Shown piece after piece: positions 1 through 64,000 of a stretch of 64,000 nt of DNA. The notes beneath the pieces were generated by a model. That model saw nothing but the letters and a program-made list of their open reading frames with translations, searched no databases and was not told the origin of the DNA. Source of the DNA: Candidatus Curtissbacteria bacterium RIFCSPLOWO2_02_41_11. Its GTDB lineage: Bacteria > Patescibacteriota > Microgenomatia > Curtissbacterales > GWA2-41-24. Every line of letters begins with the position of its first letter. The first letter of the stretch is position 1. The position numbers were made by a program, and so were the translations under genes. The stretch lies in NCBI GenBank assembly GCA_001775055.1, contig MFBU01000014.1, positions 120,535 to 184,534 on the forward strand. The letters run 5' to 3'.

Positions 1-71
1 CTCGTTTAGTCCATTTTCTTGACAACTTATCTTTCGCCGGAATTGGAGAAAACGAATATTTTCCTGGAGCA

Positions 72-1112
72 ATGTTCTTTTTCTTAATACCAGGTTTAGC
101 ACTTTTATTTGGTCCCAATAATGCCCAAACTTACCTTGCAGGACTAATCACCGTCAACATCCTCACCATAATTATTCTTCTTTATCTTTATCGCAGGCAT
201 AATCATTTTTCACCATTAATTTTTCTGGCAATTTTACTTTTTTCGGGCCCGATATTTTTTTTCCGTCATGATCTTTTTGTTTCTTTAGTCGTAATTCTAT
301 CTCTGCTTTTATGGAAATTACACAAAAGAAATTTCGCTGCTTTAATTCTTGGAATCAGTGTCAGCATCAAAATTTATCCTCTTTTAATCCTTCCATATTT
401 TTTAATTTTGTCCCTTAAAAATTATAATCTTCGTAAAAGTGTAGAAATTTTTGTCATATTTATATCGGGTGCTTTTTTAGTTTTTGGCCTTTATTCCCTT
501 TTAGGATCTTCCCCAAATGAAATTCTTGATACTATTCACCTAAACTCACTTAAACCAGTTCACATAGAGAGTTTATGGGGCAGCTTTTTGACAATTTTTT
601 CTAAAATGATTAACGGACAATGGGCGCTTGGTAAAGGAGAGCATGGAATTTTCGGAATCGACTCACGATACATTTTTCTACCCCTTACTTTTTACAATTA
701 TTTTTGGATAATTCCCTTAGGCATTTTTTATCTTTCTCTTTACAAGAAAGTTAGCAAAAATGGTGAACTGATGATCGAAGCTGTCTTTTTGATACTTTTA
801 TTATTTATCATTTTCTCAAAAATTCTTACTGGTCAATATATCTTCTGGATTCTTGCACTTTTCCCTTTATTCAAATATCATCAGAAACTCGAAACCTTAT
901 ACGTAATTTCATTTCTTATTATTTTGTTTATTGTCTTTCTCACACAATATATTTATCCACTTCACTATAATGAGCTTTTGGGAATTTTCTATACTTCAGG
1001 AGGTCAAGTAAAATATTTTTACATATTACTTCTTAGAAACTTGCTATTGTTAGTGCTTTTTGTATTGGTTGCTAAGTATGCTTTCGAAGATAAAATTTCA
1101 GGAAACACATGA
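72..1112 (+). CDS. polytopic integral membrane protein, GT-C-like (DUF2029/PMT-like) putative glycosyltransferase
   Basis: About 10 predicted hydrophobic TM helices. Resembles the GT-C/DUF2029 membrane glycosyltransferase layout (KIYPLLILPYF). Overlaps the next ORF by 4 nt (ATGA). Confidence 0.4.
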   Translation: MFFFLIPGLALLFGPNNAQTYLAGLITVNILTIIILLYLYRRHNHFSPLIFLAILLFSGPIFFFRHDLFVSLVVILSLLLWKLHKRNFAALILGISVSIKIYPLLILPYFLILSLKNYNLRKSVEIFVIFISGAFLVFGLYSLLGSSPNEILDTIHLNSLKPVHIESLWGSFLTIFSKMINGQWALGKGEHGIFGIDSRYIFLPLTFYNYFWIIPLGIFYLSLYKKVSKNGELMIEAVFLILLLFIIFSKILTGQYIFWILALFPLFKYHQKLETLYVISFLIILFIVFLTQYIYPLHYNELLGIFYTSGGQVKYFYILLLRNLLLLVLFVLVAKYAFEDKISGNT

Positions 1113-2752
1113 AGAATCTATTACAGATCGATAAATACTTTATTGCAATATTTGGCATTTTCGGTTTTTTATTTTGGCATTTCGCCAAAGATATGCTTCA
1201 GATAAGATCTGATGGCTGGTATGTCGGCCATGTTAATCTTTGGGGTGATCTTGCTTATCATTTAACTCTTATAAATAAGTTCTTAGAATCAGGTAACTTA
1301 TTGCCAGATAATCCAATTTTTGCAGGAGATAAAATTAATTACCCTATTTTTGCTGACTGGAGTACTGCCCAAATTGCCCGATTCACTGGGGTTGATTTTG
1401 CCTTGTTTATTACTACCTTTATAGTAGGATTGATATTGATTTATATCTCCAGATATTTCATTAAGATTTTTATAAAAAATGACAAAATTGTTTTTCTTGT
1501 TCTTCTTATTTTCTTTCTAAACGGAGGATTAGGTTTTTATTATTTCTTTCAGGACTATTTGTCATCTGGAAACTCAATCTTTAACTTTCTTATAAATCTA
1601 CCGAGAGAATACACTAATATTCAGCAAAATGGCTATTGGTGGATTAATGTTTATCTGGCATACTTTCTGCCACAAAGGGGGTTTTTATTTGCTTTCCCAA
1701 TCACTTTAACAGTTTTAATTCTTCTTTATTTAGGGTGGCAAAAAAGTAATAAAAAATTCTTTATACTCGCAGGATTCCTTGCAGGCATTTTACCTTTAGT
1801 TCAGGCACATAGCCTTTTCGTTATCTTTTTAATTTCTTTATTCTTCAGTATTGTAACAGTTCTTTTTGCCAAAGGGAAAAAAGGGGTCATTTTAAACTGG
1901 GCAATTTTTGCTTCCTTGACAATAGTTTTAGCTCTGCCGATTTTTAATGTAGTTTCATCTATAGGAAATCCCTTAAAGTATTTTCGTTTTGATCCCGGTT
2001 GGACGAGCCAGGAAAATATATTTTGGTTTTGGTTCAAAAATCTTGGGCTGTTTGCCCCAATGCTTCTGATTTCGCTGATATGGCTTTTTAAAAAAAATCG
2101 CCAATTTTTAATTCTTTATTCCCCCTTTTTGCTAATATTTCTGCTTTCAAACATTTTTATCTTTCAACCTTGGGATTTCGACAATGGCAAACTTTTAATT
2201 TATTGGTTTTTTGCTTCGAGTATAGTTGTAGCCTATTTTTTATACGATCAGTTTTTTGCTGAAGATTTTGTTAGAAAAACCCTTGGTCTAATTATTTTAT
2301 TCTTCATGATATTTGCTGGAGGCCTAGATATATTTAGAACATTTACGCCAATTACTAATTACCAACTTTTTTCCAGACAAGATTTAGAAGTTGCCGCTGC
2401 AGTAAAAAATTTAACCCCAAAAAATACACAGTTTGTGACAGCTAATAATCACAATCATCCGATCCCTGTTTTAACAGGACGATCTACGCTCTTGGGATTT
2501 CCTGGTTGGATTTGGAGTCATGGTATCGATTATTACCAAAGGGAAATTGATATCCAAGATATTTATACAGGTGGTAAAAAAGCTGAACGATTAATTTCGC
2601 AGTACAAGGTAAACTATATTACTGTTGGTCCTAATGAAAGAGCGAGTTTTAATATTAATGAAGGATATTTCACCAAGTACCCTAGTATTTTTTTAGGCAG
2701 TGGATGGGTAATCTATGATGTTAGTTATTTATGGACCGACGGCGACCGGTAA
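1109..2752 (+). CDS. large polytopic membrane protein with C-terminal soluble domain (putative GT-C / ArnT-PMT-like glycosyltransferase)
   Basis: Many TM segments followed by a roughly 150-aa hydrophilic C-terminus. Translationally coupled to the upstream membrane protein. Assignment is by architecture only. Confidence 0.35.
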   Translation: MKNLLQIDKYFIAIFGIFGFLFWHFAKDMLQIRSDGWYVGHVNLWGDLAYHLTLINKFLESGNLLPDNPIFAGDKINYPIFADWSTAQIARFTGVDFALFITTFIVGLILIYISRYFIKIFIKNDKIVFLVLLIFFLNGGLGFYYFFQDYLSSGNSIFNFLINLPREYTNIQQNGYWWINVYLAYFLPQRGFLFAFPITLTVLILLYLGWQKSNKKFFILAGFLAGILPLVQAHSLFVIFLISLFFSIVTVLFAKGKKGVILNWAIFASLTIVLALPIFNVVSSIGNPLKYFRFDPGWTSQENIFWFWFKNLGLFAPMLLISLIWLFKKNRQFLILYSPFLLIFLLSNIFIFQPWDFDNGKLLIYWFFASSIVVAYFLYDQFFAEDFVRKTLGLIILFFMIFAGGLDIFRTFTPITNYQLFSRQDLEVAAAVKNLTPKNTQFVTANNHNHPIPVLTGRSTLLGFPGWIWSHGIDYYQREIDIQDIYTGGKKAERLISQYKVNYITVGPNERASFNINEGYFTKYPSIFLGSGWVIYDVSYLWTDGDR

Positions 2753-3683
2753 AACTACATTAGCAATCGAGCTTGCCCAAAAATACAATGGAGAATTAAT
2801 TTCTGCTGATTCGAGACAAGTCTATCGTGGTCTTGATATCGGAACAGGGAAGGTAAGTTTCACCTCAAAAATCGGAAAACATCAAGGCTTTTGGATAGTA
2901 GATGATGTAAAAATCCACGGTTTTGACTTAGTCAATCCCGGCCAAAGATTTTCTGTAGCAGATTTTCTTACATTCGCTAATAGTTCAATAGTTCAAACTA
3001 TTAAACTAAATAAGTTGCCAATTATTGTTGGTGGAACGGGGTTTTATATTAAAGCCCTAATTAATGGGATTGGCTCAATTGGTATTCCTTTAAATCCAAA
3101 ACTTCGTCAACAACTTGAAAAATTATCAACTACCGATCTTTATCAAAAACTTCTCGAAATTAATCCAAAACGCGCTCAATCGATGAATGACTCGGACAGA
3201 AAAAATCCGAGGCGTTTGATCCGCGCCATCGAAATTGCTACATATAACAAGAAACTAAAAACTAGAAACTTGAAACGAAAGATTATTCACTACCAACTAC
3301 CCACTACCAACTACCAGCTCGTTGGCCTTACTGCTCCCAACTTCTATCTCTACAATCGTTCCGACAAATGGCTCGAAGAACGTCTTTCCCATGGAATGGT
3401 TGATGAAGTCAAAAATCTTCTTGATCAAAAAGTTAAACCCCAGTGGCTTGATGATCTTGGCCTTGAATACCGTTGGCTAACCCGATATTTACTTGGGCAA
3501 ATCACAAAGGAAGAAGCCATCAACCGTCTTAGAGGTGACATCCATTCTTTCATCCGTCGCCAAAAAACCTGGTTTCGGCAATTTCCAAATATTTATCTAT
3601 TTGATATCTCAAAACCAAGTTGGCGCCAAAAGTTAGAAAAAATAGTTAGCCTCTGCTATACTCAAACAAATGTCGCAAGATAA
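2715..3683 (+). CDS. miaA: tRNA dimethylallyltransferase (tRNA isopentenyltransferase)
   Basis: N-terminal P-loop LVIYGPTATGKTTLAIELA followed by ISADSRQVYRGLDIGTGK, the canonical MiaA signature. Length is about 320 aa. The true start is probably the second Met (about 2718-2721). Confidence 0.85.
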   Translation: MMLVIYGPTATGKTTLAIELAQKYNGELISADSRQVYRGLDIGTGKVSFTSKIGKHQGFWIVDDVKIHGFDLVNPGQRFSVADFLTFANSSIVQTIKLNKLPIIVGGTGFYIKALINGIGSIGIPLNPKLRQQLEKLSTTDLYQKLLEINPKRAQSMNDSDRKNPRRLIRAIEIATYNKKLKTRNLKRKIIHYQLPTTNYQLVGLTAPNFYLYNRSDKWLEERLSHGMVDEVKNLLDQKVKPQWLDDLGLEYRWLTRYLLGQITKEEAINRLRGDIHSFIRRQKTWFRQFPNIYLFDISKPSWRQKLEKIVSLCYTQTNVAR

Positions 3684-4701
3684 TTCACCAACCCGCATTG
3701 AAATTTCCTACAAGACGGTTATCTTTACTGTGGCTGTTTTGGTCGGGCTTTGGTTTATCATCCAAATTCGCCAAATTATTATCTTAGTCTTCTTATCAAT
3801 TATTTTACTTTCGGCGCTGCTTCGACCAGTCGAATGGCTAACAGCAAGACGTATCCCCAGAGTCTTAAGCGTTCTTTTAGTTTATATTATTCTTATCGCT
3901 CTTATTGCCTTTATCGTTGGTATTATTATTCCACCACTGGTTGCTCAAACTTCCGATTTTATCTCCAAACTACCGCAGATCGTTTCAACGATCAATAACT
4001 TTCTTGTTTTTAATAAAATACCAATAGAAAATCTTTCAAGTGTTATTGCCGGGCAAGTTCAACAAATTGCCCAAAATTTCCTAAGTATCTTCAAAGCCAT
4101 TTTCTCAAGTATTTTCTTATTAATTACAATCTTTGTCTTCACTTTTTATCTTCTTTTGGAATGGAAAAGTTTTGTGAAGTTAATTGGCTCACCCTTTTCT
4201 GGCAGACAAGAAAAAAAAGTAACTAGTATTATTGCTAAAGTTGAAACTGGTTTAGGAGGTTGGGTAAGAGGCCAAATCACTTTATCTTTAGTTGTAGGCA
4301 TCTTGACATTTATCGGTCTGACTATCTTACAAATCCCTTTTGCCCTGCCTTTGGCCTTAGTTGCTGGGATTCTTGAAATTGTGCCAATTATCGGACCGAT
4401 CATTTCAGCAATTCCTGCTATTCTTGTCGGCTTAACAATTTCCCCCATTGTGGCATTGGCAGTGGCTGCCCTGTTTTTTATAGTTCAACAGCTTGAGAAT
4501 CATTTAATTGTACCGATGGTTATGTCCAAAGTTGTCGGATTGCAGCCTCCGGTAGTCATCATTACTCTTTTAATTGGTGCCAAGCTTGCCGGCATCGGCG
4601 GGGCCTTTTTAGCTATCCCCACCGTTGTTGTTGCCAGAATTATTTTCAAAGAATTATTAACTGAAGATCAAAAACTCGAGGATGGGTTGAAAGAAGAATA
4701 G
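3670..4701 (+). CDS. AI-2E family transporter (UPF0118/PerM-like permease)
   Basis: Eight TM helices. C-terminal QQLENHLIVPMVMSKVVGLQPPVVIITLLIGAKLAGIGGAFLAIPTVVV is typical of the AI-2E/YhhT family. Confidence 0.7.
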   Translation: MSQDNSPTRIEISYKTVIFTVAVLVGLWFIIQIRQIIILVFLSIILLSALLRPVEWLTARRIPRVLSVLLVYIILIALIAFIVGIIIPPLVAQTSDFISKLPQIVSTINNFLVFNKIPIENLSSVIAGQVQQIAQNFLSIFKAIFSSIFLLITIFVFTFYLLLEWKSFVKLIGSPFSGRQEKKVTSIIAKVETGLGGWVRGQITLSLVVGILTFIGLTILQIPFALPLALVAGILEIVPIIGPIISAIPAILVGLTISPIVALAVAALFFIVQQLENHLIVPMVMSKVVGLQPPVVIITLLIGAKLAGIGGAFLAIPTVVVARIIFKELLTEDQKLEDGLKEE

Positions 4702-4728
4702 ATTTTTGGTAAAATTTAAGTTCGATTT

Positions 4729-5087
4729 CGGGAAGAAGAACGATCGCCCCGCCAAAAATTTAATATTTAGGCGGGGAGGAAAGTCCAGACAGCACCAAGC
4801 AGGGGACGGAGCGTAAGCTCCGACTAATGATAGCTGGTGTCTAAACTCTTTATCCGCGTGTGGAGTTTAGAACAAGTCTTGAATTAACAAGACTTGAGAG
4901 TCACAGAGACGAGCGGGAGTGAAACGTTGACAATCCTACCTGCTGCAACCCAGAATAGAACCGTTTGACCATGCTTCGGGGAGGTTCTAAGTAGGGGCAG
5001 CCGCCTAAAAGGCGAGCCGAAGTGATTAAAACGTCATTTCGAGATAGATGATCGTTAGAACAGAATCTGGCTTACTCTCTTCCCGAA
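4729..5087 (+). ncRNA. rnpB: RNase P RNA (bacterial type)
   Basis: Conserved GGCGGGGAGGAAAGTCCAGACAGCACC (the P4 5' strand and GGAAAGUCCGGGC motif). The 3' ACAGAATCTGGCTTA motif (ACAGAAcCCGGCUUA consensus) is present. The P1 helix pairs gggaagaagaa at 4729-4739 with tctcttccc at 5079-5087. Lies in a 450-nt non-coding gap. Confidence 0.8.
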
Positions 5088-5154
5088 ATTTTTTTTGCTT
5101 CAAATCCTCCAAAAATTTGACTGCTAGTGCAAAAAGATGCCATTATAATAATGT

Positions 5155-5355
5155 ATGGCCAAAAAACTAACCCTAAAAAGGTCCAAGAGTAATCCATTGT
5201 CGCAATTGTTGATCGCGGCAACAGCCCTAGTTATCTTGGTGGCAGCTTTTGAGTTTGTCACTCAAAATGACTTCACCTCAATCGCTCCCACCCAGCTCTT
5301 TTTAGTTGCCGGAGTCTTGGGCGTTTTAGGTCTTTACCTTAAAGACGAAAAGTAA
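5155..5355 (+). CDS. small two-TM membrane protein, unknown function
   Basis: 66-aa ORF with two hydrophobic helices. Upstream TTGACT ... TATAAT-like promoter with a very short leader. No homology recognised. Confidence 0.3.
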   Translation: MAKKLTLKRSKSNPLSQLLIAATALVILVAAFEFVTQNDFTSIAPTQLFLVAGVLGVLGLYLKDEK

Positions 5356-5420
5356 AGCTCTTTCTAAAAACCTCAATCCTTTGAACTAGGGTTTGACATA
5401 ACTTACCCAAACTTACTATA

Positions 5421-6035
5421 TTGAGCACAATTGTGAAGCGGATAGTCGTTTTAATCTCCAACAAAGGTACGGGTACAAACTTACAAGCAATCATTGATGG
5501 AGTAGAAAGTGGTCAAATCAATGCGCAGGTTGTTGCCGTCATCAGCGATACCGAAGAAGCGCTAGGATTACAACGGGCTAAAAAACACCACCTACCAATC
5601 GAAATTTGTCCCAAAAAAGAAGATTTGCTTTTTCTCCTAAAAAACCTTAATCCTGACTATATTTGTCTTGCCGGCTGGAAACAAATTATTTTAGATGAAG
5701 TGATTGATACATTCCCGAACCGTATTTTAAATACTCACCCCGGCCTTATTCCTGACACTATTGATGGGGTAGTCAATAATCCAGATGACACAGATGCCTT
5801 ATGGAACAGGGGCAAAATGACAGATAAGGCAATCCAGAATTTTTTTGATAATAAGGCTACATATGCCGGTTGTACTAATCACTTTTTATCTTATGAATTT
5901 GACTTTGGCCCGGTTCTTGGCAGATGCTTTGAAAAAATTCTGCCGAATGACACAGTAGATTCTCTCTATACTAGACTTAAGAAAAAAGAGAATGACCTAT
6001 ACGTAAAAGTTCTGCATAAACTTTGTAAAAGTTAG
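5421..6035 (+). CDS. purN: phosphoribosylglycinamide formyltransferase
   Basis: N-terminus IVVLISNKGTGTNLQAIIDG matches the PurN consensus (VLISGNGSNLQAII). Also LAGW..IL and NTHPGLIP (the NIHPSLLP motif). Carries about a 15-aa insertion after the HP motif. Confidence 0.7.
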   Translation: MSTIVKRIVVLISNKGTGTNLQAIIDGVESGQINAQVVAVISDTEEALGLQRAKKHHLPIEICPKKEDLLFLLKNLNPDYICLAGWKQIILDEVIDTFPNRILNTHPGLIPDTIDGVVNNPDDTDALWNRGKMTDKAIQNFFDNKATYAGCTNHFLSYEFDFGPVLGRCFEKILPNDTVDSLYTRLKKKENDLYVKVLHKLCKS

Positions 6036-6037
6036 CC

Positions 6038-7390
6038 ATGAAGAAAGCAACTATTTTGGTAATTGACGGTGGCGGCCGGGGAGCGGTTCTTGTCGATAAA
6101 TATTGCCAAAGTCGCCATGTCACACAAGTCTTGGCAGTCCCTGGCAATGACCTGATGAAAAAGCTCTCTCAAAAGCCTGTCAATATTTTCCCCAAAATTA
6201 AGACAACTGACATTTTATCAATAATCAAAATTTGCCAAAGCGAAAAAGTCGATCTAGTTGATGTTGTTCAGGACGATGCTGTTGCGAAAGGAGTAGTCGA
6301 TGCTTTGCAAAATGAGGGAATTCGCGTCTTTGGTCCCACTAAGGCAGCTTCCCAAATCGAATGGGATAAAGCCTGGGCCCGCAATTTTATGAAAAAATTT
6401 AAAATCCCAGCTCCGGAATTTAAAATCTGCAAATCATCTCAAGAAGGCATCGATTTCATCAAATCGCAAAAACGAGGCGAGTGGTTTATCAAAACCTCAG
6501 GACTGGCTGCTGGCAAAGGTGCTTTATATGCTAAAGATAACCATCAAGCAATTCAAAAAATCAATCAAATGAAAGATTTTGGCAAGGCAGGCCAAACTTA
6601 TCTTATCGAAAAGTGTCTTGTCGGTGAAGAATTTTCCTCCTTTGCCATCGTTGACGGATCAAACTTTGTTCTTCTTGGCCATGCCCAAGACCACAAGCCG
6701 GTTTTTGACGGAGATTTAGGACCAAATACCGGAGGCATGGGTTGCTCGTCACCGCCAATGGCCATCACCAAAAAAATCGAAAAACAAATCAAAAACATTT
6801 TTAAAAAAACAACTGAAGGCTTGGTTAAAATTGGTCGTTCTTACAGGGGTATCCTTTACCTTGGTGGAATGATCGATAAAAACGGTATGGTTTATGTTAT
6901 TGAGTTTAATGCCCGCTGGGGCGATCCCGAGGCACAGGTGATTATTCCTTCAATCAAAAATGATTTTTACGAACTGGCAAATCAAGTTCTTGACGGGGGG
7001 ATTAAAAAAATTAAAATAAAGAAAGATAATTCTTATCGAATTGCAGTTACCGCTGCTTCTCGCGGTTATCCGTCTGATTATTCAAAAGTGATCGGTAAAC
7101 AAATTTTCGGTCTGGATCATCTTCTTAATCAATTCACTTCCTCTCGTCATCCTGAGAGAAGCGAAGGATCTTATAAAATCTTTGGCGCTGGTGTAAAAAT
7201 CCATAATAGTAAATATCTGGTAAACGGCGGTAGATTATTTTATGTGACGACAGCTGGCAAAAATGTTGCACAAGCCAGAAAAATAGCCTATAATGCTCTT
7301 TCTTTAGTCAATGTCGAAAGCGACAATTTACATTACCGCACCGACATCGGCTGGCGAGATTTAGAAAGATTCTATGGAAAGACATTTTAA
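6038..7390 (+). CDS. purD: phosphoribosylamine--glycine ligase (GAR synthetase)
   Basis: MKKATILVIDGGGRGAVL...AVPGN is the PurD N-terminus. It has the ATP-grasp core and a PurD C-domain. Contains an in-frame GC-rich insertion encoding SRHPERSEGS (see findings). Confidence 0.9.
   Translation: MKKATILVIDGGGRGAVLVDKYCQSRHVTQVLAVPGNDLMKKLSQKPVNIFPKIKTTDILSIIKICQSEKVDLVDVVQDDAVAKGVVDALQNEGIRVFGPTKAASQIEWDKAWARNFMKKFKIPAPEFKICKSSQEGIDFIKSQKRGEWFIKTSGLAAGKGALYAKDNHQAIQKINQMKDFGKAGQTYLIEKCLVGEEFSSFAIVDGSNFVLLGHAQDHKPVFDGDLGPNTGGMGCSSPPMAITKKIEKQIKNIFKKTTEGLVKIGRSYRGILYLGGMIDKNGMVYVIEFNARWGDPEAQVIIPSIKNDFYELANQVLDGGIKKIKIKKDNSYRIAVTAASRGYPSDYSKVIGKQIFGLDHLLNQFTSSRHPERSEGSYKIFGAGVKIHNSKYLVNGGRLFYVTTAGKNVAQARKIAYNALSLVNVESDNLHYRTDIGWRDLERFYGKTF
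7148..7170. repeat. GC-rich short element with core CCTGAG-N5-CGAAGGA, in-frame in purD
   Basis: tcatCCTGAGagaagCGAAGGAtc. Encodes RHPERSEGS, absent from canonical PurD alignments. Confidence 0.6.
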
Positions 7391-8564
7391 ATCATTCCAA
7401 GAATCAAGAAAAAATACTGTAGTCATACCTACACTACCAGAGCTTCAAAGAAGCAATGTCGTAGGCTGCTTTGATATTGAGGGTCCATGGTATCTTGGCG
7501 ATTTTATTGATGAAGCCATGGCAAGAAGTCTTGTGCCCAAAAACGGCTACCTAGAGGCTTCACCATCTTACGGCCAAATCATTTATCACGAGACTTGGGA
7601 ATGGTTTTCCCAAGCAACTACTCCTAGGGAAACAATATCTCCAGCTCAGGAAGGTACTGATACTATTTTCCCAATGATTTTATTTTTGGCCCAAGGGGTT
7701 GGCTATCAACATCTTGAAGAGCTTACGCTTAAGTCCAAACAAACAACTGGTTCTCAAGAACTTGTGGCTAGGCTTCAAAAAGAAGGTATTAATGTTTTTG
7801 GTATAACAACTGCCCCTCAACAGCCTTACCAAGCACTAGTTCGTCAAACAGGAATACTTGATGAGCGGCATGTCATTGGTTCTCCATTCCCAATTGACGA
7901 GACAAGAGAACTGTTACAACGAACAGGTGTTTGGGAACAAGAAATCGCCATTGTTCAGGCGTACCTTCAGGATTGTTACCAGATTATTAATGAACATTCT
8001 AAGATTATTTCAGAAAATGACCAGACCTCTCGAACTCTTTCCGAAACAGGCAGTAAATTATTAAAAGCCCGCATTGCACATTTTCACACAAATGAGCTAG
8101 GAGTCTCCTATGATCATAATCGTCGTCAATTAAGAGAAACTCCAAAAACTCTTTTGGGACAAGTTGTAGAAGGAATCTACATGCTTGGTGATCGGGCTAA
8201 AGTCATGGTCGCTGTTAGTCTTCATTTAAGATATGGACGAATTGATAGTACTCTAGTTGCTGTCGGTGATGGCCTTAATGATACTTTAATGCTTCAGATG
8301 GCCCCAATTTCAATCGGTATTAATGGGCCCGATGCAGCAAAAGCAGCCAAAATTGCAGTAGTGACCGAGGATATGAGAAGTCTTTGGCCGATTTTTGAAC
8401 AAATCTTGGTAGGACAGAGAGATATGGGCACTATTATTCACAGAGTCCAACAACAAGTTGGGTCAAGTGCCATTGTATGCCGTGGGGGACCAGCTATACC
8501 CAAAGAAATTCTGGATCAACACCGGGCGACTAAGAAAAAATTAAGAGGCGATATTATTTATTAA
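7374..8564 (+). CDS. HAD-superfamily hydrolase-like protein (Cof/P-type-ATPase-like motif IV)
   Basis: C-terminal VAVGDGLNDTLMLQMAPISIGINGPDAAKAAK is the classic HAD motif IV (GDGxND). N-terminal motif I is atypical (FDIEG). Local GC is higher than the neighbours. Confidence 0.4.
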   Translation: MERHFKSFQESRKNTVVIPTLPELQRSNVVGCFDIEGPWYLGDFIDEAMARSLVPKNGYLEASPSYGQIIYHETWEWFSQATTPRETISPAQEGTDTIFPMILFLAQGVGYQHLEELTLKSKQTTGSQELVARLQKEGINVFGITTAPQQPYQALVRQTGILDERHVIGSPFPIDETRELLQRTGVWEQEIAIVQAYLQDCYQIINEHSKIISENDQTSRTLSETGSKLLKARIAHFHTNELGVSYDHNRRQLRETPKTLLGQVVEGIYMLGDRAKVMVAVSLHLRYGRIDSTLVAVGDGLNDTLMLQMAPISIGINGPDAAKAAKIAVVTEDMRSLWPIFEQILVGQRDMGTIIHRVQQQVGSSAIVCRGGPAIPKEILDQHRATKKKLRGDIIY

Positions 8565-8566
8565 AA

Positions 8567-9517
8567 TTGATGTTAGATATAATTGGTATCGGTTCTGCAT
8601 TTGTTGATTACTTTTTCCGAACTGATGAGGATTTTTTAAAAAAGTATAACCTTAAACCCGAAGATGATTTTTTATTTGGAGAAAAGAAAATAAACCCCAA
8701 TACTATCTTCAGTCAGCTCAGACCAATTACCAAAAGCCCCGGCGGTATTGCTCTAAATACCATTGCAACTCTTGCAAAACTCGGTGTCAATGTTGGCTAT
8801 TATGGGGTAATCGGAAAGGATGAAAATGGAGATTTTTGGCTTAAAAATATCGGCAGAGTTGACACATCAAAAGTTAATACAGCCGGCAAGATGTCGATTT
8901 GCACCTGTCTTTTAACTCATCGAGGCAAACGAAGAACTTTTGTTTCCCAAGTCAATCCAAATGATTTTAATTTCCTAAAAAATCTTGATTATAACTATTT
9001 AAATAACGTCAAATTTATCCATTTGGGCCCGCTTATTCTAAACTCTAGAAAAGGTATCAAGCGTTCCATAAAATTAATAGAAAAAATTATCAAACCCAAA
9101 CTTAGTTTTTCACCCAGTATTTTATACATTGCCGAAGGATGGGAAAATTTACTCCCAATATTTAAAAAGACCTACATACTTTTCGTAAATCAAAAAGAAA
9201 TGAAATATCTGACTCATCAAAATCCAAAGTCTGGATCAAAAAAGCTTCTTAAATATGGTCCAAAAATCGTCGTCTGCACTTTGGCCGAAAAGGGAGCGCT
9301 GGTAACGACCTCCAATGATCAATTCCATTCCCCGCGAGTTGATGTAGCCAAAATTATCGATACCACCGGCGCAGGAGATGCCTTTGCCGCCGGTTTTCTC
9401 TATGGACTCATAAAGAACAAATCTCTAAAGTGGTCTGCAAATTTTGCCAATCAAATTGCTGCCAAAAGTCTGACAGATTTTGGGTTGCAATGGTTAAAGC
9501 CTGCCCACTTCAGTTAA
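8567..9517 (+). CDS. PfkB-family carbohydrate/nucleoside kinase (ribokinase/adenosine kinase-like)
   Basis: DTTGAGDAFAAGFLYGL is the PfkB signature 2, with a ribokinase-like fold pattern. Embedded in the purine cluster, which suggests nucleoside salvage. Confidence 0.7.
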   Translation: MMLDIIGIGSAFVDYFFRTDEDFLKKYNLKPEDDFLFGEKKINPNTIFSQLRPITKSPGGIALNTIATLAKLGVNVGYYGVIGKDENGDFWLKNIGRVDTSKVNTAGKMSICTCLLTHRGKRRTFVSQVNPNDFNFLKNLDYNYLNNVKFIHLGPLILNSRKGIKRSIKLIEKIIKPKLSFSPSILYIAEGWENLLPIFKKTYILFVNQKEMKYLTHQNPKSGSKKLLKYGPKIVVCTLAEKGALVTTSNDQFHSPRVDVAKIIDTTGAGDAFAAGFLYGLIKNKSLKWSANFANQIAAKSLTDFGLQWLKPAHFS

Positions 9518-9528
9518 AATAACCACAA

Positions 9529-12369
9529 ATGATTTATGAAGTAAGAATTGCTTCCAAAGAAAAAACTGACCCCAAGGGACAGAATTTACTGGCCGAAATT
9601 GAAAGAACGCTTGGTGTAAAAACCATTAAAAACATCCGTACTGCCAAAATTTATCGACTTGAGGGAATAAGCAAGTCCGACGCCAAAATATTTACCCAAA
9701 AAGTTTTATTTGAGCCAATAGATCAAAAGATGACTTTTAATCAGCCGATTTTTAAAGGTACTGATCATTTAGTTGAAGTTGCTTATAAACCCGGTGTAAT
9801 GAATCCGGAGGCTGGGTCACTTTTAAAGTCAGCAAAGGATATTGGTATTGATCTTTTAGCTGCAGATTCTTCTTGGGAGTACGCATTTTTTGGCAAATTT
9901 GCAAAAGATCAACTTCAGGCAATCATCAAAAGGCTTTTAGTTAATGAAACAGTCGAGCATGTCGTCGAAAAATCTCCTAAGACTCTTTTGATTTCTGGCC
10001 ATGCCGGTAAGATCCAAACTATTCCAATTAGAGGGCTTGATGACCGCCAGCTAATGGAACTTTCTCAAGATAAGCTCTTTTTAAATCTTGAAGAGATGAA
10101 AGTTATCCAAAATTATTTTGCAAAAATCGACCGCGATCCAACTGATTGCGAAGTTGAGGTTCTTGCCCAAACATGGAGTGAGCATTGCGTCCACAAAACT
10201 TTTAAAGCTAAGTTGATAATCGATGGTAAGGCCAAAAAGCCCTTGATTGAGAGAATTAAAGAAACAGCTAAGTTTAGTCAAAAATTCATTGTCTCAGCCT
10301 TTGTAGATAATTCCGGAGTGATTGATTTTTATAATGGTTGGGCAGTAAGCGGCAAAGTCGAAACCCACAATTCGCCTTCGGCCATTGAACCCTATGGTGG
10401 TGCTATGACCGGATCTGGCGGAGTTTTTCGCGATATTTTAGGTACCGGTCAAGGAGCCAAACCGATTATCTCAACCGACATTTTTTGTTTTGCACCGCCG
10501 AGTCTTCCTGCAAAGGATCTTCCCCCAGGTTGTCTGCCACCAGACTATCTTCTTCGCAAAGTTGTAGCCGGCGTGCGCGATTACGGTAATCGTGTTGGTA
10601 TTCCCACCAACAATGGTTCTATCCATTTTCATAACGATTTTCGAGCTAAACCAACTGTAGCTGTTGGATCATATGGTCTAATTCCCAAAAAACAAGCTAA
10701 CAAACGACGGCCCAAAAAGGGCGATTTAATTTTAACTATCGGCGGGGCAACCGGCCGAGACGGTATTCACGGTGCTACTTTTTCATCCGGTGAAATGACC
10801 GATAGAACCATTGAAGTCTCCGGCTCGGCGGTTCAAATCGGCAATGCCATTGAGGAAAAAAGAATTATCGACTGTGTTTTAGCTCTTCGTCAACAAAATC
10901 TGTTTCGTACTTTAACCGATTGCGGTGCCGGTGGATATTCATCGGCTATTGGCGAAATGGGCCAAAAAATTGGCGCTCGTGTTTATCTTGAAAAAGTTCC
11001 TCTCAAATACAGCGGCCTTTCGCCTTGGGAAATTTTTCTCTCTGAATCTCAGGAACGCATGGTTTTGGCAATTGCCCCAAAAAATCTTAAAAAAGTTCTA
11101 AAAATCTGCAAACTTTACAATGTGCAAAGTGCGATTTTGGGCAAGTTTGACGGTTCAAAAAGAATAAAAGTTACTTATGATGATCAATTGGTTTGTGACC
11201 TTTCTATGCAATTTTTGCATCATGGTTTGCCCCAGAGGCGAATGGTTGGCAAGACAATTGTCAAAATGATTCCAGATAAGCCCCCGAAACAACCAAAGGA
11301 CTTATCAGCCGTTTGGCTTAAAGTCATGAGTCACGGCAATGTGTGTTCCAAAGAGCCGATTGTAAGACAGTATGATCATAATGTTCAAGGAACCAATGCT
11401 TTACATCCCTTAGGTGGAGTTAACTTTGATGCGCCAAATGACGGAGCAGTTGTCAGACCGATTCTTAACAAACCATACGGCTTAGTAGTCACCCATGGTC
11501 TTAACCCGATTCTTAATCGAATTGATCCATATTGGGGTAGCATTTGGGCAACCTGCGAGGCAGTCTCCAATTTTGTGGCCATAGGCGGCGACCTTAAAAA
11601 TGCAGCCTTAATTGATAACTTTATTTGGCCATTTCCGGACGAAGAATCCTTAGCCGATTTAGATAAATCTGTCGATGCCTGTTGTGATATGGCCAAACTT
11701 TTGGATATGCCTTTTATCTCTGGTAAAGACAGTTTGTCGAGTACGTACCGTTATCCCGATGGTCGAGTTTTAAAAATCCCGCCGGTTCTTTTAATTTCTG
11801 TCTTTGGCAAAATCCCAGATGTTAAAAAAACTACAAGTTCTGATTTTAAGAAAGTTGGTTCAACAATAGTTCTTATCGGCAAACCGGATCTTAAAAATCT
11901 CGGCGGCTCGGTCTATTTTGATGTTGCCGGCGGTCAATCCTCATCCGTTCCTAAGATTAATCTTAAATCGCAAAAGGCAGTTTTAACATCAATTACCGCC
12001 GGAATCAGAAGTGGTCAAATCCTTGCCTGTCATGATATTTCCGAAGGCGGCCTGGCAGCAGCGATGGCCGAAATGTGTTTTGGAAGCGACTGCGGTGCAG
12101 AAATTGACTTGTCCTCCATAGCTTTAGCGAAGGAGGATCATCCTGATTTTATTCTCTTTTCCGAAACCGCCGGCACATTTTTGATAGAAGTTGCAAATCC
12201 AATAGTTGCCAAAAAACTTTTCGCCAAAGTTCCCCACGTGATTATTGGACAGACTATCAAAGAAAGATCAATCCGCGTAAATCTAGGTCCCAAAAATCTG
12301 TGTAATCTGCGCCTAGATCAACTCAAACAAGCCTGGCAGAAGCCGATGAAGGAGATATTCCATGATTAA
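9529..12369 (+). CDS. purL: phosphoribosylformylglycinamidine synthase, PurS-like domain fused to PurL (FGAM synthetase II)
   Basis: N-terminal 80 aa (IYEVRIASKEKTDPKGQNLLAEIERTLGVKTIKNIRTAKIYRLEG) match PurS (YKV.V.VK.SVLDPQG...L...G...V.R.GK..L). WSEHCVHKTFK, ETHNSPSAIEPYGGAMTGSGGVFRDILG, GRDGIHGATFSS and DISEGGL are PurL (small type) motifs. Confidence 0.9.
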   Translation: MIYEVRIASKEKTDPKGQNLLAEIERTLGVKTIKNIRTAKIYRLEGISKSDAKIFTQKVLFEPIDQKMTFNQPIFKGTDHLVEVAYKPGVMNPEAGSLLKSAKDIGIDLLAADSSWEYAFFGKFAKDQLQAIIKRLLVNETVEHVVEKSPKTLLISGHAGKIQTIPIRGLDDRQLMELSQDKLFLNLEEMKVIQNYFAKIDRDPTDCEVEVLAQTWSEHCVHKTFKAKLIIDGKAKKPLIERIKETAKFSQKFIVSAFVDNSGVIDFYNGWAVSGKVETHNSPSAIEPYGGAMTGSGGVFRDILGTGQGAKPIISTDIFCFAPPSLPAKDLPPGCLPPDYLLRKVVAGVRDYGNRVGIPTNNGSIHFHNDFRAKPTVAVGSYGLIPKKQANKRRPKKGDLILTIGGATGRDGIHGATFSSGEMTDRTIEVSGSAVQIGNAIEEKRIIDCVLALRQQNLFRTLTDCGAGGYSSAIGEMGQKIGARVYLEKVPLKYSGLSPWEIFLSESQERMVLAIAPKNLKKVLKICKLYNVQSAILGKFDGSKRIKVTYDDQLVCDLSMQFLHHGLPQRRMVGKTIVKMIPDKPPKQPKDLSAVWLKVMSHGNVCSKEPIVRQYDHNVQGTNALHPLGGVNFDAPNDGAVVRPILNKPYGLVVTHGLNPILNRIDPYWGSIWATCEAVSNFVAIGGDLKNAALIDNFIWPFPDEESLADLDKSVDACCDMAKLLDMPFISGKDSLSSTYRYPDGRVLKIPPVLLISVFGKIPDVKKTTSSDFKKVGSTIVLIGKPDLKNLGGSVYFDVAGGQSSSVPKINLKSQKAVLTSITAGIRSGQILACHDISEGGLAAAMAEMCFGSDCGAEIDLSSIALAKEDHPDFILFSETAGTFLIEVANPIVAKKLFAKVPHVIIGQTIKERSIRVNLGPKNLCNLRLDQLKQAWQKPMKEIFHD

Positions 12370-13141
12370 ACCAAAAGTCTGCATTCTTCGTACCGATGGT
12401 ACCAACTGTGACGAGGAGCTATTTTATGCTTTCGAAAAATTTGGATCCAGTCCACAATACGTCCATATAAATGAACTAAGGGCGAAAAGCAAAAAGCTAA
12501 AGGCGTTTCAAATTCTCGCTCTTCCCGGCGGTTTTGCTTACGGTGATGACGTTGCCTCCGGAAAAATATTGGCAGTTGAACTTGTTAGTTTCCTTAAGGA
12601 TCAATTGCAGGAATATATAATTAAGAAAGGATTAATCTTTGGGGTCTGCAATGGTTTTCAGGTTTTAGTTAGGACTGGATTGTTACCTTTTGGCAAGTTA
12701 GGGAAAATGGATGTAACACTAGCCCAAAACGAAAGCGGCCATTTCGAATGTCGCTGGGTAAATTTAAAAATTGAAACTAGCCGTTGTGTCTTTCTTGATG
12801 ATCATAAAAGACAGGTTAGTCAGTTAGCCGTTAATCACGGTGAGGGAAAATTTTTCGCTGACACCAAAACCATCAAAAAAATCGAAGACGAAAACTTGGT
12901 AGTTTTTCGATATGTTGACGAAGATGGCAAACAAACTCAACTCTATCCGCAAAATCCCAATGGATCCACAAATGCCATCGCCGGCATCTGTGATCCAACC
13001 GGCAGAATTTTAGGCTTGATGCCACACCCCGAAAAATTTGTAGATATCACCCAACACCCCAACTGGCGAAGAAAAAAATTTGATCCACCTCACGGAGCAT
13101 TTATTTTCGAGGAAATGATAAGATATGCTCAAAATTCCTAA
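12362..13141 (+). CDS. purQ: phosphoribosylformylglycinamidine synthase I, glutaminase subunit
   Basis: LALPGGFAYGDD, GVCNGFQVL (catalytic Cys) and MPHPE are class-I glutamine amidotransferase / PurQ motifs. Overlaps the purL stop. Confidence 0.85.
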   Translation: MIKPKVCILRTDGTNCDEELFYAFEKFGSSPQYVHINELRAKSKKLKAFQILALPGGFAYGDDVASGKILAVELVSFLKDQLQEYIIKKGLIFGVCNGFQVLVRTGLLPFGKLGKMDVTLAQNESGHFECRWVNLKIETSRCVFLDDHKRQVSQLAVNHGEGKFFADTKTIKKIEDENLVVFRYVDEDGKQTQLYPQNPNGSTNAIAGICDPTGRILGLMPHPEKFVDITQHPNWRRKKFDPPHGAFIFEEMIRYAQNS

Positions 13142-14242
13142 ATGAAAAAGATTACTTACGCCAAAGTTGGTGATAACTATTACACCAAAGACCCAATCAA
13201 AAAGTTAGCCCAAGTGGCCGCCCAAAAAACTGCCCAAAATCTTGCAAAATCTGGATTTTCAGAAATCGGCGACAGTCGTGGCGAATCGGCATTCGTTTGG
13301 AGACAGGGTGATGTCTTAATGGCTGCCGTTGTCGAAGGTTTAGGGACCAAAAATCTAGTTGCTGACGAAATGCGCAAAGTCTCTCATCAAACTTTTTATG
13401 ACGTGATTGGTCATGATACGGTTGCTTGTATCATCAACGATCTAGTAACAGTCGGCACCAAACCATTAGTCATCCATGCTTACTGGGCCATTGAGGATAA
13501 CAGTTGGCTATCCGACAAAAAACGAATGACTGATTTTATTACCGGCTGGAAAAAAGCTTGTGATTTTTCCGATGCGACTTGGGGCGGGGGAGAAACACCA
13601 ACCCTCAAAGGAGTTATTTGCAAGAACACTGTTGATCTAGGTGGATCTGCAATTGGCATTATTAGTCCTTCAAATAGATTAATCACTGATAATAAATTGG
13701 TTGCAGGTGATAGGATTTTATTTCTCAAAAGCAACGGAATAAATTGTAATGGTATTTCTTTGGCTCGAGCCGTAGCCCAAAAACTTCCCAAAGGTTATAC
13801 AACCAAATTATCAAATGGCCAAATGTTTGGAGAGGCGATTCTGACTAAAACGAACATTTATGCAAAACTTATTCAAGATCTCTTAGATGCAAAAATTGAT
13901 ATACATTACATCTCCAACATCACCGGTCATGGTCTTAGAAAAATAATGAGAGCAAGGGGAAACTTTACTTATATTATTGAGAAAATTTTTGATCCTCAAG
14001 AAGTTTTTCTCTTTATCCAAAAGCATGCTGGTCTTTCCGATTACGAAATGTACGAAACTTTTAACATGGGACAAGATTACGCCATTTTTCTCCCATCAGG
14101 GGATATTGCAAAAGCCCAAAAAATTATTATCCAAAATAAATTCCAATCAATCGACGCCGGTTATATCAAATCCGGCCCCCGCCAAGTCATCATCAAACCC
14201 AAAAACATTACCTTTAAATCCGAAACCCTCGATCTTCGATGA
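13142..14242 (+). CDS. purM: phosphoribosylformylglycinamidine cyclo-ligase (AIR synthetase)-like
   Basis: GGGETPTLKG (GGETAEMPG motif), ISNITGHGL and YEMYETFNMGQDYAIFLP (HEMYRTFNCGVGMIIALP) match PurM. The N-terminus is divergent. Confidence 0.65.
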   Translation: MKKITYAKVGDNYYTKDPIKKLAQVAAQKTAQNLAKSGFSEIGDSRGESAFVWRQGDVLMAAVVEGLGTKNLVADEMRKVSHQTFYDVIGHDTVACIINDLVTVGTKPLVIHAYWAIEDNSWLSDKKRMTDFITGWKKACDFSDATWGGGETPTLKGVICKNTVDLGGSAIGIISPSNRLITDNKLVAGDRILFLKSNGINCNGISLARAVAQKLPKGYTTKLSNGQMFGEAILTKTNIYAKLIQDLLDAKIDIHYISNITGHGLRKIMRARGNFTYIIEKIFDPQEVFLFIQKHAGLSDYEMYETFNMGQDYAIFLPSGDIAKAQKIIIQNKFQSIDAGYIKSGPRQVIIKPKNITFKSETLDLR

Positions 14243-14315
14243 AAACTATAGCCCAAAGTCATAGGTCTGAACTGTGCTTTGATTAAGATAATTCAAACAT
14301 AGAATAATTAGATAA

Positions 14316-14909
14316 GTGAGAAATTATTATCCCATTATCTCTTTAATCTTTACAAACTTAATTCCCATCTTCGGGATCCTATTTTTACAATGGAATCTAT
14401 TTCAGTTACTCTTTGTCTACTCTTTAGAAACCGCAATTATCGGCTTATTTTTTAACCTCAGAATGATTTTTTCAAAAATAATAACCAACCAGAATCAAGT
14501 TTTATCTTTATATAAAAGGATAGAAGGAACAATATTTGGAGACTTCGGACTTGTGGTATTTATAGTTGGCCACGCCACTTTTATTTACATTCTTTCAATT
14601 ACTGCCGAACAAAGACTAAATTTTTCAGATTATCTCTTTTTTCTCCCCCTTTTATTTATAAGCCATAGCATTTCTTTTTTCTTCAACTTTATACGAAGAA
14701 GAGAGTATAAGATTCCTGTCTCAGTTGGATTATTACTTCTTCAGCCTTATAAAAGAGTACTCATTATGCACTTAACAATTGTTATTGGGGGCATAATTAC
14801 TGTCTCATTGAGTAGTTATCTAGGTTTAGTTATCCCTTTAATTATTTTAAAAACCTTGTTAGATCTAATATTTCATTTAAAAGAACATAATTCTTACAAA
14901 ACTAACTAA
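14316..14909 (+). CDS. polytopic membrane protein, unknown function
   Basis: 197-aa ORF with 5-6 hydrophobic helices. No recognisable motif. Confidence 0.35.
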   Translation: MRNYYPIISLIFTNLIPIFGILFLQWNLFQLLFVYSLETAIIGLFFNLRMIFSKIITNQNQVLSLYKRIEGTIFGDFGLVVFIVGHATFIYILSITAEQRLNFSDYLFFLPLLFISHSISFFFNFIRRREYKIPVSVGLLLLQPYKRVLIMHLTIVIGGIITVSLSSYLGLVIPLIILKTLLDLIFHLKEHNSYKTN

Positions 14910-15023
14910 TCTCCAATCTACCCCTTGTGTGTAATATCCGATGTATCATAGTTCTAGTCATTCCAACATTCTTAAGAATATTAGAATGATTTTGATAGAT
15001 AAAATTAGGTTCTTTACTAATAG

Positions 15024-15308
15024 TTGGACTATAATAATTTGTTAGTGAACGAAATTGAAAAGCTCAAAGAAGAAATCGAAAAGATTAAAGAACGCAATCG
15101 GCGGGTCGAAAAAGATAAGACTTGGGAAACTAGTCTTACTCGCCGTATCGCTATCGCCACCTCAACTTACATCTTAATAGCAATCTTCCTTATTATAATT
15201 GGCGTTGAAAAACCGTTTCTTGCCGCTATTATTCCAGCTGCTGCCTACCTTATCTCCACCGCATCATTGGAATTCTTAAGAAGATGGTGGCTTAAAAGCA
15301 AACAATGA
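15024..15308 (+). CDS. small membrane protein with N-terminal coiled-coil
   Basis: 94 aa with charged heptad-like N-terminus (EIEKLKEEIEKIKERNRR) followed by two TM helices. Overlaps the next gene (ATGA). Confidence 0.3.
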   Translation: MDYNNLLVNEIEKLKEEIEKIKERNRRVEKDKTWETSLTRRIAIATSTYILIAIFLIIIGVEKPFLAAIIPAAAYLISTASLEFLRRWWLKSKQ

Positions 15309-15907
15309 AATTATTTTTTGATCTGGAAACTATTCCGGCGCCGGAAGAATTGCGCCAAGTGGTCATCGAGGCAGAGCGCAAAAAGGCACGCAATCGAGAA
15401 ATCGCTAGTGACAACGAAGCTCTTTACCGCGCCAGCACCTTTTCTGGTGATTTTGGCCGAATTTTCTGCATCGGTTATGCACAAGATGATACACCCGCTC
15501 AAGTGATTAGCGGTCATGAGACCGAAATTCTTAAAAAATGGTGGCAGATTGCCCAAAGCGCCAATGTATTTATTGGTCACAACATTATTGATTTTGATAT
15601 TCCTTTTCTTTATAAACGCTCAATTGTTCACAAAATAAAACCATCGCAACTTCTGCCAATTAAAAAATTTCCAACCGAAAACATTTTTGATACGGCGCGC
15701 GAATGGAGCCGTTGGGATAATTATTCCCAAACAAGTCTTCACAATCTGGCGCTTGCTTTAGACTTGCCTTCTTCCAAAGACAAAATGGACGGCTCGCAAG
15801 TTTATGATTTTTATTTTAAAAGGCGTTTTGAGGACATATACACTTACTGCAAAAAAGATGTTGAACTCACCAGAAAAATCTACAAGCGAATGCTTTTTAT
15901 TGCTTAA
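15305..15907 (+). CDS. DnaQ-like / PolB-exonuclease-like 3'-5' exonuclease (RNase H-like fold)
   Basis: Exo I FFDLETIP (DxE). Exo II IGHNIIDFDIPFL. Exo III YCKKDVELTRKIY (YxxxD). This is the arrangement of the predicted 3'-5' exonuclease family related to PolB exo domains. Confidence 0.5.
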   Translation: MKLFFDLETIPAPEELRQVVIEAERKKARNREIASDNEALYRASTFSGDFGRIFCIGYAQDDTPAQVISGHETEILKKWWQIAQSANVFIGHNIIDFDIPFLYKRSIVHKIKPSQLLPIKKFPTENIFDTAREWSRWDNYSQTSLHNLALALDLPSSKDKMDGSQVYDFYFKRRFEDIYTYCKKDVELTRKIYKRMLFIA

Positions 15908-16085
15908 TGAATTTTAAGAAAAACTTTAAAAAACTTGGTTTTCGAACCCCTTCCACATTTCGCATCAATGCAATCTTATCAGCCAACAAAATCCTAGTAA
16001 GGCACTTTAAAGGAAAGAAGAAATAACATAATTTCTAGTTTTAAAATCAACTTTATTCAAAAAGATATAAAATTTCTTCTCAATT

Positions 16086-16114
16086 TTGCTTTTTTCACAA
16101 ATTGTGTGTAAAAT
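16086..16114 (+). promoter_or_regulatory. sigma70-like promoter: TTGCTT -35, 17-nt spacer, extended TGTG-TAAAAT -10, ATG 7 nt downstream (near-leaderless)
   Basis: TTGCTT at 16086-16091. Spacer ttttcacaaattgtgtg. TAAAAT at 16109-16114. purP ATG at 16121. Confidence 0.35.
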
Positions 16115-16120
16115 ACCTCA

Positions 16121-17134
16121 ATGGCGGCATCAAAAGGCTATAAAATCGCCACTTTAGGTTCTCACTCTGCTCTCCAAATCCTAAAAGGCGCAAAAGACGA
16201 AGGTTTTAAGACAATTTGTATCGTCACGCCTGATCGCCACCATCTCTACAGCCGATTTGCCTTCATCAATAAAATTATTAAGATTCCGACTTTTGCCGAT
16301 TTTCCCAAAATCGAAAAACAATTAATTGCCGATAACGCAATCGTTATTCCTCATGGTTCTTTTGTAGCTTATTTAGGTCTTAGCGAAAATAAAAATATGA
16401 AGGTTCCCTATTTTGGCAATAAGCAAGTTTTGGATTGGGAATCAGACAGAATGAAGCAAAGGGATTGGCTAATAGAAGCCAGCGTGCCGGTACCAAAAAG
16501 ATTTAAAAGGCAAGAGAAAATCGACAGACCAGTGATTATTAAATCGTATGGAGCCTCAGGCGGCCATGGTTATTTCTTCGCAAAAAACCAAAAGGAATTT
16601 GCATCCCGAATCAAAAATTTTAAAGCGAAAGATTTTATTATCCAGGAATATGTCATCGGAGTACCACTTTATATCCATTATTTTTATTCACCTCTTAACA
16701 AAAAATTAGAAATACTTTCGATCGATAAACGCTATGAAACTAATGTTGACTCCTTAGGGCGAATTCCTTCGCAGAATCAGCAAGGTCTTGGCATTGAACC
16801 CTCATTTGTGGTTGTTGGCAATATTCCCCTAACACTTCGCGAGTCACTTCTTTCCGAAGCATTTGAAATGGGCGAAAGAGTTGTTGCAACTTCAAAAAAA
16901 ATAATGGATGGGGGAATCTGGGGGCCGTTTTGTCTTGAAACGATTATTACACCAGAGCAGAAGTTTTCGATTATTGAAATTTCCTGTCGAATTGTTGCCG
17001 GAACCAATTTATTTATCGACAGTTCTCCATATGCCTCTCTATACTATGAAAAACCTGTTTCAACCGGCAGAAGAATCGCCATGGAGATCAAAGAGGCTAT
17101 TAAAAGAAACAAACTTGCCAGGATCTTAAACTAA
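16121..17134 (+). CDS. purP: 5-formaminoimidazole-4-carboxamide ribonucleotide synthetase (archaeal-type, formate-dependent)
   Basis: IATLGSHSALQILKGAKDEGFKTICI, IPHGSFVAY, FGN..L.WESDR, ATP-grasp core and IHYFYSPL. Matches PurP of methanogens along its whole length (about 340 aa). Confidence 0.85.
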   Translation: MAASKGYKIATLGSHSALQILKGAKDEGFKTICIVTPDRHHLYSRFAFINKIIKIPTFADFPKIEKQLIADNAIVIPHGSFVAYLGLSENKNMKVPYFGNKQVLDWESDRMKQRDWLIEASVPVPKRFKRQEKIDRPVIIKSYGASGGHGYFFAKNQKEFASRIKNFKAKDFIIQEYVIGVPLYIHYFYSPLNKKLEILSIDKRYETNVDSLGRIPSQNQQGLGIEPSFVVVGNIPLTLRESLLSEAFEMGERVVATSKKIMDGGIWGPFCLETIITPEQKFSIIEISCRIVAGTNLFIDSSPYASLYYEKPVSTGRRIAMEIKEAIKRNKLARILN

Positions 17135-18414
17135 TGAAAAATACCTCACTTAAAAGTTGGCAAGGCATTACCTGTGTGATTGGTCTTGACTGGGGTGATT
17201 CAGGTAAGGGGCGGTTGATTGATGATCTGTCCTCCCGCGCCGATATCGTTGCCCGCTATAGCGGTGGTTCAAATACCGGGCACACCGTCAAAAATAAATA
17301 CGGAAAATTTGCCATGCACATAATGCCCTCGGGTATTTTTAATCAAAAAGCTCAATGTTTAATCGGTCGGGGCGTTGCTTGCGATTTGGAATCTTTAATC
17401 GAAGATGAAATGGCCCAGCTCCAAAAAGCCGCTATCTCTTGGAAGAATTTAATTATTGATGAGCAGGCATCATTGACGATGCCTTGGCATAAACTTCGTG
17501 ATGGCTTACGCGAAGAATTCCGTTTAAAAAAAATTGGTACTACCAAGCGGGGTGTTGGCCCAACTTACGCCGACAGGATTGAAAGAGTCGGTTTAAGAAT
17601 TAAAGACCTCATGTCCTCTGATTTTAAAGACAAGCTTTTTGAAGAAGTCAAAATTCAGAATAAATTTTTTAATCTTAAACTTAACCCCACTCAAATCTAT
17701 AGAAGGTATCTAAAATTTTCCAAATTATTAAAACCTTACGTTGGCCAAACTATTCCGATTGTCAAAAATGCCCAAAATATGGGTAAAAATATTTTATTTG
17801 AAGGTACTCAAGGATCTCTTCTAGACGTCGATTTCGGAACTTACCCCTTTGTCACCTCCACTAATATTGGTGTTATCGGAATTTGGCGCAGTTTCAACCT
17901 TCATCCATCCGAGATTAACCACGTAATTGGGATATCCAAAGCCTACTCAACTAGAGTTGGCGCTGGTCCACAGCCGACAAAACTGGATGGAGAAAAAAGA
18001 CAAATCATTATCGAAAAAGGTCAGGAAATCGGTACAACTTCAGGCAGAACCCGCGACCCTGGATGGCTCGACTTAGTTATTATTAGAGCAGCAGCCGAGT
18101 TTAACAAACTCACTGCTTTGGCAATTACCAAACTTGATGTTTTGACTGGATTTAAAAAGATCAAAGTTTGTACTTCTTATAAAATCAATGACAAAACTGT
18201 TGAATATCTTTCCGGAGATGCCCAATTTTTGGCAAAGTGTCAACCAGTTTATAAAGAAGTTGATGGCTGGAGGGAAGATTTGTCAAAAATTCGCCAGTTT
18301 AAAAAGCTCCCTAAAAATGCCCAAAATTATATTAAGATAATTGAAAAATTGGTTGATGTTCCGGTAAAGTTTATATCAGTTGGGCCAAATAGGGGAGAAG
18401 TGATATACCTATGA
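17134..18414 (+). CDS. purA: adenylosuccinate synthetase
   Basis: GLDWGDSGKGRLID (GxQWGDEGKGK P-loop), GGSNTGHTV and GTTKRGVGPTYADR are PurA motifs. Confidence 0.9.
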   Translation: MKNTSLKSWQGITCVIGLDWGDSGKGRLIDDLSSRADIVARYSGGSNTGHTVKNKYGKFAMHIMPSGIFNQKAQCLIGRGVACDLESLIEDEMAQLQKAAISWKNLIIDEQASLTMPWHKLRDGLREEFRLKKIGTTKRGVGPTYADRIERVGLRIKDLMSSDFKDKLFEEVKIQNKFFNLKLNPTQIYRRYLKFSKLLKPYVGQTIPIVKNAQNMGKNILFEGTQGSLLDVDFGTYPFVTSTNIGVIGIWRSFNLHPSEINHVIGISKAYSTRVGAGPQPTKLDGEKRQIIIEKGQEIGTTSGRTRDPGWLDLVIIRAAAEFNKLTALAITKLDVLTGFKKIKVCTSYKINDKTVEYLSGDAQFLAKCQPVYKEVDGWREDLSKIRQFKKLPKNAQNYIKIIEKLVDVPVKFISVGPNRGEVIYL

Positions 18415-19589
18415 AAATCAAAAATCAACCCGTCCTTGACCGAGTCGAGACGAGGTCGGGAAAATCAAAAATCAAAAGTTATCAGGACCTTACAATCGCA
18501 ACAGTTGGGTCTCACTCTGCCCTTGATATTTGTCGCGGTGCCAAAGATGAAGGTTTTAAAACATTGGTTGTTGTTGAGAAAGGACGTGATCAAACCTATG
18601 TCAACTATTTTAAATCAGCCCGTCCTTCGACAAGCTCAGGACCTTCGGGTTGCGTCGATGAAGTTGTATATGTTGATAAATTTAAAGACATACTTTTGCC
18701 AAAAATCCAAAAAATCTTAAAAAATAAAAATTGTATTTTCATCCCTCACCGTTCATTTGAAGTCTATGTTAGCGATTATGATGCCATTGAAGATAAATTT
18801 GATGTCCCCATTTTTGGCAACCGCTATCTTTTGCGCTTTGAGGAAAGAAACGAAAAACCTAATCAGTACGATCTTTTAGAAAAGGCCGAAATAAGATATC
18901 CAAAAATATTTAAAGACCCTAAAGATATTAACACCATTGTTATAGTTAAAGTAAATGAAAAAGAAAGAAGGTTCGAAAGAGCTTTTTTCTTAGCAACTTC
19001 TCATGCGCGGTATAAATATGAGTCAGAAAGGCTAATCAAGGGTGGGGTTATTACTAAGATAGACCTTAATGCCGCTATTATCGAAGAATTTATTTTAGGT
19101 GTTCAAGTAAATTTTAACTTCTTCTATTCACCAATTAATCGTCGATTAGAGTTAGTTGGAACAGACACCAGAAGACAGACAGATTTAGAAGGAATTTTAA
19201 GGTTGCCTATTAACCAACAAGAGGAACTCTTTGAACTTAAAAGAATATATCCTCAATATGAAGAAGCAGGTCATATAGCAGTTACCACCTTGGAATCCAT
19301 GCTTGAGCCGGCTTTTGAAATTGGAGAAAAATTTGTAAAAGCCACAAAAGAAATGAAACCACCTGGTGTCATCGGTCCCTTTGGACTCCAATCGGTAATT
19401 ACCCCAGGCCCCCCAAAGAAAGAAATTGTCGTTTTTGACGTTTCACCCAGAATGCCCGGTTCGCCGGGGATTTCTAGCACCCCTTACAGCGGCTATCTTT
19501 ATGGGAAGAATATCAGCATGGGCAGGCGGGTTGCCATGGAAATTAAAAAAGCAGTCGCCATAAAGAGACTTTCAAAAATAGTCACATGA
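18411..19589 (+). CDS. purP: second PurP-family ATP-grasp paralog (FAICAR synthetase-like)
   Basis: IATVGSHSALDICRGAKDEGFKTLVVV, IPHRSFEVY, FGNRYLLRFEER, FYSPINRRLE, GPFGLQSV. Carries an extra GC-rich in-frame insert (SARPSTSSGPSGCVDEV) absent from paralog 1. Confidence 0.8.
   Translation: MKIKNQPVLDRVETRSGKSKIKSYQDLTIATVGSHSALDICRGAKDEGFKTLVVVEKGRDQTYVNYFKSARPSTSSGPSGCVDEVVYVDKFKDILLPKIQKILKNKNCIFIPHRSFEVYVSDYDAIEDKFDVPIFGNRYLLRFEERNEKPNQYDLLEKAEIRYPKIFKDPKDINTIVIVKVNEKERRFERAFFLATSHARYKYESERLIKGGVITKIDLNAAIIEEFILGVQVNFNFFYSPINRRLELVGTDTRRQTDLEGILRLPINQQEELFELKRIYPQYEEAGHIAVTTLESMLEPAFEIGEKFVKATKEMKPPGVIGPFGLQSVITPGPPKKEIVVFDVSPRMPGSPGISSTPYSGYLYGKNISMGRRVAMEIKKAVAIKRLSKIVT
18620..18660. 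repeat. same-family GC-rich element (reverse orientation: CGAAGG-t-CCTGAG-cttgt-CGAAGGA), in-frame in purP paralog 2
   Basis: Plus strand gTCCTTCGacaagCTCAGGaCCTTCGggttgcgtcg. Encodes SARPSTSSGPSGCVDEV, absent from paralog 1. Confidence 0.6.
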
Positions 19590-20986
19590 CGAATAACGAT
19601 ATACCTTTAAACCAGTTAACTGCGATTAGTCCCCTAGACGGGCGCTACCGTGACAAAACTAAGGAGCTTGCCGAATATGTTTCTGAGTACGCTTTAATTT
19701 CTACCAGATTTGAAATAGAGGCTAAATATTTGGTTGCTCTTTCAGATATTAAAGTTATCAGAAATTTAACCGCCAAAGAGAAAACAAAACTCAACTTGCT
19801 TGGTTCAAAGATTACCTTAGCTGATGCCGTGATGGTTAAGAAAATTGAGGAGGAAACCAGACACGATGTCAAAGCGCTGGAGCGGGCATTTCGCCAAATG
19901 GTTAAAGGCACAAGTCTAGCGGATATTACGGAAATGATTCACTTTGGGTTAACTTCCGAGGATGTTAACAATCTTGCTTATCGTCTGATGTTAAGAAGAG
20001 CAACTGATAATGTTTGTGTTCTGATTTTAGATGAATTGATCGATCAGCTCACAGAGCGGGCACAAAAATATCTCTCCATCCCAATGCTGGCACGGACTCA
20101 TGGGCAAGCGGCTGTACCAACAACCGTCGGTAAAGAACTGGCTGTTTTTGCCACAAGGTTAAATTGGCAAGTTTTAAAACTTAAAGAATATCAACTTACG
20201 GGAAAATTAACCGGTGCGGTTGGTAATTTTAACGCCCTACAACTTACTCACTCTACTGTTGATTGGCTGAAATTTTCACAAGAGTTCATCAAGCAGTTTA
20301 GTTTTAAGCCAAATTTGGTTACCACTCAAATAAACCCCTATGAGGATATAATTGAATTTTTTCAAATTTACACGCGAATTAATAGTATTATCATTGATTT
20401 TGCTCAAGATATCTGGCGCTATATTAGTGACGATTGGTTTGTCCAGGAGGTTAAAAAAGGAGAAATCGGTTCATCAACCATGCCTCAAAAAGTAAATCCG
20501 ATTGATTTTGAAAACGCTGAGGGTAATCTGACTTTAGCCAACGGAATTTTGGAAACTCTTTGTCGAAAGCTGGCTATTTCCCGTTTGCAGCGAGATCTAA
20601 CAGATAGCACTACTATTCGCAATATTGGTTCTGCCTTAGGTTACTCGCTTATCGGTTATAAAAGTATTTTAAGTGGCCTTGCCAGAATCCGCCCGAATGT
20701 CGAAAAACTTGAGAAAGATTTAAATCGCGATTGGTCAATTCTCGCAGAGGCTGTCCAAACTCTACTTCGAAAAGCCAAAGTATCTGATCCTTACTCACTT
20801 ATTTCCTCATTAACCCGCGGTGAACATATCAACGAAGAGAAGTGGCAAAAATGGATCAGGAGTTTGCCAATTAAAAACGACCTCAAAAGTACTCTTGCCA
20901 AACTAATGCCCTCGACTTATATTGGACTTGCCGAAGAAATTACCAAAAGAGCTGCCAAAGAAATTAAAGCATCAAGACATAAATGA
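19586..20986 (+). CDS. purB: adenylosuccinate lyase
   Basis: SPLDGRYRDKT N-terminal motif. Fumarate-lyase family signature region GSSTMPQKVNPIDFEN. Confidence 0.9.
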   Translation: MTNNDIPLNQLTAISPLDGRYRDKTKELAEYVSEYALISTRFEIEAKYLVALSDIKVIRNLTAKEKTKLNLLGSKITLADAVMVKKIEEETRHDVKALERAFRQMVKGTSLADITEMIHFGLTSEDVNNLAYRLMLRRATDNVCVLILDELIDQLTERAQKYLSIPMLARTHGQAAVPTTVGKELAVFATRLNWQVLKLKEYQLTGKLTGAVGNFNALQLTHSTVDWLKFSQEFIKQFSFKPNLVTTQINPYEDIIEFFQIYTRINSIIIDFAQDIWRYISDDWFVQEVKKGEIGSSTMPQKVNPIDFENAEGNLTLANGILETLCRKLAISRLQRDLTDSTTIRNIGSALGYSLIGYKSILSGLARIRPNVEKLEKDLNRDWSILAEAVQTLLRKAKVSDPYSLISSLTRGEHINEEKWQKWIRSLPIKNDLKSTLAKLMPSTYIGLAEEITKRAAKEIKASRHK

Positions 20987-21510
20987 CAAAACCGCAAGTT
21001 GGCATTATCATGGGCTCTGATTCGGATCTGCCAGTGATGACCGAGGCCACTAAAATCTTGGACGAGTTGGGGATAGAAAATGAAGTTTTGATTCTTTCCA
21101 CACACAGAGTGCCTGAGCAAACTGCCCGTTATGCCAGACAAGCTAAAGATCGCGGCCTCAAAGTTCTAATCGCCGGCGCCGGCGGAGCTGCAGCTTTACC
21201 TGGATCACTTGCCTCTCTTACCACGCTTCCCGTGATCGGTGTTCCAATCAAAACAAAATCAATGGAAGGGTTAGATTCGTTGCTTTCCATTGCCCAAATG
21301 CCACCCGGTGTTCCGGTTGCCACAGTTAGCGTCAATGGCGCCAAAAACGCTGGTATTTTGGCAGCTCAAATAATTGGAGTTTTCGATTCCGAAGTTGCTA
21401 AAAAAATTGCCGATTATAAAAAAAAACTAAAAAATGAAGTCTTGGCTAAAAATTTTCAATTACAAAAATTAGGTTGGCCTAAATATCTTAAACAGTTAAT
21501 GACTAAATGA
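20983..21510 (+). CDS. purE: N5-carboxyaminoimidazole ribonucleotide mutase / AIR carboxylase catalytic subunit
   Basis: VGIIMGSDSDLPVM ... IAGAGGAAALPG is the PurE signature. Confidence 0.9.
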   Translation: MTKPQVGIIMGSDSDLPVMTEATKILDELGIENEVLILSTHRVPEQTARYARQAKDRGLKVLIAGAGGAAALPGSLASLTTLPVIGVPIKTKSMEGLDSLLSIAQMPPGVPVATVSVNGAKNAGILAAQIIGVFDSEVAKKIADYKKKLKNEVLAKNFQLQKLGWPKYLKQLMTK

Positions 21511-22478
21511 TTGATCAAAAAACCATTACCAAAAATATTTCATCCGCTATCGATAAAATAAACTATTCCAAACTCGGTAAAAGGTATAGCGGAAAAGTGC
21601 GGGATTGGTACAAACAAGAGCATTTCAGAATTTTGATTGCCACAGATAGAATTTCCGCTTTTGATAGAGTTTTAGGACTTATTCCTTTCAGGGGTGCAGT
21701 CTTAAATAAACTTTCCCAATTTTGGTTTGAAAAAACGCGCGATATTGTTCCCAACCACATGATCGGGGTGATTGATCCAAATATCATGCTGGTGACCGAA
21801 TGCCAAGCCTTGCCCGTTGAGGTGGTAGTTCGTGGCTATATTACCGGTGTAACCAGCACCTCACTTTGGAGAAAGTACTCGGAAGGGGAACGCGTCATTT
21901 ACGGAATTAAATTCCCCGAAGGTTTAGTTAAAAATCAAAAGCTTAAGAATCCGCTAATTACGCCAACTACCCGTGGAACCGGTCCTAGCGGTCATGATGA
22001 GCCGATAACCGCTGCGGAAATTATTAAGAAAAAATTAGTGCCTTCCTCACTCTGGAAGCAGATCGAAAAAGTTGCCTACAAACTTTTTGAAAGAGGCAGT
22101 CAAATTTGTCAAAAAGCCGGTTTTATTTTAGCCGATACCAAGTACGAGTTCGGTTTAGATAAAAAAGGCCGCTTGACACTTATCGATGAAATTCACACTC
22201 CGGACTCAAGCCGGCTCTGGGTCAAAAAGACCTATCCTGCGCGTTTCAAAACAGGGGAAGAGGTTGAAAATTATGATAAGGAGTTTATGCGACTTTGGTT
22301 TGCCCAGCAGGGTTATATGGGAAGCGGTAAGCCACCCCAAATGCCTAGTGATTTAATTGTTAAAATAGCCCAGCGCTATATTGATGCATGCGAAAATATA
22401 ACAGGCGAAAAATTCGTCATTGATCTAACAATTCCTCCCAAACAAAGAATTTTAGAAAGTCTCTCAAAATTGATATAA
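21507..22478 (+). CDS. purC: phosphoribosylaminoimidazole-succinocarboxamide synthase (SAICAR synthetase, long form)
   Basis: YSGKVRDWY, ILIATDRISAFD, ADTKYEFG are PurC motifs. About 320 aa, the long (yeast-like) form. Confidence 0.9.
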   Translation: MIDQKTITKNISSAIDKINYSKLGKRYSGKVRDWYKQEHFRILIATDRISAFDRVLGLIPFRGAVLNKLSQFWFEKTRDIVPNHMIGVIDPNIMLVTECQALPVEVVVRGYITGVTSTSLWRKYSEGERVIYGIKFPEGLVKNQKLKNPLITPTTRGTGPSGHDEPITAAEIIKKKLVPSSLWKQIEKVAYKLFERGSQICQKAGFILADTKYEFGLDKKGRLTLIDEIHTPDSSRLWVKKTYPARFKTGEEVENYDKEFMRLWFAQQGYMGSGKPPQMPSDLIVKIAQRYIDACENITGEKFVIDLTIPPKQRILESLSKLI

Positions 22479-22484
22479 TGCCTC

Positions 22485-24026
22485 ATGGTTGCAGTCATTA
22501 ACTTCGGTGGGCAGTACGCTCATCTTATTGCCAGAAGAATTAGGGAACTTGGCGTAAAAAGTGAACTGATTAGTCCCGATAGTAATATTTCTACTGTAAA
22601 AAAATTAGCCCCTCAAGCTCTAATTTTATCTGGGAGTCCTTTCTCCTGCTATGAAAAAAATGCCCCAAAGGTAGATCTTAAAATCTATGAGCTTGGTCTG
22701 CCGATACTTGGTATTTGCTATGGTCAGCAATTGATGGCCGTACAACTTGGTGGTCAAGTTTCGTCCCATTCCTCAAAACAATTTGGCAGGGAACTTCTGA
22801 AAATTACAACGTCGGCCCTATTTGAGAATCTTAAAAGTTCGCAAACGGTTTGGTTCTCTCATGGCGATCAAGTCGACAGACTTCCCACAGGTTTTAAAAT
22901 AATTGCTTCAAGTAAAAATGCCAAGATTGCCGGCATGGAAGATTCACAAAGGCGATTTTATGGAATCCAATTTCATCCTGAGGTAACCCATACACCGAAT
23001 GGTGAGGTAATCCTATCGAACTTTCTTTTTAAAATTGCCAAGGCCAAAAAAGATTGGAATCTAAAATCTCTCAAGGAAGACATAGTTAATAACTTAATAA
23101 AGAAAATTAAAAATCAAAAAGTAGTGATGGCTCTGTCCGGCGGAGTTGATTCATTGGTTGCCGCTACCTTGTTGAAGGAAGCAATCGGCGATAATTTGTT
23201 TTTAGTTTTTATCGATACTGGGCTACTTCGCAAATATGATCTTGAAGATCTGGAAAATGTTGTTAAAAGTGTCAATTTCAAAAACCTGCCTGCCGGCAGG
23301 CAGGGATTCAGAATAGTTAACTCGCAAAGTCGTTTTCTTAAAATTCTCCAACGCGTCAATGATCCTGAAGAAAAACGAAAAGTTATTGCCAAACTTTATT
23401 TTGCGATCCTAGAGGAAGAGGCCAAAAAAATCGGCAATGTGACTTTTTTGGCCCAAGGCACAATTTATCCAGATCGAATCGAATCAGCAAAGCCTTCCAA
23501 ACATGCCGACAAAATCAAAAGCCATCACAATGTTACCTTGCCGAAAGGTCTTAAATTAAAAATAATTGAGCCTTTGGGGGAATTTTACAAAGACGAGGTC
23601 AGAAAATTGGGTAAAATCTTAAGAATTCCACAAGAATTCTTAAACCGCCATCCGTTTCCAGGACCTGGCCTAGCGATTAGGATTTTAGGAGAAGTGACTG
23701 AAGATCGACTCAAGATTCTAAGGGAGGCTGATGCTATCTTTATTGAGGAGTTAAAGAAAGCAGGTATATATAATAAGGTAGGACAAGCATTGGCTGCGCT
23801 TTTACCTGTTAAATCGGTTGGCGTAATGGGTGACGCACGTACTTATTCATATATCATCGCTTTAAGATCGGTAGATACTGTCGATTTTATGACCGCCGAC
23901 TGGTCAAAAATTCCAAGCGATGTCATGGAGAAAGTCTCATCACGAATTGTCAATGAAGTACGAGGAGTCAACCGTGTCGTCTACGATATCACTCAAAAAC
24001 CTCCGGCCACCATTGAATATGAGTAA
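22485..24026 (+). CDS. guaA: GMP synthase (glutamine-hydrolysing)
   Basis: GATase domain with ICYGQQ (catalytic Cys). PP-loop ALSGGVDS. C-terminal GMP synthase dimerisation domain. Contains a 27-nt GC-rich palindromic insert encoding NLPAGRQG. Confidence 0.9.
   Translation: MVAVINFGGQYAHLIARRIRELGVKSELISPDSNISTVKKLAPQALILSGSPFSCYEKNAPKVDLKIYELGLPILGICYGQQLMAVQLGGQVSSHSSKQFGRELLKITTSALFENLKSSQTVWFSHGDQVDRLPTGFKIIASSKNAKIAGMEDSQRRFYGIQFHPEVTHTPNGEVILSNFLFKIAKAKKDWNLKSLKEDIVNNLIKKIKNQKVVMALSGGVDSLVAATLLKEAIGDNLFLVFIDTGLLRKYDLEDLENVVKSVNFKNLPAGRQGFRIVNSQSRFLKILQRVNDPEEKRKVIAKLYFAILEEEAKKIGNVTFLAQGTIYPDRIESAKPSKHADKIKSHHNVTLPKGLKLKIIEPLGEFYKDEVRKLGKILRIPQEFLNRHPFPGPGLAIRILGEVTEDRLKILREADAIFIEELKKAGIYNKVGQALAALLPVKSVGVMGDARTYSYIIALRSVDTVDFMTADWSKIPSDVMEKVSSRIVNEVRGVNRVVYDITQKPPATIEYE
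23279..23305. repeat. 27-nt GC-rich element with perfect 20-bp palindrome CCTGCCTGCCGGCAGGCAGG, inserted in-frame in guaA (copy 1 of 2)
   Basis: caaaaacctgcctgccggcaggcaggg. An identical 27-mer is at 48863-48889. Confidence 0.9.
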
Positions 24027-24570
24027 GCTGAAGCTTTCAGATCTAGTTGTGGTCACTACCAATAAGGATAAGCTTGCCGAAATTAATGAAATCTTAGGAA
24101 CCAATCACAAAGTTTCCAAAAACGATATTACCGAGATTCAGTCATTGGATCTTGATGAGGTGATTGCCGATAAAGCCAAAAAAGCTTATCAGATTGTTAA
24201 AAAGCCGGTTTTGGTGGAAGATGTAAGTCTGGAAATTAAATCACTTAGCGGATTGCCCGGGCCATTGGTTAAGTTTTTTCTCAAGACTCTTGGTACCGAA
24301 GGAACCGTCAGACTAGTTAAAGGCAAAGATACGACTACTCGCGCGATCTGTGCCTTGGCTATTTATGATGGTAAAATCCTTAAAATTTTTAGAGGTTTCT
24401 CTTATGGAACATTATCAGAAGAAAACAGAGGAAGTTTTGGTTTTGGTTTTGACAAAGTCTTTATTCCCAAAGGTTACACTCAAACTTTTGCCCAAATGCC
24501 GCCATCTTTAAAAAATCAAATTTCCCACCGTGCCAAAGCCTTAATGCAAGTCAAAAAGTATCTTGGCTGA
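24019..24570 (+). CDS. rdgB: non-canonical purine NTP pyrophosphatase (Ham1/RdgB/ITPase family)
   Basis: The ORF begins at 23920 inside guaA in another frame. Start is placed at ATG 24019 (MSKLKLSDLVVVTTNKDKLAEINEIL, matching the LVLATGNKGKLRE Ham1 N-terminus). Length is about 183 aa. Confidence 0.75.
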   Translation: MSKLKLSDLVVVTTNKDKLAEINEILGTNHKVSKNDITEIQSLDLDEVIADKAKKAYQIVKKPVLVEDVSLEIKSLSGLPGPLVKFFLKTLGTEGTVRLVKGKDTTTRAICALAIYDGKILKIFRGFSYGTLSEENRGSFGFGFDKVFIPKGYTQTFAQMPPSLKNQISHRAKALMQVKKYLG

Positions 24571-24629
24571 TCGAATTTCTTTTAGACATTTGACAGCAGA
24601 TAACAAGTGTTTTATTCTTAAGCACAAAA

Positions 24630-25784
24630 GTGATCAAAAAACTTCTTTTTATTGCCATAGTTATTTTAGTGCCTCTTTTGATAGTTGGCTCGGTTTTTGC
24701 CAAGGAAGTCAAAGATCAAAATAAAAACATAGTTCTTCCAAAAGACGAAATTGTCAATAAAGATTATTTTGCAGCAGGCGAGACTGTCACCCTTGCCGGC
24801 ACGATCAATGGCGATGCCTATTTGGCCGGTGGTACCGTCAATATTGAAGGACGAGTAAACGGTGATCTGATTGCTGTTGGTGGCATAGTCAATGTTCGAG
24901 GCAAGGTAGAAAATGACGTCCGAATTGGTGCCGGCCAAATTATCATCTCCGGTGAAATCGGTGGCAATGCTACAACTGGTGCCGGATCGGTCAGTATTAC
25001 TGATTCAGCCAAAGTTAACGGAAGTTTAGTATCAGGTTCTGGCAATCTTTCTATATTTGCTCCAATTGGCAAAGGGCTGACCATTGGTGCCGGCAACTCT
25101 ACCATCGGCAGCGAAGTTACAGGTGATATTACAGCAGGTGTTGGTCAACTAACCTTCACTCCCAATGCTAAAGTTTCGGGAAATGTAACCTATTGGAGTG
25201 ATGTCGACGCACAGATTCAACCCGGGGCTCAAATCTTAGGTAAGATCGTGCATAACTTTCCCCCAAAACCAGACAAAGAAAAAGCTGCCAAAGCCATGGG
25301 TACTTTTGCCTTGGCAGTTAAGGTTATTAGCTTTATTTCTGCCTTAATTATCGGTTTTCTACTGATAAAGTTTTTGCCCATCTTTACCCAAAGAACGGCA
25401 AACACTATTTCCAAGAATGCCCTAAAAAGTCTTGGTATGGGAATTTTAGCTCTGATTTTGACCCCAATTATCGCCGTGATTTTACTAGTTACTATAGTTG
25501 GTATACCTCTCGCTTTTATACTATTAGTAGCTTTTGCAATCGAACTTTATCTTGCCAAAATTTTTGTCTCTCTGGTGATTGGCCAAAAAATCTTAAAATT
25601 CTTAGGCCAGAAAGCAGGTAATGGCTGGTCGCTTGTCTTAGGTTTGATAGTTTTCATGATTGTCACAATGGTTCCAATAATTGGATGGATAGTGGCACTA
25701 ATTGTCTTACTTCTTGGTTTAGGAGCAATAGTTCTCCAAAAGAGAGAAACCTTTCTTCAGATAAGTAACAAAAAGCTTATTTAA
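24630..25784 (+). CDS. membrane protein with bactofilin-like (polymer-forming, beta-helical G-x-V/I-x-I repeat) domain and C-terminal TM helices
   Basis: Signal/anchor N-terminus. Repeated GDxYLAGGTVNIEGRVNGDLIAVGGIVNVRGKVEND-type beta-helix repeats. Four C-terminal TM helices. Confidence 0.35.
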   Translation: MIKKLLFIAIVILVPLLIVGSVFAKEVKDQNKNIVLPKDEIVNKDYFAAGETVTLAGTINGDAYLAGGTVNIEGRVNGDLIAVGGIVNVRGKVENDVRIGAGQIIISGEIGGNATTGAGSVSITDSAKVNGSLVSGSGNLSIFAPIGKGLTIGAGNSTIGSEVTGDITAGVGQLTFTPNAKVSGNVTYWSDVDAQIQPGAQILGKIVHNFPPKPDKEKAAKAMGTFALAVKVISFISALIIGFLLIKFLPIFTQRTANTISKNALKSLGMGILALILTPIIAVILLVTIVGIPLAFILLVAFAIELYLAKIFVSLVIGQKILKFLGQKAGNGWSLVLGLIVFMIVTMVPIIGWIVALIVLLLGLGAIVLQKRETFLQISNKKLI

Positions 25785-26446
25785 TACTTCGATATTGACC
25801 GCAGATGTCTCAATGATAAATCAGTTAGTGAATCTAAGATTAAATCTGCTTTTGTCAGATCTTGCTTTGGGGTGTGGGAATTTTTAACAGCAATACAAAA
25901 ACAACCGGCAGCTTTTGCAGCAGCAATTCCATTGGTGGCATCCTCAAGAACCACGGCTTGAGACGGCCTAATACCTAATTTCTTTACTGCGATAAGATAA
26001 GTTTCAGGGTCCGGCTTTCCGCGTTTAACGTCATCACCAGAAACAATCACATCAAAATAGTCTGCAACTTTAAGTTTTTCCAAAACGATGTTTATGTATT
26101 TTTTCGTACCGGAGCTTGCCAATGCAATTTTAAATTTATTTTGCCTGAATAATTTTAGAGATTGAAAAAGTCCGGGCATTACTTGTAATTTTTTCCTTAC
26201 TAACTCAAGAAATATCGCTGAGCGCTTCTCCCTCAAATCTTCAAGATTAACGCCCAATTGGAAATAATCAATAAGATTCTTTAAAATGTCCGAAACTCTC
26301 ATCCCGATAAATTTTGCCCTAATATGCTCGGGCAATTTTTTTTGACTGACCCCATATTTTTGAAGAACTTTATCAGAGGCTTCCGTGTGTAGCGGATTGG
26401 AATTGACCATCAAATCATCTAAGTCATAAATAATTGCTTTAATCAT
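25781..26446 (-). CDS. HAD-IA family hydrolase (beta-phosphoglucomutase/phosphatase-like)
   Basis: Motif I IIYDLDDLMVNS (DxD). Motif III/IV K...VLEDATNGIAAAKAAG. Length is about 220 aa. Confidence 0.7.
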   Translation of the reverse strand: MIKAIIYDLDDLMVNSNPLHTEASDKVLQKYGVSQKKLPEHIRAKFIGMRVSDILKNLIDYFQLGVNLEDLREKRSAIFLELVRKKLQVMPGLFQSLKLFRQNKFKIALASSGTKKYINIVLEKLKVADYFDVIVSGDDVKRGKPDPETYLIAVKKLGIRPSQAVVLEDATNGIAAAKAAGCFCIAVKNSHTPKQDLTKADLILDSLTDLSLRHLRSISKY

Positions 26447-26502
26447 GCATATATTTTAGCAACTTATGGGTTAGAAAGGTTGATATAATCAAATAAGTTT
26501 AT

Positions 26503-27276
26503 GTGAAACGTTTATCTCTGATTTTTGCGGTATTAGCAGTTCTTTTAATTGGCGCCGGCTTAGGGTTTTTCATATCTCAAACCTCAAAGTCCAATCCAGA
26601 CCAGTCAGGACAAAATCAATCGGTGAGTCGGATTGAAGGCGAAAAGACAGGTCAACAATTACCGTCACCAACTATTTTAGCGGGACAAAGAATCAAAGTA
26701 ATAAGAATTATTGACGGTGATACTATTGAAATTGAAGGCGGCCAAAAAGTCCGCTACATTGGTATTGATGCTCCTGAAACTGTCCATCCCGATATGAAAG
26801 TACAATGTTTTGGAAAAGAGGCAGCAGTCAAAAATAAAGAATTGATCGAAGGCAAAATTATCGAGCTTGAAAAAGATGTCTCAGAAACTGATAAGTATGG
26901 AAGGCTATTGAGATATATCTATAGTGATAATATTTTTGTCAATGACTTTCTGGTAAGACAAGGTTTTGCTCATGCCTCAACTTATCCGCCGGATGTTAAA
27001 TACCAAGATCAGTTTCGTCAGGCCGAACAAGAAGCCCAAGAATTTAATCGCGGACTTTGGGGAGTTTGTCAGTCAACTTCCTCTCAACCCTCTTCATCCT
27101 CTCAACCATCTGATTGTTTAATCAAAGGCAACATTTCATCATCCGGCGAAAAAATTTACCACATGCCCGGCCAGAGGTATTATGACAAAACGGTCATTGA
27201 TGAGAATAAAGGCGAGCGCTGGTTTTGTTCTGAGGATGAAGCAGTCTTGGCCGGCTGGCGCAAATCAAAAATATAA
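26503..27276 (+). CDS. secreted thermonuclease (staphylococcal nuclease/SNase-like) with C-terminal small Cys-containing domain
   Basis: N-terminal TM/signal. VIRIIDGDTIEI ... VRYIGIDAPE is the SNase signature. C-terminal KGNISSSGEKIYHMPGQRYYDKT...WFCSEDEA domain. Confidence 0.7.
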   Translation: MKRLSLIFAVLAVLLIGAGLGFFISQTSKSNPDQSGQNQSVSRIEGEKTGQQLPSPTILAGQRIKVIRIIDGDTIEIEGGQKVRYIGIDAPETVHPDMKVQCFGKEAAVKNKELIEGKIIELEKDVSETDKYGRLLRYIYSDNIFVNDFLVRQGFAHASTYPPDVKYQDQFRQAEQEAQEFNRGLWGVCQSTSSQPSSSSQPSDCLIKGNISSSGEKIYHMPGQRYYDKTVIDENKGERWFCSEDEAVLAGWRKSKI

Positions 27277-27301
27277 AAGTTATAATAAGTAAGTACAAAA
27301 A

Positions 27302-28846
27302 ATGCTTGCCAAAGTCACTTCTGCCGCAGTTATCGGACTTGATGCAGTTCCCATTACTGTTGAGGTTGACATCGCAGCAATGGGTTTGCCCTCCTTTACT
27401 ATTGTTGGCCTTCCGGATAAAGCGGTTGAGGAATCAAAAGAAAGAGTCCGTGCTGCTCTTAAAAACTCCGGCGCCGATCTGCCGCCAAAGCGTATTACCG
27501 TCAATCTTGCTCCCGCAGATTTGCCCAAAGAAGGTCCAGCATATGACTTGCCGATCGCCTTGGGTATTTTAATGGCTTCAGAACAATTGACAGCTCGGGA
27601 TCTGTCCGATTCTATTTTCTTAGGAGAGCTTTCACTTGACGGATCAGTCCGCAGAATCTGGGGAGTTTTACCATGCGTACTTCTTGCCAGAGAGAAAAAA
27701 TTCATTAATTGTTTTATACCCAAAGAAAATATTGCTGAAGCGCAAGTTGTTGATAAAATTAATATTTTTCCGGTTGCAAACCTAAAACAACTCTTTAATC
27801 ATTATTCAACTTCTCACTTGCCGGAAATCAATCGAAAGCAAATCGTACCAGCAAAATTTCAAAAACAAAAATTTACAAATATACACGATAGCGAATATGA
27901 TTTTGAAAATATCCGGGGTCAGGAGTCTGCCAAAAGGGCCCTAGAGATTGCAGCTGCCGGCGGCCATAATGTTTTGATGAAAGGACCACCCGGTGCCGGT
28001 AAAACCTTAATGGCCAGATCCTTTGCCACCATTTTGCCAAAACTGACTTTCGAGGAAAGTCTGGAAGTAACCAAAATTTATTCGGTCGCAAACCTGCTGA
28101 ATCAGTCGAATCCAATAATATTATCAAGACCAATCCGTAGTCCCCATCATACGACCAGTAATATCGGTTTAATTGGTGGAGGAAATATTCCAAGGCCTGG
28201 CGAGATTTCCCTTGCCCATCGCGGGGTTCTTTTCTTGGATGAATTCCCAGAATTCCCCAGACACGTTCTTGAGGCTCTTCGCCAACCTATGGAAGATGGG
28301 CATGTAACTATTTCTCGAGCTGCGGGCTCTGTTAAATTTCCTTGTCGATTTACTTTAATTGCCGCTTCCAATCCTTGTCCCTGCGGATTTTTTGGCGATG
28401 AAACCAGAAATTGTACCTGTATGCCGCATATGATCACCCGCTATCAAAAAAGAATCTCCGGACCGATTTTAGACAGGATTGACATGCACATATCAGTCCC
28501 GGCTGTTAAAGTCGAAAAATTAACCGGCAAATTTCAGGCCGAGTCATCATCACAGATTCAAAAACGAGTTCAGAGAGCTCGCGACTTTCAGCTTAAAAGA
28601 TTCAAAGGTTTAAAAATTACCTCAAATTCCGAGATGAACAATAAACAATTAAAGCAATTCTGCAATCTCGATGATCAATCAATTCTCCTTTTAAAACAAG
28701 CAATCTCCAAACTCAATCTTTCTGCCAGAGCCTTTCACAGAGTAATTAAAATCGCCCGCACAATTGCAGACCTTGAAGGTTCCATCAAAATTCAATCCAA
28801 TCACGTCGCAGAGGCACTACAATACCGTCCTCAGGTCGATAGTTAG
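27302..28846 (+). CDS. comM: YifB/ComM-family Mg-chelatase-like AAA+ ATPase
   Basis: MLAKVTSAAVIGLDAVPITVEVDIA N-terminus. Walker A MKGPPGAGKT. Walker B LFLDEFPEF. C-terminal helix ARAFHRVIKIARTIADLEG. About 510 aa. Confidence 0.85.
   Translation: MLAKVTSAAVIGLDAVPITVEVDIAAMGLPSFTIVGLPDKAVEESKERVRAALKNSGADLPPKRITVNLAPADLPKEGPAYDLPIALGILMASEQLTARDLSDSIFLGELSLDGSVRRIWGVLPCVLLAREKKFINCFIPKENIAEAQVVDKINIFPVANLKQLFNHYSTSHLPEINRKQIVPAKFQKQKFTNIHDSEYDFENIRGQESAKRALEIAAAGGHNVLMKGPPGAGKTLMARSFATILPKLTFEESLEVTKIYSVANLLNQSNPIILSRPIRSPHHTTSNIGLIGGGNIPRPGEISLAHRGVLFLDEFPEFPRHVLEALRQPMEDGHVTISRAAGSVKFPCRFTLIAASNPCPCGFFGDETRNCTCMPHMITRYQKRISGPILDRIDMHISVPAVKVEKLTGKFQAESSSQIQKRVQRARDFQLKRFKGLKITSNSEMNNKQLKQFCNLDDQSILLLKQAISKLNLSARAFHRVIKIARTIADLEGSIKIQSNHVAEALQYRPQVDS
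28481..28846 (+). repeat. left copy of 366-bp direct repeat (comM 3' end). Core 28487-28771 is 100% identical to 32405-32689. The last 75 nt are diverged.
   Basis: Direct comparison of the two stretches in the sequence. Confidence 0.9.
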
Positions 28847-29063
28847 AAACATTAATTTGTAATATCGCACAACTTATTGCCTATTTTTAAGATAAATTTG
28901 ACCTTGATAGCACTCCTTGATATGCTTAGCTTCGTAATTAGCAGGCTAATTAATATGTCTGCTTAACTTTGAAAATATTTTTGATTATGTCAAATTTGAA
29001 TTTACTTCTTATTTAAGCAGGTTTATTTCTTCAGTATTACTGCATATTTACTAAAATTAGAAT

Positions 29064-31271
29064 ATGAAAATTGCATTTATCGCATCATTTGTACCACGCA
29101 AATGTGGTGTTGCCACATACACGAGAGATCTTTCTTTGGAAATACACAAAAAACGTATTCCTATCTCAATTTTTGCAATGGAAAATCCCATGATTCCTAC
29201 TGTATATGCTCCTCCGGTAATGGAAACTATTCAACAAGAAAAAATCGCTGATTACCAAAAAGTTGCAAAACTTCTAAATTCCAGCTCTGTTGATATTGTG
29301 CATTTGCAGCACGAGTTTGGTCTCTTTGGAGGAGCAGATGGTGAATATATCCTGGATCTTGCATCACTACTTAATAAACCACTCGTAGTTACATTCCATA
29401 CAGTACTACTAACACCAACGGAGCATCAGAAATACATTATTCAAGAACTTACACGGTTGTCAAGAAACGTGATTATTATGGATGAAGTGGCAAACAACCG
29501 ACTAGAACAGGTATACGGACTTAACCCCAGCGATAGCGTTTTTATACTGCATGGCGCTCCAATTACTACGATGAAGAAGGATGTTGCAAAAAAAATTATT
29601 AATTTTCCTTACACATTTATTTTACTTGCAAATAATCTGCTCAGTAGAAATAAAGGTATTGAATATGCAATCGAAGCAGTCGCACAAGCTGTTTTAAAAA
29701 TACCAAATTTAGTATTTCTTGTATTAGGAGAAACACATCCTCTTGTCAAAAAAACTGAAGGCGAATCATACAGAGAAGAGCTTATGGAGCAAGTTATTAA
29801 ATTAAAACTCGAAAAGCATATTATCTTTATAAACAAATATTTACCACTTGAGCAGTTGCAAATATATTTGGCTGCTGCTGATGTATATATTACTCCTTAC
29901 CTTGATCCTCAACAAATTACATCAGGTACGCTCTCATATGCAATTGGCGCTGGAAAAGCGTGCATCTCAACTGAGTTCATATATGCCAAAGATATTCTCG
30001 CAAAAGGCCAAGGTATACTGGTGCAGTTTCGTGATAGTAATGCAATTGCAAAGGCTCTTGTCCAATTGTATAAAGATCCAAAAAAGCTTCGAAAATTAGA
30101 AACGAATGCTACTAACCTACGAAAAGATATGCGTTGGTCGCGCGTTGCCCAAAAACATATCTTACTCTACGAAAAAATTCTGCAACTGAATGATTCACAA
30201 ACAATAGCTAAAAAAATTCTACGTGCTCCGCTTGATATTTCATACCTCTCTCATTTAACTGATGCTGTCGGTGTGATTCAGCATACACATCACATCATTC
30301 CAGATAGAAAATTTGGATATAGTACCGACGATAATGCACGGGCACTCATCGTAGTGTCGCAGTTATATAAACAACATAAAACAGACGACATTTTGAAACT
30401 TATCAAACTTTATGTGACTTTTTTAAAATTTGCTCAAAGTGCAAATGGCAAATTTCATACATTTCTCAATTTCAACCGAAGCTGGGACGACACAACCGAT
30501 GTTACCGATCCATATGGAAAAGCCATGTGGGCATTAGGCTTTAATTTATATCTTAACGACAATCCACCTTTTGCACAGTCTGTCCACTCTCTTTTTGTCA
30601 TGAATCTAGAACAGATGGATAATATCCGCGATCTAAGAACTGCAGCTTACACGATGCTTGGGCTGTACTATTATATTCTGACGTATGAATCAAAGACAGA
30701 TGCTGCAGTACAAGCAAGCGTTTATCTGAAAAAATTAGCTGATTTTCTCATTGGCGCATATGAAAAAAGCCACACAACCAGTTGGGATTGGTTTGAAGAT
30801 ACAGTTACATATGATAATTTCCGTCTTCCGCAGGCACTTTTTGCAGCTTACATGATTACCCGAAACGTTAAATATAAAAAGGTTGCAAACTTAACTCTGC
30901 AATTTATCACAAATTGCAATTATGATAAACAGAAGAGTTATTTTGACTTTATCGGACAAGATGGTTGGTATGTAAAAGGAGAAAAAAAGGCAGAGTATGA
31001 CCAGCAACCACTTGAAGCTGCGGCAGCAGTTGATGCATATGTATTTGCTGCTAAGGCATTACATAAAAAAAATTATCTAAGTCGTGCACTTCTTGCATTC
31101 GAGTGGTTTTTTGGCAATAACCGCAATCATAGATATATCTATGATGAAAATACTAAGGGTGTTTTTGACGGGCTTACCAAAAGAGGCGTCAATCAAAATG
31201 AAGGTGCAGAATCAACCGTTTGTTTTTTGATGTCTTGTTTTTCTTTACAACACTCCCTAAAAAAGATTTAG
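29064..31271 (+). CDS. bifunctional-looking glycosyltransferase: N-terminal GT4 (group 1) domain fused to about 350-aa C-terminal domain of unknown (possibly glycosidase-like) function
   Basis: MKIAFIASFVPRKCGVATYTRDL and the GT4 C-terminal EX7E-like region (GTLSYAIGAGKACISTEF). Size is 735 aa. Located inside the comM-flanked insertion. Confidence 0.55.
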   Translation: MKIAFIASFVPRKCGVATYTRDLSLEIHKKRIPISIFAMENPMIPTVYAPPVMETIQQEKIADYQKVAKLLNSSSVDIVHLQHEFGLFGGADGEYILDLASLLNKPLVVTFHTVLLTPTEHQKYIIQELTRLSRNVIIMDEVANNRLEQVYGLNPSDSVFILHGAPITTMKKDVAKKIINFPYTFILLANNLLSRNKGIEYAIEAVAQAVLKIPNLVFLVLGETHPLVKKTEGESYREELMEQVIKLKLEKHIIFINKYLPLEQLQIYLAAADVYITPYLDPQQITSGTLSYAIGAGKACISTEFIYAKDILAKGQGILVQFRDSNAIAKALVQLYKDPKKLRKLETNATNLRKDMRWSRVAQKHILLYEKILQLNDSQTIAKKILRAPLDISYLSHLTDAVGVIQHTHHIIPDRKFGYSTDDNARALIVVSQLYKQHKTDDILKLIKLYVTFLKFAQSANGKFHTFLNFNRSWDDTTDVTDPYGKAMWALGFNLYLNDNPPFAQSVHSLFVMNLEQMDNIRDLRTAAYTMLGLYYYILTYESKTDAAVQASVYLKKLADFLIGAYEKSHTTSWDWFEDTVTYDNFRLPQALFAAYMITRNVKYKKVANLTLQFITNCNYDKQKSYFDFIGQDGWYVKGEKKAEYDQQPLEAAAAVDAYVFAAKALHKKNYLSRALLAFEWFFGNNRNHRYIYDENTKGVFDGLTKRGVNQNEGAESTVCFLMSCFSLQHSLKKI

Positions 31272-32177
31272 CACTAATTTTTTTTCGACAGTAGCAACTC
31301 CTATCACACGATCAGCAGCACCATAGTAGACGTAATAGATACCACCCTTTTCGATTGCTCCGCAGGTAAATACGACATTGGGAACAAAACCAAATGTTTC
31401 ATAATCAGTTTCAGGTTCAAATATCGGTTCTGGTGAACGATATAAGATTTTTGTTGGGTCATTCCTATCAAGAAACATGATGCCCAATCTGTAGATATTT
31501 TCTTCATCAACACCATGATAAAAAAGAAGCCACCCTTTTTCGGTTTCTATAGGAGGCGAGCCGATACCAGTTCGCTTACTATCCCAAAACCCTGCTCGAT
31601 TATTAAAGACGGGATATACTTGCGGCCACAAGTTGAGTTGATCTGATTTTGCAAAATAGCTTATGCTGTTTTCTTTCCTATAAAGAAGCCAATACTCACC
31701 GTTTATTTTTTTGGGAAATAAACTCGCATTTTTTCCCACTATATAAGGCAGGATAATACCGTGTTCATGGAAAGATCTAAAGTCTTTTGTTGAAATCATA
31801 GCGATATGGGCTACCATGTTAATTAATTCTGGCCAATTGGGATTTATTTTTCCTTGTGGGTTTTCGGAGACTATTGTAAACGTTATAAAAAACATATCAT
31901 TTATTTTTACGATTCGAGGATCTTCGACACCAAGTTTTCTAAATTTTTCTTCTCTTGCGAAGTAGACAGGCTTTTCTCTTCGTTCGAAATGAATTCCATC
32001 ATGACTTGTGGATAGACCAAAGCGTGAAGTAGACTCGTTTTTTCCTCGCGCTCTGTAAAGAAGATATACAATATCCTTTGATACAACTGCACCAGGGTTG
32101 AAAACAAGCCTATTCTCCCATGATAAATTCGACGGCGTAAGAATGGGATTTTCTTTTGCGCGGGTAAGCTTGACCAT
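31257..32177 (-). CDS. GH130-family glycoside phosphorylase/hydrolase (beta-mannoside phosphorylase-like, DUF377)
   Basis: N-terminus ENPILTPSNLSWENRLVFNPGAVV and a 5-bladed propeller-like pattern typical of GH130. About 300 aa. Confidence 0.65.
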   Translation of the reverse strand: MVKLTRAKENPILTPSNLSWENRLVFNPGAVVSKDIVYLLYRARGKNESTSRFGLSTSHDGIHFERREKPVYFAREEKFRKLGVEDPRIVKINDMFFITFTIVSENPQGKINPNWPELINMVAHIAMISTKDFRSFHEHGIILPYIVGKNASLFPKKINGEYWLLYRKENSISYFAKSDQLNLWPQVYPVFNNRAGFWDSKRTGIGSPPIETEKGWLLFYHGVDEENIYRLGIMFLDRNDPTKILYRSPEPIFEPETDYETFGFVPNVVFTCGAIEKGGIYYVYYGAADRVIGVATVEKKLVLNLF

Positions 32178-32398
32178 AAAAATAGTTTATACCTAAAATA
32201 CTTCAACTTGCATCTATTAAAAAGAATTTTAGGTACATAATCGGTTAACGAGAGTTGCAAACTCGAGTTAAACGAGTTTATATCACTTGTTATAACGGCA
32301 CAATACTACCGGGGTGTGGGACTTGCCTAGGCAAAGTAGAAATTTTCTCACCGAAAAACTAATGCGAAAAGAGAAGAAAAGCTCGCGATAAAGGGGTC

Positions 32399-32764
32399 GA
32401 CATACACATATCAGTCCCGGCTGTTAAAGTCGAAAAATTAACCGGCAAATTTCAGGCCGAGTCATCATCACAGATTCAAAAACGAGTTCAGAGAGCTCGC
32501 GACTTTCAGCTTAAAAGATTCAAAGGTTTAAAAATTACCTCAAATTCCGAGATGAACAATAAACAATTAAAGCAATTCTGCAATCTCGATGATCAATCAA
32601 TTCTCCTTTTAAAACAAGCAATCTCCAAACTCAATCTTTCTGCCAGAGCCTTTCACAGAGTAATTAAAATCGCCCGCACAATTGCAGACTTAGAAGGATC
32701 AGAAAAGATTAAATCAAACCACGTCGCAGAAGCCCTGCAGTATAGACCACAAGTGGATAGTTAG
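32399..32764 (+). pseudogene. comM: duplicated 3' fragment of comM (right copy of direct repeat). Encodes only the last about 120 codons, with no start context.
   Basis: Identical to comM codons about 395-490, then a diverged tail (LEGSEKIKSNHVAEALQYRPQVDS versus LEGSIKIQSNHVAEALQYRPQVDS). The tracked ORF 32552..32764 lies within it. Confidence 0.7.
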
Positions 32765-32781
32765 TCTGTTAGAATAAACGA

Positions 32782-33402
32782 GTGAAGAGACTTGTTATCA
32801 TTTCAGTAATTTTTATCCTTGTTTTTATAATTGCTTCTATAATTACAGCGATTATTATTAGCTTTACGGTTGTAAAGCCGACCACAGAGGCAATCAATCA
32901 AAAACTTGCCGAGCATTTTGCAAAGATTGTGCGTATTCCTAAAGGTATTCTGCCTCCAAATATCGGGTTTGACTTAACAAGTTATTCATGGGAAATGGAA
33001 ACTATCGAGAAAGAAGTAACCGGAATTAAGTTCAGTTATAATCCTGCTTTTGTCAGAAACCAAAGCGTTATATTAGCTACTTTAGAAATGCCCGAAGGAG
33101 GGGACGTCAGCATTTTTAATAAGGTCTTGGGTGCGGTTGTTTCCGATAAACAATCGCTAAATTCTGCGCTTGATATTGAGAAAGCAAATTTATCGGCAAA
33201 TCAGGATGCCGGATATAGTAAAATTAACCTTTCAATTAAGCCGGAAACCAAACAAACAATCAAAATAACTTGGGAATACGATAAAAGTAAGCTGGGCAAT
33301 GATCTAAGTCAAGACTATGCTAAACTTGCTAAATACCCCCCGTCGCTGTTAGGGATATTTTACGGTTTGCCCCACTTAATCATAGGACTGCTTGGAGGCT
33401 AA
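32782..33402 (+). CDS. membrane-anchored hypothetical protein
   Basis: N-terminal TM helix followed by about 170 aa of soluble sequence. No motif recognised. Confidence 0.35.
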   Translation: MKRLVIISVIFILVFIIASIITAIIISFTVVKPTTEAINQKLAEHFAKIVRIPKGILPPNIGFDLTSYSWEMETIEKEVTGIKFSYNPAFVRNQSVILATLEMPEGGDVSIFNKVLGAVVSDKQSLNSALDIEKANLSANQDAGYSKINLSIKPETKQTIKITWEYDKSKLGNDLSQDYAKLAKYPPSLLGIFYGLPHLIIGLLGG

Positions 33403-33480
33403 TTGTCTCTAGAAAAAACCCCACTAGATCACTTTCGTAATTTGTCTTGGGGCTTTTTCTATATCTATGCTTGAAGATTA

Positions 33481-33621
33481 CTAACCACCAATTTTAAACA
33501 TGGTCGTGCCGCAAACTGGACATTTCCCTTTCATTGCTGGTTTGCCGTTTTTCATGGTTACTTTTTGAGCATTGGGGTCGTCCCTCTTTTCGCGGCACTT
33601 AACGCAGTACATCTGAGTCAT
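33481..33621 (-). CDS. 46-aa zinc-ribbon protein (CxxC...CxxC), not in the supplied ORF track
   Basis: Minus-strand ORF MTQMYCVKCREKRDDPNAQKVTMKNGKPAMKGKCPVCGTTMFKIGG. AGGAGGTG Shine-Dalgarno sits 7 nt upstream (plus-strand cctcct at 33633-33638). Four Cys in two CxxC pairs. Confidence 0.5.
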   Translation of the reverse strand: MTQMYCVKCREKRDDPNAQKVTMKNGKPAMKGKCPVCGTTMFKIGG

Positions 33622-33726
33622 TCTTTTAATCACCTCCTTAGGCAGTCAAGTCTTGAAGTTCTAGGTTCATTCTGAGGCTACCTAGCTTCGATTAGCTTCA
33701 ACCATAGCACAGGCTTGAAGCTAAAG

Positions 33727-34014
33727 TCAAGGGAGCGCAATATTGGGCAAAAATTGACGAAGTAGTACGAGGGCAACCTGAACAGTAATAATTACGGCAG
33801 TCAGGACCATAATTTTTAAAAGATCGCCCCTAACGTAGCTATAGTCACCCTCAATTTTTTTGGTTAAATTGTGAGTTTGGTTTGACAACGGGGAAGCCTT
33901 TAATGTTGTCTTTTCAGTTACTTCTTGAGCCGAGTTGGTACTGGTTTTAGTTTCGATAAAAGTAAAACGACGAGCAGCGGCAGCAATTTTCTCTCTCTTA
34001 GTCCTAAACGGCAT
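33727..34014 (-). CDS. small tail-anchored hypothetical protein
   Basis: 95 aa, hydrophilic N-terminus and a C-terminal TM helix. Divergent from the next gene. Confidence 0.25.
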   Translation of the reverse strand: MPFRTKREKIAAAARRFTFIETKTSTNSAQEVTEKTTLKASPLSNQTHNLTKKIEGDYSYVRGDLLKIMVLTAVIITVQVALVLLRQFLPNIALP

Positions 34015-34170
34015 CTTATTTTGGATATCTTAACACATTATAATCAGTCCGAAAAAAATATTTGTAACTTGGCACTATGACGATTTGAGTTTCTTAAAAC
34101 CCTGACTGCGGGATTGACAATTTTAATACCTGCATGGTAAAAGAAGGGGTACTAAATTTATCCAAAGTTT

Positions 34171-34641
34171 ATGTGGCAACAGGTAGGAGCCACTGAGTAT
34201 TTAATAGCGGGACTGGCAATTTGGCTTGCGATTTTAAGTATCTTTCTATTTAAAACAATCAGTCATTACCGAAAACTTACAAAAGGGGTAAAAGGACAAA
34301 CACTGGATAAAGTTTTAGAAGAGATTATCGACAAACTTAATTTACATGATCAACAGAAACAACAGCTCATCAAACATATTCAAAAACTCGAAGATTGGCA
34401 AAAGATTTGTTTTTCCAAGCATGCACTCATCCGTTTCAACCCTTTTGAAGACACTGGTGGTGATCAAAGTTTTGTTTTAAGCCTGCTTGATGGGACTAAC
34501 AATGGAGTGGTCATCTCATCTTTGCATTCAAGAGGCGGAACCAGAGTTTATGCCAAAGGGGTTTTCGGTGCCAAACCGACAACCCACCCGTTTTCCAAGG
34601 AGGAAAAAGAGGTAGTTGAAAAAGCTGCCCGCCAAGTCTGA
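34171..34641 (+). CDS. membrane-anchored protein, DUF4446-like
   Basis: N-terminal TM, coiled region, then RFNPFEDTGGDQSFVLSLLD...GVVISSLHSRGGTRVYAKG, which resembles the DUF4446 conserved block (by memory). Confidence 0.4.
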   Translation: MWQQVGATEYLIAGLAIWLAILSIFLFKTISHYRKLTKGVKGQTLDKVLEEIIDKLNLHDQQKQQLIKHIQKLEDWQKICFSKHALIRFNPFEDTGGDQSFVLSLLDGTNNGVVISSLHSRGGTRVYAKGVFGAKPTTHPFSKEEKEVVEKAARQV

Positions 34642-34659
34642 CTTGGCAACAAAATAACT

Positions 34660-35787
34660 TTGAATAAGAAAAAACTGCTACTTATTATTGCCGGAGCGTT
34701 GGTTTTATATTTAGCCTCGGCCGGACTATCTTATATGGTTTTTAATACGGTTTTAAAAGGACCGGTCAATATCGTTACACCTTTTGGCAGTCTAACTGAT
34801 GTTACTTCCCAACAAGAAGAAGGTTCTAAGGATAAGCCCTGCCCATTAAACGGCGCTCTTTACACCAAAAGTAGGCAAGAGAAATGGCAGGAAAGAAGGC
34901 CGCTTGGCGTGATGGTTGAAAACCATCTGGATTCAAGACCATCGCTCGGTTTGTCCCGTGCCGATGTAATCTATGAAGCTGTTGCCGAAGGCGGCATTAC
35001 CAGATTTTTGGCACTTTATCTTTGCCAAGACGCTGGCGATATCGCACCTGTCAGATCCGCCAGAACTTACTTTTTGGATTGGGTGTTGGAATATAATGCA
35101 CTCTATGCTCATGTCGGCGGCGCCAATACGCCCGGACCGGCAGACGCTCTTGGTCAAATTAGACAATATGGAATTTTAGATATGGATCAGTTTGGTTTAG
35201 GCTTTCCGACTTACTGGCGAGGGACGGATAAACTTGCTCCTCACAATGTTCATTCAACCACCAAAAAACTTTGGGAAGCAGCAGAAGAAAGAGGTTTTGG
35301 TCCAAAAGATGAAAAAGGCAATCGTTGGGACAAGAATTTTATAGAGTGGAAATTTAAAGACGATGCTTCACTTAATGACCGTGGCGATCAAAAACCAGTG
35401 GCCGTACCTTTTTGGACGCAAGCTCCTGATTACACGGTAACTTGGCAATATGATAAAAATGCCAATTTATATCGCCGATTTCACGACCAAGCAGCTCAAA
35501 ATGATCCAATAACCAATGAGCAGCTTTCTGCCAAAAACGTAATCGTCCAGTTTCAGACTGAAAGAACCGCCAACGACGGATATCCTGATGGCCATCTGCT
35601 TTACGGCACGACCGGGTCCGGCAATGCACTTATTTTTATGGATGGTAAAGTAGTCAAGGGAAAATGGATCAAGAAAGACAGAACGTCAAGAACTCAATAT
35701 GTCGACGAGCGCGGCAAAGAAGTTCAATTTAATAGAGGACTTATTTGGATCGAAACTGTACCTGTTGGCAATGTTGTCGAGTATTAA
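34660..35787 (+). CDS. DUF3048-domain secreted protein (YerB-like)
   Basis: Signal anchor. RPLGVMVENHLDSRPSLGLSRADVIYEAVAEGGITRFLALY matches the DUF3048 N-terminal block. Confidence 0.6.
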   Translation: MNKKKLLLIIAGALVLYLASAGLSYMVFNTVLKGPVNIVTPFGSLTDVTSQQEEGSKDKPCPLNGALYTKSRQEKWQERRPLGVMVENHLDSRPSLGLSRADVIYEAVAEGGITRFLALYLCQDAGDIAPVRSARTYFLDWVLEYNALYAHVGGANTPGPADALGQIRQYGILDMDQFGLGFPTYWRGTDKLAPHNVHSTTKKLWEAAEERGFGPKDEKGNRWDKNFIEWKFKDDASLNDRGDQKPVAVPFWTQAPDYTVTWQYDKNANLYRRFHDQAAQNDPITNEQLSAKNVIVQFQTERTANDGYPDGHLLYGTTGSGNALIFMDGKVVKGKWIKKDRTSRTQYVDERGKEVQFNRGLIWIETVPVGNVVEY

Positions 35788-36032
35788 ACAAACATTTTCG
35801 GTCTGCTGGAGGTCCTACCTTTAAAGAACTGCCATATTAATCTGCTCAGTAATTTCTAATTTTAAATTTGAAATTTTTAATCAATATTTAATTTTAAAAT
35901 TACAAACATTTAAGTTTCAATATCAGCAATGCTAAAGCATTCGGATATATCAGGAAAGCCTCGCTTCATACCGAAAGCTTGAAGTAAATGGCTGATATAA
36001 AAATTGAAAATTATAAATCGAAAATTTAAACA

Positions 36033-36611
36033 ATGTTAGTTGATATTTTAATTTCAAAAGTCAGGGTTAAGGTCTTAGAGCTTTTTTTAGGAAATCCCGG
36101 TCAAATCTATCATGTCAGGGACATAGTCAGAAGAGTCGATGAAGAGATTAATGCCGTCAGGCGCGAATTGGCAAGGCTTGAAAAAACCGGACTTCTAACA
36201 AGTGAATGGCGTGCCAATCGCCGGTTCTATGCAATCCGCCGCGAGTTTATTTTCTTTAACGAACTTTTATCGATTATCAATAAAAGTGTTGGACTCGGCG
36301 GGGCAATTATCGCCAATAAACAAAAACTTGGCAAAATAAAATATGCAATGCTTTCAAGCTCGTTTGTCAAAGGCAAGCCTTACACTCAAAATGATGTCGA
36401 TTTATTTGTAGTCGGCACCATCGTTTTACCGGAATTAGGTGCAATTATCCGCGAGGAAGAGGCCAGACGCGCAAGAGAAATAAATTTTACACCGATGGCC
36501 GAAGAGGAATTTAATTTCCGCAAGAATCGTCGTGATCCTTTTGTGATGGGAATTTTGGCAAAACCGCGTGTGATGTTAATCGGCGATGAAGAAGAAATGG
36601 TTAAACTTTAA
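36033..36611 (+). CDS. winged-helix transcriptional regulator with C-terminal nucleotidyltransferase-like domain
   Basis: HTH-like VRDIVRRVDEEINAVRRELARLEKTGLL. Downstream DVDLFVVG (minimal NTase-like motif). Confidence 0.45.
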   Translation: MLVDILISKVRVKVLELFLGNPGQIYHVRDIVRRVDEEINAVRRELARLEKTGLLTSEWRANRRFYAIRREFIFFNELLSIINKSVGLGGAIIANKQKLGKIKYAMLSSSFVKGKPYTQNDVDLFVVGTIVLPELGAIIREEEARRAREINFTPMAEEEFNFRKNRRDPFVMGILAKPRVMLIGDEEEMVKL

Positions 36612-36653
36612 CTTTAAGATACGCTTTCCCCAATTTTAGTATAATTCTGATTA

Positions 36654-37964
36654 ATGCTGAAAAATCCCAGAAGGATTCTTTTATTAATTGTTCTTTTAAC
36701 AATCGCTGCTGTTTTCCTCGATCTCCCCAAATTTAAAATCAGGAATATAGAAATTTCCCACCCCAAGATAAATACAAAGCTTGTAAAGCGCGATTTGGAA
36801 CCAAAACTTGGACTTGATCTTGCAGGCGGAGTTCAACTAACAATGTCTGCCGACATGCAAAATATTGACCCACAAGATCGTGATGCCGCTCTTGCATCCG
36901 CCAAAGATATAGTCGAAAATAGAATTGATTCCTTAGGCGTTGCCGAACCGGTAATTCAAACCGCCAAAACGCAAGCTCAATACAGACTTATCATTGAAAT
37001 TCCCGGGATTTCCGATATCGATCAAGCAGTTGCCACAGTCAAAAAAACAGCTCATCTTGAATTTAAAATTCTCAAAAAAGACTCATCCGCGGAAGCAACC
37101 TATGCCGCAAAACCAGAAGATTTTGAAGCCTCCGGTCTTACCGGTAAAGACTTAAAAAGAGCAGCCGCTGCGCCAAGTCAGGATCCTGGGACTCCCGGCT
37201 ATGTCGTCAATCTGACATTTAATCAAGATGGCGCCAAAAAATTGGAAGTGATTACCGCCGACAACCTTGAAAAGCCAATGGCTATGTATCTTGATGACCA
37301 ACCGATTTCTTGGCCGCCACCGGTAATTAAGGCGGTAATCACAGACGGCAATGCCCAAATCACCGGCAACTTTACATCAGATGAGGCCAAACAACTATCC
37401 ATTCAACTTAATGCCGGTGCTCTGCCGGTGCCCTTAAAGATTGAAAGTCAAACTCGCGTCGGGCCGACCATCGGCGCAGGTTCAATTCAAAAAAGTATTT
37501 TTGCGACGGTAGTTGGTCTTTTGTCCGTTGCACTCTTTATGGTCATTTATTATCGCATTCTTGGTATTTTTGCAGTTCTGGCACTTTTTATTTATACCCT
37601 TATTGTATTTGCAATTTTCAAAATAATTCCGGTTACTTTGACCTTGGCAGGCATTGCCGGTTTTGTTCTTTCTATTGGCATGGCCGTTGATGCCAACATT
37701 TTAATTTTTGAAAGAATCAAGGAAGAAGTTCGCTGGGGCAAACCAAAACATGAGGCTCTCTTTGCTGGTTTTAACAGGGCTTGGTCTTCAATTCGCGATT
37801 CCAATGTCTCATCACTAATTACCACTGTTATTCTTTTTAATTTCGGCACTGGCTCAATTCGCGGTTTTGCCTTAACTTTGGCAATTGGCATTTTAGTCTC
37901 AATGTTTTCGGCAATTACCGTGACTAGAACTTTTATTAGAGTATTTTGGGTACGCCAGTCATGA
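36654..37964 (+). CDS. secD: protein translocase subunit SecD
   Basis: LGLDLAGGVQLTM (SecD first periplasmic motif). Six C-terminal TM helices. Overlaps secF. Confidence 0.85.
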   Translation: MLKNPRRILLLIVLLTIAAVFLDLPKFKIRNIEISHPKINTKLVKRDLEPKLGLDLAGGVQLTMSADMQNIDPQDRDAALASAKDIVENRIDSLGVAEPVIQTAKTQAQYRLIIEIPGISDIDQAVATVKKTAHLEFKILKKDSSAEATYAAKPEDFEASGLTGKDLKRAAAAPSQDPGTPGYVVNLTFNQDGAKKLEVITADNLEKPMAMYLDDQPISWPPPVIKAVITDGNAQITGNFTSDEAKQLSIQLNAGALPVPLKIESQTRVGPTIGAGSIQKSIFATVVGLLSVALFMVIYYRILGIFAVLALFIYTLIVFAIFKIIPVTLTLAGIAGFVLSIGMAVDANILIFERIKEEVRWGKPKHEALFAGFNRAWSSIRDSNVSSLITTVILFNFGTGSIRGFALTLAIGILVSMFSAITVTRTFIRVFWVRQS

Positions 37965-38857
37965 ACATTATTAAATATCGCAACTGGTTTTTTGTTCTGT
38001 CTCTTCTGATTATAATTCCAGGCATTATTGCGCTTTCGGTTTGGGGCCTTCGACTGGGTATTGATTTTGCCGGCGGAACGCTTTGGGAAATGAAATTCGA
38101 AAAGGGAAATATCGAAACCTCACAACTTCATCAAGTTTTAAATTTAGAAAAAACCGAAGTTTCTTCTATCGCCGCAACTTCCCAAAATTCATTTTTGGTC
38201 AGATTGAAGATTACTGATGAGGCAAAAATTAATGATCTTAAAGATAAACTTACAAAAGATTTTGGTAGAGTCGAAGATGTCCGTCTGGAAACTGTCGGGC
38301 CGATAATTTCTAAGGAACTGACCAGAAAAGCTGCAACTGCCGTTTTAATTTCAATTTTGGCAATTGTTGCCTATGTCACTTGGGCTTTTAGACAAGTTCC
38401 CAAGCCGGCGACATCAATTGCTTTTGGTATCACCACAATTATTGCCCTTATTCATGATGTTATTGTGGTGGTAGGAATTTTTGCCATTCTTGGCCATTTT
38501 TTTGAAATCGAAGTTGATTCGTTATTTATCACAGCCCTTTTGACCGTAATCGGTTTTTCGGTTCACGATACGATTGTTGTCTTTGACCGTATCCGCGAAA
38601 ATCTCAAAAAGCATGGTGATTTTGCTTTTGAAGAAGTTGTTAACCATTCGGTTGTCCAGACTTTTGCCAGATCCCTAAATACCTCACTGACCGTTGTATT
38701 CGTGCTTCTGGCTCTTCTTCTATTTGGCGGCGCCTCTATTAGAAATTTTGTACTGGCCCTTTTAATTGGAATAGTTTCCGGCACCTACTCCTCAATCTTC
38801 AATGCCGCCCCACTTTTGGTCGTCTGGCAAAAGTTAAAGGTGAAAAATAAAGAATGA
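37946..38857 (+). CDS. secF: protein translocase subunit SecF
   Basis: GIDFAGGT motif. Six TM helices. C-terminal SGTYSSIF. Confidence 0.85.
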   Translation: MGTPVMNIIKYRNWFFVLSLLIIIPGIIALSVWGLRLGIDFAGGTLWEMKFEKGNIETSQLHQVLNLEKTEVSSIAATSQNSFLVRLKITDEAKINDLKDKLTKDFGRVEDVRLETVGPIISKELTRKAATAVLISILAIVAYVTWAFRQVPKPATSIAFGITTIIALIHDVIVVVGIFAILGHFFEIEVDSLFITALLTVIGFSVHDTIVVFDRIRENLKKHGDFAFEEVVNHSVVQTFARSLNTSLTVVFVLLALLLFGGASIRNFVLALLIGIVSGTYSSIFNAAPLLVVWQKLKVKNKE

Positions 38858-39408
38858 AAGTTATACTCCTTCCGGGAAATGGGTATCATGACGACATCAA
38901 TAAATATTACTGGTTCCCGTATTTAATTGAAAAACTGACACTTTTAGGCTTAAGGATTATTGCCAAAAACATGCCAGATTGGTATCTTGCACGGCGGAAA
39001 TATTGGGAACCTTTTATCATTGATACATTAAAGGCAGATAATAACTCAATTCTTATTGGTCATTCATCCGGAGCAGCCGCGACTATGCGTGTACTTGAAA
39101 AAATAAAAGTTTTAGGAGCGATTTTAGTTGCTGCACATTATACAGACCTTGGTTATAAGGAAGATAAATTAAGCGGTTACTTTGATGATTTTTGGAAATG
39201 GCCAACTATTAAAATGAACGCCAAGTGGATTGTCCAATTTGCCTCCAAAGATGATCCATTTATTCCAATTGAACATTCGCGATTCATTCATAAAAAATTA
39301 AACACTGAATATTTTGAATTTGAGAATGAAGACCATTTCGGTTTTTCGAAACCTAAAACAGAATTTCCGGAAATTGTGGAGTTGATTAAAAAAAAGATTA
39401 AAAAATAA
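38854..39408 (+). CDS. alpha/beta-fold serine hydrolase (RBBP9/YdeN-like esterase)
   Basis: LIGHSSGAAAT nucleophile elbow (GHSxG). About 180 aa, the size and layout of the YdeN/RBBP9 family. Confidence 0.5.
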   Translation: MKVILLPGNGYHDDINKYYWFPYLIEKLTLLGLRIIAKNMPDWYLARRKYWEPFIIDTLKADNNSILIGHSSGAAATMRVLEKIKVLGAILVAAHYTDLGYKEDKLSGYFDDFWKWPTIKMNAKWIVQFASKDDPFIPIEHSRFIHKKLNTEYFEFENEDHFGFSKPKTEFPEIVELIKKKIKK

Positions 39409-39412
39409 TTCT

Positions 39413-40840
39413 TCAGTTTTTTAATTCTTTTAATCTTTTTAGTAAATATTCCCGATTATTCTTTTTTTCATCATCAACCACTTCCTCAAAAAGTTTATTT
39501 AAAACTTCTCCGACTTTTGGCCCCGGTCCAATATCAAGAATTTTCATCACATCGTTCCCGTCAATTTTAAGATCGGAAACCGTGAAAGGTTTTTTCATTA
39601 CCTCTTTTAATCTTTGTCTGAAAAGCTTAAGTCTCCAAGACTCCGGCTGCTGCAAGCCTCCGCCAAGCCTATCGCCGATTCTCAAATCCATTATGTCCTC
39701 AATATTTTCTACCCCAATATTTTTAATAAAGCGCCGCAAAGCCTTATCAGTCTGATTTTCATTAACCGTAAACTGGTGCCAGCGGACTAATTTAAAAAGT
39801 TTCTCTCTCTGGATGTGTGATAGATTCCATCTTTTGGCAATTACCAGAGCTTGTCTTGAGCCAATAACCTCATGATTATGGAAAGTCCTTATCCCGTCTT
39901 CGGTTACTTCAGCCACCTTAGCTTTGCCAATATCATGAAGAAGCGTCGCAAGTTTGGTGATTGAATCTTTCGATGGACAATGTTTTAAGCTCATCACACA
40001 ATGTGTTCCTACGTCGTAAATGTGATGGCGCTTTGGGCTTTTCTGTTCAACCTCAAAAGATTCGTCAAGCTCCGGTAAAAAAACTTTCAACAGCCCTGTT
40101 TCCCTTGCTAAGAAAATTCCTTGAGCCGCATTATCATTCTCTAAAATTTTAAAAAGCTCATCACGGATTCGTTCGCCGGAAATCAAAGAGAGCAACTTCG
40201 CATTTTTGGCAATTGCCGACAGGGTTTTTTCTTCAATTTTAAATCCTAAAATCGTGGCAAAGCGGACTGCCCGCAGTAAGCGTAAAGCATCCTCACCAAA
40301 ACGTTTATTAGGATCACCAACCGTTCGGACAATTTTATTTTTTAAATCTTTCTGCCCGCCATATGGATCAACCAAAGTCAGGGTATAGGAACTAGAGGTT
40401 AAGGGATAGGTCTTTTGTCTTTGACTAGACGCTAGACTCTGATCGCTAGGGTCTACTTTTAATGCCATGGCATTGATCGTAAAATCCCGTCTGGCCAAAT
40501 CCTCATCAAGCGTCTTTCCCCAGACAATGACATCCGGATGCCGTCTATCCGTATATTTCTCTTCTTTTCGGTAAGTGGTGATTTGAACTATCTGACCCTT
40601 GACCCTTGACCCTTGACCCTTAACCCTAAGCGGCACACCGACTGTCCCGAATCGATTGTTATAAAAGGCATTTTTAAAAAGTTTCAGAATTTCCTCGGGT
40701 CTGGTATTGGTCGCTAGATCCCAGTCACTCACCGACTTTTTAGAAAGAACGTCCCTAACCGCACCTCCGACAATTGCCACCTCAAAACCAGCTTTGGTGA
40801 TCTTATCTAAAATATTTAGAACTTCTTTATCAATTGACAT
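39413..40840 (-). CDS. cca: CCA tRNA nucleotidyltransferase / poly(A) polymerase family protein with HD domain
   Basis: Head-domain motif AIVGGAVRD. RRDFTINAMA. HD-domain HDIGK. Contains a heptamer tandem repeat encoding KGQGSRVKGQ. Confidence 0.8.
   Translation of the reverse strand: MSIDKEVLNILDKITKAGFEVAIVGGAVRDVLSKKSVSDWDLATNTRPEEILKLFKNAFYNNRFGTVGVPLRVKGQGSRVKGQIVQITTYRKEEKYTDRRHPDVIVWGKTLDEDLARRDFTINAMALKVDPSDQSLASSQRQKTYPLTSSSYTLTLVDPYGGQKDLKNKIVRTVGDPNKRFGEDALRLLRAVRFATILGFKIEEKTLSAIAKNAKLLSLISGERIRDELFKILENDNAAQGIFLARETGLLKVFLPELDESFEVEQKSPKRHHIYDVGTHCVMSLKHCPSKDSITKLATLLHDIGKAKVAEVTEDGIRTFHNHEVIGSRQALVIAKRWNLSHIQREKLFKLVRWHQFTVNENQTDKALRRFIKNIGVENIEDIMDLRIGDRLGGGLQQPESWRLKLFRQRLKEVMKKPFTVSDLKIDGNDVMKILDIGPGPKVGEVLNKLFEEVVDDEKKNNREYLLKRLKELKN
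40593..40627. repeat. tandem heptanucleotide repeat (TGACCCT)x4 plus one degenerate copy, in-frame inside cca
   Basis: tgaccct tgaccct tgaccct tgaccct taaccct, read directly from the sequence. The minus-strand translation is VKGQGSRVKGQ. Confidence 0.9.
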
Positions 40841-40921
40841 AAGATTTTTAACTTAAATAAATTATAGCAGCTTAAAAGCCCTAATCAGCATACAGGGAGT
40901 GATTCTTGCTACAATATTTTT

Positions 40922-42553
40922 GTGAGAGCAAATGTCTGGAAAGTCGCGGCAAAGCCGCCATATCCTAAAAACAAAAATTGGCTGCTAAAGCTACTAGCCC
41001 AAAATAGAGGATTGACTACAAAAAAGAAATTGAACCAGTTTTTGAACCCCAGGCTTGAGGACGTCTTAAAAATTAACCCTTCGGATACTAAAAGAGCTCT
41101 AGAACGTATTATCAAAGCCATCAAAAATAAAGAGAAAATAATTGTCTATTCCGATTATGATGCTGACGGAATTTGTGCAACTGCCATCATGTGGGAAACT
41201 CTTTACGATTTAGGTGCTCAAGTTCTTCCCTACGTCCCACATAGAATAAAGGAAGGATATGGGCTTTCAAAGGGGGCAATAGATAAGCTTGCCAAAAAGG
41301 GAGTAAAGCTAATTATTACCGTTGATCATGGAGTCACCGCCAATGACCAAGTAGCCCATGCTAAATCCCTTGGTCTTGATGTTATTATCACCGATCACCA
41401 TGTCTTGCCCAAAAAACTTCCTCAAGCTTCTGCAATCGTTCATACAACCGACCTCTGTGGAGCAGGGGTTGCCTGGCGTTTCTGCTTCAATATTGTCAAA
41501 CGACTAAAATCTAGCTATCAAGAAACTTTGATTGAAAAATTAGAACTGGCAGCCTTAGCAACAATTGCCGATTTAGTGCCTTTACTTTCTGCAAATCGGG
41601 CAATTGTTAAAATTGGCCTAGAAAAACTCCGAGAAACAAAGCGGCCCGGAATTAAAGCGTTAATAAAAGCGTCAAATCTTACTACTCAACTTGGCACTTA
41701 TGAAATTGGCCATATTTTAGCTCCCCGTATCAATGCCATGGGCAGAATTGAACATGGTATTGATTCTTTAAGGCTTCTTTGCGCCAAGAACCAAAGCCAA
41801 GCCGACGATTTAGCCCAGCTCCTTTCAAAAACCAACAGCAAAAGGCAGGATTTAACAACAAAAGCAATTGCCCATGCTATTGATATGGTTGACGGTGAAA
41901 GTCCGATTGGTATTATCTCTCACCATCTTTGGCATGAGGGCATAATCGGTTTGGTAGCTGCCCGTCTTGTTGAAACCCATCACAAACCGATGGTTGTTAT
42001 TTCCCAGGGTGAAGTTTATTCAAAAGGGTCGGCCAGGTCCGTGCCGGGTTTTAATATGGTTGAGGCAATCCGTTCCGCAAGCGAATTATTGGTTGACGCT
42101 GGTGGCCATCCGATGGCTGCCGGATTCACCATCGAAACAAAACATATTGAGGAATTCACTAAAAGATTAACTTCCTATGCGCAAAGTCAAATTAGCGGTG
42201 AGCTTTTAAAACCGATTATAAATATTGAGTGTGAGCTAGATAAAAATAGTATAAATGACAAGACACTGGCAACCATCAAACTTTTTGAACCTTATGGAGT
42301 TTCCAATCCCCAGCCGATTTTTTTAACGAGAAAAATGTTAGTTGAGGATGTCAGATCTGTTGGTGCAACAGGTCAACATTTAAAACTGCAACTGGATGGT
42401 TTTGGCGCAATTGGTTTTAACATGGGAGGGTTAAAAGCAGCAATGAGGCCTGGTTATTTAGTTGACCTAGTTTACACTTTGGCAGAAGACAGTTATAACG
42501 GCCATGGAAAACTCCAGTTAAAGATCAAAGATTTGGCCATTGTCCCAAATTAG
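40922..42553 (+). CDS. recJ: single-stranded-DNA-specific exonuclease RecJ
   Basis: DHH motifs: YSDYDADGICATAIM, VDHGV, ITDHH. DHHA1 region GGHPMAAG. Confidence 0.85.
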   Translation: MRANVWKVAAKPPYPKNKNWLLKLLAQNRGLTTKKKLNQFLNPRLEDVLKINPSDTKRALERIIKAIKNKEKIIVYSDYDADGICATAIMWETLYDLGAQVLPYVPHRIKEGYGLSKGAIDKLAKKGVKLIITVDHGVTANDQVAHAKSLGLDVIITDHHVLPKKLPQASAIVHTTDLCGAGVAWRFCFNIVKRLKSSYQETLIEKLELAALATIADLVPLLSANRAIVKIGLEKLRETKRPGIKALIKASNLTTQLGTYEIGHILAPRINAMGRIEHGIDSLRLLCAKNQSQADDLAQLLSKTNSKRQDLTTKAIAHAIDMVDGESPIGIISHHLWHEGIIGLVAARLVETHHKPMVVISQGEVYSKGSARSVPGFNMVEAIRSASELLVDAGGHPMAAGFTIETKHIEEFTKRLTSYAQSQISGELLKPIINIECELDKNSINDKTLATIKLFEPYGVSNPQPIFLTRKMLVEDVRSVGATGQHLKLQLDGFGAIGFNMGGLKAAMRPGYLVDLVYTLAEDSYNGHGKLQLKIKDLAIVPN

Positions 42554-42559
42554 TTTAAA

Positions 42560-43924
42560 ATGTTGATCATGGAGCGAACCTTAGCCCTTGACTGCAAAGG
42601 TAAAGTTGGCCAGAAGGTTATTCTTTTTGGTTGGATTAACACGGTTAGGGACCATGGCAAAATTACCTTTTATGACCTAAGAGATGCATCCGGTATTATC
42701 CAGACAGTTACCAAAAAGAGATTCGATGTCTCTGCAGAAGACGTAGTCAAAATAGAAGGAGTCGTCACTAAACGCCCCCAAAAGCTTATTAATCCTCAGA
42801 TTGCAACCGGAGAGATCGAAGTAAAAGTAGATTCCCTGACAATAATTGGCAAATCAGAAACTTTGCCTTTTCCCATTGACGATTTGGGCCTTGATATCGA
42901 GGAAACACTCAGACTCAAATACAGGTATTTGGATTTGCGCCGAGAGCGCTTAGTTACCAATCTTAAACTTCGCCATCAGATGATTAATTTCATGCGCCAG
43001 TTTTTAACAAAGCGTGGTTTTGTTGAGATCGAAACGCCGATTTTAACCAAAGCCACGCCCGAAGGCGCACGCGATTTTATCGTGCCGTCGCGTTTGCAGC
43101 CGGGTAATTTTTATGCCCTGCCGCAATCACCGCAGCAATATAAACAGCTTTTGATGGTAGCCGGTTTTGAAAAATATTTCCAGATTGCCCGCTGTTTTCG
43201 GGATGAAGATCCCAGAACCGACCGCTCTTACGGCGAATTTTCCCAACTTGATCTTGAAATGTCATTTGTAAATCAAGAGGATATTCTTCAATTAATTGAA
43301 GAACTCTTTGCCGAGATTACTGAAAAAGTCTTCAAAAAGAAAGTTTACAAATTTCCCTTCCCAAGAATTAGTCATCAAGAAGCAATTGCCAAATATCAAT
43401 CAGATAAATTTGATTTGAGAGAAAAAAAAGACCCAAATGTCTTGGCCTTTGCCTTTATTGTTAACTTCCCGCTTTTTGAGAGGACCCAAAATCAGCCGAT
43501 TTCACCAAGTCATCATCCTTTTACCGCTCCCAAAGACGAAGATATTCCGCAACTTTTTAAAGATCCGATGAAGGTTAGATCATGGCAACATGATTTGGTC
43601 GCCAACGGTCTTGAAATAGGCGGCGGCAGCATCCGAATTACCGATCCTAATGTCCAGCGAAAAATTTTTAAGATTTTAGGCTACAGGGAATCTGAAATTG
43701 AGGAAAAGTTTGGCCATTTACTTAATGCTTTTATATACGGAGTACCTCCTCATGGCGGCATTGCTTTGGGTTTGGAAAGGATATTAATGGTGGCAACCGG
43801 CGAGGAGAATACCCGGGAAGTTACCGCTTTTCCGATGAGTTCATCAGGGCAGACCGCGGTTATGGATGCTCCCTCAAAAGTCGATGAGCAAACGCTCAAA
43901 GAATTAAAGCTGAAAAAGTTGTGA
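42560..43924 (+). CDS. aspS: aspartyl-tRNA synthetase (compact form lacking the bacterial insertion domain)
   Basis: OB-fold N-terminus. Class II motifs LRYRYLDLRR, FQIARCFRDEDPRTDR (motif 2), GGGSIRI and GLERI (motif 3). 454 aa. Confidence 0.85.
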   Translation: MLIMERTLALDCKGKVGQKVILFGWINTVRDHGKITFYDLRDASGIIQTVTKKRFDVSAEDVVKIEGVVTKRPQKLINPQIATGEIEVKVDSLTIIGKSETLPFPIDDLGLDIEETLRLKYRYLDLRRERLVTNLKLRHQMINFMRQFLTKRGFVEIETPILTKATPEGARDFIVPSRLQPGNFYALPQSPQQYKQLLMVAGFEKYFQIARCFRDEDPRTDRSYGEFSQLDLEMSFVNQEDILQLIEELFAEITEKVFKKKVYKFPFPRISHQEAIAKYQSDKFDLREKKDPNVLAFAFIVNFPLFERTQNQPISPSHHPFTAPKDEDIPQLFKDPMKVRSWQHDLVANGLEIGGGSIRITDPNVQRKIFKILGYRESEIEEKFGHLLNAFIYGVPPHGGIALGLERILMVATGEENTREVTAFPMSSSGQTAVMDAPSKVDEQTLKELKLKKL

Positions 43925-44814
43925 ATCTTTCGCGTTTCCTCTTAATATTTTTAATTTTAATCTCACTTCTTGTATACTTTTTTTTAACCCGAGTCCCCTC
44001 AAATAAAGTGACAACAACAGGCGAGTTACCCAAGCTTTATCCTTATCCCGTAACTATTGAAAATCCCCAAAAACCTGCGGAAATTTCCGCAAAGTCAGCC
44101 ATAATTATTGATGCTAAAACCGGCGTTGCACTTTTTGAAAAAGATCCGGATACCCGCCATTTGCCCGCTTCAACCACTAAATTATTAACAGCCATAGTTG
44201 CGCAAGAGCGATGCGACCCCCAAAAAGTTGTTAAAGTCGAAAGAGTAGTTGAGGAGGGAACACAAATGGGGCTTTCTGAAGGCGATTTAGTAAGCGTTGG
44301 AAATTTGCTTTACGGTCTTTTGGTGGCATCGGGAAATGACGCCGCCTTTGTTTTGGCCGATTCTTGCTCGGATTCTTACATTCATTTTGTCGCCTCTATG
44401 AACCAGAAAGCCAAGGAGCTGGGAATGAAAAATAGCCATTTTATCAATCCGGCCGGTTTTGATGATCCGCTGCAATACTCAACAGCCAGGGATTTGGCTA
44501 AACTTGCTAAAGTTGCTGTTGCCAATTTGCAAATAGCCAAAATCGTTGCAACGAGAAGTATTGTTGTAACCGACCAGTTAACAACTAAAACTTACTACCT
44601 TGAAAATATCAATAAATTGTTGGGAGAGGTCGAAGGACTGGAAGGAGTTAAAACCGGCCAAACTGAAGGCTCCCTGGAAATTCTACTAACTAAAACTACA
44701 AGAAATAGCCATACTATTATCACGGCTGTACTTGGATCTGATGATCGCTTCAGCGAATCAAAACAACTGATAGAATGGGTCTTTGCCAATCACCGGTGGG
44801 TTAATCCTGAGTAG
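43921..44814 (+). CDS. serine-type D-Ala-D-Ala carboxypeptidase (PBP5/6-like, class A low-MW PBP)
   Basis: SxxK ASTTK. SxN VASGND. KTG VKTGQT. N-terminal signal anchor. Confidence 0.8.
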   Translation: MNLSRFLLIFLILISLLVYFFLTRVPSNKVTTTGELPKLYPYPVTIENPQKPAEISAKSAIIIDAKTGVALFEKDPDTRHLPASTTKLLTAIVAQERCDPQKVVKVERVVEEGTQMGLSEGDLVSVGNLLYGLLVASGNDAAFVLADSCSDSYIHFVASMNQKAKELGMKNSHFINPAGFDDPLQYSTARDLAKLAKVAVANLQIAKIVATRSIVVTDQLTTKTYYLENINKLLGEVEGLEGVKTGQTEGSLEILLTKTTRNSHTIITAVLGSDDRFSESKQLIEWVFANHRWVNPE

Positions 44815-45835
44815 TCCAAGAATCATCAACCGCGCTAACATAAGCTATTTGTCCGTTGTCGCTTTTGAAAACATAAACAGGCTGCAAATAATTTTGGAAT
44901 TTTCTTGTTTCAAGATAGGATAGAACTACATCCCTGATTGGAATTGTCGAAGTAGTTGGAACTTTGTTAAAAGCACCAAAACCTGTTTTTAACTGTTCAA
45001 ACGCCTTGTTTGTCCCTTTTAAAGGATATGTTGCAAACTTGTGTGGCCTTATTGAAAGTCTTGAAAGCTCTGCTTCTACAATTCTTCTTTCGGAAACTTG
45101 TGCCTTTACCGGTGGATTATTTTCTTGTGGGCTAATTACTCCAAGGTCATCTAAACTATTTCTTTGAAAACTCACTTCTACTAAGTTGGCAGATGAAAGA
45201 GCTGGAGTTTTTGTCAAGTTACCCCCATCCAAACGAAAATAGGCGGTTTGGATTTTATCCTGGGGAAAATCATCTTGTGTGATATCAAAGTTGTTAAAGA
45301 AGTTTCGGGCTAAATCAATTGCCGCCTCAAGAGATCTTGGCCGAGTTGAAATAACCTGCGGGTCGTTTTGATAATTACTCGCCAGTACGAAATTACCACT
45401 GGCGATATTAACTGTAATACTACGGTCTTCTTTAGGATCTTGAAATTTAAAGGTATTACCTGCAACTTCTTGTGGTTCGCCCGTAAAACCGATTTTGGAG
45501 ACTCTGATTTTAGTTCGCTCGAGTGCCCCAAAAGAAGACTCATCAGTATCTATCGCAAAAACTTTGGCCTTATCTACCAAATTTGGTAATTGGCCGCTGA
45601 TTGTTTCAATTTTAAAACTTGTATTGCTTTTTATCTGATAGCCCTCAGAAAGATCAAGCTTCGGCAATTTGCCGAATGCAACCGTTGCCGGTGGCGGTTT
45701 AGGAGGAAAGACCGTACTTGCGATAGTTTTACCAAGAACAATTAGAAGTACCAAAACTAAAAGCGCCCCAAGCCCCCAAATTAGCCACTTAAATGCTTTC
45801 CTGGAAAAAAATGCGGTTTCAGTTAAAGATGTCAT
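44801..45835 (-). CDS. membrane-anchored secreted hypothetical protein
   Basis: The ORF extends to 45955, but the probable start is Met at 45835 (MTSLTE...), just before a TM helix. This avoids the 95-nt overlap with gltX. Confidence 0.35.
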   Translation of the reverse strand: MTSLTETAFFSRKAFKWLIWGLGALLVLVLLIVLGKTIASTVFPPKPPPATVAFGKLPKLDLSEGYQIKSNTSFKIETISGQLPNLVDKAKVFAIDTDESSFGALERTKIRVSKIGFTGEPQEVAGNTFKFQDPKEDRSITVNIASGNFVLASNYQNDPQVISTRPRSLEAAIDLARNFFNNFDITQDDFPQDKIQTAYFRLDGGNLTKTPALSSANLVEVSFQRNSLDDLGVISPQENNPPVKAQVSERRIVEAELSRLSIRPHKFATYPLKGTNKAFEQLKTGFGAFNKVPTTSTIPIRDVVLSYLETRKFQNYLQPVYVFKSDNGQIAYVSAVDDSWTTQD

Positions 45836-45860
45836 TGTTTGCCTATGATACAATTTTACC

Positions 45861-47111
45861 ATGTCACGCGTGGTAGTCAGATATGCTCCGTCTCCAACGG
45901 GCATCCCCCATATCGGTAATATCAGAACCGCCCTTTTTAACTTCTTATTGGCCAAAAATCAAAATGGGCAATTTATCCTGCGGATTGAAGACACCGACCG
46001 CAAAAGATTTATTCCCAAGTCTATTCCCAAAATCAAAGAAAGCCTTCTAGTTTTGGGTTTGAAATGGGATGGAGAGGAAATTTATCAATCAAAAAGGCTT
46101 AATTTATACCAAGAACATCTCGAAATCCTCAAGAAAAAACAACTCACTTATAATAAAGAAGGTGCTTGGTACTTTAAAGTTGAAAAGAGCAAGAAGATCA
46201 GTTGGCAAGATTTACTTCACGGACCAATCAACTTTTCTTCGGATGTAATTGAGGATTTTGTAATTGTTAAATCCGATGGCTTTCCGACTTATCATTTTGC
46301 ATCGGTAGTTGATGATCATGAAATGCAAGTATCCCATGTGATGCGTGGTGACGAATGGATTTCTTCAACCCCCAAGCATTTACTCCTCTATCAAGCCTTT
46401 TCTTGGAATCCGCCTAAATTTATCCACTTGCCGCCGATTTTAGGCCCTGACAAGAAAAAGCTTTCCAAAAGGCAAGGCGCCCGATCAGTCCTCGAATACA
46501 TCGAAGATGGATATCTGCCGGAAGCTCTTGTTAATTTTCTGGCTCTTTTAGGTTGGTCACCCAAAGGAGACAGAGAGCTTTTTATACTTGATGAGCTCAT
46601 CCGCGAATTTTCCCTCGACCGGCTCAACAAAAACAGTCCGATTTTTAATATTGAGAAACTCAACTGGTTTAACAAAAAATACTTGCAAAAATACACGAGT
46701 GATGAACTTATTAAAAAAATCAGAAATTTTTCAAAATTGGCCAAAACTGTTAATGATCAACATTTGGTCAAAATCAGCCGTTTGGTCTGTGATCGCTTAA
46801 CGACTTTGGCTGATTTTGATTCGATTGCTTCAATTTTTTTCGAAAAAGGCAAAGAAAAACCACCACAGAAATCAAAAATCGAAAATGCCAGAAAAGCCAT
46901 AGAGTCAATCATTACCTGGGACGAGTATTCAATCGGTCAGGTACTGGACGAATGGATCGCAAGTAATCATTTTGAAAGCTCGGATTTTAAAAATACTCTC
47001 CGTCTTTCTGTCTTTGCTGATAATACTCCGCCAATCTACCAAAGCCTAGCAGTTTTATCCAAAGAAGAAGTGATAAATCGAATCGATGATGCCATCAAAA
47101 AAGCAAAATAG
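45861..47111 (+). CDS. gltX: glutamyl-tRNA synthetase (short form, 416 aa)
   Basis: VRYAPSPTGIPHIGNIRTA (HIGH region). RIEDTDRKR. KLSKRQG (KMSKS-type). Confidence 0.85.
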   Translation: MSRVVVRYAPSPTGIPHIGNIRTALFNFLLAKNQNGQFILRIEDTDRKRFIPKSIPKIKESLLVLGLKWDGEEIYQSKRLNLYQEHLEILKKKQLTYNKEGAWYFKVEKSKKISWQDLLHGPINFSSDVIEDFVIVKSDGFPTYHFASVVDDHEMQVSHVMRGDEWISSTPKHLLLYQAFSWNPPKFIHLPPILGPDKKKLSKRQGARSVLEYIEDGYLPEALVNFLALLGWSPKGDRELFILDELIREFSLDRLNKNSPIFNIEKLNWFNKKYLQKYTSDELIKKIRNFSKLAKTVNDQHLVKISRLVCDRLTTLADFDSIASIFFEKGKEKPPQKSKIENARKAIESIITWDEYSIGQVLDEWIASNHFESSDFKNTLRLSVFADNTPPIYQSLAVLSKEEVINRIDDAIKKAK

Positions 47112-47778
47112 GGTAGTCGTTGCTATCTTTGCTCACCCGGATGATGAGGCCTTTGGTCCATCGGGTACCATTGCCAAACTTGCAAAAAACCACAATGTTT
47201 ATGTTCTTTGTGCAACGCGCGGCGAAGCGGGTTTACCAGCCGAAGCTCAAGCGAAGGCGGACGGCAATCTTAAAAATATCGGCAAGGTGCGAGAAAAAGA
47301 ACTGCGTTGTTCTGCCCAAATTTTAGGAGTTAAAAAAGTTTATTTTTTGGGTTTTGTTGACGGTACTCTTTCCAATGCCTTGTATCATCTCCTGGCTGCA
47401 AGAATCAAGCAAAAGCTCAAGCTTTTAAAACCCCAAACCATCATAACTTTTGAACCCCGGGGAATTTCCGGCCACATTGATCATATCACCGTATCTCTAG
47501 CAACCACCTATGTTTTTTACCACCTTCCCTTTGTCAAAAAATTACTCTACTTCTGCATATCGGAGGAAGAAAGAAAATCGGTTAAAGACTACTTTATCTA
47601 CTTTCCCCCGGGTTACCCAAAAAGCCAAATTGACCAAGTAGTCGATGTTGCCGATGTTTGGGAGACAAAAATTCAAGCAATGATGTGCCACAAATCGCAA
47701 ATTACCGATGCCAGAAGAGTTCTTAAAATACGCCAAAAATTCCCCAAAGTTGAACATTTTTTAGAACTTGCCAAGTGA
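47086..47778 (+). CDS. PIG-L/LmbE-family N-acetylglucosaminyl deacetylase
   Basis: VVAIFAHPDDEAFGPSGTIAKL is the LmbE family signature (AHPDDE). ITFEPRGISGHIDH (His-rich metal site). Confidence 0.7.
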   Translation: MMPSKKQNRVVVAIFAHPDDEAFGPSGTIAKLAKNHNVYVLCATRGEAGLPAEAQAKADGNLKNIGKVREKELRCSAQILGVKKVYFLGFVDGTLSNALYHLLAARIKQKLKLLKPQTIITFEPRGISGHIDHITVSLATTYVFYHLPFVKKLLYFCISEEERKSVKDYFIYFPPGYPKSQIDQVVDVADVWETKIQAMMCHKSQITDARRVLKIRQKFPKVEHFLELAK

Positions 47779-48944
47779 AACTTTACAATTCCTACTCTGA
47801 AAAAAAAGAAACTCTTGACCTTTCACATCCAATCGGCCTTTATGTTTGTGGAATTACTCCTTATGACACAACACACTTAGGTCACGCTTTCACTTTTTTG
47901 GTCTATGATGTCTTGGTCAGATATTTAAGATTTTTGGGAAACAAAGTCACCTATGTCCAAAATGTTACAGACATTGATGATGACATTTTAATTAAGGCCA
48001 AATCCCTTGGTACAACTTGGCAAGCATTAATCCAAGCCGAGACGAAAAAACATTTCAAAAACATGGCTGGTCTTAACGCTCTAGCCCCGGACATTATCCC
48101 TTACGCCACAGGTCATATTAAAGAAATGATTAGTATTATCAAGGTTTTAATCGCCAGAGGTTTAGCCTATGAAAAAAATGGCTCTGTATATTTTAAAATT
48201 AGAAGCGACAAGAATTTTGGCAAACTTTCCAAACTCGGCTATCGGGCAATGCTTCAAATTGCCAATGACCGCGGCAATTTTCCACTTGATCCCAACAAGC
48301 GCGACCCTTTGGATTTTGTCCTTTGGCAAAAACACAAAGACGGTGAGCCCTCTTGGGATTCACCATGGGGCAGGGGCCGACCCGGTTGGCATGTTGAATG
48401 CTCGGCAATGGCTATGAAATATTTAGGTCCAACAATCACTATTCATGGTGGGGGAGAGGATTTAATTTTTCCTCATCATGAGGCCGAAATTGCTCAAAGT
48501 GAAAACTACACAAAGCAGAAATTCGTCAAAATTTGGATGCACACCGGCATGGTTTATTGTGACCAAAAGAAAATGAGCAAAAGCCTCGGCAACATGGTCT
48601 TTGTCTGCGATCTTTTAAAAATTTACTCTGCCAACACCTTAAGACTCTATCTTCTTTCTCACCACTGGCGCCAATCTTGGAATTATAATGAAAAAAAGCT
48701 AGAAGAATCGCAGAAGACAGCCAAAATTTTAGAAAAATCAGCCACCAAATCAAGTATGGATGATCGAGAAGTTCAAAAAAATCTACCGGTCTTTTTTACA
48801 GCTCTTGATGATGATTTAAATATTCCCCAAGCTATCGAGGTTTTGGTCAGTTTTGCCAAAAGCAAAAACCTGCCTGCCGGCAGGCAGGGGCAGGCAGGGG
48901 AGTTAATTACCAAATGCGGCCAAATTCTCGGGTTAAAATTTTAG
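47775..48944 (+). CDS. cysS: cysteinyl-tRNA synthetase (short form, 389 aa)
   Basis: YVCGITPYDTTHLGHAFT (HIGH). KMSKSLGN (KMSKS). Contains the same 27-nt GC-rich palindrome as guaA near the 3' end. Confidence 0.85.
   Translation: MKLYNSYSEKKETLDLSHPIGLYVCGITPYDTTHLGHAFTFLVYDVLVRYLRFLGNKVTYVQNVTDIDDDILIKAKSLGTTWQALIQAETKKHFKNMAGLNALAPDIIPYATGHIKEMISIIKVLIARGLAYEKNGSVYFKIRSDKNFGKLSKLGYRAMLQIANDRGNFPLDPNKRDPLDFVLWQKHKDGEPSWDSPWGRGRPGWHVECSAMAMKYLGPTITIHGGGEDLIFPHHEAEIAQSENYTKQKFVKIWMHTGMVYCDQKKMSKSLGNMVFVCDLLKIYSANTLRLYLLSHHWRQSWNYNEKKLEESQKTAKILEKSATKSSMDDREVQKNLPVFFTALDDDLNIPQAIEVLVSFAKSKNLPAGRQGQAGELITKCGQILGLKF
48863..48900. repeat. same 27-nt palindromic element plus an extra CAGGCAGGGG unit, inserted in-frame in cysS (copy 2 of 2)
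   Basis: caaaaacctgcctgccggcaggcaggggcaggcagggg. Encodes KNLPAGRQGQAGE. Confidence 0.9.
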
Positions 48945-48963
48945 AGATTGATACCCAAATTTA

Positions 48964-49941
48964 ATGGCAAAAATATTAAGCCTAAAAACAAAAACAAACT
49001 TGGCAGTTACGCCGTTTCCGCCGTTTAATTTTGATACTACTGTTTTTAAACCTTCTCACTATCCAGATTCACTCAAGATATATCAAACAGGAAAGTACTG
49101 GTTCGCTATGAGATATAACAACAGGGTCTATGGAATCAAGATGAAAAACGAGGGGACTGTGGATAATCCAAAAATTATGATTACTATTTTTTCTGAATCT
49201 AAACTCGCAAAAACAGAAGTTGAAAGAGTAATTGACGAACTTAAATTTAGATTTGAATTTAGCCGCAATATTTCAGAGTTTTATAAAAAGTTCAAAAATG
49301 ACAAAATTCTCGTGCCATTTATTAAAAGATGTTATGGAATGCATGGGAGTTGTGCCCAAAGTTTATACGGACTTTTGATGATAGGGATTCTTCTACAAAA
49401 TACAGTAATTAGAAGAAGTGTTCAAATGACAAAAGACATGCTTTTAAAGTATGGAGTCAAAGTTAAGTTTGATAGTAAAGAAGTTTATGAATTTTGGGAA
49501 CCCAGAGACTTAAAAAATGTGCGGGAAGAAGATTTAAGAAAACTAAAAGTCGGGTATAGAGCAAAATTATTTATCAAACTTTCTAAAACGTTTGTTGAAG
49601 AAAAGATTGACGAATTTGAACTTAGACAATTATCTGTTGGGGATGCAAAGGAAAGACTCTTGAGACTGTATGGTGTTGGTCCGGAGACTGTTCGTATTTT
49701 ACTAGTAGAAGCTTTGCATCATTATGAAATTTTTGATCATGTTGCGCCTTGGCAACAAAAAATTCTATCAAGATTACTTTTTAATAAACAATTGGTTCCA
49801 ACCGAAAAAATAATCAAGTACGTTAAAACTCGTTGGGGAAAATGGTCAGCCCTTGCGATACTTTACATTTGGGAAGATATTTTCTGGCAAAGAAAAGAAG
49901 GGAAAAGGATCAATTGGCTCGAGAAAGAAATTAGATTATGA
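48964..49941 (+). CDS. HhH-GPD-superfamily DNA glycosylase-like protein (AlkA/Ogg-like)
   Basis: LRLYGVGPETVRILLVEALHHYEIFDHVAPW resembles the helix-hairpin-helix GVGxKTA motif with a downstream Asp, as in Ogg/AlkA. Confidence 0.4.
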   Translation: MAKILSLKTKTNLAVTPFPPFNFDTTVFKPSHYPDSLKIYQTGKYWFAMRYNNRVYGIKMKNEGTVDNPKIMITIFSESKLAKTEVERVIDELKFRFEFSRNISEFYKKFKNDKILVPFIKRCYGMHGSCAQSLYGLLMIGILLQNTVIRRSVQMTKDMLLKYGVKVKFDSKEVYEFWEPRDLKNVREEDLRKLKVGYRAKLFIKLSKTFVEEKIDEFELRQLSVGDAKERLLRLYGVGPETVRILLVEALHHYEIFDHVAPWQQKILSRLLFNKQLVPTEKIIKYVKTRWGKWSALAILYIWEDIFWQRKEGKRINWLEKEIRL

Positions 49942-49952
49942 ATCTTGTTGGA

Positions 49953-50093
49953 CTATTTTTCCCTGAGGTGTTTGAAAAACTCTACCTGCTTTAATCTCTT
50001 TTTGGCCTCTTCTTTGGTATGATATGGCCCGCCAAGATTGCGGCCCGTCTTTTCCGAAAGCACGAAGTAACCTTCTTTACGTTTGACTATCAT
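49953..50093 (-). CDS. 46-aa basic hypothetical protein (not in ORF track)
   Basis: Minus-strand MIVKRKEGYFVLSEKTGRNLGGPYHTKEEAKKRLKQVEFFKHLREK. Short and unsupported beyond the intact frame. Confidence 0.25.
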   Translation of the reverse strand: MIVKRKEGYFVLSEKTGRNLGGPYHTKEEAKKRLKQVEFFKHLREK

Positions 50094-50146
50094 TGGCGAA
50101 ATTATACTACAGTAGATTAGTGAATTTGGTAAAATATGTAATGTTT

Positions 50147-50217
50147 TGCCGGATCGTCTAATGGTAGGACCGCAGACTCTGGATCTGCGTATCTAGGTTC
50201 GAATCCTAGCCTGGCAG
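50147..50217 (+). tRNA. tRNA-Gln (anticodon CUG)
   Basis: Hand-folded. U1 (bacterial tRNA-Gln hallmark), acceptor tgccgga. D-arm gtct/aatggta/ggac. Anticodon arm gcaga-ctCTGga-tctgc (U33, CTG at 34-36). T-arm ctagg-ttcgaat-cctag. 3' acceptor cctggca plus discriminator g. One A7:C66 mismatch. No encoded CCA. Confidence 0.65.
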
Positions 50218-50362
50218 CTGTGGCGATAAGAAAATTTGGCGGGCTTGACTCGCCATAGGCGGGTTGAATGGGACGACGGATTTCCCGCCAATGGCGGGAT
50301 AAACTGGCTTGCCACGTAATTGCGTGGATCCGTTTATCTAGCTTGTCCCGCTCTAAAGCGGG

Positions 50363-50386
50363 GGTTCGAGTCCTAGTCCGGCAGCT
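50363..50386 (+). repeat. duplicated 3' fragment of tRNA-Gln (T-loop plus 3' acceptor strand), candidate att-site remnant
   Basis: ggttcgagtcctagtccggcagct versus ggttcgaatcctagcctggcagct at 50196-50219. The 3' strand tccggca of this copy pairs perfectly with the tRNA 5' acceptor tgccgga. Confidence 0.55.
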
Positions 50387-50464
50387 AAATTTTGGCCACT
50401 TTGTTAGCCTCAAAAATTATCAAAAATAGACAATTTTTGGGATAACCTGGCTTGGATTCGAACT

Positions 50465-51076
50465 TTGGAATTGTATAATTTAATTATGAGTAGTCCGTTT
50501 CCAAACACGCTTTTCCATGCAATTTCTCAATCAAGATTACGAGAGGCGGTAACTAAGCCTACATTGCCTGGTCATTCAAAATTCCACTATGACCCAGAAG
50601 GCAAGATCCCCGGGATTTGGCTAGCAGATGAACTTAAATTTGTAGCATCAGATAATCCTTATGGGAAGGAAGAAACAGGTGAGATACTGGACATCTGGGA
50701 CAAAGATTTTATGCGGGAGGTTACGGGTCGAGATGATGCTGAGGCTTTAGTAATCAAACGCCAAAGGCCCGCAATTGTTCTTCAAGTCGAGGGGTTAGAT
50801 GAGGGCGACTTACTGCAACACCCTTTGTTGCACAATCATTTTTTTTACACAGGAGATATCCCGTGGGAAAAAGTTAAAAAATTTTTAGTTCCCATAAAAG
50901 ATAAGGAAGCTGAAGATACCGCTAGAGAGCTTGCAGAAACCCTCAATAGAAATGCAAGGCGTACTGTCGATGTTGAGACTTATGACCAAATGGCTTTTGA
51001 ACCAACATTCGAGATGAAGAAGGAATTACGAAATGAACTTAATCTTGGAGAAACCGGTAAAGGTAAATTAACATAA
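50465..51076 (+). CDS. hypothetical protein (first gene of right-hand higher-GC region)
   Basis: 203-aa ORF, no motif recognised. Confidence 0.35.
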   Translation: MELYNLIMSSPFPNTLFHAISQSRLREAVTKPTLPGHSKFHYDPEGKIPGIWLADELKFVASDNPYGKEETGEILDIWDKDFMREVTGRDDAEALVIKRQRPAIVLQVEGLDEGDLLQHPLLHNHFFYTGDIPWEKVKKFLVPIKDKEAEDTARELAETLNRNARRTVDVETYDQMAFEPTFEMKKELRNELNLGETGKGKLT

Positions 51077-51187
51077 GTATTGAATCTGAATGTCTATTTT
51101 AGTTTTGCAGAAACTGCACTGACTTCTGATAAACTAATTCGGGGTATTTGATCATTTCTACCCAATTTGCTGTTCGGAAATCATCAA

Positions 51188-51385
51188 CTACCCCAGCTCG
51201 TTTGTTTCTTTCGCCGTTAGAGAAGAATCAATCTTTCTCTTTATTCCTTTAGACTGTTTACCAATAAAATTTACAGGGCCATAAAAATGGACTTCAGTTT
51301 TGTTAAATGAATTAGTAGCTTCGGGGTGAAGTAAATCAGTTATTTTTGTCTTAAAGCTTGCTAAACCTTCAAGGATTTGTTTCAT
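51188..51385 (-). CDS. hypothetical small protein
   Basis: 65 aa, translationally coupled to the upstream ORF. Confidence 0.3.
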   Translation of the reverse strand: MKQILEGLASFKTKITDLLHPEATNSFNKTEVHFYGPVNFIGKQSKGIKRKIDSSLTAKETNELG

Positions 51386-51750
51386 TTTTTACCTAGTTCA
51401 ATAATAAAAACCTCTCCGATATCGGGTATGGTTTGTTTTTCCCAGTCATATCTTCCGGAATAAGTTTTCAAGTCTAGCCTGTTCGCTTTAAAGAAGGATT
51501 TGCCTGAAACAGTCGCCCCTGTTGTATCTCGGGTTATTTTAAGAATTCCGTTTTCTCGAACATTAATGAATTTAAATGCAATTGCTTCATTGCCGCTATC
51601 GTAAAATAACACGCAATATTTAAAGTTTGTAACGTTTGTTGATCTACAAAATCCAGAAGAAAGTCTTATGAGTCCGGATTTATTTATCCCAATTTTTGTA
51701 TCTCCTCTGGAATATACACCGTCGAACTTCTTGAATGAATAAGTTTTCAT
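51382..51750 (-). CDS. hypothetical protein
   Basis: 122 aa. Overlaps the next small ORF by ATGA, which suggests a two-gene operon. Confidence 0.35.
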   Translation of the reverse strand: MKTYSFKKFDGVYSRGDTKIGINKSGLIRLSSGFCRSTNVTNFKYCVLFYDSGNEAIAFKFINVRENGILKITRDTTGATVSGKSFFKANRLDLKTYSGRYDWEKQTIPDIGEVFIIELGKK

Positions 51751-52037
51751 ACTCGTATTGTAATACTAATTGTAATTCAAATCAAGTATCATGTATGACG
51801 TGTACAATGATCTAGAATACCTTGTCGGACCAGTTACCTTTGGGGTGATACAGTATGGAAATTAAGTTATAATGGCCGTAAGGGGTTCTGACCGTAGTAC
51901 TCAATTTTTCAGGACTATAACCCTAGGCACCGCGTCCGGGACTATATGATCGAAGGGGTCTACACCTGTACGCTCAGTTCTGACGAGCACCCCTAGGAGA
52001 CCGTCATCGCTAGAATAGCCTAATGGGACTTGCTAAA

Positions 52038-52058
52038 AGCCTCGTTAGGCTTTCTTTT
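52038..52058 (+). terminator. hairpin AGCCT-cgtt-AGGCT followed by TTTCTTTT (terminator-like), possibly the 3' end of an ncRNA or an attenuator ahead of 52133
   Basis: 5-bp GC-containing stem (extendable to 7 bp with 52007-52013 / 52045-52051) plus a T-run. Confidence 0.3.
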
Positions 52059-52132
52059 AATTCGAACCGACTATATAAAGCTAAGGGTAACCATAGAGAT
52101 CGGGGAACTCTGTTGTAAGTTATAATTCTTCC

Positions 52133-53005
52133 ATGAATGATTTGTTAACAGAACTAGGTCAGTTAATTAATAAAAAAAACTTGTCTCGTGGAGCAAAGAA
52201 AAGACTAAGAGTAGATTTAAATGCGATAAGTTTGCGTCTGGTTAAATTTGAATACGAAACTAGTGGAATAGTTGAGAATACTTTTGACGTCCCGGAAACA
52301 TTTAGACGAATGTACAAGCATCTCGATACTTATTCGAAGATTGCTAAAACATGGAGTTCTATATTATCTAATCTTCCTATAGATAAACAGACAAACATTT
52401 TAGATCTTTGTCCCGGCTACGCACCAAAAATTGAGTTAGCTTTATTTTATCTCGGATATAGAGGAACCGTTACCATAATTGATGAGGATAATACTTCAAT
52501 GAAGCAACTTGTCAAATTTATGGCACTATTTAACCCCCAATTCAAAATTGTAACCATGAAACGAGATTTATTTTCTCCTCTCAAAGAAAAATTTCATCTT
52601 GCCGTTGGCAACCATATAATTGATGATCTCATATTACATTACTTTGCTAAGAAGGCTGGAATTAATACTAATGAGTTCTATGAAAACGAGCAGGCTCTTG
52701 TCGACTTTTGGAAAAGGGTTCTTTTAAATAAAAACGAAAACCAAAAAGAAATTACTCAAAAAATATCCGACATATTTAAAACAATTATTGCAAACGGAGG
52801 TTATTTATGCTTGTCGCAATACAAGAGTTATATGGATAAAATGCTAGACTTAGAGAAGGAATTTTTATTCTCGAGAGCAGTTTTTACAAAAATAATCAAA
52901 AATTTAATGAGAAGCGAATTTATCAATTTAAACGTTAAAAATTACGAAGCGAAAAATCAATATTTTTCTGCTCATGATGTTGTAATTTTAAAAAAAACAA
53001 AATGA
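52133..53005 (+). CDS. hypothetical protein (weak Rossmann/SAM-methyltransferase-like pattern)
   Basis: ILDLCPGYAPK ... TIIDED ... LAVGNHIIDDL loosely resemble MTase motifs I, II and IV. Overlaps the next gene (ATGA). Confidence 0.3.
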   Translation: MNDLLTELGQLINKKNLSRGAKKRLRVDLNAISLRLVKFEYETSGIVENTFDVPETFRRMYKHLDTYSKIAKTWSSILSNLPIDKQTNILDLCPGYAPKIELALFYLGYRGTVTIIDEDNTSMKQLVKFMALFNPQFKIVTMKRDLFSPLKEKFHLAVGNHIIDDLILHYFAKKAGINTNEFYENEQALVDFWKRVLLNKNENQKEITQKISDIFKTIIANGGYLCLSQYKSYMDKMLDLEKEFLFSRAVFTKIIKNLMRSEFINLNVKNYEAKNQYFSAHDVVILKKTK

Positions 53006-54150
53006 TGGAAACACGAAGTATTCAGTCTCGAGATCTAGTCGATTTACGTGTAAAGCTTACCAACCTTGCTCGGAATATTAGAAGAACAACAATACCGGAT
53101 GACGTCGAGCTAATTTACCCACAATCATCAAGAGATGATACAGTTTTTTTTAAAGGATCAGTATTAAAGAGAAAAAGAATCGTTCTACTTGCCCCTGCAT
53201 GTGTTACTGCAACATGCACTATGTGCCCTTTACCAAACGAGGCTCTTGATCGAAAAACCAGGCCCATTTCGCCCGAGCAAATCATTCAACAGTTCGAATC
53301 ATCTTTTGAGGGAGAAAGGTCTCTCGATGACTACGAGCTAATAACTGTTTACAATAATGGAAATTTCTTTGCCGATTTAGAACTAGACCGGGCAGTTCGA
53401 AAGCACATTTACAAAAGAGTGGGCGAGAGCAAAGCATCAATACTTGTTGTGGAGTCACTGCCGCAATTCATTACGCCAGAAAAGGTTGAAGAAGCAAAAG
53501 AGCTTCTAGGGCAAAAAGAACTTGCGGTGGCTATCGGTTTACAGTCATCCAACGATTTAGTTCGAGAACTTGCTGTAAACTCAACATGCACAAAAGCTGC
53601 TTTCGAAAGAGCTGTGCGGTTGTTGGGGGAGAATGGATATAAACCGCTCACATTTCTTATGATCAAACCCCCATTTTTGACTGAAAAGGAGGGAATCGAG
53701 GATGCTGTAGGCTCCATAAAATATCTAGCAAGTTTGGGTATTGATGACCCTATATTATGCGCAACTCGAGTGGCACCGAACACTGTAGCAATGCTCCTTC
53801 GTGAGAAAGGGCTTTTTAATCCGCCATGGATTTGGTCAGTTGTTGAGGTTCTAAAAAAGAGTTCAACTGTTAGTCCTAGCAGTAGACCTCGAGTAGTGTT
53901 ATCAGAATTGAAGCCAGAAATTAACTTAGATTCCGCATGTCCTCAAAATTGCGATTTATGCAGTACTCGAATTATAGATTTGATAGATTCCTACAATAAA
54001 ACCGGTGACGTAAAAGTTTTTAGAGATGCAGATTGTGATTGTAGGGAAACTTATAAAGCGTATGTTGATTCTGTAGAAAAAGACATGGGGCGAGTTTCCC
54101 TTTTGGAGAGAGTCAGAGATTTTTTGGATGGTATATTAATAGAAAGTTGA
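53002..54150 (+). CDS. radical-SAM-like TIM-barrel enzyme with atypical CX4CX2C cluster motif
   Basis: LLAPACVTATCTMCPL (Cys-x4-Cys-x2-Cys). AIGLQSSNDLVRELAVNST...LTFLMIKPPFLTEKEGIEDAVGSIKYLASLGIDDP resembles the GxQS.ND...NR / downstream pattern of HemN/ELP3/TIGR01212-type radical SAM proteins. Additional Cys cluster CPQNCDLC...DCDC. Confidence 0.4.
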   Translation: MMETRSIQSRDLVDLRVKLTNLARNIRRTTIPDDVELIYPQSSRDDTVFFKGSVLKRKRIVLLAPACVTATCTMCPLPNEALDRKTRPISPEQIIQQFESSFEGERSLDDYELITVYNNGNFFADLELDRAVRKHIYKRVGESKASILVVESLPQFITPEKVEEAKELLGQKELAVAIGLQSSNDLVRELAVNSTCTKAAFERAVRLLGENGYKPLTFLMIKPPFLTEKEGIEDAVGSIKYLASLGIDDPILCATRVAPNTVAMLLREKGLFNPPWIWSVVEVLKKSSTVSPSSRPRVVLSELKPEINLDSACPQNCDLCSTRIIDLIDSYNKTGDVKVFRDADCDCRETYKAYVDSVEKDMGRVSLLERVRDFLDGILIES

Positions 54151-55922
54151 TTGAGATGCCAAAGACATATATCAACCATTGAAGACTTTTCACTGAAACC
54201 TATATATTTCATAAAATTTTTGAAGTAAGGATAAGTTTGCGATAATAATACGGGCTTTTCTAAGCTCTTATAAAATCCCACATTGAGTCTCCATAATTTG
54301 ATTGAAAATTCCAACTCTTCCGTAGGAGGTATCATTGCTCTACTGCGAAGTGAAACATAAGGCAGTAGATAAGGAACTCGGCAAATTTCACCGTCTGGTA
54401 AAGTTACCACTAGCCCAGAATCTTTTGAACCAATAATAAAGTCTCTTAAATCTACTACATCGATCAAATTGAAACTTTTTCCTGGTACGTACTTGCCCGT
54501 CTTTAAATCTTCGTGTAATAGCTTCAAGGTACTTTCTATCTTTATTCTCCGGGGTAATAGCGATAAAACCTTTCCTCCTGTATACCCGGTCGCAACATCA
54601 TCATCCACCAAAACATATGTTCCACTTGGGATATCTGAAATTTGCTTATCAACTAAGGGGTATCCAAGTCTACCAATTACAGCTCTTGGTTCTAGCTGTC
54701 CGTCACAGATATCAAAAAGCCTGGATACATATAATCTGTACCCACCATTTGTACAAACATCCATGTTTATTACTTTTTTAGATTTGTTGAGTACGTTGAT
54801 AAAATTTTGTTGTGATTTTAGATTTACGACAACTATTGAGTCTTTCGAAAAAATGGCTTGCAAATAGTAGACGAAATCATTCAAAAAACCTCTTTTTGCT
54901 TCTAGAACTTTTTGTTCACCATGGGATTTTGATAGTTTTTCAAGGGCCCAAAGGCCATCATTTCTTACAGCGTAAATTTTTTTTAAGGAGTCGTCACTTT
55001 TATAGAAGTTTTGGAAACTTATTTTTTTTCTCAATTCGCTTGAGGAAATACTTGGCTTCGTCCTAGATTGAGATGTAAAAATAATGTTTTTGGGTTTTGC
55101 TATTGGAACTTCGCGTGCAACATCCTCAAGTTTACTTTCGTAGCCCTCTCTTTTTACACAAACGCAACTGCCTTTATCTATAAATGCTCTCGAAAAAACA
55201 GCATTATCACTACCGAAAACATAAACAACTTCAATTTTTAGTCCCAAATGAAATTGAAGATAACCCTCTAGTCTTAATATTGCATCGGTATAAGTTATCG
55301 GCACCTTGTTATATCGCGCTTCCCATGTGTCAATCATCAACCAATCGCTGTCACGGATTGCTTTCTCGCAAAGATCTATTCGCGAAGACGAATCAAGGTT
55401 TAATGAATCTGTGTATTTATTCCATACATATTCATCATGTGATGGTGATATATAACCGCCAACAACGGTTTTATTTAATTTCTCAACCTCTAATTTTGCG
55501 AGTTTCATCATTTCGATATGCCCCGTGTGAACGGGCGAGAATCCACCGGTAGAAAACAAGACAACTGGGTGAAAACGCTTGTCTTTTTTATGCCGCTGCA
55601 AATTATCCGAAATTTTCTGAAAAGGGGTGCATAACCAATTATGGAAATCTAATTTAGTAAGCGATCCTGGTTCAAGTCCATCATCAAAAAATCCCGCTTC
55701 AATTACCGATTTTATGCTTTTATAAGCAAAATAAGTTTTTGAAAGAAATGGGTCTCGTAATATTTTCCACGCAAGCCTGAGATCGTTTATTTCGTACTTA
55801 TTTTCTTTTTTTAACCTTAGATAAGCAAGATCCAATTTAGAAGCAACATCAGTTCTTTTTACCCCAAACAACTTCCAGAGGTCTTCATTATTTTTTATTT
55901 TTAAATACATTAGTTCTCCCAA
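54051..55922 (-). CDS. fusion protein: NMN/NaMN adenylyltransferase-like nucleotidyltransferase domain plus C-terminal type-I phosphoribosyltransferase (PRPP-binding) domain
   Basis: VVLFSTGGFSPVHTGHIEMM (the (H/T)xGH nucleotidyltransferase motif). ISPSHDEYV and WLMIDTWEA parallel eukaryotic/archaeal NMNAT blocks (ISPVGDAYKK, WVEVDTWES). C-terminal YVLVDDDVATGYTGGKV is the PRPP-binding motif of type I PRTases/PRPP synthetase. Confidence 0.5.
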   Translation of the reverse strand: MGELMYLKIKNNEDLWKLFGVKRTDVASKLDLAYLRLKKENKYEINDLRLAWKILRDPFLSKTYFAYKSIKSVIEAGFFDDGLEPGSLTKLDFHNWLCTPFQKISDNLQRHKKDKRFHPVVLFSTGGFSPVHTGHIEMMKLAKLEVEKLNKTVVGGYISPSHDEYVWNKYTDSLNLDSSSRIDLCEKAIRDSDWLMIDTWEARYNKVPITYTDAILRLEGYLQFHLGLKIEVVYVFGSDNAVFSRAFIDKGSCVCVKREGYESKLEDVAREVPIAKPKNIIFTSQSRTKPSISSSELRKKISFQNFYKSDDSLKKIYAVRNDGLWALEKLSKSHGEQKVLEAKRGFLNDFVYYLQAIFSKDSIVVVNLKSQQNFINVLNKSKKVINMDVCTNGGYRLYVSRLFDICDGQLEPRAVIGRLGYPLVDKQISDIPSGTYVLVDDDVATGYTGGKVLSLLPRRIKIESTLKLLHEDLKTGKYVPGKSFNLIDVVDLRDFIIGSKDSGLVVTLPDGEICRVPYLLPYVSLRSRAMIPPTEELEFSIKLWRLNVGFYKSLEKPVLLSQTYPYFKNFMKYIGFSEKSSMVDICLWHLNQLSINIPSKKSLTLSKRETRPMSFSTESTYAL

Positions 55923-56872
55923 CCCCCTGGAACAAACCTCTTGTAGATATCGAAATGGACAGAAGGCGATTTGCCCAAATATTTATGCCTGTTGTATTGA
56001 TGTATTTTTTCTAAACGCTTAGATAACTTTTCAAATTGTTTCTTCGACTTTGCGTTTAGTTTTTTAGAAAATTCTATCTTTTCTTTTCGAGTAAATGTTA
56101 GGTACGTGATATATAATTCCACAAACTCATATGTTGTTCCAAATACTTCTTCATCTGTTCTTCCATCAAACATATCACCACTTGGTTTTATATTGATAAT
56201 TTCCTCAGGAATATTTAAGATTTTTGCAACTCGACACACCTCACTTTTATGAATATCTGAAATAATTTGTAAGTCTACCATCCCATCTGAGGCTTTGCCA
56301 AAATACCCTAGATAAGCTCCTTCATCACGATTTGTAGTTCCACAGACTACTGCAGGAGAATTTGCCTGATTTAAAAGGCTAGTAATATAATAGAGAGTCG
56401 GCGTTTTTATATAAGCCGCTAACTGCCCGGCTGCCCAGTTTTTGCCTTTGAGATTAATTGACTTATCTATTGTGTTTTTAAGAACTGTGTGGCTCTTTGT
56501 TAAATCAACAACAATCTTTTTTGAATTGAAATACTTCGCAATCTCCTCTCCTCTTTTTGAAGCACCTTTTTGATTGGTTGCCGCTAATGGAGAAAAAACA
56601 GGCATCAAGATTGCATAAATATTTTTAATAGGTGAATTTTTGTGACGCGAGGCATTATGAACTATTCCCAAAACTACGGCAGAGTCAACGCCTCCGCTTA
56701 CAGCAACAACACAAGACTTTAGTTTAAAATCACTCATGTATCGATTCAGCAACATCGATTTATTTTTAATATAAAGCTGTGGATTAAAATCTCTTTTTGC
56801 ACGAATAATAGTAAGGACATCAAGTAATCCTTGCTCCAAAGTTTTTCCTGTTTGGGGATTATTAATTCTCAT
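55910..56872 (-). CDS. nadE: NH3-dependent NAD+ synthetase-like PP-loop amidotransferase
   Basis: SCVVAVSGGVDSAVV (SGGxDS PP-loop). GTTNRDEGAYLGYFGKASDGMVDLQIISD parallels NadE GTDHAAE.ITGFFTKYGDGGTDINPL. C-terminal TTYEFVELY parallels VTYDNIDDY. Confidence 0.65.
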   Translation of the reverse strand: MRINNPQTGKTLEQGLLDVLTIIRAKRDFNPQLYIKNKSMLLNRYMSDFKLKSCVVAVSGGVDSAVVLGIVHNASRHKNSPIKNIYAILMPVFSPLAATNQKGASKRGEEIAKYFNSKKIVVDLTKSHTVLKNTIDKSINLKGKNWAAGQLAAYIKTPTLYYITSLLNQANSPAVVCGTTNRDEGAYLGYFGKASDGMVDLQIISDIHKSEVCRVAKILNIPEEIINIKPSGDMFDGRTDEEVFGTTYEFVELYITYLTFTRKEKIEFSKKLNAKSKKQFEKLSKRLEKIHQYNRHKYLGKSPSVHFDIYKRFVPGGWEN

Positions 56873-56916
56873 TTTTGTAAATTGTAGAATGAATCTAAAA
56901 ATTTACCAAGAGAGTA

Positions 56917-57855
56917 TTATCCTGAGGTTCTGACATATCCATACCCTCCACCCTCTGAAGACCTACGAGGCGGACGAGGGGTAGGCGGATTATAAGCAGG
57001 AGATGAGGATGCAGAACTTGACGATCTTCTACTTCGACTAGGGCTGGTCACCTCTTCCTCCTCTGCTACTTCTTCTTTTTGCAGTGCCGCGATCAGGTCT
57101 ATAGCACCCTTATGAACTTCAACAATTGATACCAAAGACTCTGTACCGTCCCTGGCACTTTTCAGTGGAATTGTGATCGAGTTATTAACTGGGTCTTTAT
57201 CGATATTTGCAAAATCTGGTTGAAATTTGCTATCTTCCAGTTGTTTGGGCACATTAATTTTATCTATCCCTTTTTTAGACCCAACTACTATTTTATACTG
57301 ATTCTTTTTGCCACGTGTGAACACAAACACAATGTCTTCTTCCGGATCAAGTTCCTTTCCATTTTTATCTTCAAAAGAAAACGGTATTCTGGCAATTTGC
57401 GGTTTTAAACCCTCTCGTATCAAATTTCTTTCTGCAATTCCATTTGTAAGTAAATCAACGTTAATCGAATGAAGTTCGAAAGGGTTTTGGGATTTACTTT
57501 CGAAAGCTTGTCGGAGTTTTTCGCGAAGTTCTATAAGTTCTTCATCGTTGGTTAATTCTAGCGCAGATGTAATTCTAAAAAAAAATGCTTCATCTCCATT
57601 CTCAATAGAGTCGGCAAGTGCCTTTTTTACTTTTTCTCTTTCTTCTCCCAAGCGTCTCTCGTTAATCCGAATCTGGCCATCAACAATCATAATTGGTGTG
57701 TCGGATTCTAGCTCTACTATTTCTGTATAAATTAAACCAGTTAAGAATCTTGGCCCCATCGAAGCCAACGGAATTCCCTCAGTAGGTTGGTCAGTTCCAA
57801 GGGGACTATCTGTTACTTGATCTGGGTGTTCTGATTGTTCAGATGGTCTTGGCAC
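56917..57855 (-). CDS. hypothetical protein with Ser/Arg/Pro-rich low-complexity C-terminus
   Basis: 312 aa. C-terminal SPSRSRRSSSSASSSPAYNPPTPRPPRRSSEGGGYGY. No motif recognised. Confidence 0.35.
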   Translation of the reverse strand: MPRPSEQSEHPDQVTDSPLGTDQPTEGIPLASMGPRFLTGLIYTEIVELESDTPIMIVDGQIRINERRLGEEREKVKKALADSIENGDEAFFFRITSALELTNDEELIELREKLRQAFESKSQNPFELHSINVDLLTNGIAERNLIREGLKPQIARIPFSFEDKNGKELDPEEDIVFVFTRGKKNQYKIVVGSKKGIDKINVPKQLEDSKFQPDFANIDKDPVNNSITIPLKSARDGTESLVSIVEVHKGAIDLIAALQKEEVAEEEEVTSPSRSRRSSSSASSSPAYNPPTPRPPRRSSEGGGYGYVRTSG

Positions 57856-57895
57856 AGTTAGTATTTTATCATGAGATTATTATATGCTCTAAAGC

Positions 57896-59362
57896 TTAAC
57901 TTATCTGCCAGTCGTGTTGCCATTGTTCAACTTGGACGCCCTTCTTTGCAGCTCTTCCAACCCACTCTGGAGGTCTTGGATTGTTTTTTGACTCGCCTAG
58001 TACATCTTCTACTCCGGACGCTTTGATTAAATCCAAAACTATTTCTTGATCTTCTCTATACATTCCTGCCAAATATTCTTGATAAACTGCCTCCATGAAT
58101 AAATCGTGCCAGTTATCGTTGGTTTTAACCTGCCCACTTCTGAATAACTCGTCAACATCTATAAGGGTCGTTTGGGCAGCTTTTATGCTATCAAGAATCC
58201 TTAATAAATTACGTCGAGTGTAAACGTAAGAACCTCCTTTGATGTCCTTTTCTGATCCAATTTTGCCAAGAGACGCTAAGTTTGAAAGATCACCTTGAAA
58301 AGCGGCTAACCATTTAATAACGGCATCCACGTTTGGTATGTTTTCAAGATCTCTGTACTCTGTTCTTACGTCTTTTTCTCCCTTATAACGCCTGTTCTGC
58401 CAAACTATATCGGGTTGTTCACCTTTGATTAAAAATCTCAAAAACTCTTCATATTCCTTAGTGGTTAATCCTTCAACTATTCTATCTTGCAGTCTGTTTC
58501 TCCTTGCCTCGGATTCTTCAAACCTGCCTCCACCGATGCCAAAAGGATTTTGAGCTGCTACATACCAATACCTGCTATCAAGACCAATAACCCCAGGTAC
58601 AATTCCACCATTGTCAATTATTGATTGCTCCTCAGGCGTTAAAGGTCTTATAATTTCTCCTTCATGTTCGACAATTCTTAATTGAGCCATTCTTTCAATT
58701 GCTGAGTTTTCCCGCTCAATAACATTACCCGGTGCTAAATTTGGTTCGTCAGCTCCATAAACGCTGCCATACATCATAGATCCTGCGAGTGTTCCATTTT
58801 GCCAGCGCCATTGGATAGTATCATCGAGACCATCAATCCCAAGAGCAGCGGCAATTTTTTTACTTTCAAGGAGCGTCAGAGGTCTTGATTGTTTCTCTGC
58901 AGACTCGACAATTTCTTTGAGGCTCTCAGGTAAGTCTGGATCAGCTAGGAGTTCTTTAAAACGAACTGCAAGTTTGGCATCAGCGGGTACAAATCTTCCA
59001 ATTGTGTCACCAGGATCGGAATCCTTAGAATAATTATGTCTCAGATAACTCCTGTTAGTAAGCGCACAAATCACCTCAGCTGCATATGATTTCGAAACAC
59101 CTGTAGGGCCTTCGTTTCTAGATGCAATCCCTCCTTTGAGCCGAACTGCCATATCTCTTATCAAAAGAACAGTTGGTGTATCCCAACAGGTAGAGGCTTT
59201 TAATAGCTCGATTTTCGGGATGAAACGTCTAGCATTAACATCTTCAGGCAATGGTAACCTGTCTAAAACAACATCCAGAACCCTTACTTGGTTTTCTTTA
59301 GGATATTCCTGAATGACTGGGACTTCCCCTAATTTTCGTTCAATGTCTCCCTTTTCTGTCAT
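57896..59362 (-). CDS. AAA+ ATPase, MoxR/dynein-related (AAA_5-like) clade
   Basis: Walker A GPTGVSKS. Walker B-like VYGADEPNLAP. Start is placed at Met 59362 (MTEKGD...), 1 nt after the upstream stop. The tracked ORF extends further in a non-coding frame. Confidence 0.55.
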   Translation of the reverse strand: MTEKGDIERKLGEVPVIQEYPKENQVRVLDVVLDRLPLPEDVNARRFIPKIELLKASTCWDTPTVLLIRDMAVRLKGGIASRNEGPTGVSKSYAAEVICALTNRSYLRHNYSKDSDPGDTIGRFVPADAKLAVRFKELLADPDLPESLKEIVESAEKQSRPLTLLESKKIAAALGIDGLDDTIQWRWQNGTLAGSMMYGSVYGADEPNLAPGNVIERENSAIERMAQLRIVEHEGEIIRPLTPEEQSIIDNGGIVPGVIGLDSRYWYVAAQNPFGIGGGRFEESEARRNRLQDRIVEGLTTKEYEEFLRFLIKGEQPDIVWQNRRYKGEKDVRTEYRDLENIPNVDAVIKWLAAFQGDLSNLASLGKIGSEKDIKGGSYVYTRRNLLRILDSIKAAQTTLIDVDELFRSGQVKTNDNWHDLFMEAVYQEYLAGMYREDQEIVLDLIKASGVEDVLGESKNNPRPPEWVGRAAKKGVQVEQWQHDWQIS

Positions 59363-59363
59363 T

Positions 59364-59822
59364 TCAACTAACCTTTCGTAAGTCCAACAGGTGGTCTGTG
59401 ATCTCCCGCATTTTATCTTCTGTATTTTGCTCTGACTCGTTTGTGACGAGGAAGATTTTTGCTTGACTCGGGATTGTAGTGTTTCGCAGGTCAAATGACC
59501 CCTGATGAATATCAAACTTGTTTGATTCCCGCAGTTTTATCAGTTGATCGTAAATAACTGGATCAAAATTTACAGAATTTGCGAAAACAACTATTACTTT
59601 TCCTTTTGAAAGATCCTCGGCAAGGCTTTGGAGAAATCCGAATACATCATTTTTTTCTTCATGAGTAACTTCCGCATAATCTACGTTCAAAAGACTAAAA
59701 AGGTCCCTGATCTGGTTTCTAACATTTGTAGGCGAAATAATTCCCTCTATTGTGTTATACGAGGAGCTGTGAGGGTGTAAATGGAAACTTAGAAATCTAG
59801 CAAGCTGTTTTTGTGCGTTCAT
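59364..59822 (-). CDS. hypothetical protein (possible N-terminal partner of the AAA+ ATPase)
   Basis: 152 aa. Stop TGA then A then ATG of the AAA+ gene (TGAaATG), i.e. two separate adjacent genes rather than a frameshift. Confidence 0.35.
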   Translation of the reverse strand: MNAQKQLARFLSFHLHPHSSSYNTIEGIISPTNVRNQIRDLFSLLNVDYAEVTHEEKNDVFGFLQSLAEDLSKGKVIVVFANSVNFDPVIYDQLIKLRESNKFDIHQGSFDLRNTTIPSQAKIFLVTNESEQNTEDKMREITDHLLDLRKVS

Positions 59823-59823
59823 A

Positions 59824-62148
59824 TTAACGATAGAAAAACTCTGGATGCTTTACCATATACTCCATGATTATAGCAAAAGCCCTGCCGAATTCTTCGGCGT
59901 CTGTGTATGAGTTTCCAACCTCATCAAAATTAGCACCAAGAGCTCTCGCAATATCTCTTTTTACTCTTTCATGGAGTTCAGGATAAGAATCATTAACGAA
60001 ATCGGTTCCTGGACCGATACCAAAGCCTGCTGTTACTACGCTTCTGTCAGACCTTACTTCACGAAGCAAATCGAGTACTTCTTCCTGCGATGTGCTGGTT
60101 GGCTCACCATCTGTTAAGGTAATAAAATAATTGTTGTCCAGTGGTAGACTGGACATTCTTCTTTTTAAATATCTGTAACTTGCTTGTGTAGCCTCATATG
60201 TAGGTGTACCACTTCCTCCACAATCGGATAGCATTTTTCCAAGTACATCTCTATCTTGATTTGTTAGTTTCTTTTTTCCAAAATCCTTATACAATCTGAC
60301 TTTTCCTTTGAAACTGTCTCTAAAACCTATAATTGCAAATTCAAGACCGAATCTATTCATTACTTCAGAAAAGGCTGCGACCATCTTAAACGTTTCAAAA
60401 ATTTTACCTTCCATTGATGGACTAAGATCAACTAAAAGTAGAAATCTATAGCTTTTTTCGGTGGGTCTACCTTTCGCTTCAAAAGCATTATATTTTCTGG
60501 GATCTGCCTCCATTTGCATTGCTTTTCTCATTGATGGCCTCAAACCGGTTGAGGAATAGCGAATACTCGGTTCTTCCGTCGGTTCAAAAAGTGTTTTAAA
60601 TTCTTTTTCTAGTCTTCTTCTGACAGCATCTACATCAGGCATAGATAGGACAGATTGGTAGGGATCCTCTTGAATTGTTTCGAGTGCTTCTTTTCGCCTT
60701 TTTTCCATATCTCTTGCAACTCTTTCTGCCTCCTTTTGTTGCTCCTCTTTTGCTTGACTAGTTTTTTCTCCTACTCGCCTTTCTTTGTGAGATTCTTGGT
60801 GTCGAGGATCATTTATATGCCCTTTTAGCTTTTCGTTTGCTTCGTCTTCTACATCCTCCAGATCTTCTCTTGCTCTCTGCTCGAGACTGTCTTTCGACTC
60901 ACTCGAAAGATTATCGTAAGCATCTTCTATAGCTTTCTTTGTTTTGTCAGAAAAGTCGTCCCAAGGAATTCTCATGTCAGATCCATTCTCACTTCGACCA
61001 TCCTCTTCTCTGCCTTGAGCACTCGATCCTTGTGTTCCCTCAGCAGGTTCAGCACTTTCTTCTTGCACATTCATACCTTGTTCACTACCAGAAGAATCTC
61101 CTGACTGTTCTCCTTGCGTTTGTTGCGTTTGACCATTAGCCCCAGATTGACCGTCTTCTCCTGTCTGTTTTTCTTGATCTTTCTCTGCTCTTTCTTGCCC
61201 TTGAGGTTCACCAGACTGCTTGGGACCTTTTTGGCCTTGTTGTCGATTAGCCTCTTTTACTTTTTCTCTAATTTCGTCTTGTACATCTTTAGGTAGCGCA
61301 TCAAACGGTATAACCATAATTTGTCCTCCTCCATGCTGGCCCTGGCCACCACCTTGCTGATCTTGAGAGAGCATGTCTTTTATCATATTGACCATATTCT
61401 GGTCTTTTAAGGATTCCTCTACTAATTGTTTATATTTGGGCCAGATCTTTTCTATGAAGACTTCAGTGCTTGCGATAGCTTCTCTCTGAACATCAAATTC
61501 ATCCTTAGTTGTGGGGGTTATTCGGTAAAACTCATCAAATGCGTCGATCGTTTCCCTAATTGTTCTTCTGACATCCTCATCTGGGATTTCTTCCAAAAAA
61601 TGTTCTTTGTCTTCTTCAGTCTTGAGCCCATCTGTAAACTCTCTTTTGTACCAATGATGTATTATTTCTCCTCCCCATTGCATGAATTTAGGTACGTACC
61701 CTAATGAATTCCGGGCGTCTGCTAGCATGCCTTTGTAGTCTAAGCCTCCTCCAGGACTCAGGTCGCGTTCTATATACGCTCTGATCCAGTCTCTGGAGCC
61801 AGGCCTCATACTCATACCGGCTTGGTTTGCTCTGGGATCCTCACAAGCGTTGAAACCAAAGGAAAAACCTGGTTCTTGCCATAAATCAGTAACGTGTTCC
61901 GCTCTTGATACGAGTCTATGATTACCTTCATGAGCAGCAATACCTTTGACAACATCCTCGGGTTCTGTCGCCAAGTCCTTAGCATCCATATTTACGTGAT
62001 TCTTAACAAAATCCCAATGCCAACCACTTCCCCATGGACCAACACCAACTGTCATGCCATAATCTCCACCCATAAAAAGTGCAATTACATCTGCCTTTCT
62101 TCTTATAGTTTCGTCTATCTGGGGTTGTCTTTCGGTTTGATCATTCAT
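59824..62148 (-). CDS. large VWA-domain protein with N-terminal HExxH (putative zincin-like) region and acidic/Gln-Gly-rich linker (CbbO/NorD/DUF2201-like MoxR partner)
   Basis: C-terminal MIDAS LLLVDLSPSMEG ... T ... D (von Willebrand A). N-terminal AAHEGNHRL (HExxH). Central (Q/G/E)-rich low-complexity segment. 774 aa. Confidence 0.6.
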   Translation of the reverse strand: MNDQTERQPQIDETIRRKADVIALFMGGDYGMTVGVGPWGSGWHWDFVKNHVNMDAKDLATEPEDVVKGIAAHEGNHRLVSRAEHVTDLWQEPGFSFGFNACEDPRANQAGMSMRPGSRDWIRAYIERDLSPGGGLDYKGMLADARNSLGYVPKFMQWGGEIIHHWYKREFTDGLKTEEDKEHFLEEIPDEDVRRTIRETIDAFDEFYRITPTTKDEFDVQREAIASTEVFIEKIWPKYKQLVEESLKDQNMVNMIKDMLSQDQQGGGQGQHGGGQIMVIPFDALPKDVQDEIREKVKEANRQQGQKGPKQSGEPQGQERAEKDQEKQTGEDGQSGANGQTQQTQGEQSGDSSGSEQGMNVQEESAEPAEGTQGSSAQGREEDGRSENGSDMRIPWDDFSDKTKKAIEDAYDNLSSESKDSLEQRAREDLEDVEDEANEKLKGHINDPRHQESHKERRVGEKTSQAKEEQQKEAERVARDMEKRRKEALETIQEDPYQSVLSMPDVDAVRRRLEKEFKTLFEPTEEPSIRYSSTGLRPSMRKAMQMEADPRKYNAFEAKGRPTEKSYRFLLLVDLSPSMEGKIFETFKMVAAFSEVMNRFGLEFAIIGFRDSFKGKVRLYKDFGKKKLTNQDRDVLGKMLSDCGGSGTPTYEATQASYRYLKRRMSSLPLDNNYFITLTDGEPTSTSQEEVLDLLREVRSDRSVVTAGFGIGPGTDFVNDSYPELHERVKRDIARALGANFDEVGNSYTDAEEFGRAFAIIMEYMVKHPEFFYR

Positions 62149-62936
62149 TGGTATTTATTACATATATTAAATGGCTTGTTGTAAGAGAGCATATTTTCGA
62201 TGATAATATCGCTGGCTTCTCTTAGATTTTTATTTTTAATTAACCCTGAAAAAATATTGATCCCTGGTGAAATAAAGAGATTACTAACTGCGTAGGTTGG
62301 TCTATGTTTTCGAACATCTTCAGTGACTAATTCTAAGCAAATATATCCGAGCCTGGGAAAGCTGTTCATCACTTTTTTAGCAGTTTCAATAATTTGCGGG
62401 CTTATGCTGTCAGTTATATTTTCATAATCGTAATTACCTTCGATCAAAACCATCTTTCCATTTTTTACTATTCTCTTAAGGTCGACTCTTTTTGAATAAA
62501 TTTTTAGAGGTATTTGCAATGGATCATTCGAATTTATTCTTTTAATGTTCTCTTGTTTTATTAGATCGTTTAATTTTGTAACACCATCTACCTTTAAATA
62601 AACTTTCTTCTCTAAAAGAGCGTTGTAAAAATGGTTATTTGTGATAAAAACTCGTATTTTATCGTGATTACTGTAACTGTTTACCACCACCTTTATTTTA
62701 GAACCTTTTAATATTTCAGTCCAAAAGTGTCTACGTGATAGTACGATTCCCCACATATAAGGTATTGAAGGTGTGAAATCTCCGTAAAATTCATAGCTGT
62801 TGCCCTTAAAGTTTATTGAATATATTGCTGTTCCTTTAAGTCTTGTGAATGTGGCGCCCTTATTTAATAACTCTTTTGCGATCTTTTTCGACGCAGTAGG
62901 AAGGTCAAAATCAACAATTCCTTGTTTTGTTTTCAT
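62145..62936 (-). CDS. hypothetical protein, possibly degenerate ATP-grasp-like
   Basis: 263 aa, translationally coupled (ATGA) on both sides. Weak VYLKVDG / GYICLEL / LFISPG resemblance to ATP-grasp elements. Confidence 0.3.
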   Translation of the reverse strand: MKTKQGIVDFDLPTASKKIAKELLNKGATFTRLKGTAIYSINFKGNSYEFYGDFTPSIPYMWGIVLSRRHFWTEILKGSKIKVVVNSYSNHDKIRVFITNNHFYNALLEKKVYLKVDGVTKLNDLIKQENIKRINSNDPLQIPLKIYSKRVDLKRIVKNGKMVLIEGNYDYENITDSISPQIIETAKKVMNSFPRLGYICLELVTEDVRKHRPTYAVSNLFISPGINIFSGLIKNKNLREASDIIIENMLSYNKPFNICNKYQ

Positions 62937-63925
62937 ATTACGGGAGGAAAAATAACATCTACTATTGCGTTTGCAACATCTCTTGACTTTCCTTTCTCGG
63001 GCATCATATGCAAAGACAATCCAGGAGCGCTATTTAATTCACAGACCTTGTAGTCATCCATATTTTTGGAAATATCACTGCATAGGAGATCAATACCCAC
63101 AAAGGGCACATTTAGAGCATTTAATATTGCTTTTGCAAGTTTTTTGTAAGAAAGATGCATACTATCTGTAACATCGTAACAGTTTCCTCCAGTTGAAACA
63201 TTTGAATTCTTTCGCAGAAATACTTTTTGTCCTTTTGTAGGAGTCGCAGAAAAGCTTAAACCCTGTTTCTTAAGATGATTTTTAGAAATATCGTCTATTG
63301 CAATTTTGCATAAACAAGTATTTCTAGGATTCATCCGTCTATAATTTTCTACTTTAATTAGTTTCCTAATTGTGCTTTTTCCGTCACCCGTTATATTCGC
63401 TGGGGTCCTTTCTACTGCGGCGATGAAACCGCTTTGAGTAACAAAAATACGATATTCCTTTGCTTCAAACTGTTTTTCGATGAGGAAATAAGCCGACTGG
63501 TTGTATTTCGATAGGAAAGTAACAATTGCAATTTTGAGATCCCTAACACTGTTAATATCCATAATCACGTTTTCACCATGAGAACTAATAGTTGGTTTCA
63601 CTACAACAGGAAAGCCAATTTCTCTTGCGTAGGTAAGTGCTGTTTTTTTGTAGTCTCCGTCAAAAATCTCGCCAGTATTAACCTTGAACCCTTTACTGCT
63701 TAGAAACTTTTTTGCATAGTATTTATCATCAATAATGATTCCTTTAGTAAAGGGAACCAAATTAGTGTAGATGTCATACAATACTTCCTTGTGTCCCTTG
63801 TAGCTTGCTTGGACGAAGTTTGTTTTTCTAATTGGTTGCAATGCCACGCCTCTTTTTCTCATTGCTTCCAGCAAGAGCCTCGAATTAAATGAATGTTTTT
63901 TAAATAAAACATCAATACTATCCAT
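62933..63925 (-). CDS. ATP-grasp ligase (cyanophycin-synthetase-N-terminal / RimK-like)
   Basis: FPVVVKPTISSHGENVIM (central ATP-binding). RKNSNVSTGGNCYDVTDSMH parallels the CphA NLSTGG.A.DVTD.VH motif. VCELNSAPGL (E-x-N...PG catalytic loop). Confidence 0.6.
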   Translation of the reverse strand: MDSIDVLFKKHSFNSRLLLEAMRKRGVALQPIRKTNFVQASYKGHKEVLYDIYTNLVPFTKGIIIDDKYYAKKFLSSKGFKVNTGEIFDGDYKKTALTYAREIGFPVVVKPTISSHGENVIMDINSVRDLKIAIVTFLSKYNQSAYFLIEKQFEAKEYRIFVTQSGFIAAVERTPANITGDGKSTIRKLIKVENYRRMNPRNTCLCKIAIDDISKNHLKKQGLSFSATPTKGQKVFLRKNSNVSTGGNCYDVTDSMHLSYKKLAKAILNALNVPFVGIDLLCSDISKNMDDYKVCELNSAPGLSLHMMPEKGKSRDVANAIVDVIFPPVI

Positions 63926-64000
63926 AATTTTCCTAAAACGTACGCTTGATTATAGTATAGTCAGGGTTCAATTCAAGAATACATAAAAAATACCCGAAGA

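Follow-up and report, generated by a model that had tools for sequence, protein, structure and literature searches.

The cysS gene in the window (the whole stretch of 64 kb of DNA that was analysed) carries close to its stop codon a perfect 20-nt palindrome, CCTGCCTGCCGGCAGGCAGG (half-sites CCTGCCTGCC and GGCAGGCAGG), here called PAL, which is read in frame as part of the protein. With somewhat more belief than doubt, we regard this element as a solo selfish copy of PAL that was probably seeded by cassettes encoding a GIY-YIG nuclease. The loci compared indicate that PAL constitutes a family in which one sequence recurs in many bacterial phyla and in viral contigs and in which a GIY-YIG nuclease is the recurring gene partner. 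The relevant features of the window are:

22485-24026, + strand: guaA (GMP synthase), with the Pfam domains GATase, NAD_synthase and GMP_synt_C
23285-23304, without strand: PAL, guaA copy (first in the window), encoding (N)LPAGRQ(G)
47775-48944, + strand: cysS, 389 aa, with the Pfam domains tRNA-synt_1e and DALR_2; PAL lies within the C-terminal DALR_2 domain
48863-48868, + strand: native A-rich 5' flank CAAAAA (Lys/Asn codons), which completes the 27-mer shared with guaA and lies outside the insert
48869-48888, without strand: PAL, cysS copy; inserted element encoding (N)LPAGRQ(G), residues 365-372
48889-48900, + strand: GGCAGGCAGGGG, native cysS (end of a Gly codon, then Gln-Ala-Gly), containing the second decamer at 48891-48900

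Two PAL matches were found in the window, still two when up to three mismatches were allowed, and none in 100 dinucleotide-preserving shuffles of it. PAL is the sole long GC-rich palindrome of the window, which has a GC content of about 39%. A preliminary description of this DNA had recognised the same element in cysS and in guaA, and indeed both copies share the 27-mer CAAAAACCTGCCTGCCGGCAGGCAGGG and an identical reading frame (K-N-L-P-A-G-R-Q-G).

The CysS protein of the window scores 413 bits against NCBIfam TIGR00435 (cut-off 340) and is 100% identical to that of Candidatus Curtissbacteria bacterium GW2011_GWC2_38_9. Orthologues with identities of 95, 86 or 75-78% have 383 residues, versus 389 in the window, and lack the insert; PAL is absent from orthologues P0006-P0011, and the insert-free proteins read AKSNK--RRAGELITKC where the window CysS reads AKSKNLPAGRQGQAGELITKC. 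The peptide segment around PAL is NLPAGRQGQAGELITK. At the DNA level, AA is replaced by the 20 nt of PAL without any target duplication, and there is thus a net gain of 18 nt that keeps the cysS frame. As judged from these alignments, PAL in cysS is an insertion that entered an ancestor of this Curtissbacteria strain cluster. The earlier view that the protein tolerates an in-frame element therefore holds, the insert being foreign and without counterpart in the 75-95% identical orthologues. The insert is patchy, since among 120 homologues only P0001-5 and P0013 (71% identical) carry it. In terms of DNA, the cysS site bears PAL in two lineages that are 72% identical, with PAL itself differing at 1 of 20 positions, and this combination requires either a site preference or maintenance of the sequence. 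With respect to site preference at cysS, we observed that the native right flank (48889-48900) resembles the right arm of PAL. An empty cysS allele in strain L122 was considered as a product of precise excision and rejected, as its 3' end is diverged and recombined; the C-terminal end of its protein equals that of the 86%-identical homologue P0007. An AlphaFold2 model of CysS obtained with an 18-sequence alignment was poor overall (mean pLDDT 49), and only its C-terminal helices (pLDDT 66-87) were used, with caution; the model places the PAL-encoded residues where two helices of the DALR domain are joined by a turn.

The preliminary description had proposed that the element grows at cysS by short direct repeats, that is, by tandem duplication of the decamer CAGGCAGGGG, and that it may also serve as an mRNA stabiliser or a terminator-like hairpin at the 3' end of the gene. 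The decamer does occur twice in tandem (48881-48890 and 48891-48900), and the distance to the TAG stop (48942-48944), previously given as about 45 nt, amounts to 53 nt from the end of PAL or 41 nt from the end of the second decamer. Also, the suggested RNA folding of the cysS 3' region yielded a stable hairpin (-23 kcal/mol over 56 nt, z = -2.6), in whose lowest-energy fold the second decamer can be used as an alternative arm. However, the second decamer consists of native Q-A-G codons, which read CGAGCAGGGG in the insert-free locus L121 and CAAGCAGGGG in the distant, insert-bearing locus L124. The whole segment 48889-48900 has its counterpart as GGCGAGCAGGGG in the insert-free orthologue L121 and as TCCAAGCAGGGG in L124, while the 5' flank of the site reads GCAATAA in L121 and TCTAAAAA in L124. 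The AGE motif is kept across dozens of CysS orthologues. Comparison of the CysS C-terminus with orthologues thus confirmed the insert, absent in relatives, but not its decamer extension, which by these alignments represents native codons that chance to resemble a PAL arm. Furthermore, four independent assemblies of the strain cluster are identical at the cysS insert, so there is no length polymorphism, which is the outcome that the preliminary description itself had named as speaking against repeat growth. Given the orthologous codons and the lack of length polymorphism, growth by direct repeats is not supported.

A role as intrinsic (Rho-independent) terminator on the sense strand was rejected. 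The sense strand continues after the cysS hairpin with GGCAGGCAGGGGAG and not with a U-run, the site lies inside the translated ORF, and the downstream gene starts 20 nt past the stop; a terminator scan found terminator-like sites on the antisense strand only (TTTTTG). Among 166 PAL copies, T-runs follow the element in 11% of cases versus 12% at random positions. Taken as a whole, the model of an element expanding in tandem and acting as a terminator is very unlikely. The cysS insert is rather a tolerated passenger than a regulatory device, and the practical message for cysS is modest.

In guaA, the insert amounts to a net gain of 21 nt (7 aa), the GuaA of the window having 513 aa versus the typical 506, and FKN[LPAGRQG]FRIV stands in place of the FKNFKIV or FKNLKIV of orthologues. 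Comparison with orthologues revealed no target duplication at this insert. It consists of PAL plus GA, and GA follows PAL in the commonest donor context (PAL followed by GAGC). The organism of P0013 also carries a PAL-like insert in guaA, at another site.

Outside the window, the exact 20-mer was found at no fewer than 120 genome loci in about nine phylum-level groups (Patescibacteria, Omnitrophota, Bacteroidota, Planctomycetes, Gammaproteobacteria, Bdellovibrionales, delta proteobacteria/Thermodesulfobacteriota, Thermodesulfovibrio and Chloroflexi), cultured isolates among them, and in 35 viral stretches. That PAL is an artefact of sequencing or assembly, for instance a chimeric hairpin or an adapter, has next to no probability: nothing specific speaks for it apart from the many loci that come from metagenome-assembled genomes, whereas PAL is present in the cultured Winogradskyella echinorum KCTC 22026, Flagellimonas yonaguniensis, Longitalea luteola and Flavivirga sp., in complete long-read chromosomes and in assemblies of many laboratories, it lies in frame in genes, it shows point variants at orthologous sites, and the four strain assemblies agree. 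It is likewise extremely unlikely that PAL arose in place, independently at each locus, by template switching (fold-back synthesis) on a native GGCAGGCAGG-like sequence. The L121 sequence GGCGAGCAGGGG does agree at 10 of 12 positions with a PAL arm followed by GG, but the guaA and tRNA sites have no such similarity, more than 160 unrelated loci share the exact 20-mer, and three composition-matched control palindromes gave 0 occurrences each in the viral collection.

Most PAL copies outside the window are intergenic, whereas both window copies are intragenic. All three frames of PAL are open, and the LPAGRQ frame is the only one without cysteine and the only one observed in real genes. Every one of the 11 copies located in genuine genes uses it (cysS and guaA in two lineages each, FtsK, a dehydratase, ribosomal protein S6, a PMT-family transferase, GatB and two unnamed long ORFs), for which the chance under random frames is about 2e-5. 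Flanks of PAL are not conserved between loci except for an A at position -1 (41% of solo copies); on the outward side of solo copies A is scarce and GA is enriched (p = 0.009), a junction bias like that of the inserts in tRNA genes described below. About 15% of solo copies are flanked by direct repeats of 7-14 nt or lie within heptamer arrays. PAL was not significantly placed at the tip of larger locus-specific hairpins (mean enclosing pairs 8.7 vs 7.9, p = 0.14); a larger hairpin around PAL is clear singly at L113, L025 and L075.

A functional cis-element under selection was also weighed, either a site bound by a conserved protein dimer or an RNA hairpin with a stabilising effect on transcripts or a blocking effect on tRNA-like folding; the cysS copy would then serve the cysS mRNA, in line with the stabiliser idea of the preliminary description. 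The 20-mer is far more conserved than the ORFs beside it (72% for cysS DNA and 45-55% among the GIY-YIG proteins, versus 1 of 20 positions changed in PAL), it forms a stable hairpin, and in cassettes it falls within an untranslated region (5' or 3') of the transcript that encodes the nuclease. Nevertheless, we consider this explanation improbable: PAL occupies unrelated sites (intergenic DNA, heptamer arrays, loops of tRNAs and those parts of housekeeping genes that code for loops), close relatives manage without a copy in cysS, the terminator signature is not seen, and a hairpin role would permit compensatory changes, whereas PAL variants have the appearance of one-sided decay, mostly C-to-T.

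The recurring partner of PAL emerged from its gene neighbourhoods. When 1034 ORFs lying at most 700 nt from PAL were compared all-against-all by BLAST, no recurrent neighbours in clusters of more than 3 loci were obtained; in a Pfam scan of 83 PAL-neighbouring ORFs, GIY-YIG was the only recurrent relevant family, the rest being housekeeping. Rfam yielded tRNAs only and no family covering PAL or the cassette leader, and literature searches returned nothing for the PAL sequence or its peptide in full text and nothing on such an element by topic. A metagenome scan with a GIY-YIG alignment provided 80 GIY-YIG loci, a viral scan only 6. When a link was defined as PAL with at most 3 substitutions lying at most 120 nt upstream or at most 150 nt downstream of the ORF, 55 of the 80 loci had PAL near the ORF, 36 of these in exact form. 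The nuclease of these cassettes is a stand-alone, UPF0213-like protein of about 80 aa that comprises the catalytic domain only (related structures 1ywl and 1zg2); Pfam PF01541 matches the ORFs of L037, L118 and L160. Cassettes adjoin tRNA genes of many isotypes and are built as a spare partial or full tRNA copy, PAL, the GIY-YIG ORF and an intact tRNA abutting the ORF.

Within the spare copy of the adjacent tRNA, PAL is an exact 20-nt insert without target duplication, as seen in about 40 comparisons of spare and intact copies. It is located in the D-loop, the linker of nt 8-9, the edges of the anticodon loop or the T-loop, and is immediately preceded by A in 38 of 41 tRNA-copy cases. Identity to the functional tRNA is 99.5% in the PAL-distal segment versus 95% in the ORF-proximal one (Fisher p = 4e-8), and PAL sits where DNA that matches the host tRNA gives way to more diverged DNA carried by the cassette. 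Relative to their length, the spare tRNA copies (about 30-75 nt long) hold about 300 times as many PAL copies as the rest of these loci, where 4 were found in 98 kb. The stereotyped insertion beside tRNA genes of various isotypes and the sharp identity boundary at PAL are indirect signs that the cassette may cleave a cassette-free allele site-specifically and drive gene conversion.

A profile search of the 64-kb window and of 41 kb from close relatives (L122, L124 and L127) found no GIY-YIG gene of the cassette family, and only about 6 of the 166 PAL copies recovered by scanning DNA have such a gene within 200 nt. Since so few copies are near GIY-YIG genes, we can only infer that PAL is mobilised in trans. 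According to the reading we prefer, cassettes would be homing-type elements, PAL would plug or mark their cleavage or junction site, and solo PALs such as the cysS and guaA copies would arise as side products when the cassette machinery acts elsewhere. For example, an ectopic break might be repaired by short templated copying of a PAL end, primed on the preceding A, and selection would then retain solo PALs only at harmless sites. GIY-YIG enzymes are hydrolases without strand transfer, which counts against seeding by cassettes. The direct repeats and heptamer arrays at about 15% of solo copies, which the exact, duplication-free tRNA inserts do not predict, count against it as well, and so do the negative profile search, the small share of PAL copies near a GIY-YIG gene and the occupation of one cysS site in two lineages.

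Alternatively, PAL might be a self-standing mobile hairpin moved by another activity, such as a REP/RAYT-like HUH enzyme or replication and repair inserting hairpins into single-stranded loops, with GIY-YIG as a bystander and the spare tRNA copies merely as neutral sites. Most PAL copies do lack a GIY-YIG neighbour, inserts occur in the loops of tRNA arms and also within PAL's own loop (nested copies in L018 and L042), and insertion without target duplication is typical of single-strand transposition of the IS200/IS605 type. We nonetheless judge this alternative rather unlikely, because PAL is about 300-fold denser in spare tRNA copies than in the remaining 98 kb, because it coincides with the boundary of host-like and cassette-borne DNA, because no other gene families recur near it and because it lacks the GTAG-type head of REPs. 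As to the window, no transposase family was among the 25 listed of the 69 families matched by the 52 ORFs scanned.

If the link between PAL and the nuclease holds, PAL would be a very small mobile or templated insertion of 20 bp with one and the same sequence in Patescibacteria, Bacteroidota, Planctomycetes and phages, which would imply a shared, horizontally spreading machinery, with an ~80-aa GIY-YIG nuclease in a stereotyped layout (spare tRNA, PAL, ORF, intact tRNA) as the concrete partner. Such a link would also account for a class of unusual GC-rich 'LPAGRQ' loops in the proteins of uncultured bacteria with low GC content, and for the strange 'long-arm' or broken tRNAs called in metagenome-assembled genomes. 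In annotation, PAL can serve as a marker of recent insertion and of recombination mosaics. A more far-reaching and doubtful, though conceivable, proposal is that PAL represents a new kind of mobile DNA, a non-coding 20-bp 'nano-element' without target duplication, its constant sequence being written into breaks that are made by a minimal GIY-YIG nuclease of ~80 aa; this nuclease would colonise tRNA (and rRNA) genes in various bacterial phyla and in their viruses, and the palindrome would then be both an immunity plug at the nuclease's own target and a dispersed footprint that gives housekeeping proteins an LPAGRQ loop.

Several known systems resemble PAL in part. Rickettsia palindromic elements, reportedly described by Ogata et al. 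in 2000, are roughly 100-150 bp long, restricted to Rickettsia and divergent among copies. Like PAL, they are selfish palindromes in frame in housekeeping protein genes and in RNA genes, translated, tolerated at the protein surface and patchy among close relatives; as far as the reading frames tell, PAL likewise adds 18 nt to cysS and 21 nt to guaA and leaves both ORFs intact. In contrast, PAL has 20 bp, is identical across phyla and viruses, uses one frame and has a recurrent nuclease-tRNA partner. REPs and REPINs are extragenic, species-specific, imperfect palindromes with a GTAG-like head, present in hundreds per genome and tied to a Y1 HUH gene (RAYT). They share with PAL that they are short (REPs 20-40 nt), GC-rich, dispersed hairpin repeats, and a single-copy enzyme is believed to move REPs in trans, leaving no target duplication. 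PAL differs in being intragenic here and not extragenic, cross-phylum, a perfect palindrome and not an imperfect one, without a GTAG-like head, present twice in 64 kb and linked to GIY-YIG. From MITEs it differs in that the tRNA copies, cysS and guaA show no fixed-length target-site duplication. Fungal mitochondria contain GC-rich palindromes such as the PstI palindromes flanking tRNA genes in Neurospora, the GC clusters of yeast and the double-hairpin elements of Allomyces. These too are short, conserved, GC-rich in AT-rich genomes, often beside tRNA genes, sometimes in coding or rRNA sequence and suspected to be mobile, but they are organellar, have other sequences, are mostly intergenic and lack a defined nuclease partner.

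With respect to its nuclease, the cassette resembles SegB of phage T4, a free-standing GIY-YIG homing endonuclease encoded in a tRNA gene cluster. SegB cuts in the region of the tRNA genes, and DNA that contains tRNAs is thereby inherited preferentially and duplicated in segments; such nucleases are widely associated with tRNA genes (PMC2330249, PMC13096335). A palindromic plug or dispersed solo footprints are unreported for SegB. In our data, the GIY-YIG domain expected of a homing-type cassette was found in the ORFs of L037, L118 and L160, not within the window. The GIY-YIG gene of the cassette likewise lies among tRNA genes; SegB, with its DNA-binding part, is the larger protein, whereas the cassette protein consists of the catalytic domain of about 80 aa only.

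The preliminary description held that the palindromic element of cysS recurs in guaA, and this proved correct: the two copies of the 20-nt GC-rich palindrome (PAL) are identical, share the 27-mer CAAAAA-PAL-G, and lie within long ORFs in the same frame, where they encode the peptide KNLPAGRQG.

48869-48888: PAL, copy in cysS, a perfect 20-nt palindrome (CCTGCCTGCC/GGCAGGCAGG)
23285-23304: PAL, second exact copy, in guaA
47775-48944: cysS (Pfam tRNA-synt_1e and DALR_2; NCBIfam cysS, 413 bits for a cut-off of 340)
22485-24026: guaA, host ORF of the second PAL copy

A search of the 64 kb that allowed up to three mismatches returned these two copies alone, and no copy appeared in 100 dinucleotide-preserving shuffles of the window, which has a GC content of about 39% and in which PAL is the sole long GC-rich palindrome. 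The longest repeat of the window is a 300-nt direct repeat (28476-28775 and 32394-32693; 98% identity, 3.9 kb between copies).

CysS orthologues with 95, 86 or 75-78% identity consist of 383 residues and read ...AKSNK--RRAGELITKC..., where the window protein reads ...AKSKNLPAGRQGQAGELITKC.... At the DNA level, GCAAAAA, PAL and GGCAGGCAGGGG in the window align with GCAATAA, AA and GGCGAGCAGGGG in the closest insert-free allele (L121); 2 nt are replaced by 20 nt and the net gain is therefore 18 nt. GuaA amounts to 513 residues instead of the usual 506, with FKN[LPAGRQG]FRIV where orthologues have FKNFKIV or FKNLKIV, an event for which PAL plus GA in place of one T is the best description. CysS was modelled with AlphaFold2 at low overall quality (mean pLDDT 49), with C-terminal blocks at pLDDT 62-87, and in this C-terminal part the insert falls at the turn between helices 350-362 and 370-384. 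Clearly, both elements are in-frame insertions of a 20-bp palindrome, located in cysS at a turn, and the view that the protein tolerates the element is supported.

A tandem extension by the decamer CAGGCAGGGG had also been described. Two tandem units are indeed present (48881-48900), but the second corresponds to the native codons CGA/CAA/CAG-GCA-GGG (R/Q-A-G) and is not part of the element; the A-G-E motif of this tail is kept in dozens of orthologues. At the sequence level, the decamer is thus native to cysS. The window and three independent assemblies of the same strain cluster (L250, L251 and L252) are identical across PAL and decamers, so that no length polymorphism was detected at the cysS site in these four assemblies. 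Because length polymorphism is absent and the tail is conserved, the two points on which the preliminary description had proposed to judge the idea, growth of the element via short direct repeats is refuted.

The window CysS is 100% identical to that of Candidatus Curtissbacteria bacterium GW2011_GWC2_38_9. It is short (389 residues, covering positions 1-391 of the 466-position cysS profile) and reaches 356 bits against the MshC model, whose cut-off is 485; some homologues are named MshC by JGI. The gene overlaps that of a PIG-L family deacetylase (47086-47778), whose best NCBIfam matches, BshB/MshB, are all below cut-off. CysS could conceivably act as a thiol-cofactor ligase, either in addition to charging tRNA or in place of it.

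A terminator-like hairpin at the 3' end of cysS, as had been suggested, does not agree with the data. On the cysS strand, the hairpin lies within the translated ORF, no U-run follows it on the sense strand, and the next ORF begins 20 nt past the stop. Terminator-like sites in a consensus scan were restricted to the antisense strand (hairpin plus TTTTTG, drawing on a native A-run), and T-rich tails follow 11% of 166 PAL copies elsewhere versus 12% of random positions in the same loci, showing that members of the family are not terminators. Stabilisation of the mRNA by the hairpin is possible, and nothing points to it.

Among 120 CysS homologues, only the strain cluster (P0001-5) and a 71%-identical distant relative (P0013) carry the insert, at the identical site. 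The copy of the relative is one base off PAL within a gene that is 72% identical, with many synonymous differences, and the same organism harbors a PAL-like insert, CCTGCCTGCTGGCAGGCAGG (read DLPAGRQ), elsewhere in guaA. One cysS site is used in two lineages, which calls for either a preference for the site or maintenance of the sequence; the native sequence to the right of the site agrees with the PAL arm in 10 of 12 positions. A close strain (L122/L123) shows 99.6% identity to the window across 4.1 kb, and its cysS then ends in a diverged, PAL-free allele, with C-terminal residues as in an 86%-identical homologue (P0007), followed by other genes. Precise excision as the source of this empty allele was rejected, given its divergence and its P0007-like C-terminus. 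L250, from the strain cluster of the window, possesses PAL, yet its downstream genes are of the L122 type, and the region is thus a recombination mosaic. The 325-residue ORF directly after cysS (48964-49941; weak Ogg/HhH-GPD match) is strain-variable: it is replaced in L122 and L250 by an RHH_1 gene plus an 82-residue ORF and is missing from L121 and L124, where cysS is directly followed by a homologue of window positions ~49955-50090.

All PAL copies found in credible genes are read in the LPAGRQ frame. These comprise four Curtissbacteria cases (cysS in two lineages, guaA at two sites) and seven other genome loci, encoding FtsK, an NAD-dependent dehydratase, ribosomal protein S6, a PMT-type transferase, GatB and two long unnamed ORFs. 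For ORFs in the PACRQAG or CLPAGR frames, the three scanned gave no Pfam match and the rest were short. Such exclusive use would arise under random frames with a chance of ~2e-5 and is most simply read as selection against both frames that contain cysteine.

In a one-genome-per-species collection, exact PAL was encountered in at least 120 stretches, with taxa assigned from record titles. The matches listed include Patescibacteria (Parcubacteria, Saccharibacteria, WWE3, Daviesbacteria, Uhrbacteria, Doudnabacteria, Wolfebacteria, Peregrinibacteria) as well as Omnitrophota, Bacteroidota, Planctomycetes, Gammaproteobacteria, Bdellovibrionales, delta proteobacteria/Thermodesulfobacteriota, Thermodesulfovibrio and Chloroflexi, among them cultured isolates and complete chromosomes; most of these copies are intergenic and their flanks are unrelated from locus to locus. 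A viral collection contained PAL in 35 stretches and gave 0 matches for each of three palindromes of the same composition. PAL forms a sequence-invariant, cross-phylum family. A sequencing or assembly artefact is excluded by the isolates, the varied technologies and the in-frame, point-mutated orthologous copies. One 29.5-kb viral contig (IMGVR_UViG_3300037242_000417; L149, L156, L157) has at least six PAL copies in two larger repeated units, one ending in ...CCCGTAG-PAL-GGGCGGCAC... and the other forming a longer hairpin, CCCATCCTCG...PAL...CGAGGGTGGG.

At several genome loci, a 5' fragment of a tRNA gene is interrupted by PAL and followed by a small ORF and an intact tRNA.

L037: PAL-tRNA-ORF locus, curated complete WWE3 genome
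L106: PAL-tRNA-ORF locus
L160: PAL-tRNA-ORF locus, viral contig

The small ORF consists of nothing but a GIY-YIG domain of ~80 residues (Pfam PF01541; nearest solved structures 1ywl and 1zg2, UPF0213), and in a protein-side search 513 of 600 candidate metagenome stretches encoded relatives. In 55 of the 80 best loci, a PAL with at most 3 substitutions lay no more than 120 nt before or 150 nt after the ORF; it is exact in 36 of these, and the other 98 kb of the 80 loci held 4 copies. The tRNA that starts 0-20 nt after the ORF is intact and specific for Arg, Leu, Phe, Lys, Met, Asn, Thr or Gly, and a second copy of it, complete or incomplete and bearing PAL, precedes the ORF; a minority of loci show the reverse order. 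Alignment of spare and intact tRNAs reveals PAL as an exact 20-nt insertion with nothing duplicated or lost, located in the D-loop (~39 events), the nt 8-9 linker (8), the T-loop (7) or the anticodon-loop edges (6) and rarely in stems, and preceded by A in 38 of 41 cases. Some spare copies contain two or three hairpin inserts; decayed variants, chiefly through C-to-T changes, are seen as well, along with a few GC hairpins of unrelated sequence. Identity to the functional tRNA is 99.5% on the PAL-distal side and 95% between PAL and the ORF (Fisher p = 4e-8), and PAL therefore marks a boundary between host-like and ORF-borne DNA. These data demonstrate a tight, geometric linkage of the PAL family to GIY-YIG-tRNA cassettes.

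PAL also appears as an extra arm of seemingly full-length tRNAs, in the variable region of a tRNA-Met (L153, 2239-2330; a 92-nt tRNA according to ARAGORN) and in the D-loop of a tRNA-Arg(TCT) (L085, 45-137). Past the GIY-YIG ORF of L160 (818-980; IMGVR_UViG_3300035537_000177), a second tRNA-Lys 5' part runs into GC-rich structured sequence, which replaces the anticodon loop and is perhaps an intron or a further insert; ARAGORN reports no tRNA at this place. In L093 (4758-5042, minus strand), an ORF of the same family lies within a 23S rRNA gene, resembling an intervening sequence, with a solo PAL 3.8 kb away.

Solo copies are preceded by A in 41% and by T in 9% of cases, and on their outward side A is scarce while GA and CG are over-represented. 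In 15% of PAL copies, the palindrome lies between exact direct repeats of at least 7 nt, compared to 2.5% in a permuted and 5.3% in a displaced same-locus control, often as heptamer or octamer tandem arrays split by PAL. In Bacteroidota, Planctomycetes and viral contigs, PAL is often found splitting short arrays built from 7-8-nt units such as AATTACG, TCTCGTC or TGAAAGG, so that a direct repeat stands on either side of it.

PAL within short tandem arrays (locus and position; others exist):
L101, 1815
L137, 8396
L147, 3391
L045, 773
L152, 897
L058, 1870
L150, 6644

This layout is not accounted for by the exact, duplication-free inserts in tRNAs. In L018 (1070) and L042 (467), PAL is nested in an exact outer PAL, split at outer positions 11/12, which is the hairpin loop; in L133 and L155 the outer copy has decayed.

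By analogy with T4 SegB, the cassettes are probably homing-type selfish genes in which PAL would occupy the cleavage or junction site, and solo PALs would be by-products of cassette activity at other sites, then filtered by selection. Priming on the PAL end of the cassette would fit the A before PAL and also the GA after PAL in guaA, since PAL followed by GAGC is the commonest donor context. It is less likely, though quite possible, that insertion of 20 bp coupled to the nuclease represents a separate mechanism. No cassette was found in the window or in 41 kb from relatives, no more than about 6 of the 166 PAL copies scanned are within 200 nt of a GIY-YIG ORF, and the reuse of one cysS site in two lineages is a further weakness of the cassette model, into which the direct-repeat-flanked copies do not fit.

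No Rfam family matched PAL, and our literature search retrieved no description of it. Its nuclease partner is like free-standing endonucleases of the SegB type; T4 SegB, a GIY-YIG endonuclease encoded in a tRNA cluster, cleaves the DNA of tRNA genes and brings about the duplication of tRNA segments (PMC2330249, PMC13096335). Rickettsia palindromic elements are likewise in-frame, tolerated and patchy, but they measure ~100-150 bp compared to 20 bp and differ in host range, and PAL is therefore not one of them. With REPs it shares a short GC hairpin without target duplication, but not their defining extragenic location, GTAG head and species specificity. A further resemblance is to the GC-rich palindromes found beside tRNA genes in the mitochondria of fungi. 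We rate PAL as a new variant of an already known kind, the selfish palindromic inserts.

Follow-up and report, generated by a model that had tools for sequence, protein, structure and literature searches.

A duplicated tRNA-Gln end in Candidatus Curtissbacteria as the likely remnant of a GIY-YIG nuclease/tRNA cassette nested in the native tRNA-Gln(CTG) gene

The tRNA-Gln locus and its surroundings

The window, by which we mean the whole stretch of 64 kb that was analysed, contains a single tRNA gene as called by ARAGORN, a tRNA-Gln(CTG) at 50147-50218, which coincides with a hit of the Rfam tRNA model at 50147-50217 (49.7 bits). The flanks of the locus are those of a small bacterial chromosome, with on the left the genes for the CCA-adding enzyme, RecJ, AspRS, a D-Ala-D-Ala carboxypeptidase, GluRS, a PIG-L-family protein, CysRS and an HhH-GPD protein, and on the right several unannotated ORFs and the genes for a radical SAM protein, a cytidylyltransferase-like protein and NAD synthase. 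A Pfam search of the ORFs of at least 80 amino acids between 39413 and 63925 returned no recombinase or integrase domain, there is no compositional (GC) break at the locus, and a scan for sigma-70 promoters and terminators over 49900-50520 gave no match.

The terminal 24 nucleotides of the tRNA gene (GGTTCGAATCCTAGCCTGGCAGCT, 50196-50219) are repeated at 50363-50386, with 21 of 24 positions identical and three mismatches, a similarity that was not encountered in any of 100 shuffled sequences. The distance between the discriminator base (50217) and the second copy is 145 nt. The 64 kb hold no further copies. The central observation of an earlier reading of the letters alone (the sequence-only reading), a tRNA-Gln 3' end duplicated 145 nt downstream, was reproduced by a repeat scan and by the ARAGORN and Rfam calls. 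The same holds for what it had claimed on base pairing: the acceptor strand of the distal copy (tccggca) is the perfect complement of the 5' acceptor strand (tgccgga; 7/7 paired), whereas the strand that is attached to the tRNA (cctggca) forms five Watson-Crick pairs and leaves an A7:C66 mismatch, to which a G5.U68 wobble can be added.

A second block of similarity is found further 5', where 50325-50344 matches the anticodon-to-T-stem region of the tRNA (50180-50199) at 80%, and the extended similarity of the 3' copy is broken by a 22-nt hairpin. The 145-nt spacer has a G+C content of 54%, against 39% window-wide, and it is strongly structured, folding far better than shuffled sequences (z = -3.9). 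Nothing credible in the way of a second tRNA or another known RNA was recovered within 50219-50390, either by ARAGORN on the raw sequence or by Rfam at E values up to 10; the complete, divergent second tRNA at 50230-50386 that would have refuted the sequence-only reading was called by neither. The repeat scan also picked up an inverted T-arm-like piece at 50446-50463.

Long and short alleles and the anatomy of the locus

Strain contigs were chosen by an exact match to the 325-aa protein that is encoded upstream of the tRNA-Gln. Six of the eight strain places shown (around 20 contigs when near-duplicates are counted) equal the window across the region and represent the short allele. Two independent assemblies, L019 and L022, carry a long allele that has 278 bp extra and is otherwise identical, and the alignment of nine strain sequences accordingly displays a clean 278-bp indel with identity everywhere else. 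The extra DNA carries a 118-codon ORF with a GIY-YIG domain. More explicitly, L019 starts with tgccggatcgtctaa, which equals positions 1-15 of the window tRNA, and continues with c ttgccccgccaaatt at ATG… (the leader and start codon), about 82-83 nuclease codons, a full tRNA-Gln starting with tgccagg tcgtctaatggtagg…, the same 145 nt as in the window and, finally, the distal copy. The long allele is a resident tRNA-Gln that is split in the D-loop, after TCGTCTAA, by a cassette composed of a left inverted repeat (CTTGCCCCGCCAAAT), an 83-residue nuclease ORF, an inner tRNA-Gln, a short spacer and a right inverted repeat (ATTTGGCGGGGTGAAG), after which comes the remainder of the resident tRNA. 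The inner tRNA begins inside the last codons of the GIY-YIG ORF and is wrapped in a 21-bp helix. An allele with an intact resident tRNA was not present among the strain sequences of this species that were compared.

Both tRNAs of the long allele are consistent in themselves. The inner tRNA-Gln of L019 (tgccagg/cctggca) is paired at 7/7 positions and scores 59.1 bits with Rfam, against 49.7 for the window gene, and the outer tRNA, although split, has matching strands as well (tgccgga … tccggca, 7/7). The window tRNA is a chimera, a cross-combination of the outer 5' and inner 3' acceptor strands, and the two copies of TCGTCTAA in the long allele are exactly 278 bp apart. On this comparison the short allele is well supported as the product of a deletion of 278 bp between the TCGTCTAA copies, in which the leader and the nuclease ORF would have been lost. 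The A7:C66 mismatch and the G5.U68 wobble would then exist because the cassette tRNA came to be joined to the 5' acceptor strand of the resident gene, and the drop of around 9 bits in the Rfam score because the outer 5' strand was joined to the inner body. The mismatch had originally been ascribed to an element that brought in a slightly different 3' end; given the perfect pairing of both long-allele tRNAs, it should be ascribed to the later deletion. We infer that the long allele is ancestral to the short one, because an insertion into the short form would require an incoming 5' strand that fortuitously complements the existing 3' strand. The features of the window locus can be listed as follows.

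50147..50161, + strand: 5' fragment of the resident (outer) tRNA-Gln, positions 1-15 (TGCCGGATCGTCTAA), with which the chimeric tRNA now begins; the same letters stand at L019 11184-11198, directly ahead of the cassette leader, and at the 5' end of uninterrupted tRNA-Gln genes (L150, L111 and others)
50154..50161, + strand: putative deletion junction from the strain alignment, the 8-nt microhomology TCGTCTAA common to the outer 5' fragment and the inner tRNA
50162..50217, + strand: inner (cassette) tRNA-Gln(CTG), positions 16-73, including the proximal acceptor strand cctggca; identical to L019 11477-11532
50218..50229, + strand: orphan 3' strand of the helix flanking the inner tRNA (CTGTGGCGATAA), its partner being the deleted last nuclease codons
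50230..50268, + strand: the cassette's terminal inverted repeat on the right (…AAATTTGGCGGG / TTGAA), interrupted by hairpin A; complement of the L019 leader CTTGCCCCGCCAAAT
50244-50263, + strand: solo hairpin A (CTTGACTCGCCATAGGCGGG), inside the right inverted repeat
50269..50282, + strand: resident tRNA with decayed D-loop, D-stem 3' strand (TGGGAC), G26, ACGGA (the anticodon stem 5' strand) and the initial bases of the loop; alignable with the outer tRNA in L025, L030 and others, as well as with the intact tRNA-Gln in L150 and L111
50283..50303, + strand: solo hairpin B in the resident anticodon loop (TCCCGCCAATGGCGGGATAAA); the insertion and its site are shared with L025 (CACGCCTATGGCGTGATAAA)
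50304..50307, + strand: resident anticodon CTG and G37, by reconstruction
50308..50327, + strand: solo hairpin C, a second anticodon-loop insertion (CTTGCCACGTAATTGCGTGG) that starts with the element-end motif CTTG; missing in L025 and in the intact relatives
50328..50341, + strand: resident A38, anticodon stem 3' strand TCCGT (pairing with ACGGA at 50276-50280), variable loop TTAT and T-stem 5' strand CTAG; segment identical to L150
50342..50363, + strand: solo hairpin D in the T-stem (CTTGTCCCGCTCTAAAGCGGGG); same insertion and position in L025, L031 and L043
50364..50384, + strand: resident 3' end (the distal copy), with G53, T-loop TTCGAGT, T-stem CCTAG, acceptor TCCGGCA and discriminator G; the acceptor strand pairs 7/7 with 50147-50153, and the uninterrupted version occurs in 75 metagenome loci

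The 145-nt interval was resolved by alignment against eight nested loci. As judged from that alignment, it consists of the cassette's right inverted repeat and, after it, of resident tRNA positions 17-52, cut by four small hairpins, and is not the remnant of a decayed element or a case of tandem site use, as had been proposed before. In L030, for instance, the inner tRNA is followed by a 13-nt spacer and by TTTGGCGGGG, the exact complement of the leader CCCCGCCAAA, and then by the whole remainder of the outer tRNA, namely the D-stem 3' strand, the anticodon arm, the T-arm and the acceptor 3' strand. When the 5' fragment of the window is joined to the interval and the four hairpins are removed, ARAGORN calls a tRNA-Gln(CTG); the raw, hairpin-bearing outer tRNA gives no call. 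The four GC hairpins in the dead resident 3' part share the ends of the cassette, and such hairpins are absent from the rest of the window (two hits, 0.11 expected). A structured small-RNA gene in the spacer was considered and dropped, as the hairpins and the tRNA stems account for the strong fold.

To find the empty site, metagenomes were scanned for the resident-type 3' half without hairpin D. This yielded 75 loci, nearly all of which are complete tRNA-Gln genes starting with TGCCGGA. In L150 and L109, which represent a relative with a GluRS that is 68-69% identical to that of the window, TGCCGGATCGTCTAATGGTAGGACAACGGATTCTGGATCCGTTTATCTAGGTTCGAGTCCTAGTCCGGCAG is uninterrupted and the tRNA-Gln lies around 0.9 kb downstream of GluRS, without a nuclease gene. 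Together with L111 these provide the uninterrupted tRNA-Gln in related genomes that the sequence-only reading had proposed to look for. The reconstructed outer tRNA matches the L150-type tRNA and that of L111 almost base for base, and the outer gene can therefore be identified as the native tRNA-Gln(CTG) of the lineage. Between the window and L025 the outer tRNA and the hairpins are conserved beyond what one would expect if the gene had died long ago, and some function or co-transfer may play a part. Our confidence in the anatomy and history of the locus is high, and we consider it very likely that a small mobile cassette, nested in the original tRNA-Gln(CTG) gene of the cell, decayed here and left the present locus as its remnant.

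The nuclease and the wider family of cassettes

On the basis of sequence and predicted structure, the cassette nuclease is a minimal, single-domain GIY-YIG protein of 83 residues of the Slx1/UPF0213 type. Its homologues carry PF01541, and NCBIfam assigned it to no family. Of the catalytic residues, Y6, Y16, R27 and E63 never vary, while H31 is conserved in at least 90%. AlphaFold is confident for residues 1-83 only, with a pLDDT below 50 for the tail that represents translated tRNA; a C-terminal DNA-binding domain on a linker is absent, the folded part stopping at residue 83. Phmmer retrieved 1zg2 (E = 8.7e-4) and 1ywl (E = 2.7e-3), and the top hits of Foldseek were 1zg2, 6seh, 7cq2, 1ywl and 4xm5. 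By sequence and fold the nearest solved proteins are 1zg2 and 1ywl, both of UPF0213, together with the nuclease domain of Slx1, and not I-TevI, UvrC or Seg; the match to a homing-endonuclease family of PHROG is weak (E = 1e-4). In 14 of 30 homologues the reading frame continues without a stop across the right repeat, where 33% would be expected; this is not convincing as a sign of selection on the ORF tail, and the tail is predicted to be disordered. To our knowledge, no role has been assigned to the stand-alone Slx1-like GIY-YIG proteins of bacteria in the years after 2005, when structural genomics provided their structures. A survey of the superfamily in 2006 placed minimal bacterial GIY-YIG proteins in the Slx1 cluster and mentions no association with tRNA genes (PMC1564403).

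At least 149 homologues of the GIY-YIG ORF were found, at 50-70% identity and nearly all of 110-140 aa. They end in a tail, AAGSSNGRT-xDxGSx-YLGSNPSPAAL, that is a tRNA-Gln translated in frame, in which SSNGRT corresponds to the D-arm and GSNP to the T-loop. The six variable residues of the tail change in pairs that compensate each other in the stems, and the middle codons always specify the anticodon CTG or TTG. In a reference set with one genome per species, in which a Candidatus Curtissbacteria MAG (Patescibacteria) is the nearest reference genome for the element, 211 relatives were found, and the best 80 of these 211 were examined. In 45 of the 80 a tRNA on the same strand starts 233-287 nt past the ORF start (mode 245), while less than one such spacing would be expected by chance among 80 loci. 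Gln is the main isotype within this group of 45 (25 loci), followed by Pro (7), Glu (4) and Ala (4), and by Asn, Tyr, Trp, Lys and Met with one each.

In the Gln loci the outer 5' fragment, the leader, the trailer and the outer remainder recur. The acceptor stems of inner and outer tRNA differ in 11 loci, and in these the inner strands form 6.9/7 Watson-Crick pairs and the outer 5' and 3' strands 6.1/7 (7/7 in seven of the 11), against 5.0-5.5/7 for inner-outer cross-combinations. The same nesting was observed in tRNA-Tyr (L064), tRNA-Trp (L079), tRNA-Asn (L063) and tRNA-Glu (L077). Other layouts exist as well: three Gln loci (L044, L050, L051) have a solo hairpin in the D-loop with the ORF further in, L034 has the cassette upstream of a whole tRNA, and in Chitinophagaceae a normal tRNA-Pro is followed by one or two [ORF][tRNA-Pro] units, in which a GC hairpin replaces the D-arm of the tRNA copies. 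One insertion mechanism may not cover all of these variants. The flank genes of the window were not found within 3 kb on either side of the cassettes in L025-L055, and the cassette therefore sits in different neighbourhoods. Similar cassettes adjoin many tRNA types in several bacterial phyla and are apparently undescribed: the literature yielded no description of the arrangement, although subscription journals fell mostly outside the coverage and an earlier report is possible.

Two structural features are shared by these loci. The leader and trailer are complementary at 10.2 of 11 positions across 17 loci, with matched, compensatory variants in L025, L032, L035 and L036. In having terminal inverted repeats, and in the presence of solo joined ends, the cassettes are like a transposon or MITE. 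A known transposase is lacking, the GIY-YIG nuclease being the only ORF of the cassette, and there is no consistent target-site duplication; at the D-loop and anticodon-loop sites a TG has seemingly been replaced. Both a target-site duplication and a bulge-helix-bulge intron were considered as readings of the insertion ends, and neither fits the sequences. Furthermore, the 14 nt before the inner tRNA, which encode the last nuclease residues, pair with the 14 nt after it and extend the acceptor stem to 21 bp. Over 25 loci, 94.5% of the cells of this helix are paired and 18 of the 21 pairs change on both sides; none of 500 shuffles scored as high, and slid registers gave 38-50%. The helix may have a role as RNA, in processing or by occluding the start region, or as DNA, in a cruciform or cloverleaf.

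Origin of the cassette, related systems and significance

The sequence-only reading had taken the two 24-mers as attL and attR of a decayed island that was inserted by an integrase into the 3' end of tRNA-Gln, or as tandem att sites bordering a large island to the right. One part of this stands, namely that an element supplied the attached 3' end and displaced the original downstream, and the better pairing of the distal copy with the 5' acceptor strand is in line with it. The integrase is a different matter: neither a recombinase domain (ORFs of at least 80 aa, 39.4-63.9 kb) nor a third repeat (64 kb) nor a GC break was found, the repeat-bounded segment measures only 145 nt and consists of the resident tRNA body, and the direct repeats are not confined to the 3' portion of the tRNA. 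In the sister strains the inserted DNA is a GIY-YIG/tRNA cassette that displaces the 5' fragment as well, and around 25 other genomes share this architecture, none with an integrase-type layout. An island to the right is unsupported, as the same right-flank genes are present in all eight strain contigs. Use of tRNA-Gln ends as att sites elsewhere is suggested by viral contigs, some of which end in an isolated tRNA-Gln 3' end; of the 16 viral hits, ten are whole genes in phage tRNA arrays and six are such fragments in unrelated contigs. As none of the 16 is linked to this lineage, a viral attP was discarded as the source. We regard insertion by an integrase as extremely unlikely.

Two explanations that involve no integrase are hardly more probable. 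Tandem tRNA duplicates are common and in some loci (L030, L055) the inner copy equals the outer one, so that one could think of an ordinary tandem duplication of tRNA-Gln with one decayed copy and the GIY-YIG ORF as an unrelated passenger. The copies are nested, though, and not tandem, the ORF-tRNA junction, the inverted repeats and the 21-bp helix are kept in dozens of genomes and nine isotypes, and many loci show several compensated changes between the acceptor stems of the inner and the outer tRNA, so that the inner copy is not a local duplicate. A duplication of this kind is very improbable, and we rate just as low the idea that the outer tRNA still works, with the cassette and hairpins being removed at the RNA level (intron-like or in the manner of RNase III) and the nuclease acting as an intron-encoded homing enzyme. 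That idea draws on the abundance of tRNA introns in Patescibacteria (PMC13011429). It also draws on the position of the insertions, which lie in loops or junctions of the cloverleaf and are closed by helices, and on the good conservation of the outer tRNA and hairpins between the window and L025. It is contradicted by the lack of group I or II ribozymes in the cassettes, Rfam having returned only tRNAs and no ribozyme core for the window region, L019, L030, L025, L055, L064 and L079, and by the lack of bulge-helix-bulge geometry; moreover, we know of no bacterial tRNA splicing endonuclease. G18 of the D-loop is lost at the insertion, the outer copies are often truncated or mutated (L038, L040, L053; anticodon TTA in L047), and a complete spare tRNA is always supplied, which would be needless if splicing worked.

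Nuclease-driven homing could explain how the cassette spreads, and we give it about an even chance. In the proposed sequence of events, the nuclease would cut the DNA of the tRNA gene or the palindromic repeat, probably by recognizing structure and not a long sequence, and the break would be repaired from a cassette-bearing copy via the flanking tRNA homology, because of which each cassette would be found in a tRNA of its own isotype. The spare tRNA would replace the function of the destroyed gene and thereby remove the fitness cost. The solo hairpins would represent footprints of joined ends or miniature derivatives of the cassette, a reading suggested by the fact that the cassette's own ends are joined together in them. 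Points against homing are that the nuclease has no DNA-binding domain and that the cassette architectures vary. In addition, the D-loop of the inner tRNA is the same as that of the resident target, and simple sequence-specific homing would therefore also cut the rescue copy. Somewhat more tentatively, we suggest that the cassettes constitute an undescribed class of bacterial selfish elements in which a minimal Slx1-like GIY-YIG nuclease, probably structure-specific, is arranged head-to-tail with a spare tRNA in a 21-bp helix between palindromic, GC-rich ends. In Patescibacteria, Bacteroidota and other phyla, such elements would invade tRNA genes of the isotype that they carry themselves (Gln, Pro, Glu, Ala, Asn, Tyr, Trp, Lys, Met), compensate the damage with their own tRNA, and shed miniature hairpins into the loops of the dead genes.

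The nearest documented system to the cassette is SegB of phages T4 and T6, a free-standing GIY-YIG homing endonuclease encoded in a tRNA gene cluster, which recognizes an 11-bp TpsiC motif inside a 27-bp site in tRNA-gene DNA. SegB carries adjacent tRNA genes along when its own gene spreads, and it promotes the duplication or amplification of segments with tRNAs; in phage genomes, homologues of SegB lie within 1 kb of tRNAs more often than expected, without isotype preference (PMC2330249, PMC13096335). As in SegB, a GIY-YIG nuclease gene is physically coupled to tRNA genes. SegB, however, is a two-domain phage enzyme of the homing-endonuclease/UvrC lineage located between tRNA genes, whereas the cassette nuclease has 83 Slx1/UPF0213-like residues and no DNA-binding module, and the cassette resides on a bacterial chromosome, has an ORF that runs into the tRNA, is bounded by inverted repeats and is nested in a tRNA of the same isotype. 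The UPF0213 proteins (BH0048, 1zg2; EF2693, 1ywl) and eukaryotic Slx1 share the minimal domain with the nuclease and provide the best matches in sequence and fold. Slx1 cleaves branched and stem-loop DNA, an activity that fits a cassette built of hairpins and cloverleaf-forming DNA.

Integrative elements that target tRNA genes bring along a copy of the 3' end, by which the interrupted gene is made whole again. The cassette resembles these in breaking the continuity of a tRNA, supplying a replacement and leaving a displaced duplicate of the original end, and differs from them in having no recombinase, in supplying a whole tRNA and in a break in the D-loop that displaces the 5' fragment too. Synthetic 'cleave and rescue' elements combine a nuclease against an essential gene with a working copy that is recoded to resist cleavage. 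The cassette would functionally resemble a natural version in the combination of nuclease and rescue copy, but the synthetic elements are engineered with a recoded copy, whereas the inner tRNA keeps the D-loop of the target. Within the Patescibacteria, group I introns occur in the anticodon loop of tRNA-Asn and tRNA-Asp, where they self-splice and, where they encode endonucleases, encode ones of the HNH family (PMC13011429). These are mobile insertions inside tRNA genes of the same phylum; unlike them, the cassette has no detectable ribozyme and carries a spare tRNA. The nuclease/tRNA cassette is not described in that 2026 survey of Patescibacterial tRNA introns (PMC13011429). We place the cassette with the endonuclease genes that are allied with tRNA genes, with a substantial chance that it forms a selfish-element class of its own.

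For the window locus, a precise history takes the place of an 'integration scar' as one would routinely annotate it. This history accounts for the odd mismatch in the acceptor stem of a gene that may be the working tRNA-Gln(CTG) of the cell, and it identifies 145 nt of structured, GC-rich DNA as a shattered tRNA and not as a new RNA gene. There is a consequence for annotation in general, as gene callers add 35 spurious residues of translated tRNA to the cassette ORFs and tRNA finders miss the disrupted copies. The tight and widespread coupling to tRNA genes provides the Slx1-like GIY-YIG proteins of bacteria with a testable role. If the cassette indeed moves by cutting and replacing tRNA genes, it would represent a third way for a selfish element to live inside an essential gene, next to introns and inteins and to integrases that bring along the end of the gene, and it would drive the turnover of tRNA genes and the horizontal replacement of tRNAs in reduced genomes.

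A third tRNA-like fragment and an altered outer tRNA

Downstream of the chimeric tRNA-Gln and the resident copy split by the nuclease cassette, a further piece of tRNA-like sequence was recognized from its two repeated parts:

50439-50463: degenerate third fragment, consisting of a repeat of 50296-50311 and an inverted T-arm-like piece

The first part, GGGATAACCTGGCTTG, is identical at 15 of 16 positions to 50296-50311, the junction of hairpin B, anticodon and hairpin C of the resident tRNA. Contiguous with it lies the inverted T-arm-like piece CCTGGCTTGGATTCGAAC, which is complementary to 50197-50214 at 16 of 18 positions. The fragment may represent the remains of an earlier round of insertion or rearrangement. 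In another tRNA-Gln cassette locus (L047, ~690-760), the outer tRNA is intact except for its anticodon loop, CTTTAGA; its anticodon is therefore TTA, which would read UAA. Formally this makes it a suppressor-type tRNA; probably, the altered anticodon reflects decay or an excision footprint.

Arrays at tRNA-Pro, and tRNA-Gln 3' ends in viral contigs

Two Chitinophagaceae loci carry comparable arrays:

L056, 2534-3316: tRNA-Pro array
L061, 2893-3316: tRNA-Pro array

In both, one or two tandem units lie downstream of a normal tRNA-Pro(GGG); each unit consists of a GIY-YIG ORF and a tRNA-Pro and ends in a terminator-like hairpin. The unit-borne tRNA-Pro copies, which have the hairpin CCCCGCC-NNNN-GGCGGGG in place of the D-arm (GCGCAGCCCGGTAGCGC), are still called as tRNAs by ARAGORN. 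Six viral contigs (L001, L007, L008, L011, L012 and L016) contain the 22-mer of the tRNA-Gln 3' end but lack the rest of the tRNA, and in several cases the 22-mer lies at a contig end. Proviruses that use tRNA-Gln as their integration site in other organisms would be expected to have att sites of this kind.

Consequences for gene calling and assembly

The tRNA and hairpin region is a possible trap for gene callers, given the following antisense frame, which is almost certainly spurious:

50117-50413, minus strand: 98-codon ORF

Within the nuclease family, around 35 C-terminal residues of the public gene calls (homologues P0001-P0120; sister-strain contig L019, 11217-11573) are translated tRNA and inverted repeat; this tail ends in ...FGGVK, with the TAG stop codon supplied by the D-stem of the outer tRNA. 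Some calls also start with 'AGSSNLPRQ', a translation of the 5' tRNA fragment and leader. Judging by a run of N within the inner tRNA-Gln of a reference-genome contig (L033, ~3297-3320), the nested repeats are evidently hard for assemblers or masking, and cassettes of this type may therefore be under-represented in MAGs.

The D-loop and the GluRS neighbourhood

A 2006 survey of GIY-YIG domains described a bacterial fusion of an Slx1-like domain with a TrmH-like tRNA G18 2'-O-methyltransferase (PMC1564403). The insertion point of the Gln cassette lies at position 17/18 of the D-loop, a coincidence that may hint at D-loop recognition. Finally, GluRS is encoded upstream of tRNA-Gln both in the window (45861-47111; tRNA at 50147) and in a relative with an uninterrupted tRNA-Gln (L150, 3094-4350; tRNA 5229-5300), a linkage that could be meaningful if the lineage makes Gln-tRNA via a non-discriminating GluRS.

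Follow-up and report, generated by a model that had tools for sequence, protein, structure and literature searches.

Which activity could unite two ATP-grasp genes, a VWA/AAA pair and genes for NAD+ synthesis in a single locus, and was this locus acquired horizontally, as an earlier note on this DNA had proposed? The ten open reading frames that the note had described were all recovered at their positions (10/10) in the window, the whole stretch of 64,000 nucleotides analyzed here. The genes and neighboring features are:

G1: 62933..63925, minus strand, ATP-grasp ligase, predicted to be active, 330 aa
G2: 62145..62936, minus strand, degenerate ATP-grasp paralog, 263 aa
G3: 59824..62148, minus strand, zincin-like N-terminal domain, linker, helical region and C-terminal VWA domain
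G4: 59364..59822, minus strand, 152-aa partner
G5: 57896..59362, minus strand, AAA_5 (MoxR/midasin-type) ATPase, 488 aa
G6: 56917..57855, minus strand, 312 aa, disordered S/R/P-rich C-terminal region, candidate substrate or client
C-terminal tail motif of G6: 56920..56994, minus strand, YNPPTPRPPRRSSEGGGYGYVRTSG, aa 288-312
G7: 55910..56872, minus strand, NAD+ synthetase NadE
G8: 54051..55922, minus strand, NMNAT domain fused to a C-terminal half with a PRPP-loop-like motif
G10: 53002..54150, plus strand, radical-SAM enzyme of the RaSEA (TIGR01210) family
G9: 52133..53005, plus strand, divergent class-I SAM-dependent methyltransferase fold, 290 aa
Promoter-like site: 63949..63976, minus strand, TTGAAT-16-TATAAT, directly upstream of the G1 start
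tRNA-Gln(CTG): 50147..50218, plus strand, adjoins the module, not a member
tRNA-Gln 3'-end copy: 50363..50385, plus strand, 23 nt, 20/23 identical

The genes G1-G10 are real and form a conserved unit: a ten-gene system of ultra-small groundwater CPR bacteria whose probable role, judging from sequence, is to modify and cleave the tail of a single dedicated protein. The system is rare and undescribed: the searchable literature yielded no account of this gene set, in line with the earlier note. Tight chaining of the minus-strand genes was confirmed for five of the seven junctions. G1/G2 and G2/G3 overlap by 4 nt each, a single nucleotide lies between G3 and G4 and between G4 and G5 (taking the ATG at 59362 as the start of G5, as in public gene calls), and G7/G8 overlap by 1 nt with an ATG start or 13 nt with a TTG start. 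The remaining two (G5/G6, 40 nt; G6/G7, 44 nt) are gaps of a size that cannot be called tight. On the opposite strand G9 and G10 overlap by 4 nt, and G10 shares 100 nt with the convergent G8, at the 3' ends of both. The promoter-like site is a weak consensus match only, and the region has no more such sites than shuffled sequence leads one to expect.

The earlier note had read the locus as a horizontally acquired island of higher GC content, whose main job might be the restoration of NAD. The GC shift was not found: windowed GC is 0.34-0.42 in the module region and 0.32-0.42 elsewhere in the window, the per-gene GC of the module is 0.31-0.415 compared to 0.390 ± 0.032 for 41 other window genes, and GC3 is slightly lower than in the rest of the window, not higher. 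Pooled codon usage of the module does differ, with an RSCU distance of 0.35 compared to 0.14 ± 0.02 for random subsets of window genes matched in size, which may reflect that the module lies on the strand opposite to nearly all comparison genes. The tRNA-Gln and the copy of its 3' end are present as reported (chance expectation 0 matches), and on a longer public contig two tRNA-Gln(CTG) genes surround an 18-kb segment with the module. However, only 145 nt separate the fragment from the tRNA; it is not located at the segment's far end and therefore does not bracket the module, and the two tRNA genes are inverted, not direct. A tRNA adjoins the module only in the two closest genomes (in locus L010 the same tRNA-Gln directly follows G9) and not in other loci. 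No integrase was found, relatives of the G5 AAA protein are absent from viral contigs and from phage and plasmid records, and only two of the ten genes are NAD genes. A mobile NAD-resynthesis island at tRNA-Gln is thus largely refuted by composition and locus comparison, and we regard it as highly improbable.

The search for co-localized homologs in other genomes was strongly positive, in support of the earlier view of one functionally linked, unusual unit. A core of seven genes (G9, G1, G2, G3, G4, G5, and G6) is kept in about 15 related loci of Microgenomates and other CPR bacteria; G9 and G1-G6 occur together in every related locus having enough flank (L005, L006, L007, L010, L016, L021, L022, L023, and the P0027 contig). 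The neighborhood is conserved despite REARRANGEMENT, and as gene order is shuffled and flanking genes differ between loci, the linkage is not simple inherited synteny. That the convergent pair belongs to the unit is borne out in other genomes, where the homolog of G9 directly precedes the ATP-grasp gene within one operon. Parts of the module also exist separately: in L024 and L027 the VWA(zincin)-small-AAA triad stands by itself, next to one further, unrelated gene, and L026 has the ATP-grasp, methyltransferase, radical-SAM, and tail-protein genes without VWA, AAA, or NAD genes. With the patterns used, only 2 of 185,579 species representatives matched; the distribution covers Microgenomates, a MAG labeled Saccharibacteria, and Margulisbacteria. 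The flanks are variable, with toxin-antitoxin or resolvase genes in the vicinity.

Within G3, the zincin-like N-terminal domain (HEGNH 73-77, E103/D104) is followed by a variable G/Q/E-rich linker (~270-395), a conserved helical region and, at the C-terminus, a VWA domain whose MIDAS is complete (D574-x-S-x-S578, T648, D680). These motif residues are all invariant among ten orthologs. The VWA assignment is confirmed by Pfam (1.1e-5), and the best PDB profile matches are the midasin linker and MIDAS (3e-5) and CobT (1.7e-3). G4 (146-162 aa) is found in every locus, including distant ones, always between the VWA and AAA genes; it has no Pfam or PDB matches and no relation to the AAA family by hhalign (probability 0.1). 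In G5 the Walker A (GPTGVSKS, 85-92), Walker B (D205-E206), and sensor-1 (AAQNP, 269-273) residues are invariant in 19 sequences, and identity across the family is 52-77%. G5 itself has no Pfam match; its MoxR-like nature is nevertheless supported, as its orthologs bear AAA_5 (PF07728) and its profile matches PDB entries of midasin and of CbbQ (0.018). It also matches phrog_249, 'porphyrin biosynthesis' (1.3e-9).

Both ATP-grasp genes proved genuine, one of them degenerate. G1 is closest to the cyanophycin synthetase G domain and the GshB half of GshAB (NCBIfam TIGR02068, 2.9e-70, profile positions 164-473 only; NF002688, 2e-57; Pfam RimK, 1e-9), families that have in common the addition of an amino acid at a peptide C-terminal carboxylate. 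Its catalytic motifs VVVKP (107-111), NSNVSTGG (240-247), and C-E-L-N (295-298) are kept in all orthologs, and G1 is predicted to be an active ligase. G2 cross-matches G1 in tblastn (21-29% identity). Full-length versions (319-329 aa) exist in L007 and L022; the short forms are without the central ATP-binding subdomain and have S-N-L or G-N-I in place of the E-x-N motif, which points to G2 probably being a non-catalytic partner of G1. G9, listed earlier as an unknown protein, is a divergent class-I methyltransferase and a universal core member, and several mRNA-cap guanine-N7 methyltransferases are among its top structural neighbors. G10 is a radical-SAM enzyme, as the earlier note had it (Pfam Radical_SAM, 5e-7; TIGR01210, 3.3e-57, 194.1 bits, under the cut-off of 212.15). 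Its cluster motif is Cx4Cx2C (67-75), and further Cys motifs lie toward the C-terminus (313-320, 345-347). Its orthologs are found in L005, L010, L023, and L026. Radical-SAM genes are optional across loci, missing from the complete operons L007, L021, and P0027 contig, and where present are RaSEA-like or RlmN/Cfr-like, the latter at 62-120 bits, far under the family cut-offs. As these families otherwise act on RNA purine bases, a nucleotide substrate is as compatible with them as a peptide. Peregrinibacteria have a fusion protein that combines an ATP-grasp domain with a radical-SAM domain of the SPASM peptide-maturase type.

The C-terminal tail of G6 (consensus ...PRRSSEGGGYGYxxVSG) is disordered yet very conserved, with a mean majority-residue fraction of 0.77, compared to 0.61 in the folded core and 0.22 in the preceding linker. 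The penultimate Ser is near-invariant, and nearly all orthologs have an aromatic residue 3-8 positions from the end. Similar S/Y-rich tails are present at the equivalent position on non-homologous proteins (L025, L026; Margulisbacteria and Peregrinibacteria loci). Because the fold of G6 matches nothing, its candidacy as substrate or client of the system is argued from position and tail conservation only.

The NAD genes are genuine. G7 (PP-loop SGGVDS, 59-64) matches Pfam NAD_synthase (1.1e-31) and TIGR00552 (105.9 bits, cut-off 63.65), confirming NadE. G8 had been described as an NMNAT-phosphoribosyltransferase fusion. The NMNAT part holds (GGFSPVHTGH, 126-135; ISSSELR, 292-298; Pfam CTP_transf_like, 1.7e-6, over cut-off; TIGR00482, 2e-15, under cut-off; best PDB matches eukaryote-type NMNATs), but for the C-terminal half no match was obtained in Pfam, NCBIfam, or PDB; the only sign of a possible phosphoribosyltransferase is a segment that comes close to the PRPP-loop motif (YVLVDDDVATGYT, aa 436-448). 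Reading frames, most junctions, and most families of the earlier description stand; the GC shift and the phosphoribosyltransferase identity of this half are not confirmed. Genes for the synthesis or import of NAD are part of the operon in 13 of the 14 informative loci, located at its 5' end, at its 3' end or at both, and their type varies: NadE with NMNAT-PRT in the window, L005, L010, L011, and L023, and PnuC with NadR (TIGR01526, 4e-83) in L006, L007, L008, L013, L016, L021, the P0027 contig, and L022 (a fragment). The swap occurs even inside a clade with almost identical G6 tails. More distant relatives have Macro and SLOG (L025) or two Nudix proteins (L023) that replace or supplement these genes. 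The PnuC-NadR pair is the same kind of cassette as NARP3 from phages (PMC13464706). Half of the NAD-resynthesis idea holds: these genes supply NAD from within the operon but are not what the module is for.

Tentatively, we favor a reading in which the tail of G6 would be ligated and methylated, and then gripped, remodeled and cut by a VWA/AAA/zincin machine, with NAD+ as a consumed co-substrate. The region is read as a composite of three sub-modules, each of which is also found alone. For tail modification, G1, together with its inactive paralog G2, would activate the C-terminal carboxylate for the addition of an amino acid or amine; methylation would fall to G9 and, in this locus, a radical step to G10. 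In client handling, the MIDAS of G3 may grip the tail or its modified end, G5 with G4 may pull or remodel by ATP, and the zincin domain may cut the tail, releasing or trimming it. G8 and G7 would supply NAD+ (base to mononucleotide to dinucleotide to NAD+), most plausibly as donor of ADP-ribose or another nucleotide moiety; the supply may be hard-wired because the process consumes NAD+. We infer this step, since none of the core proteins showed an ADP-ribosyltransferase, sirtuin, TIR, or other domain that consumes NAD. Sequence comparison, on which all of the evidence is based, shows the gene set, its conservation, the domain identities, the intact catalytic motifs, and the conserved tail; G6 as the substrate, the sequence of steps, and any use of NAD+ are inferred from these. 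The focus on a peptide is supported by the substrates of the G1 families, the invariant HExxH and MIDAS of G3, the G6 tail being more conserved than its core, the S/Y-rich tails of Margulisbacteria and Peregrinibacteria, and the SPASM fusion. There are precedents: published vWA-MoxR systems are coupled to a zincin, to a precursor whose C-terminal peptide is conserved, and to a radical-SAM enzyme of the SPASM type (PMC7159879), and a ribosomally made peptide undergoes radical-SAM cross-linking followed by ADP-ribosylation from NAD+ (PMC12912966). Against tail processing stand the missing NAD-consuming domain, the cap-methyltransferase neighbors of G9, and the complete operons without radical-SAM genes; moreover, the NAD genes might be the only NAD route in ~1-Mb genomes, co-regulated for other reasons.

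The embedded NAD genes, the Macro, SLOG, and Nudix genes of relatives, and radical-SAM families of purine-base chemistry would also suit a pathway in which a modified nucleotide is made from NAD or ADP-ribose and possibly linked to an amino acid or a peptide. Here the radical-SAM enzyme and methyltransferase would decorate purine or ribose, the ATP-grasp enzyme add the amino acid, VWA/AAA act as assembly chaperone, and G6 serve as scaffold or carrier. We consider this unlikely, as the relatives of G1 use peptide C-termini, the zincin peptidase and peptide-binding MIDAS are invariant, the RlmN/Cfr scores are low, and the hyper-conserved G6 tail is left without a role. A conflict or defense function overlaps with tail processing and differs only in biological purpose: VWA and MoxR would sense an invader or host cue in an NTP-dependent manner, the processed G6 peptide would be released as a toxin or signal, and the NAD cassette would shield the producer from NAD loss, like phage NARP2 and NARP3. 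The patchy, rare distribution, variable flanks with toxin-antitoxin or resolvase genes, and the NARP3-like pair fit this. The closest published analogy to the MoxR-VWA conflict system suggested earlier is a vWA-MoxR system coupled to peptide processing by a zincin; effectors of the Macro, Nudix, and SLOG kinds are also known from such systems (PMC7159879). Their defining third component (VMAP-type) is absent here, as are STAND and a caspase-like effector, PADLOC has no match for any of the ten proteins, and the AAA protein is unusually conserved, unlike fast-evolving defense genes, and without homologs in phages, plasmids, or viral contigs. This function also seems rather doubtful.

An ordinary AAA_5/VWA chaperone (CobS/CobT-, CbbQ/CbbO-, or NorQ/NorD-like) for a neighboring enzyme, for example inserting metal or cluster into the radical-SAM enzyme, with housekeeping NAD genes kept by genome compaction, is improbable. 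The CobT match of the VWA (CobT_C is faintly seen in relatives), the phrog_249 match of G5, and the compactness of CPR genomes are in line with it, and MoxR-VWA pairs are generally maturation factors (PMC13036017). A CobN-, Rubisco-, or NOR-like client is absent, however, and the zincin domain and the G6 tail are left unexplained. In addition, the triad is kept in operons without a radical-SAM gene (L007, L021), and the two non-homologous NAD routes at differing operon positions argue against passive linkage.

The ten open reading frames called in the earlier note were all recovered at the same coordinates, in two sets on opposite strands:

63925 down to 54051, minus strand: G1 (ATP-grasp), G2 (degenerate ATP-grasp), G3 (zincin-VWA), G4 (152-aa partner), G5 (AAA_5), G6 (tail protein), G7 (NadE) and G8 (NMNAT fusion with a PRT-like half)
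52133 to 54150, plus strand: the convergent pair G9 (class-I methyltransferase) and G10 (RaSEA-like radical SAM)

The minus-strand genes had been described as tightly chained, which is the case for five of the seven junctions (4-nt overlaps, 1-nt gaps, 1/13-nt overlap); the other two are gaps of 40–44 nt. The most likely start of the AAA gene G5 is the ATG at 59362 (488 aa), in agreement with public gene calls and orthologues, and not the upstream TTG; the mechanical ORF begins at this TTG, 51 codons upstream (59515–59363), and would share 152 nt with G4. At their 3′ ends, the convergent G8 and G10 have 100 nt in common (54051–54150), an overlap also present in L010, the nearest other species (109 nt). 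The part of G8 within it is an extra S/T-rich tail (…SFSTESTYAL), which the L005 and L023 orthologues do not have.

Gene content was compared by tblastn of the window proteins against all fetched public genome and metagenome loci. Conservation of the gene neighborhood, which the earlier note had suggested as a check, was confirmed: the seven core genes (G9 and G1–G6) occur together wherever the contig is long enough, while gene order is rearranged and the flanks differ between loci. In four loci (L007, L016, L021, and L006) the G9 homolog lies directly upstream of G1, and the convergent pair of the window is therefore part of the system. The AAA family is small, with 39 clusters, two matches among the GTDB species representatives and eleven metagenome loci. 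The triad of zincin-VWA protein, small protein and AAA protein is found alone, with an unrelated fourth gene, in other Patescibacteria (L024, L027). Conversely, a locus from Peregrinibacteria (L026) carries the set of ATP-grasp, methyltransferase, radical-SAM and tail-protein genes without VWA, AAA or NAD genes, and one of its ATP-grasp domains is fused to a SPASM-type radical-SAM peptide maturase. Just downstream of this ATP-grasp/radical-SAM/methyltransferase cluster, on the opposite strand, L026 encodes a 627-aa TCAD9-domain protein (9946–11829, minus strand). We take TCAD9 to be a ‘ternary-complex-associated’ domain of vWA-MoxR conflict systems; the main text of PMC7159879 does not use the term. 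No description of this gene set was found in the searchable literature. The window itself derives from a Candidatus Curtissbacteria genome (CPR/Microgenomates) from Rifle aquifer groundwater; identical copies of the G3 VWA protein are present on ANAN16 scaffold_93 (174 kb) and on JGI contigs, and the AAA protein is named UT12_C0002G0003 (Curtissbacteria GW2011_GWC2_38) at NCBI.

The NAD-supply genes vary within this otherwise constant operon. The NadE-like gene proposed earlier is indeed a NadE, as G7 scores 105.9 against TIGR00552 (cut-off 63.65) and contains the PP-loop SGGVDS at residues 59–64. For G8, described as an NMNAT-PRT fusion, the NMNAT half is intact, with HTGH within residues 126–135, ISSSELR at 292–298, a Pfam match to PF01467 above the cut-off and PDB matches to NMNAT1 and NMNAT3; against TIGR00482 it scores 57 bits, under the cut-off of 112. 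The PRT half is putative, resting on a PRPP-loop-like motif (YVLVDDDVATGYT) kept in four orthologues, and this C-terminal half gave no Pfam, NCBIfam or PDB match. NadE and the NMNAT-PRT fusion occur in the window, L005, L010, L011, and L023. Six other loci (L006, L007, L008, L016, L021, and the P0027 contig) carry PnuC with a bifunctional NadR-type protein (TIGR01526, 4e-83), a cassette that is absent from the window and that lies at either end of the operon or has its genes on both sides; L013 has PnuC alone, and L022 has the PnuC/NadR type as a fragment. The swap falls among genomes with nearly identical G6 tails. As the supply pathway is exchanged non-orthologously within a constant operon, there is strong evidence that NAD+ matters to the system. 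Such an exchange of two unrelated NAD-supply routes amounts to a rare natural experiment, and it points to a need for NAD+ in the chemistry of the system itself. The divergent locus L023 has two extra Nudix proteins, and in L025 (Margulisbacteria) a Macro-domain protein and a SLOG protein are present instead of NAD genes. No ADP-ribosyltransferase, sirtuin or TIR domain was found in the system proteins.

The PnuC and NadR pair was recently described in phages as the NAD-restoring cassette NARP3 (PMC13464706), and the sister loci hold exactly this pair, but here the genes are embedded in a larger chromosomal CPR operon and not in phages. The NadE and NMNAT fusion of the window would reach the same product, NAD+, in a manner resembling the Preiss-Handler route. 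Unlike the standard routes, the window version has the putative PRT-like domain fused and no type II nicotinate/nicotinamide PRT.

The combination of an HExxH motif and a VWA/MIDAS domain on a single protein, noted previously, is borne out: G3 consists of a zincin-like domain (HExxH with E103/D104), a variable G/Q/E-rich linker and a VWA domain with a complete MIDAS, and all of these residues are invariant. In every locus G3 lies one small gene upstream of the AAA gene, as a vWA/MIDAS partner. The assignment of G5 as a MoxR-like AAA+ protein with a small upstream partner also held; it belongs to AAA_5 and has all catalytic residues (GPTGVSKS 85–92, D205-E206, AAQNP 269–273, and R280/R290/R294), which are invariant across 19 sequences. 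PF07728 is recorded on several G5 orthologues, and the PDB profile matches are midasin and CbbQ. The small partner G4 has no family assignment and no PDB match; a motif-based guess that it is a degenerate AAA half was rejected (hhalign probability 0.1).

Midasin was the top PDB match of both the G5 and the G3 profile, and many midasins were retrieved from the representative library, with whole-protein E-values of 9e-33 (PDB) and 1e-30 to 1e-64 (library). These very low values arise because scores are summed over six or more domains; scored per domain, G5 matches the midasin AAA modules with 10–42 bits and CbbQ with 17 bits. Single-domain MoxR proteins are missing from the match list because of the size of the representative library. 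A special relationship to midasin was therefore downgraded after per-domain scoring, with midasin modules as the nearest solved relatives by a modest margin. Nor is G5 a midasin: that eukaryotic protein combines six tandem AAA modules with a D/E-rich linker and the MIDAS on one chain; G5 has a single AAA module and the MIDAS is on a separate protein. G5 is a member of the AAA_5 family, and the midasin likeness is real as architecture only (AAA_5, low-complexity linker and MIDAS). This pairing of AAA_5 with an acidic or low-complexity linker and MIDAS/VWA is shared with midasin/Rea1, CobS/CobT, CbbQ/CbbO, and NorQ/NorD. The MIDAS partners in midasin, CobT, CbbO, and NorD lack the zincin domain of G3, however, and no chelatase, Rubisco or NOR client such as those of the three bacterial pairs is present here. 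An aerobic CobS/CobT cobaltochelatase was rejected, since no locus contains CobN or cobalamin genes and the similarity to CobT is weak (1.7e-3), with a faint CobT_C match. In Margulisbacteria (L025, 10001–13291) the AAA relative is a single polypeptide of 1096 aa with two G5-like AAA units, a type of tandem duplication that the evolution of multi-AAA proteins such as midasin would have required.

Both genes proposed to encode ATP-grasp enzymes are homologous to that fold, G1 being intact and G2 degenerate. By best match, G1 is closest to cyanophycin synthetase (its G-domain region, 2.9e-70), to GshAB (the GshB half) and to N-acetylglutaminylglutamine synthetase, all of them families in which an amino acid is joined onto a peptide C-terminal carboxylate. 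G1 has the fold and catalytic motifs of such ligases (VVVKP 107–111 and C-E-L-N 295–298, kept in nine orthologues), and it is accompanied in the system by a dedicated protein whose C-terminus is conserved. It is not CphA1, which has N, G, and Mur-ligase M domains: the match covers profile positions 164–473 only, the G-domain part without the Mur-ligase domain, at 237 bits against a cut-off of 850. In contrast to cyanophycin synthetase, G1 has a degenerate paralogue as its partner; in short forms of G2 the central ATP-binding subdomain is deleted and the E-x-N metal site is replaced. Judged by these residues, G2 is probably a catalytically inactive paralogue of G1. The candidate substrate, G6, also differs from that of cyanophycin-type ligases, as its tail is rich in Ser, Tyr, Gly, and Arg and is not acidic.

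The predicted model of G6 is moderately confident (pLDDT 71.5) and a fold search returned no match to any known fold. Its last 25 residues are predicted to be disordered, and the tail is more conserved (0.77) than the folded core (0.61) or the preceding linker (0.22). Within the core clade the tail consensus is Y-x-P-P-x-P-x-x-P-R-R-S-S-E-[SG]-G-G-Y-G-Y-x-x-V-S-G; distant orthologues retain the penultimate Ser and, a few positions before the C-terminus, an aromatic residue. Similar endings are found on two proteins that are unrelated to G6 and lie at the equivalent place. In L025 the AAA gene is followed by that of the Macro protein, which ends in …TSPTYKKSY, and in L026 the ATP-grasp gene is preceded by that of a 483-aa repeat protein, which ends in …SSYGSSSRRASYSYSSSGE. 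A PQQ-like E-x3-Y cross-link in the tail was rejected, as the Glu is missing from more distant orthologues, and so was amidation of a C-terminal Gly, as the orthologues end in different residues (G, N, R, Y, S, H).

The first gene of the convergent pair, previously left as an unknown protein, could be classified: G9 has the Rossmann-type fold, motif I and acidic motif II of a class I SAM-dependent methyltransferase, and its top structural neighbors include cap methyltransferases. The second was rightly called an atypical radical-SAM gene. G10 is a close relative of archaeal RaSEA and scores 194.1 against TIGR01210 (3e-57), below the cut-off of 212.15, making it a related family member and not the equivalog. 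In Euryarchaeota, RaSEA acts with ArcS in archaeosine synthesis (PMC11298593), but G10 has a bacterial host and a class-I methyltransferase as partner gene; ArcS was not found in any locus examined, and neither ArcS nor ArcTGT is near G10. Radical-SAM genes are optional, with none in L007, L021, and the P0027 contig, and their families differ: RaSEA-like with the NadE type, RlmN/Cfr-like with G9 paralogues (62–120 bits, far under the cut-offs), and B12-type in L023 and L025.

The closest described relatives are vWA-MoxR systems coupled to peptide processing (PMC7159879; Kaur, Burroughs, Iyer, Aravind 2020), in which a zincin and a SPASM radical SAM occur with a precursor whose C-terminal peptide is conserved (e.g., FxSxx-COOH), and Macro, Nudix or SLOG domains are sometimes present as effectors. 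Shared with these are the MoxR-clade AAA+ with its vWA/MIDAS partner, a putative zincin peptidase, a protein conserved in its C-terminal peptide with an aromatic residue and Ser near the end, radical-SAM genes nearby, and Macro, Nudix or SLOG proteins in some relatives. Examined for peptide processing, the system shows the invariant HExxH and E103/D104 of G3 and the conserved tail of G6, whose motif differs from FxSxx-COOH. It also differs in that the zincin is fused onto the vWA protein, the tail protein of about 300 aa contains a folded domain and is no small fast-evolving peptide, and the gene set is extended by an ATP-grasp pair, a class-I methyltransferase and NAD-supply genes. A VMAP/FtsH third component is absent, as are effectors of the AP-ATPase, TIR or caspase type; Pfam and NCBIfam searches detected no VMAP, FtsH, beta-propeller or effector domain of the ternary systems. 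The hosts are tiny-genome CPR, whereas vWA-MoxR systems occur in multicellular actinobacteria or cyanobacteria. A known defense system was rejected, as PADLOC matched none of the ten proteins. A further parallel is minviopeptin, a ribosomal peptide that receives a radical-SAM cross-link and is ADP-ribosylated from NAD+ before cleavage (PMC12912966). Thus, a radical SAM, peptide cleavage and NAD+-dependent modification do occur together on a gene-encoded peptide. The minviopeptin cluster has a recognizable ADP-ribosyltransferase (MicD) and an alpha-KG iron enzyme, neither of which was found here, and lacks an AAA/VWA machine, ATP-grasp and NAD-supply genes.

The system is real and conserved, and is best filed among the MoxR-VWA-linked peptide or protein processing systems, with a hard-wired NAD supply that is unprecedented. 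The most economical reading, which we put forward tentatively and at somewhat less than an even chance, has three parts. A tail-modifying set (G1/G2, G9, and the optional radical SAM) would work on G6; the MIDAS/AAA/zincin machine would then grip, remodel and cut G6; and the NAD+ supply would feed a consumed co-substrate. By analogy, the vWA-MoxR/zincin/SPASM systems (PMC7159879) and minviopeptin (PMC12912966) serve as precedents that make such tail processing plausible. The main rival is a nucleotide-centered pathway, for which the purine-chemistry affinities of the radical-SAM families and the cap-methyltransferase structural neighbors of G9 speak. A peptide-nucleotide conjugate could unite the two readings, and the biological purpose may lie in conflict, in signaling or in a cofactor-like role. 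In a further reading, in which the G6 tail would be extended or activated by the ATP-grasp pair, methylated, joined to an ADP-ribose or nucleotide moiety from NAD+, and then extracted and cut by a split ‘mini-midasin’ (AAA_5 and linker-MIDAS with a built-in zincin), the operon would make a protein-borne NAD-derived conjugate, which we regard as unlikely.

CPR bacteria (Patescibacteria) have genomes of about 1 Mb and have discarded most pathways. Some have nevertheless kept this ten-gene operon despite genome reduction, with an AAA protein that is 52–77% identical across its family. If the tail-processing model is true, it would represent a new pathway of protein or peptide modification, in which a C-terminal ligase of the ATP-grasp type works with a methyltransferase and, optionally, a radical SAM, all coupled to MoxR/VWA/zincin, and it would provide a defined client for a MoxR-VWA pair, most of which have no known client. 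Should the conjugate be made, CPR bacteria would have a peptidyl-nucleotide product or signal of a new class, and the operon would be a present-day instance of the kind of bacterial AAA_5/MIDAS pair that could have given rise to midasin-type machines. The protein set is compact enough for biochemistry, and a short synthetic tail peptide, PRRSSEGGGYGYVRTSG, is a ready candidate substrate.

The region had also been interpreted as a horizontally acquired island of higher GC content next to a tRNA. Both the tRNA-Gln(CTG) and a 23-nt partial duplicate of it, from the 3′ end and with 20/23 identity, were confirmed. The integrated island is unsupported, since an integrase and bracketing direct repeats are lacking and GC does not deviate; the repeat lies 145 nt from the tRNA, and the tRNAs of the longer public contig L001 are inverted. 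Windowed GC is 0.34–0.42 in the region and 0.32–0.42 elsewhere in the window; per gene, it is 0.31–0.415 in the module against 0.390 ± 0.032, with a slightly lower GC3. Codon usage does deviate (pooled distance 0.35, against 0.14 ± 0.02 for random subsets), but we give this little weight because the module lies on the opposite strand from nearly all comparison genes. A mobile-element origin was rejected, as no integrase was found and searches of viral contigs, phage records and plasmid records gave no relative of the AAA protein. In L010, the nearest other species, the tRNA comes directly after G9, and the remaining loci have no tRNA at that place.

On L001 two inverted, inward-pointing tRNA-Gln(CTG) genes (3676–3747, plus strand; 21931–22002, minus strand) surround an 18-kb segment that bears the module, the second being the tRNA at 50147–50218 of the window. 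The part of this segment beyond the window end carries genes for a B12 radical SAM, an alpha/beta hydrolase and a nucleoside-deoxyribosyltransferase-like protein. At its acceptor end, the tRNA fragment (50363–50385) is closer to the distant tRNA-Gln copy than to the adjacent one. A 98-aa ORF antisense across the tRNA-Gln and the fragment (50117–50413, minus strand) is almost certainly no gene. Between the fragment and G9 (50465–51750) lie three ORFs, U3 (203 aa), U2 (65 aa), and U1 (122 aa), which have no family match and look like a small insertion, since they are missing from the closest relative L010. L024 contains an overlapping pair of 122-aa and 65-aa genes (17673–18235) of the same sizes as U1 and U2, with no tblastn similarity to them. 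The genes in the remainder of the window have ordinary bacterial roles (SecDF, RecJ, tRNA synthetases, purine synthesis), and among them is a long same-strand purine-nucleotide run at 5421–24026 with PurD, adenylosuccinate lyase, GMP synthase and a fused PurS-PurL-type FGAM synthase of 946 aa. CPR bacteria are usually said to be short of much biosynthesis, which makes this run notable.
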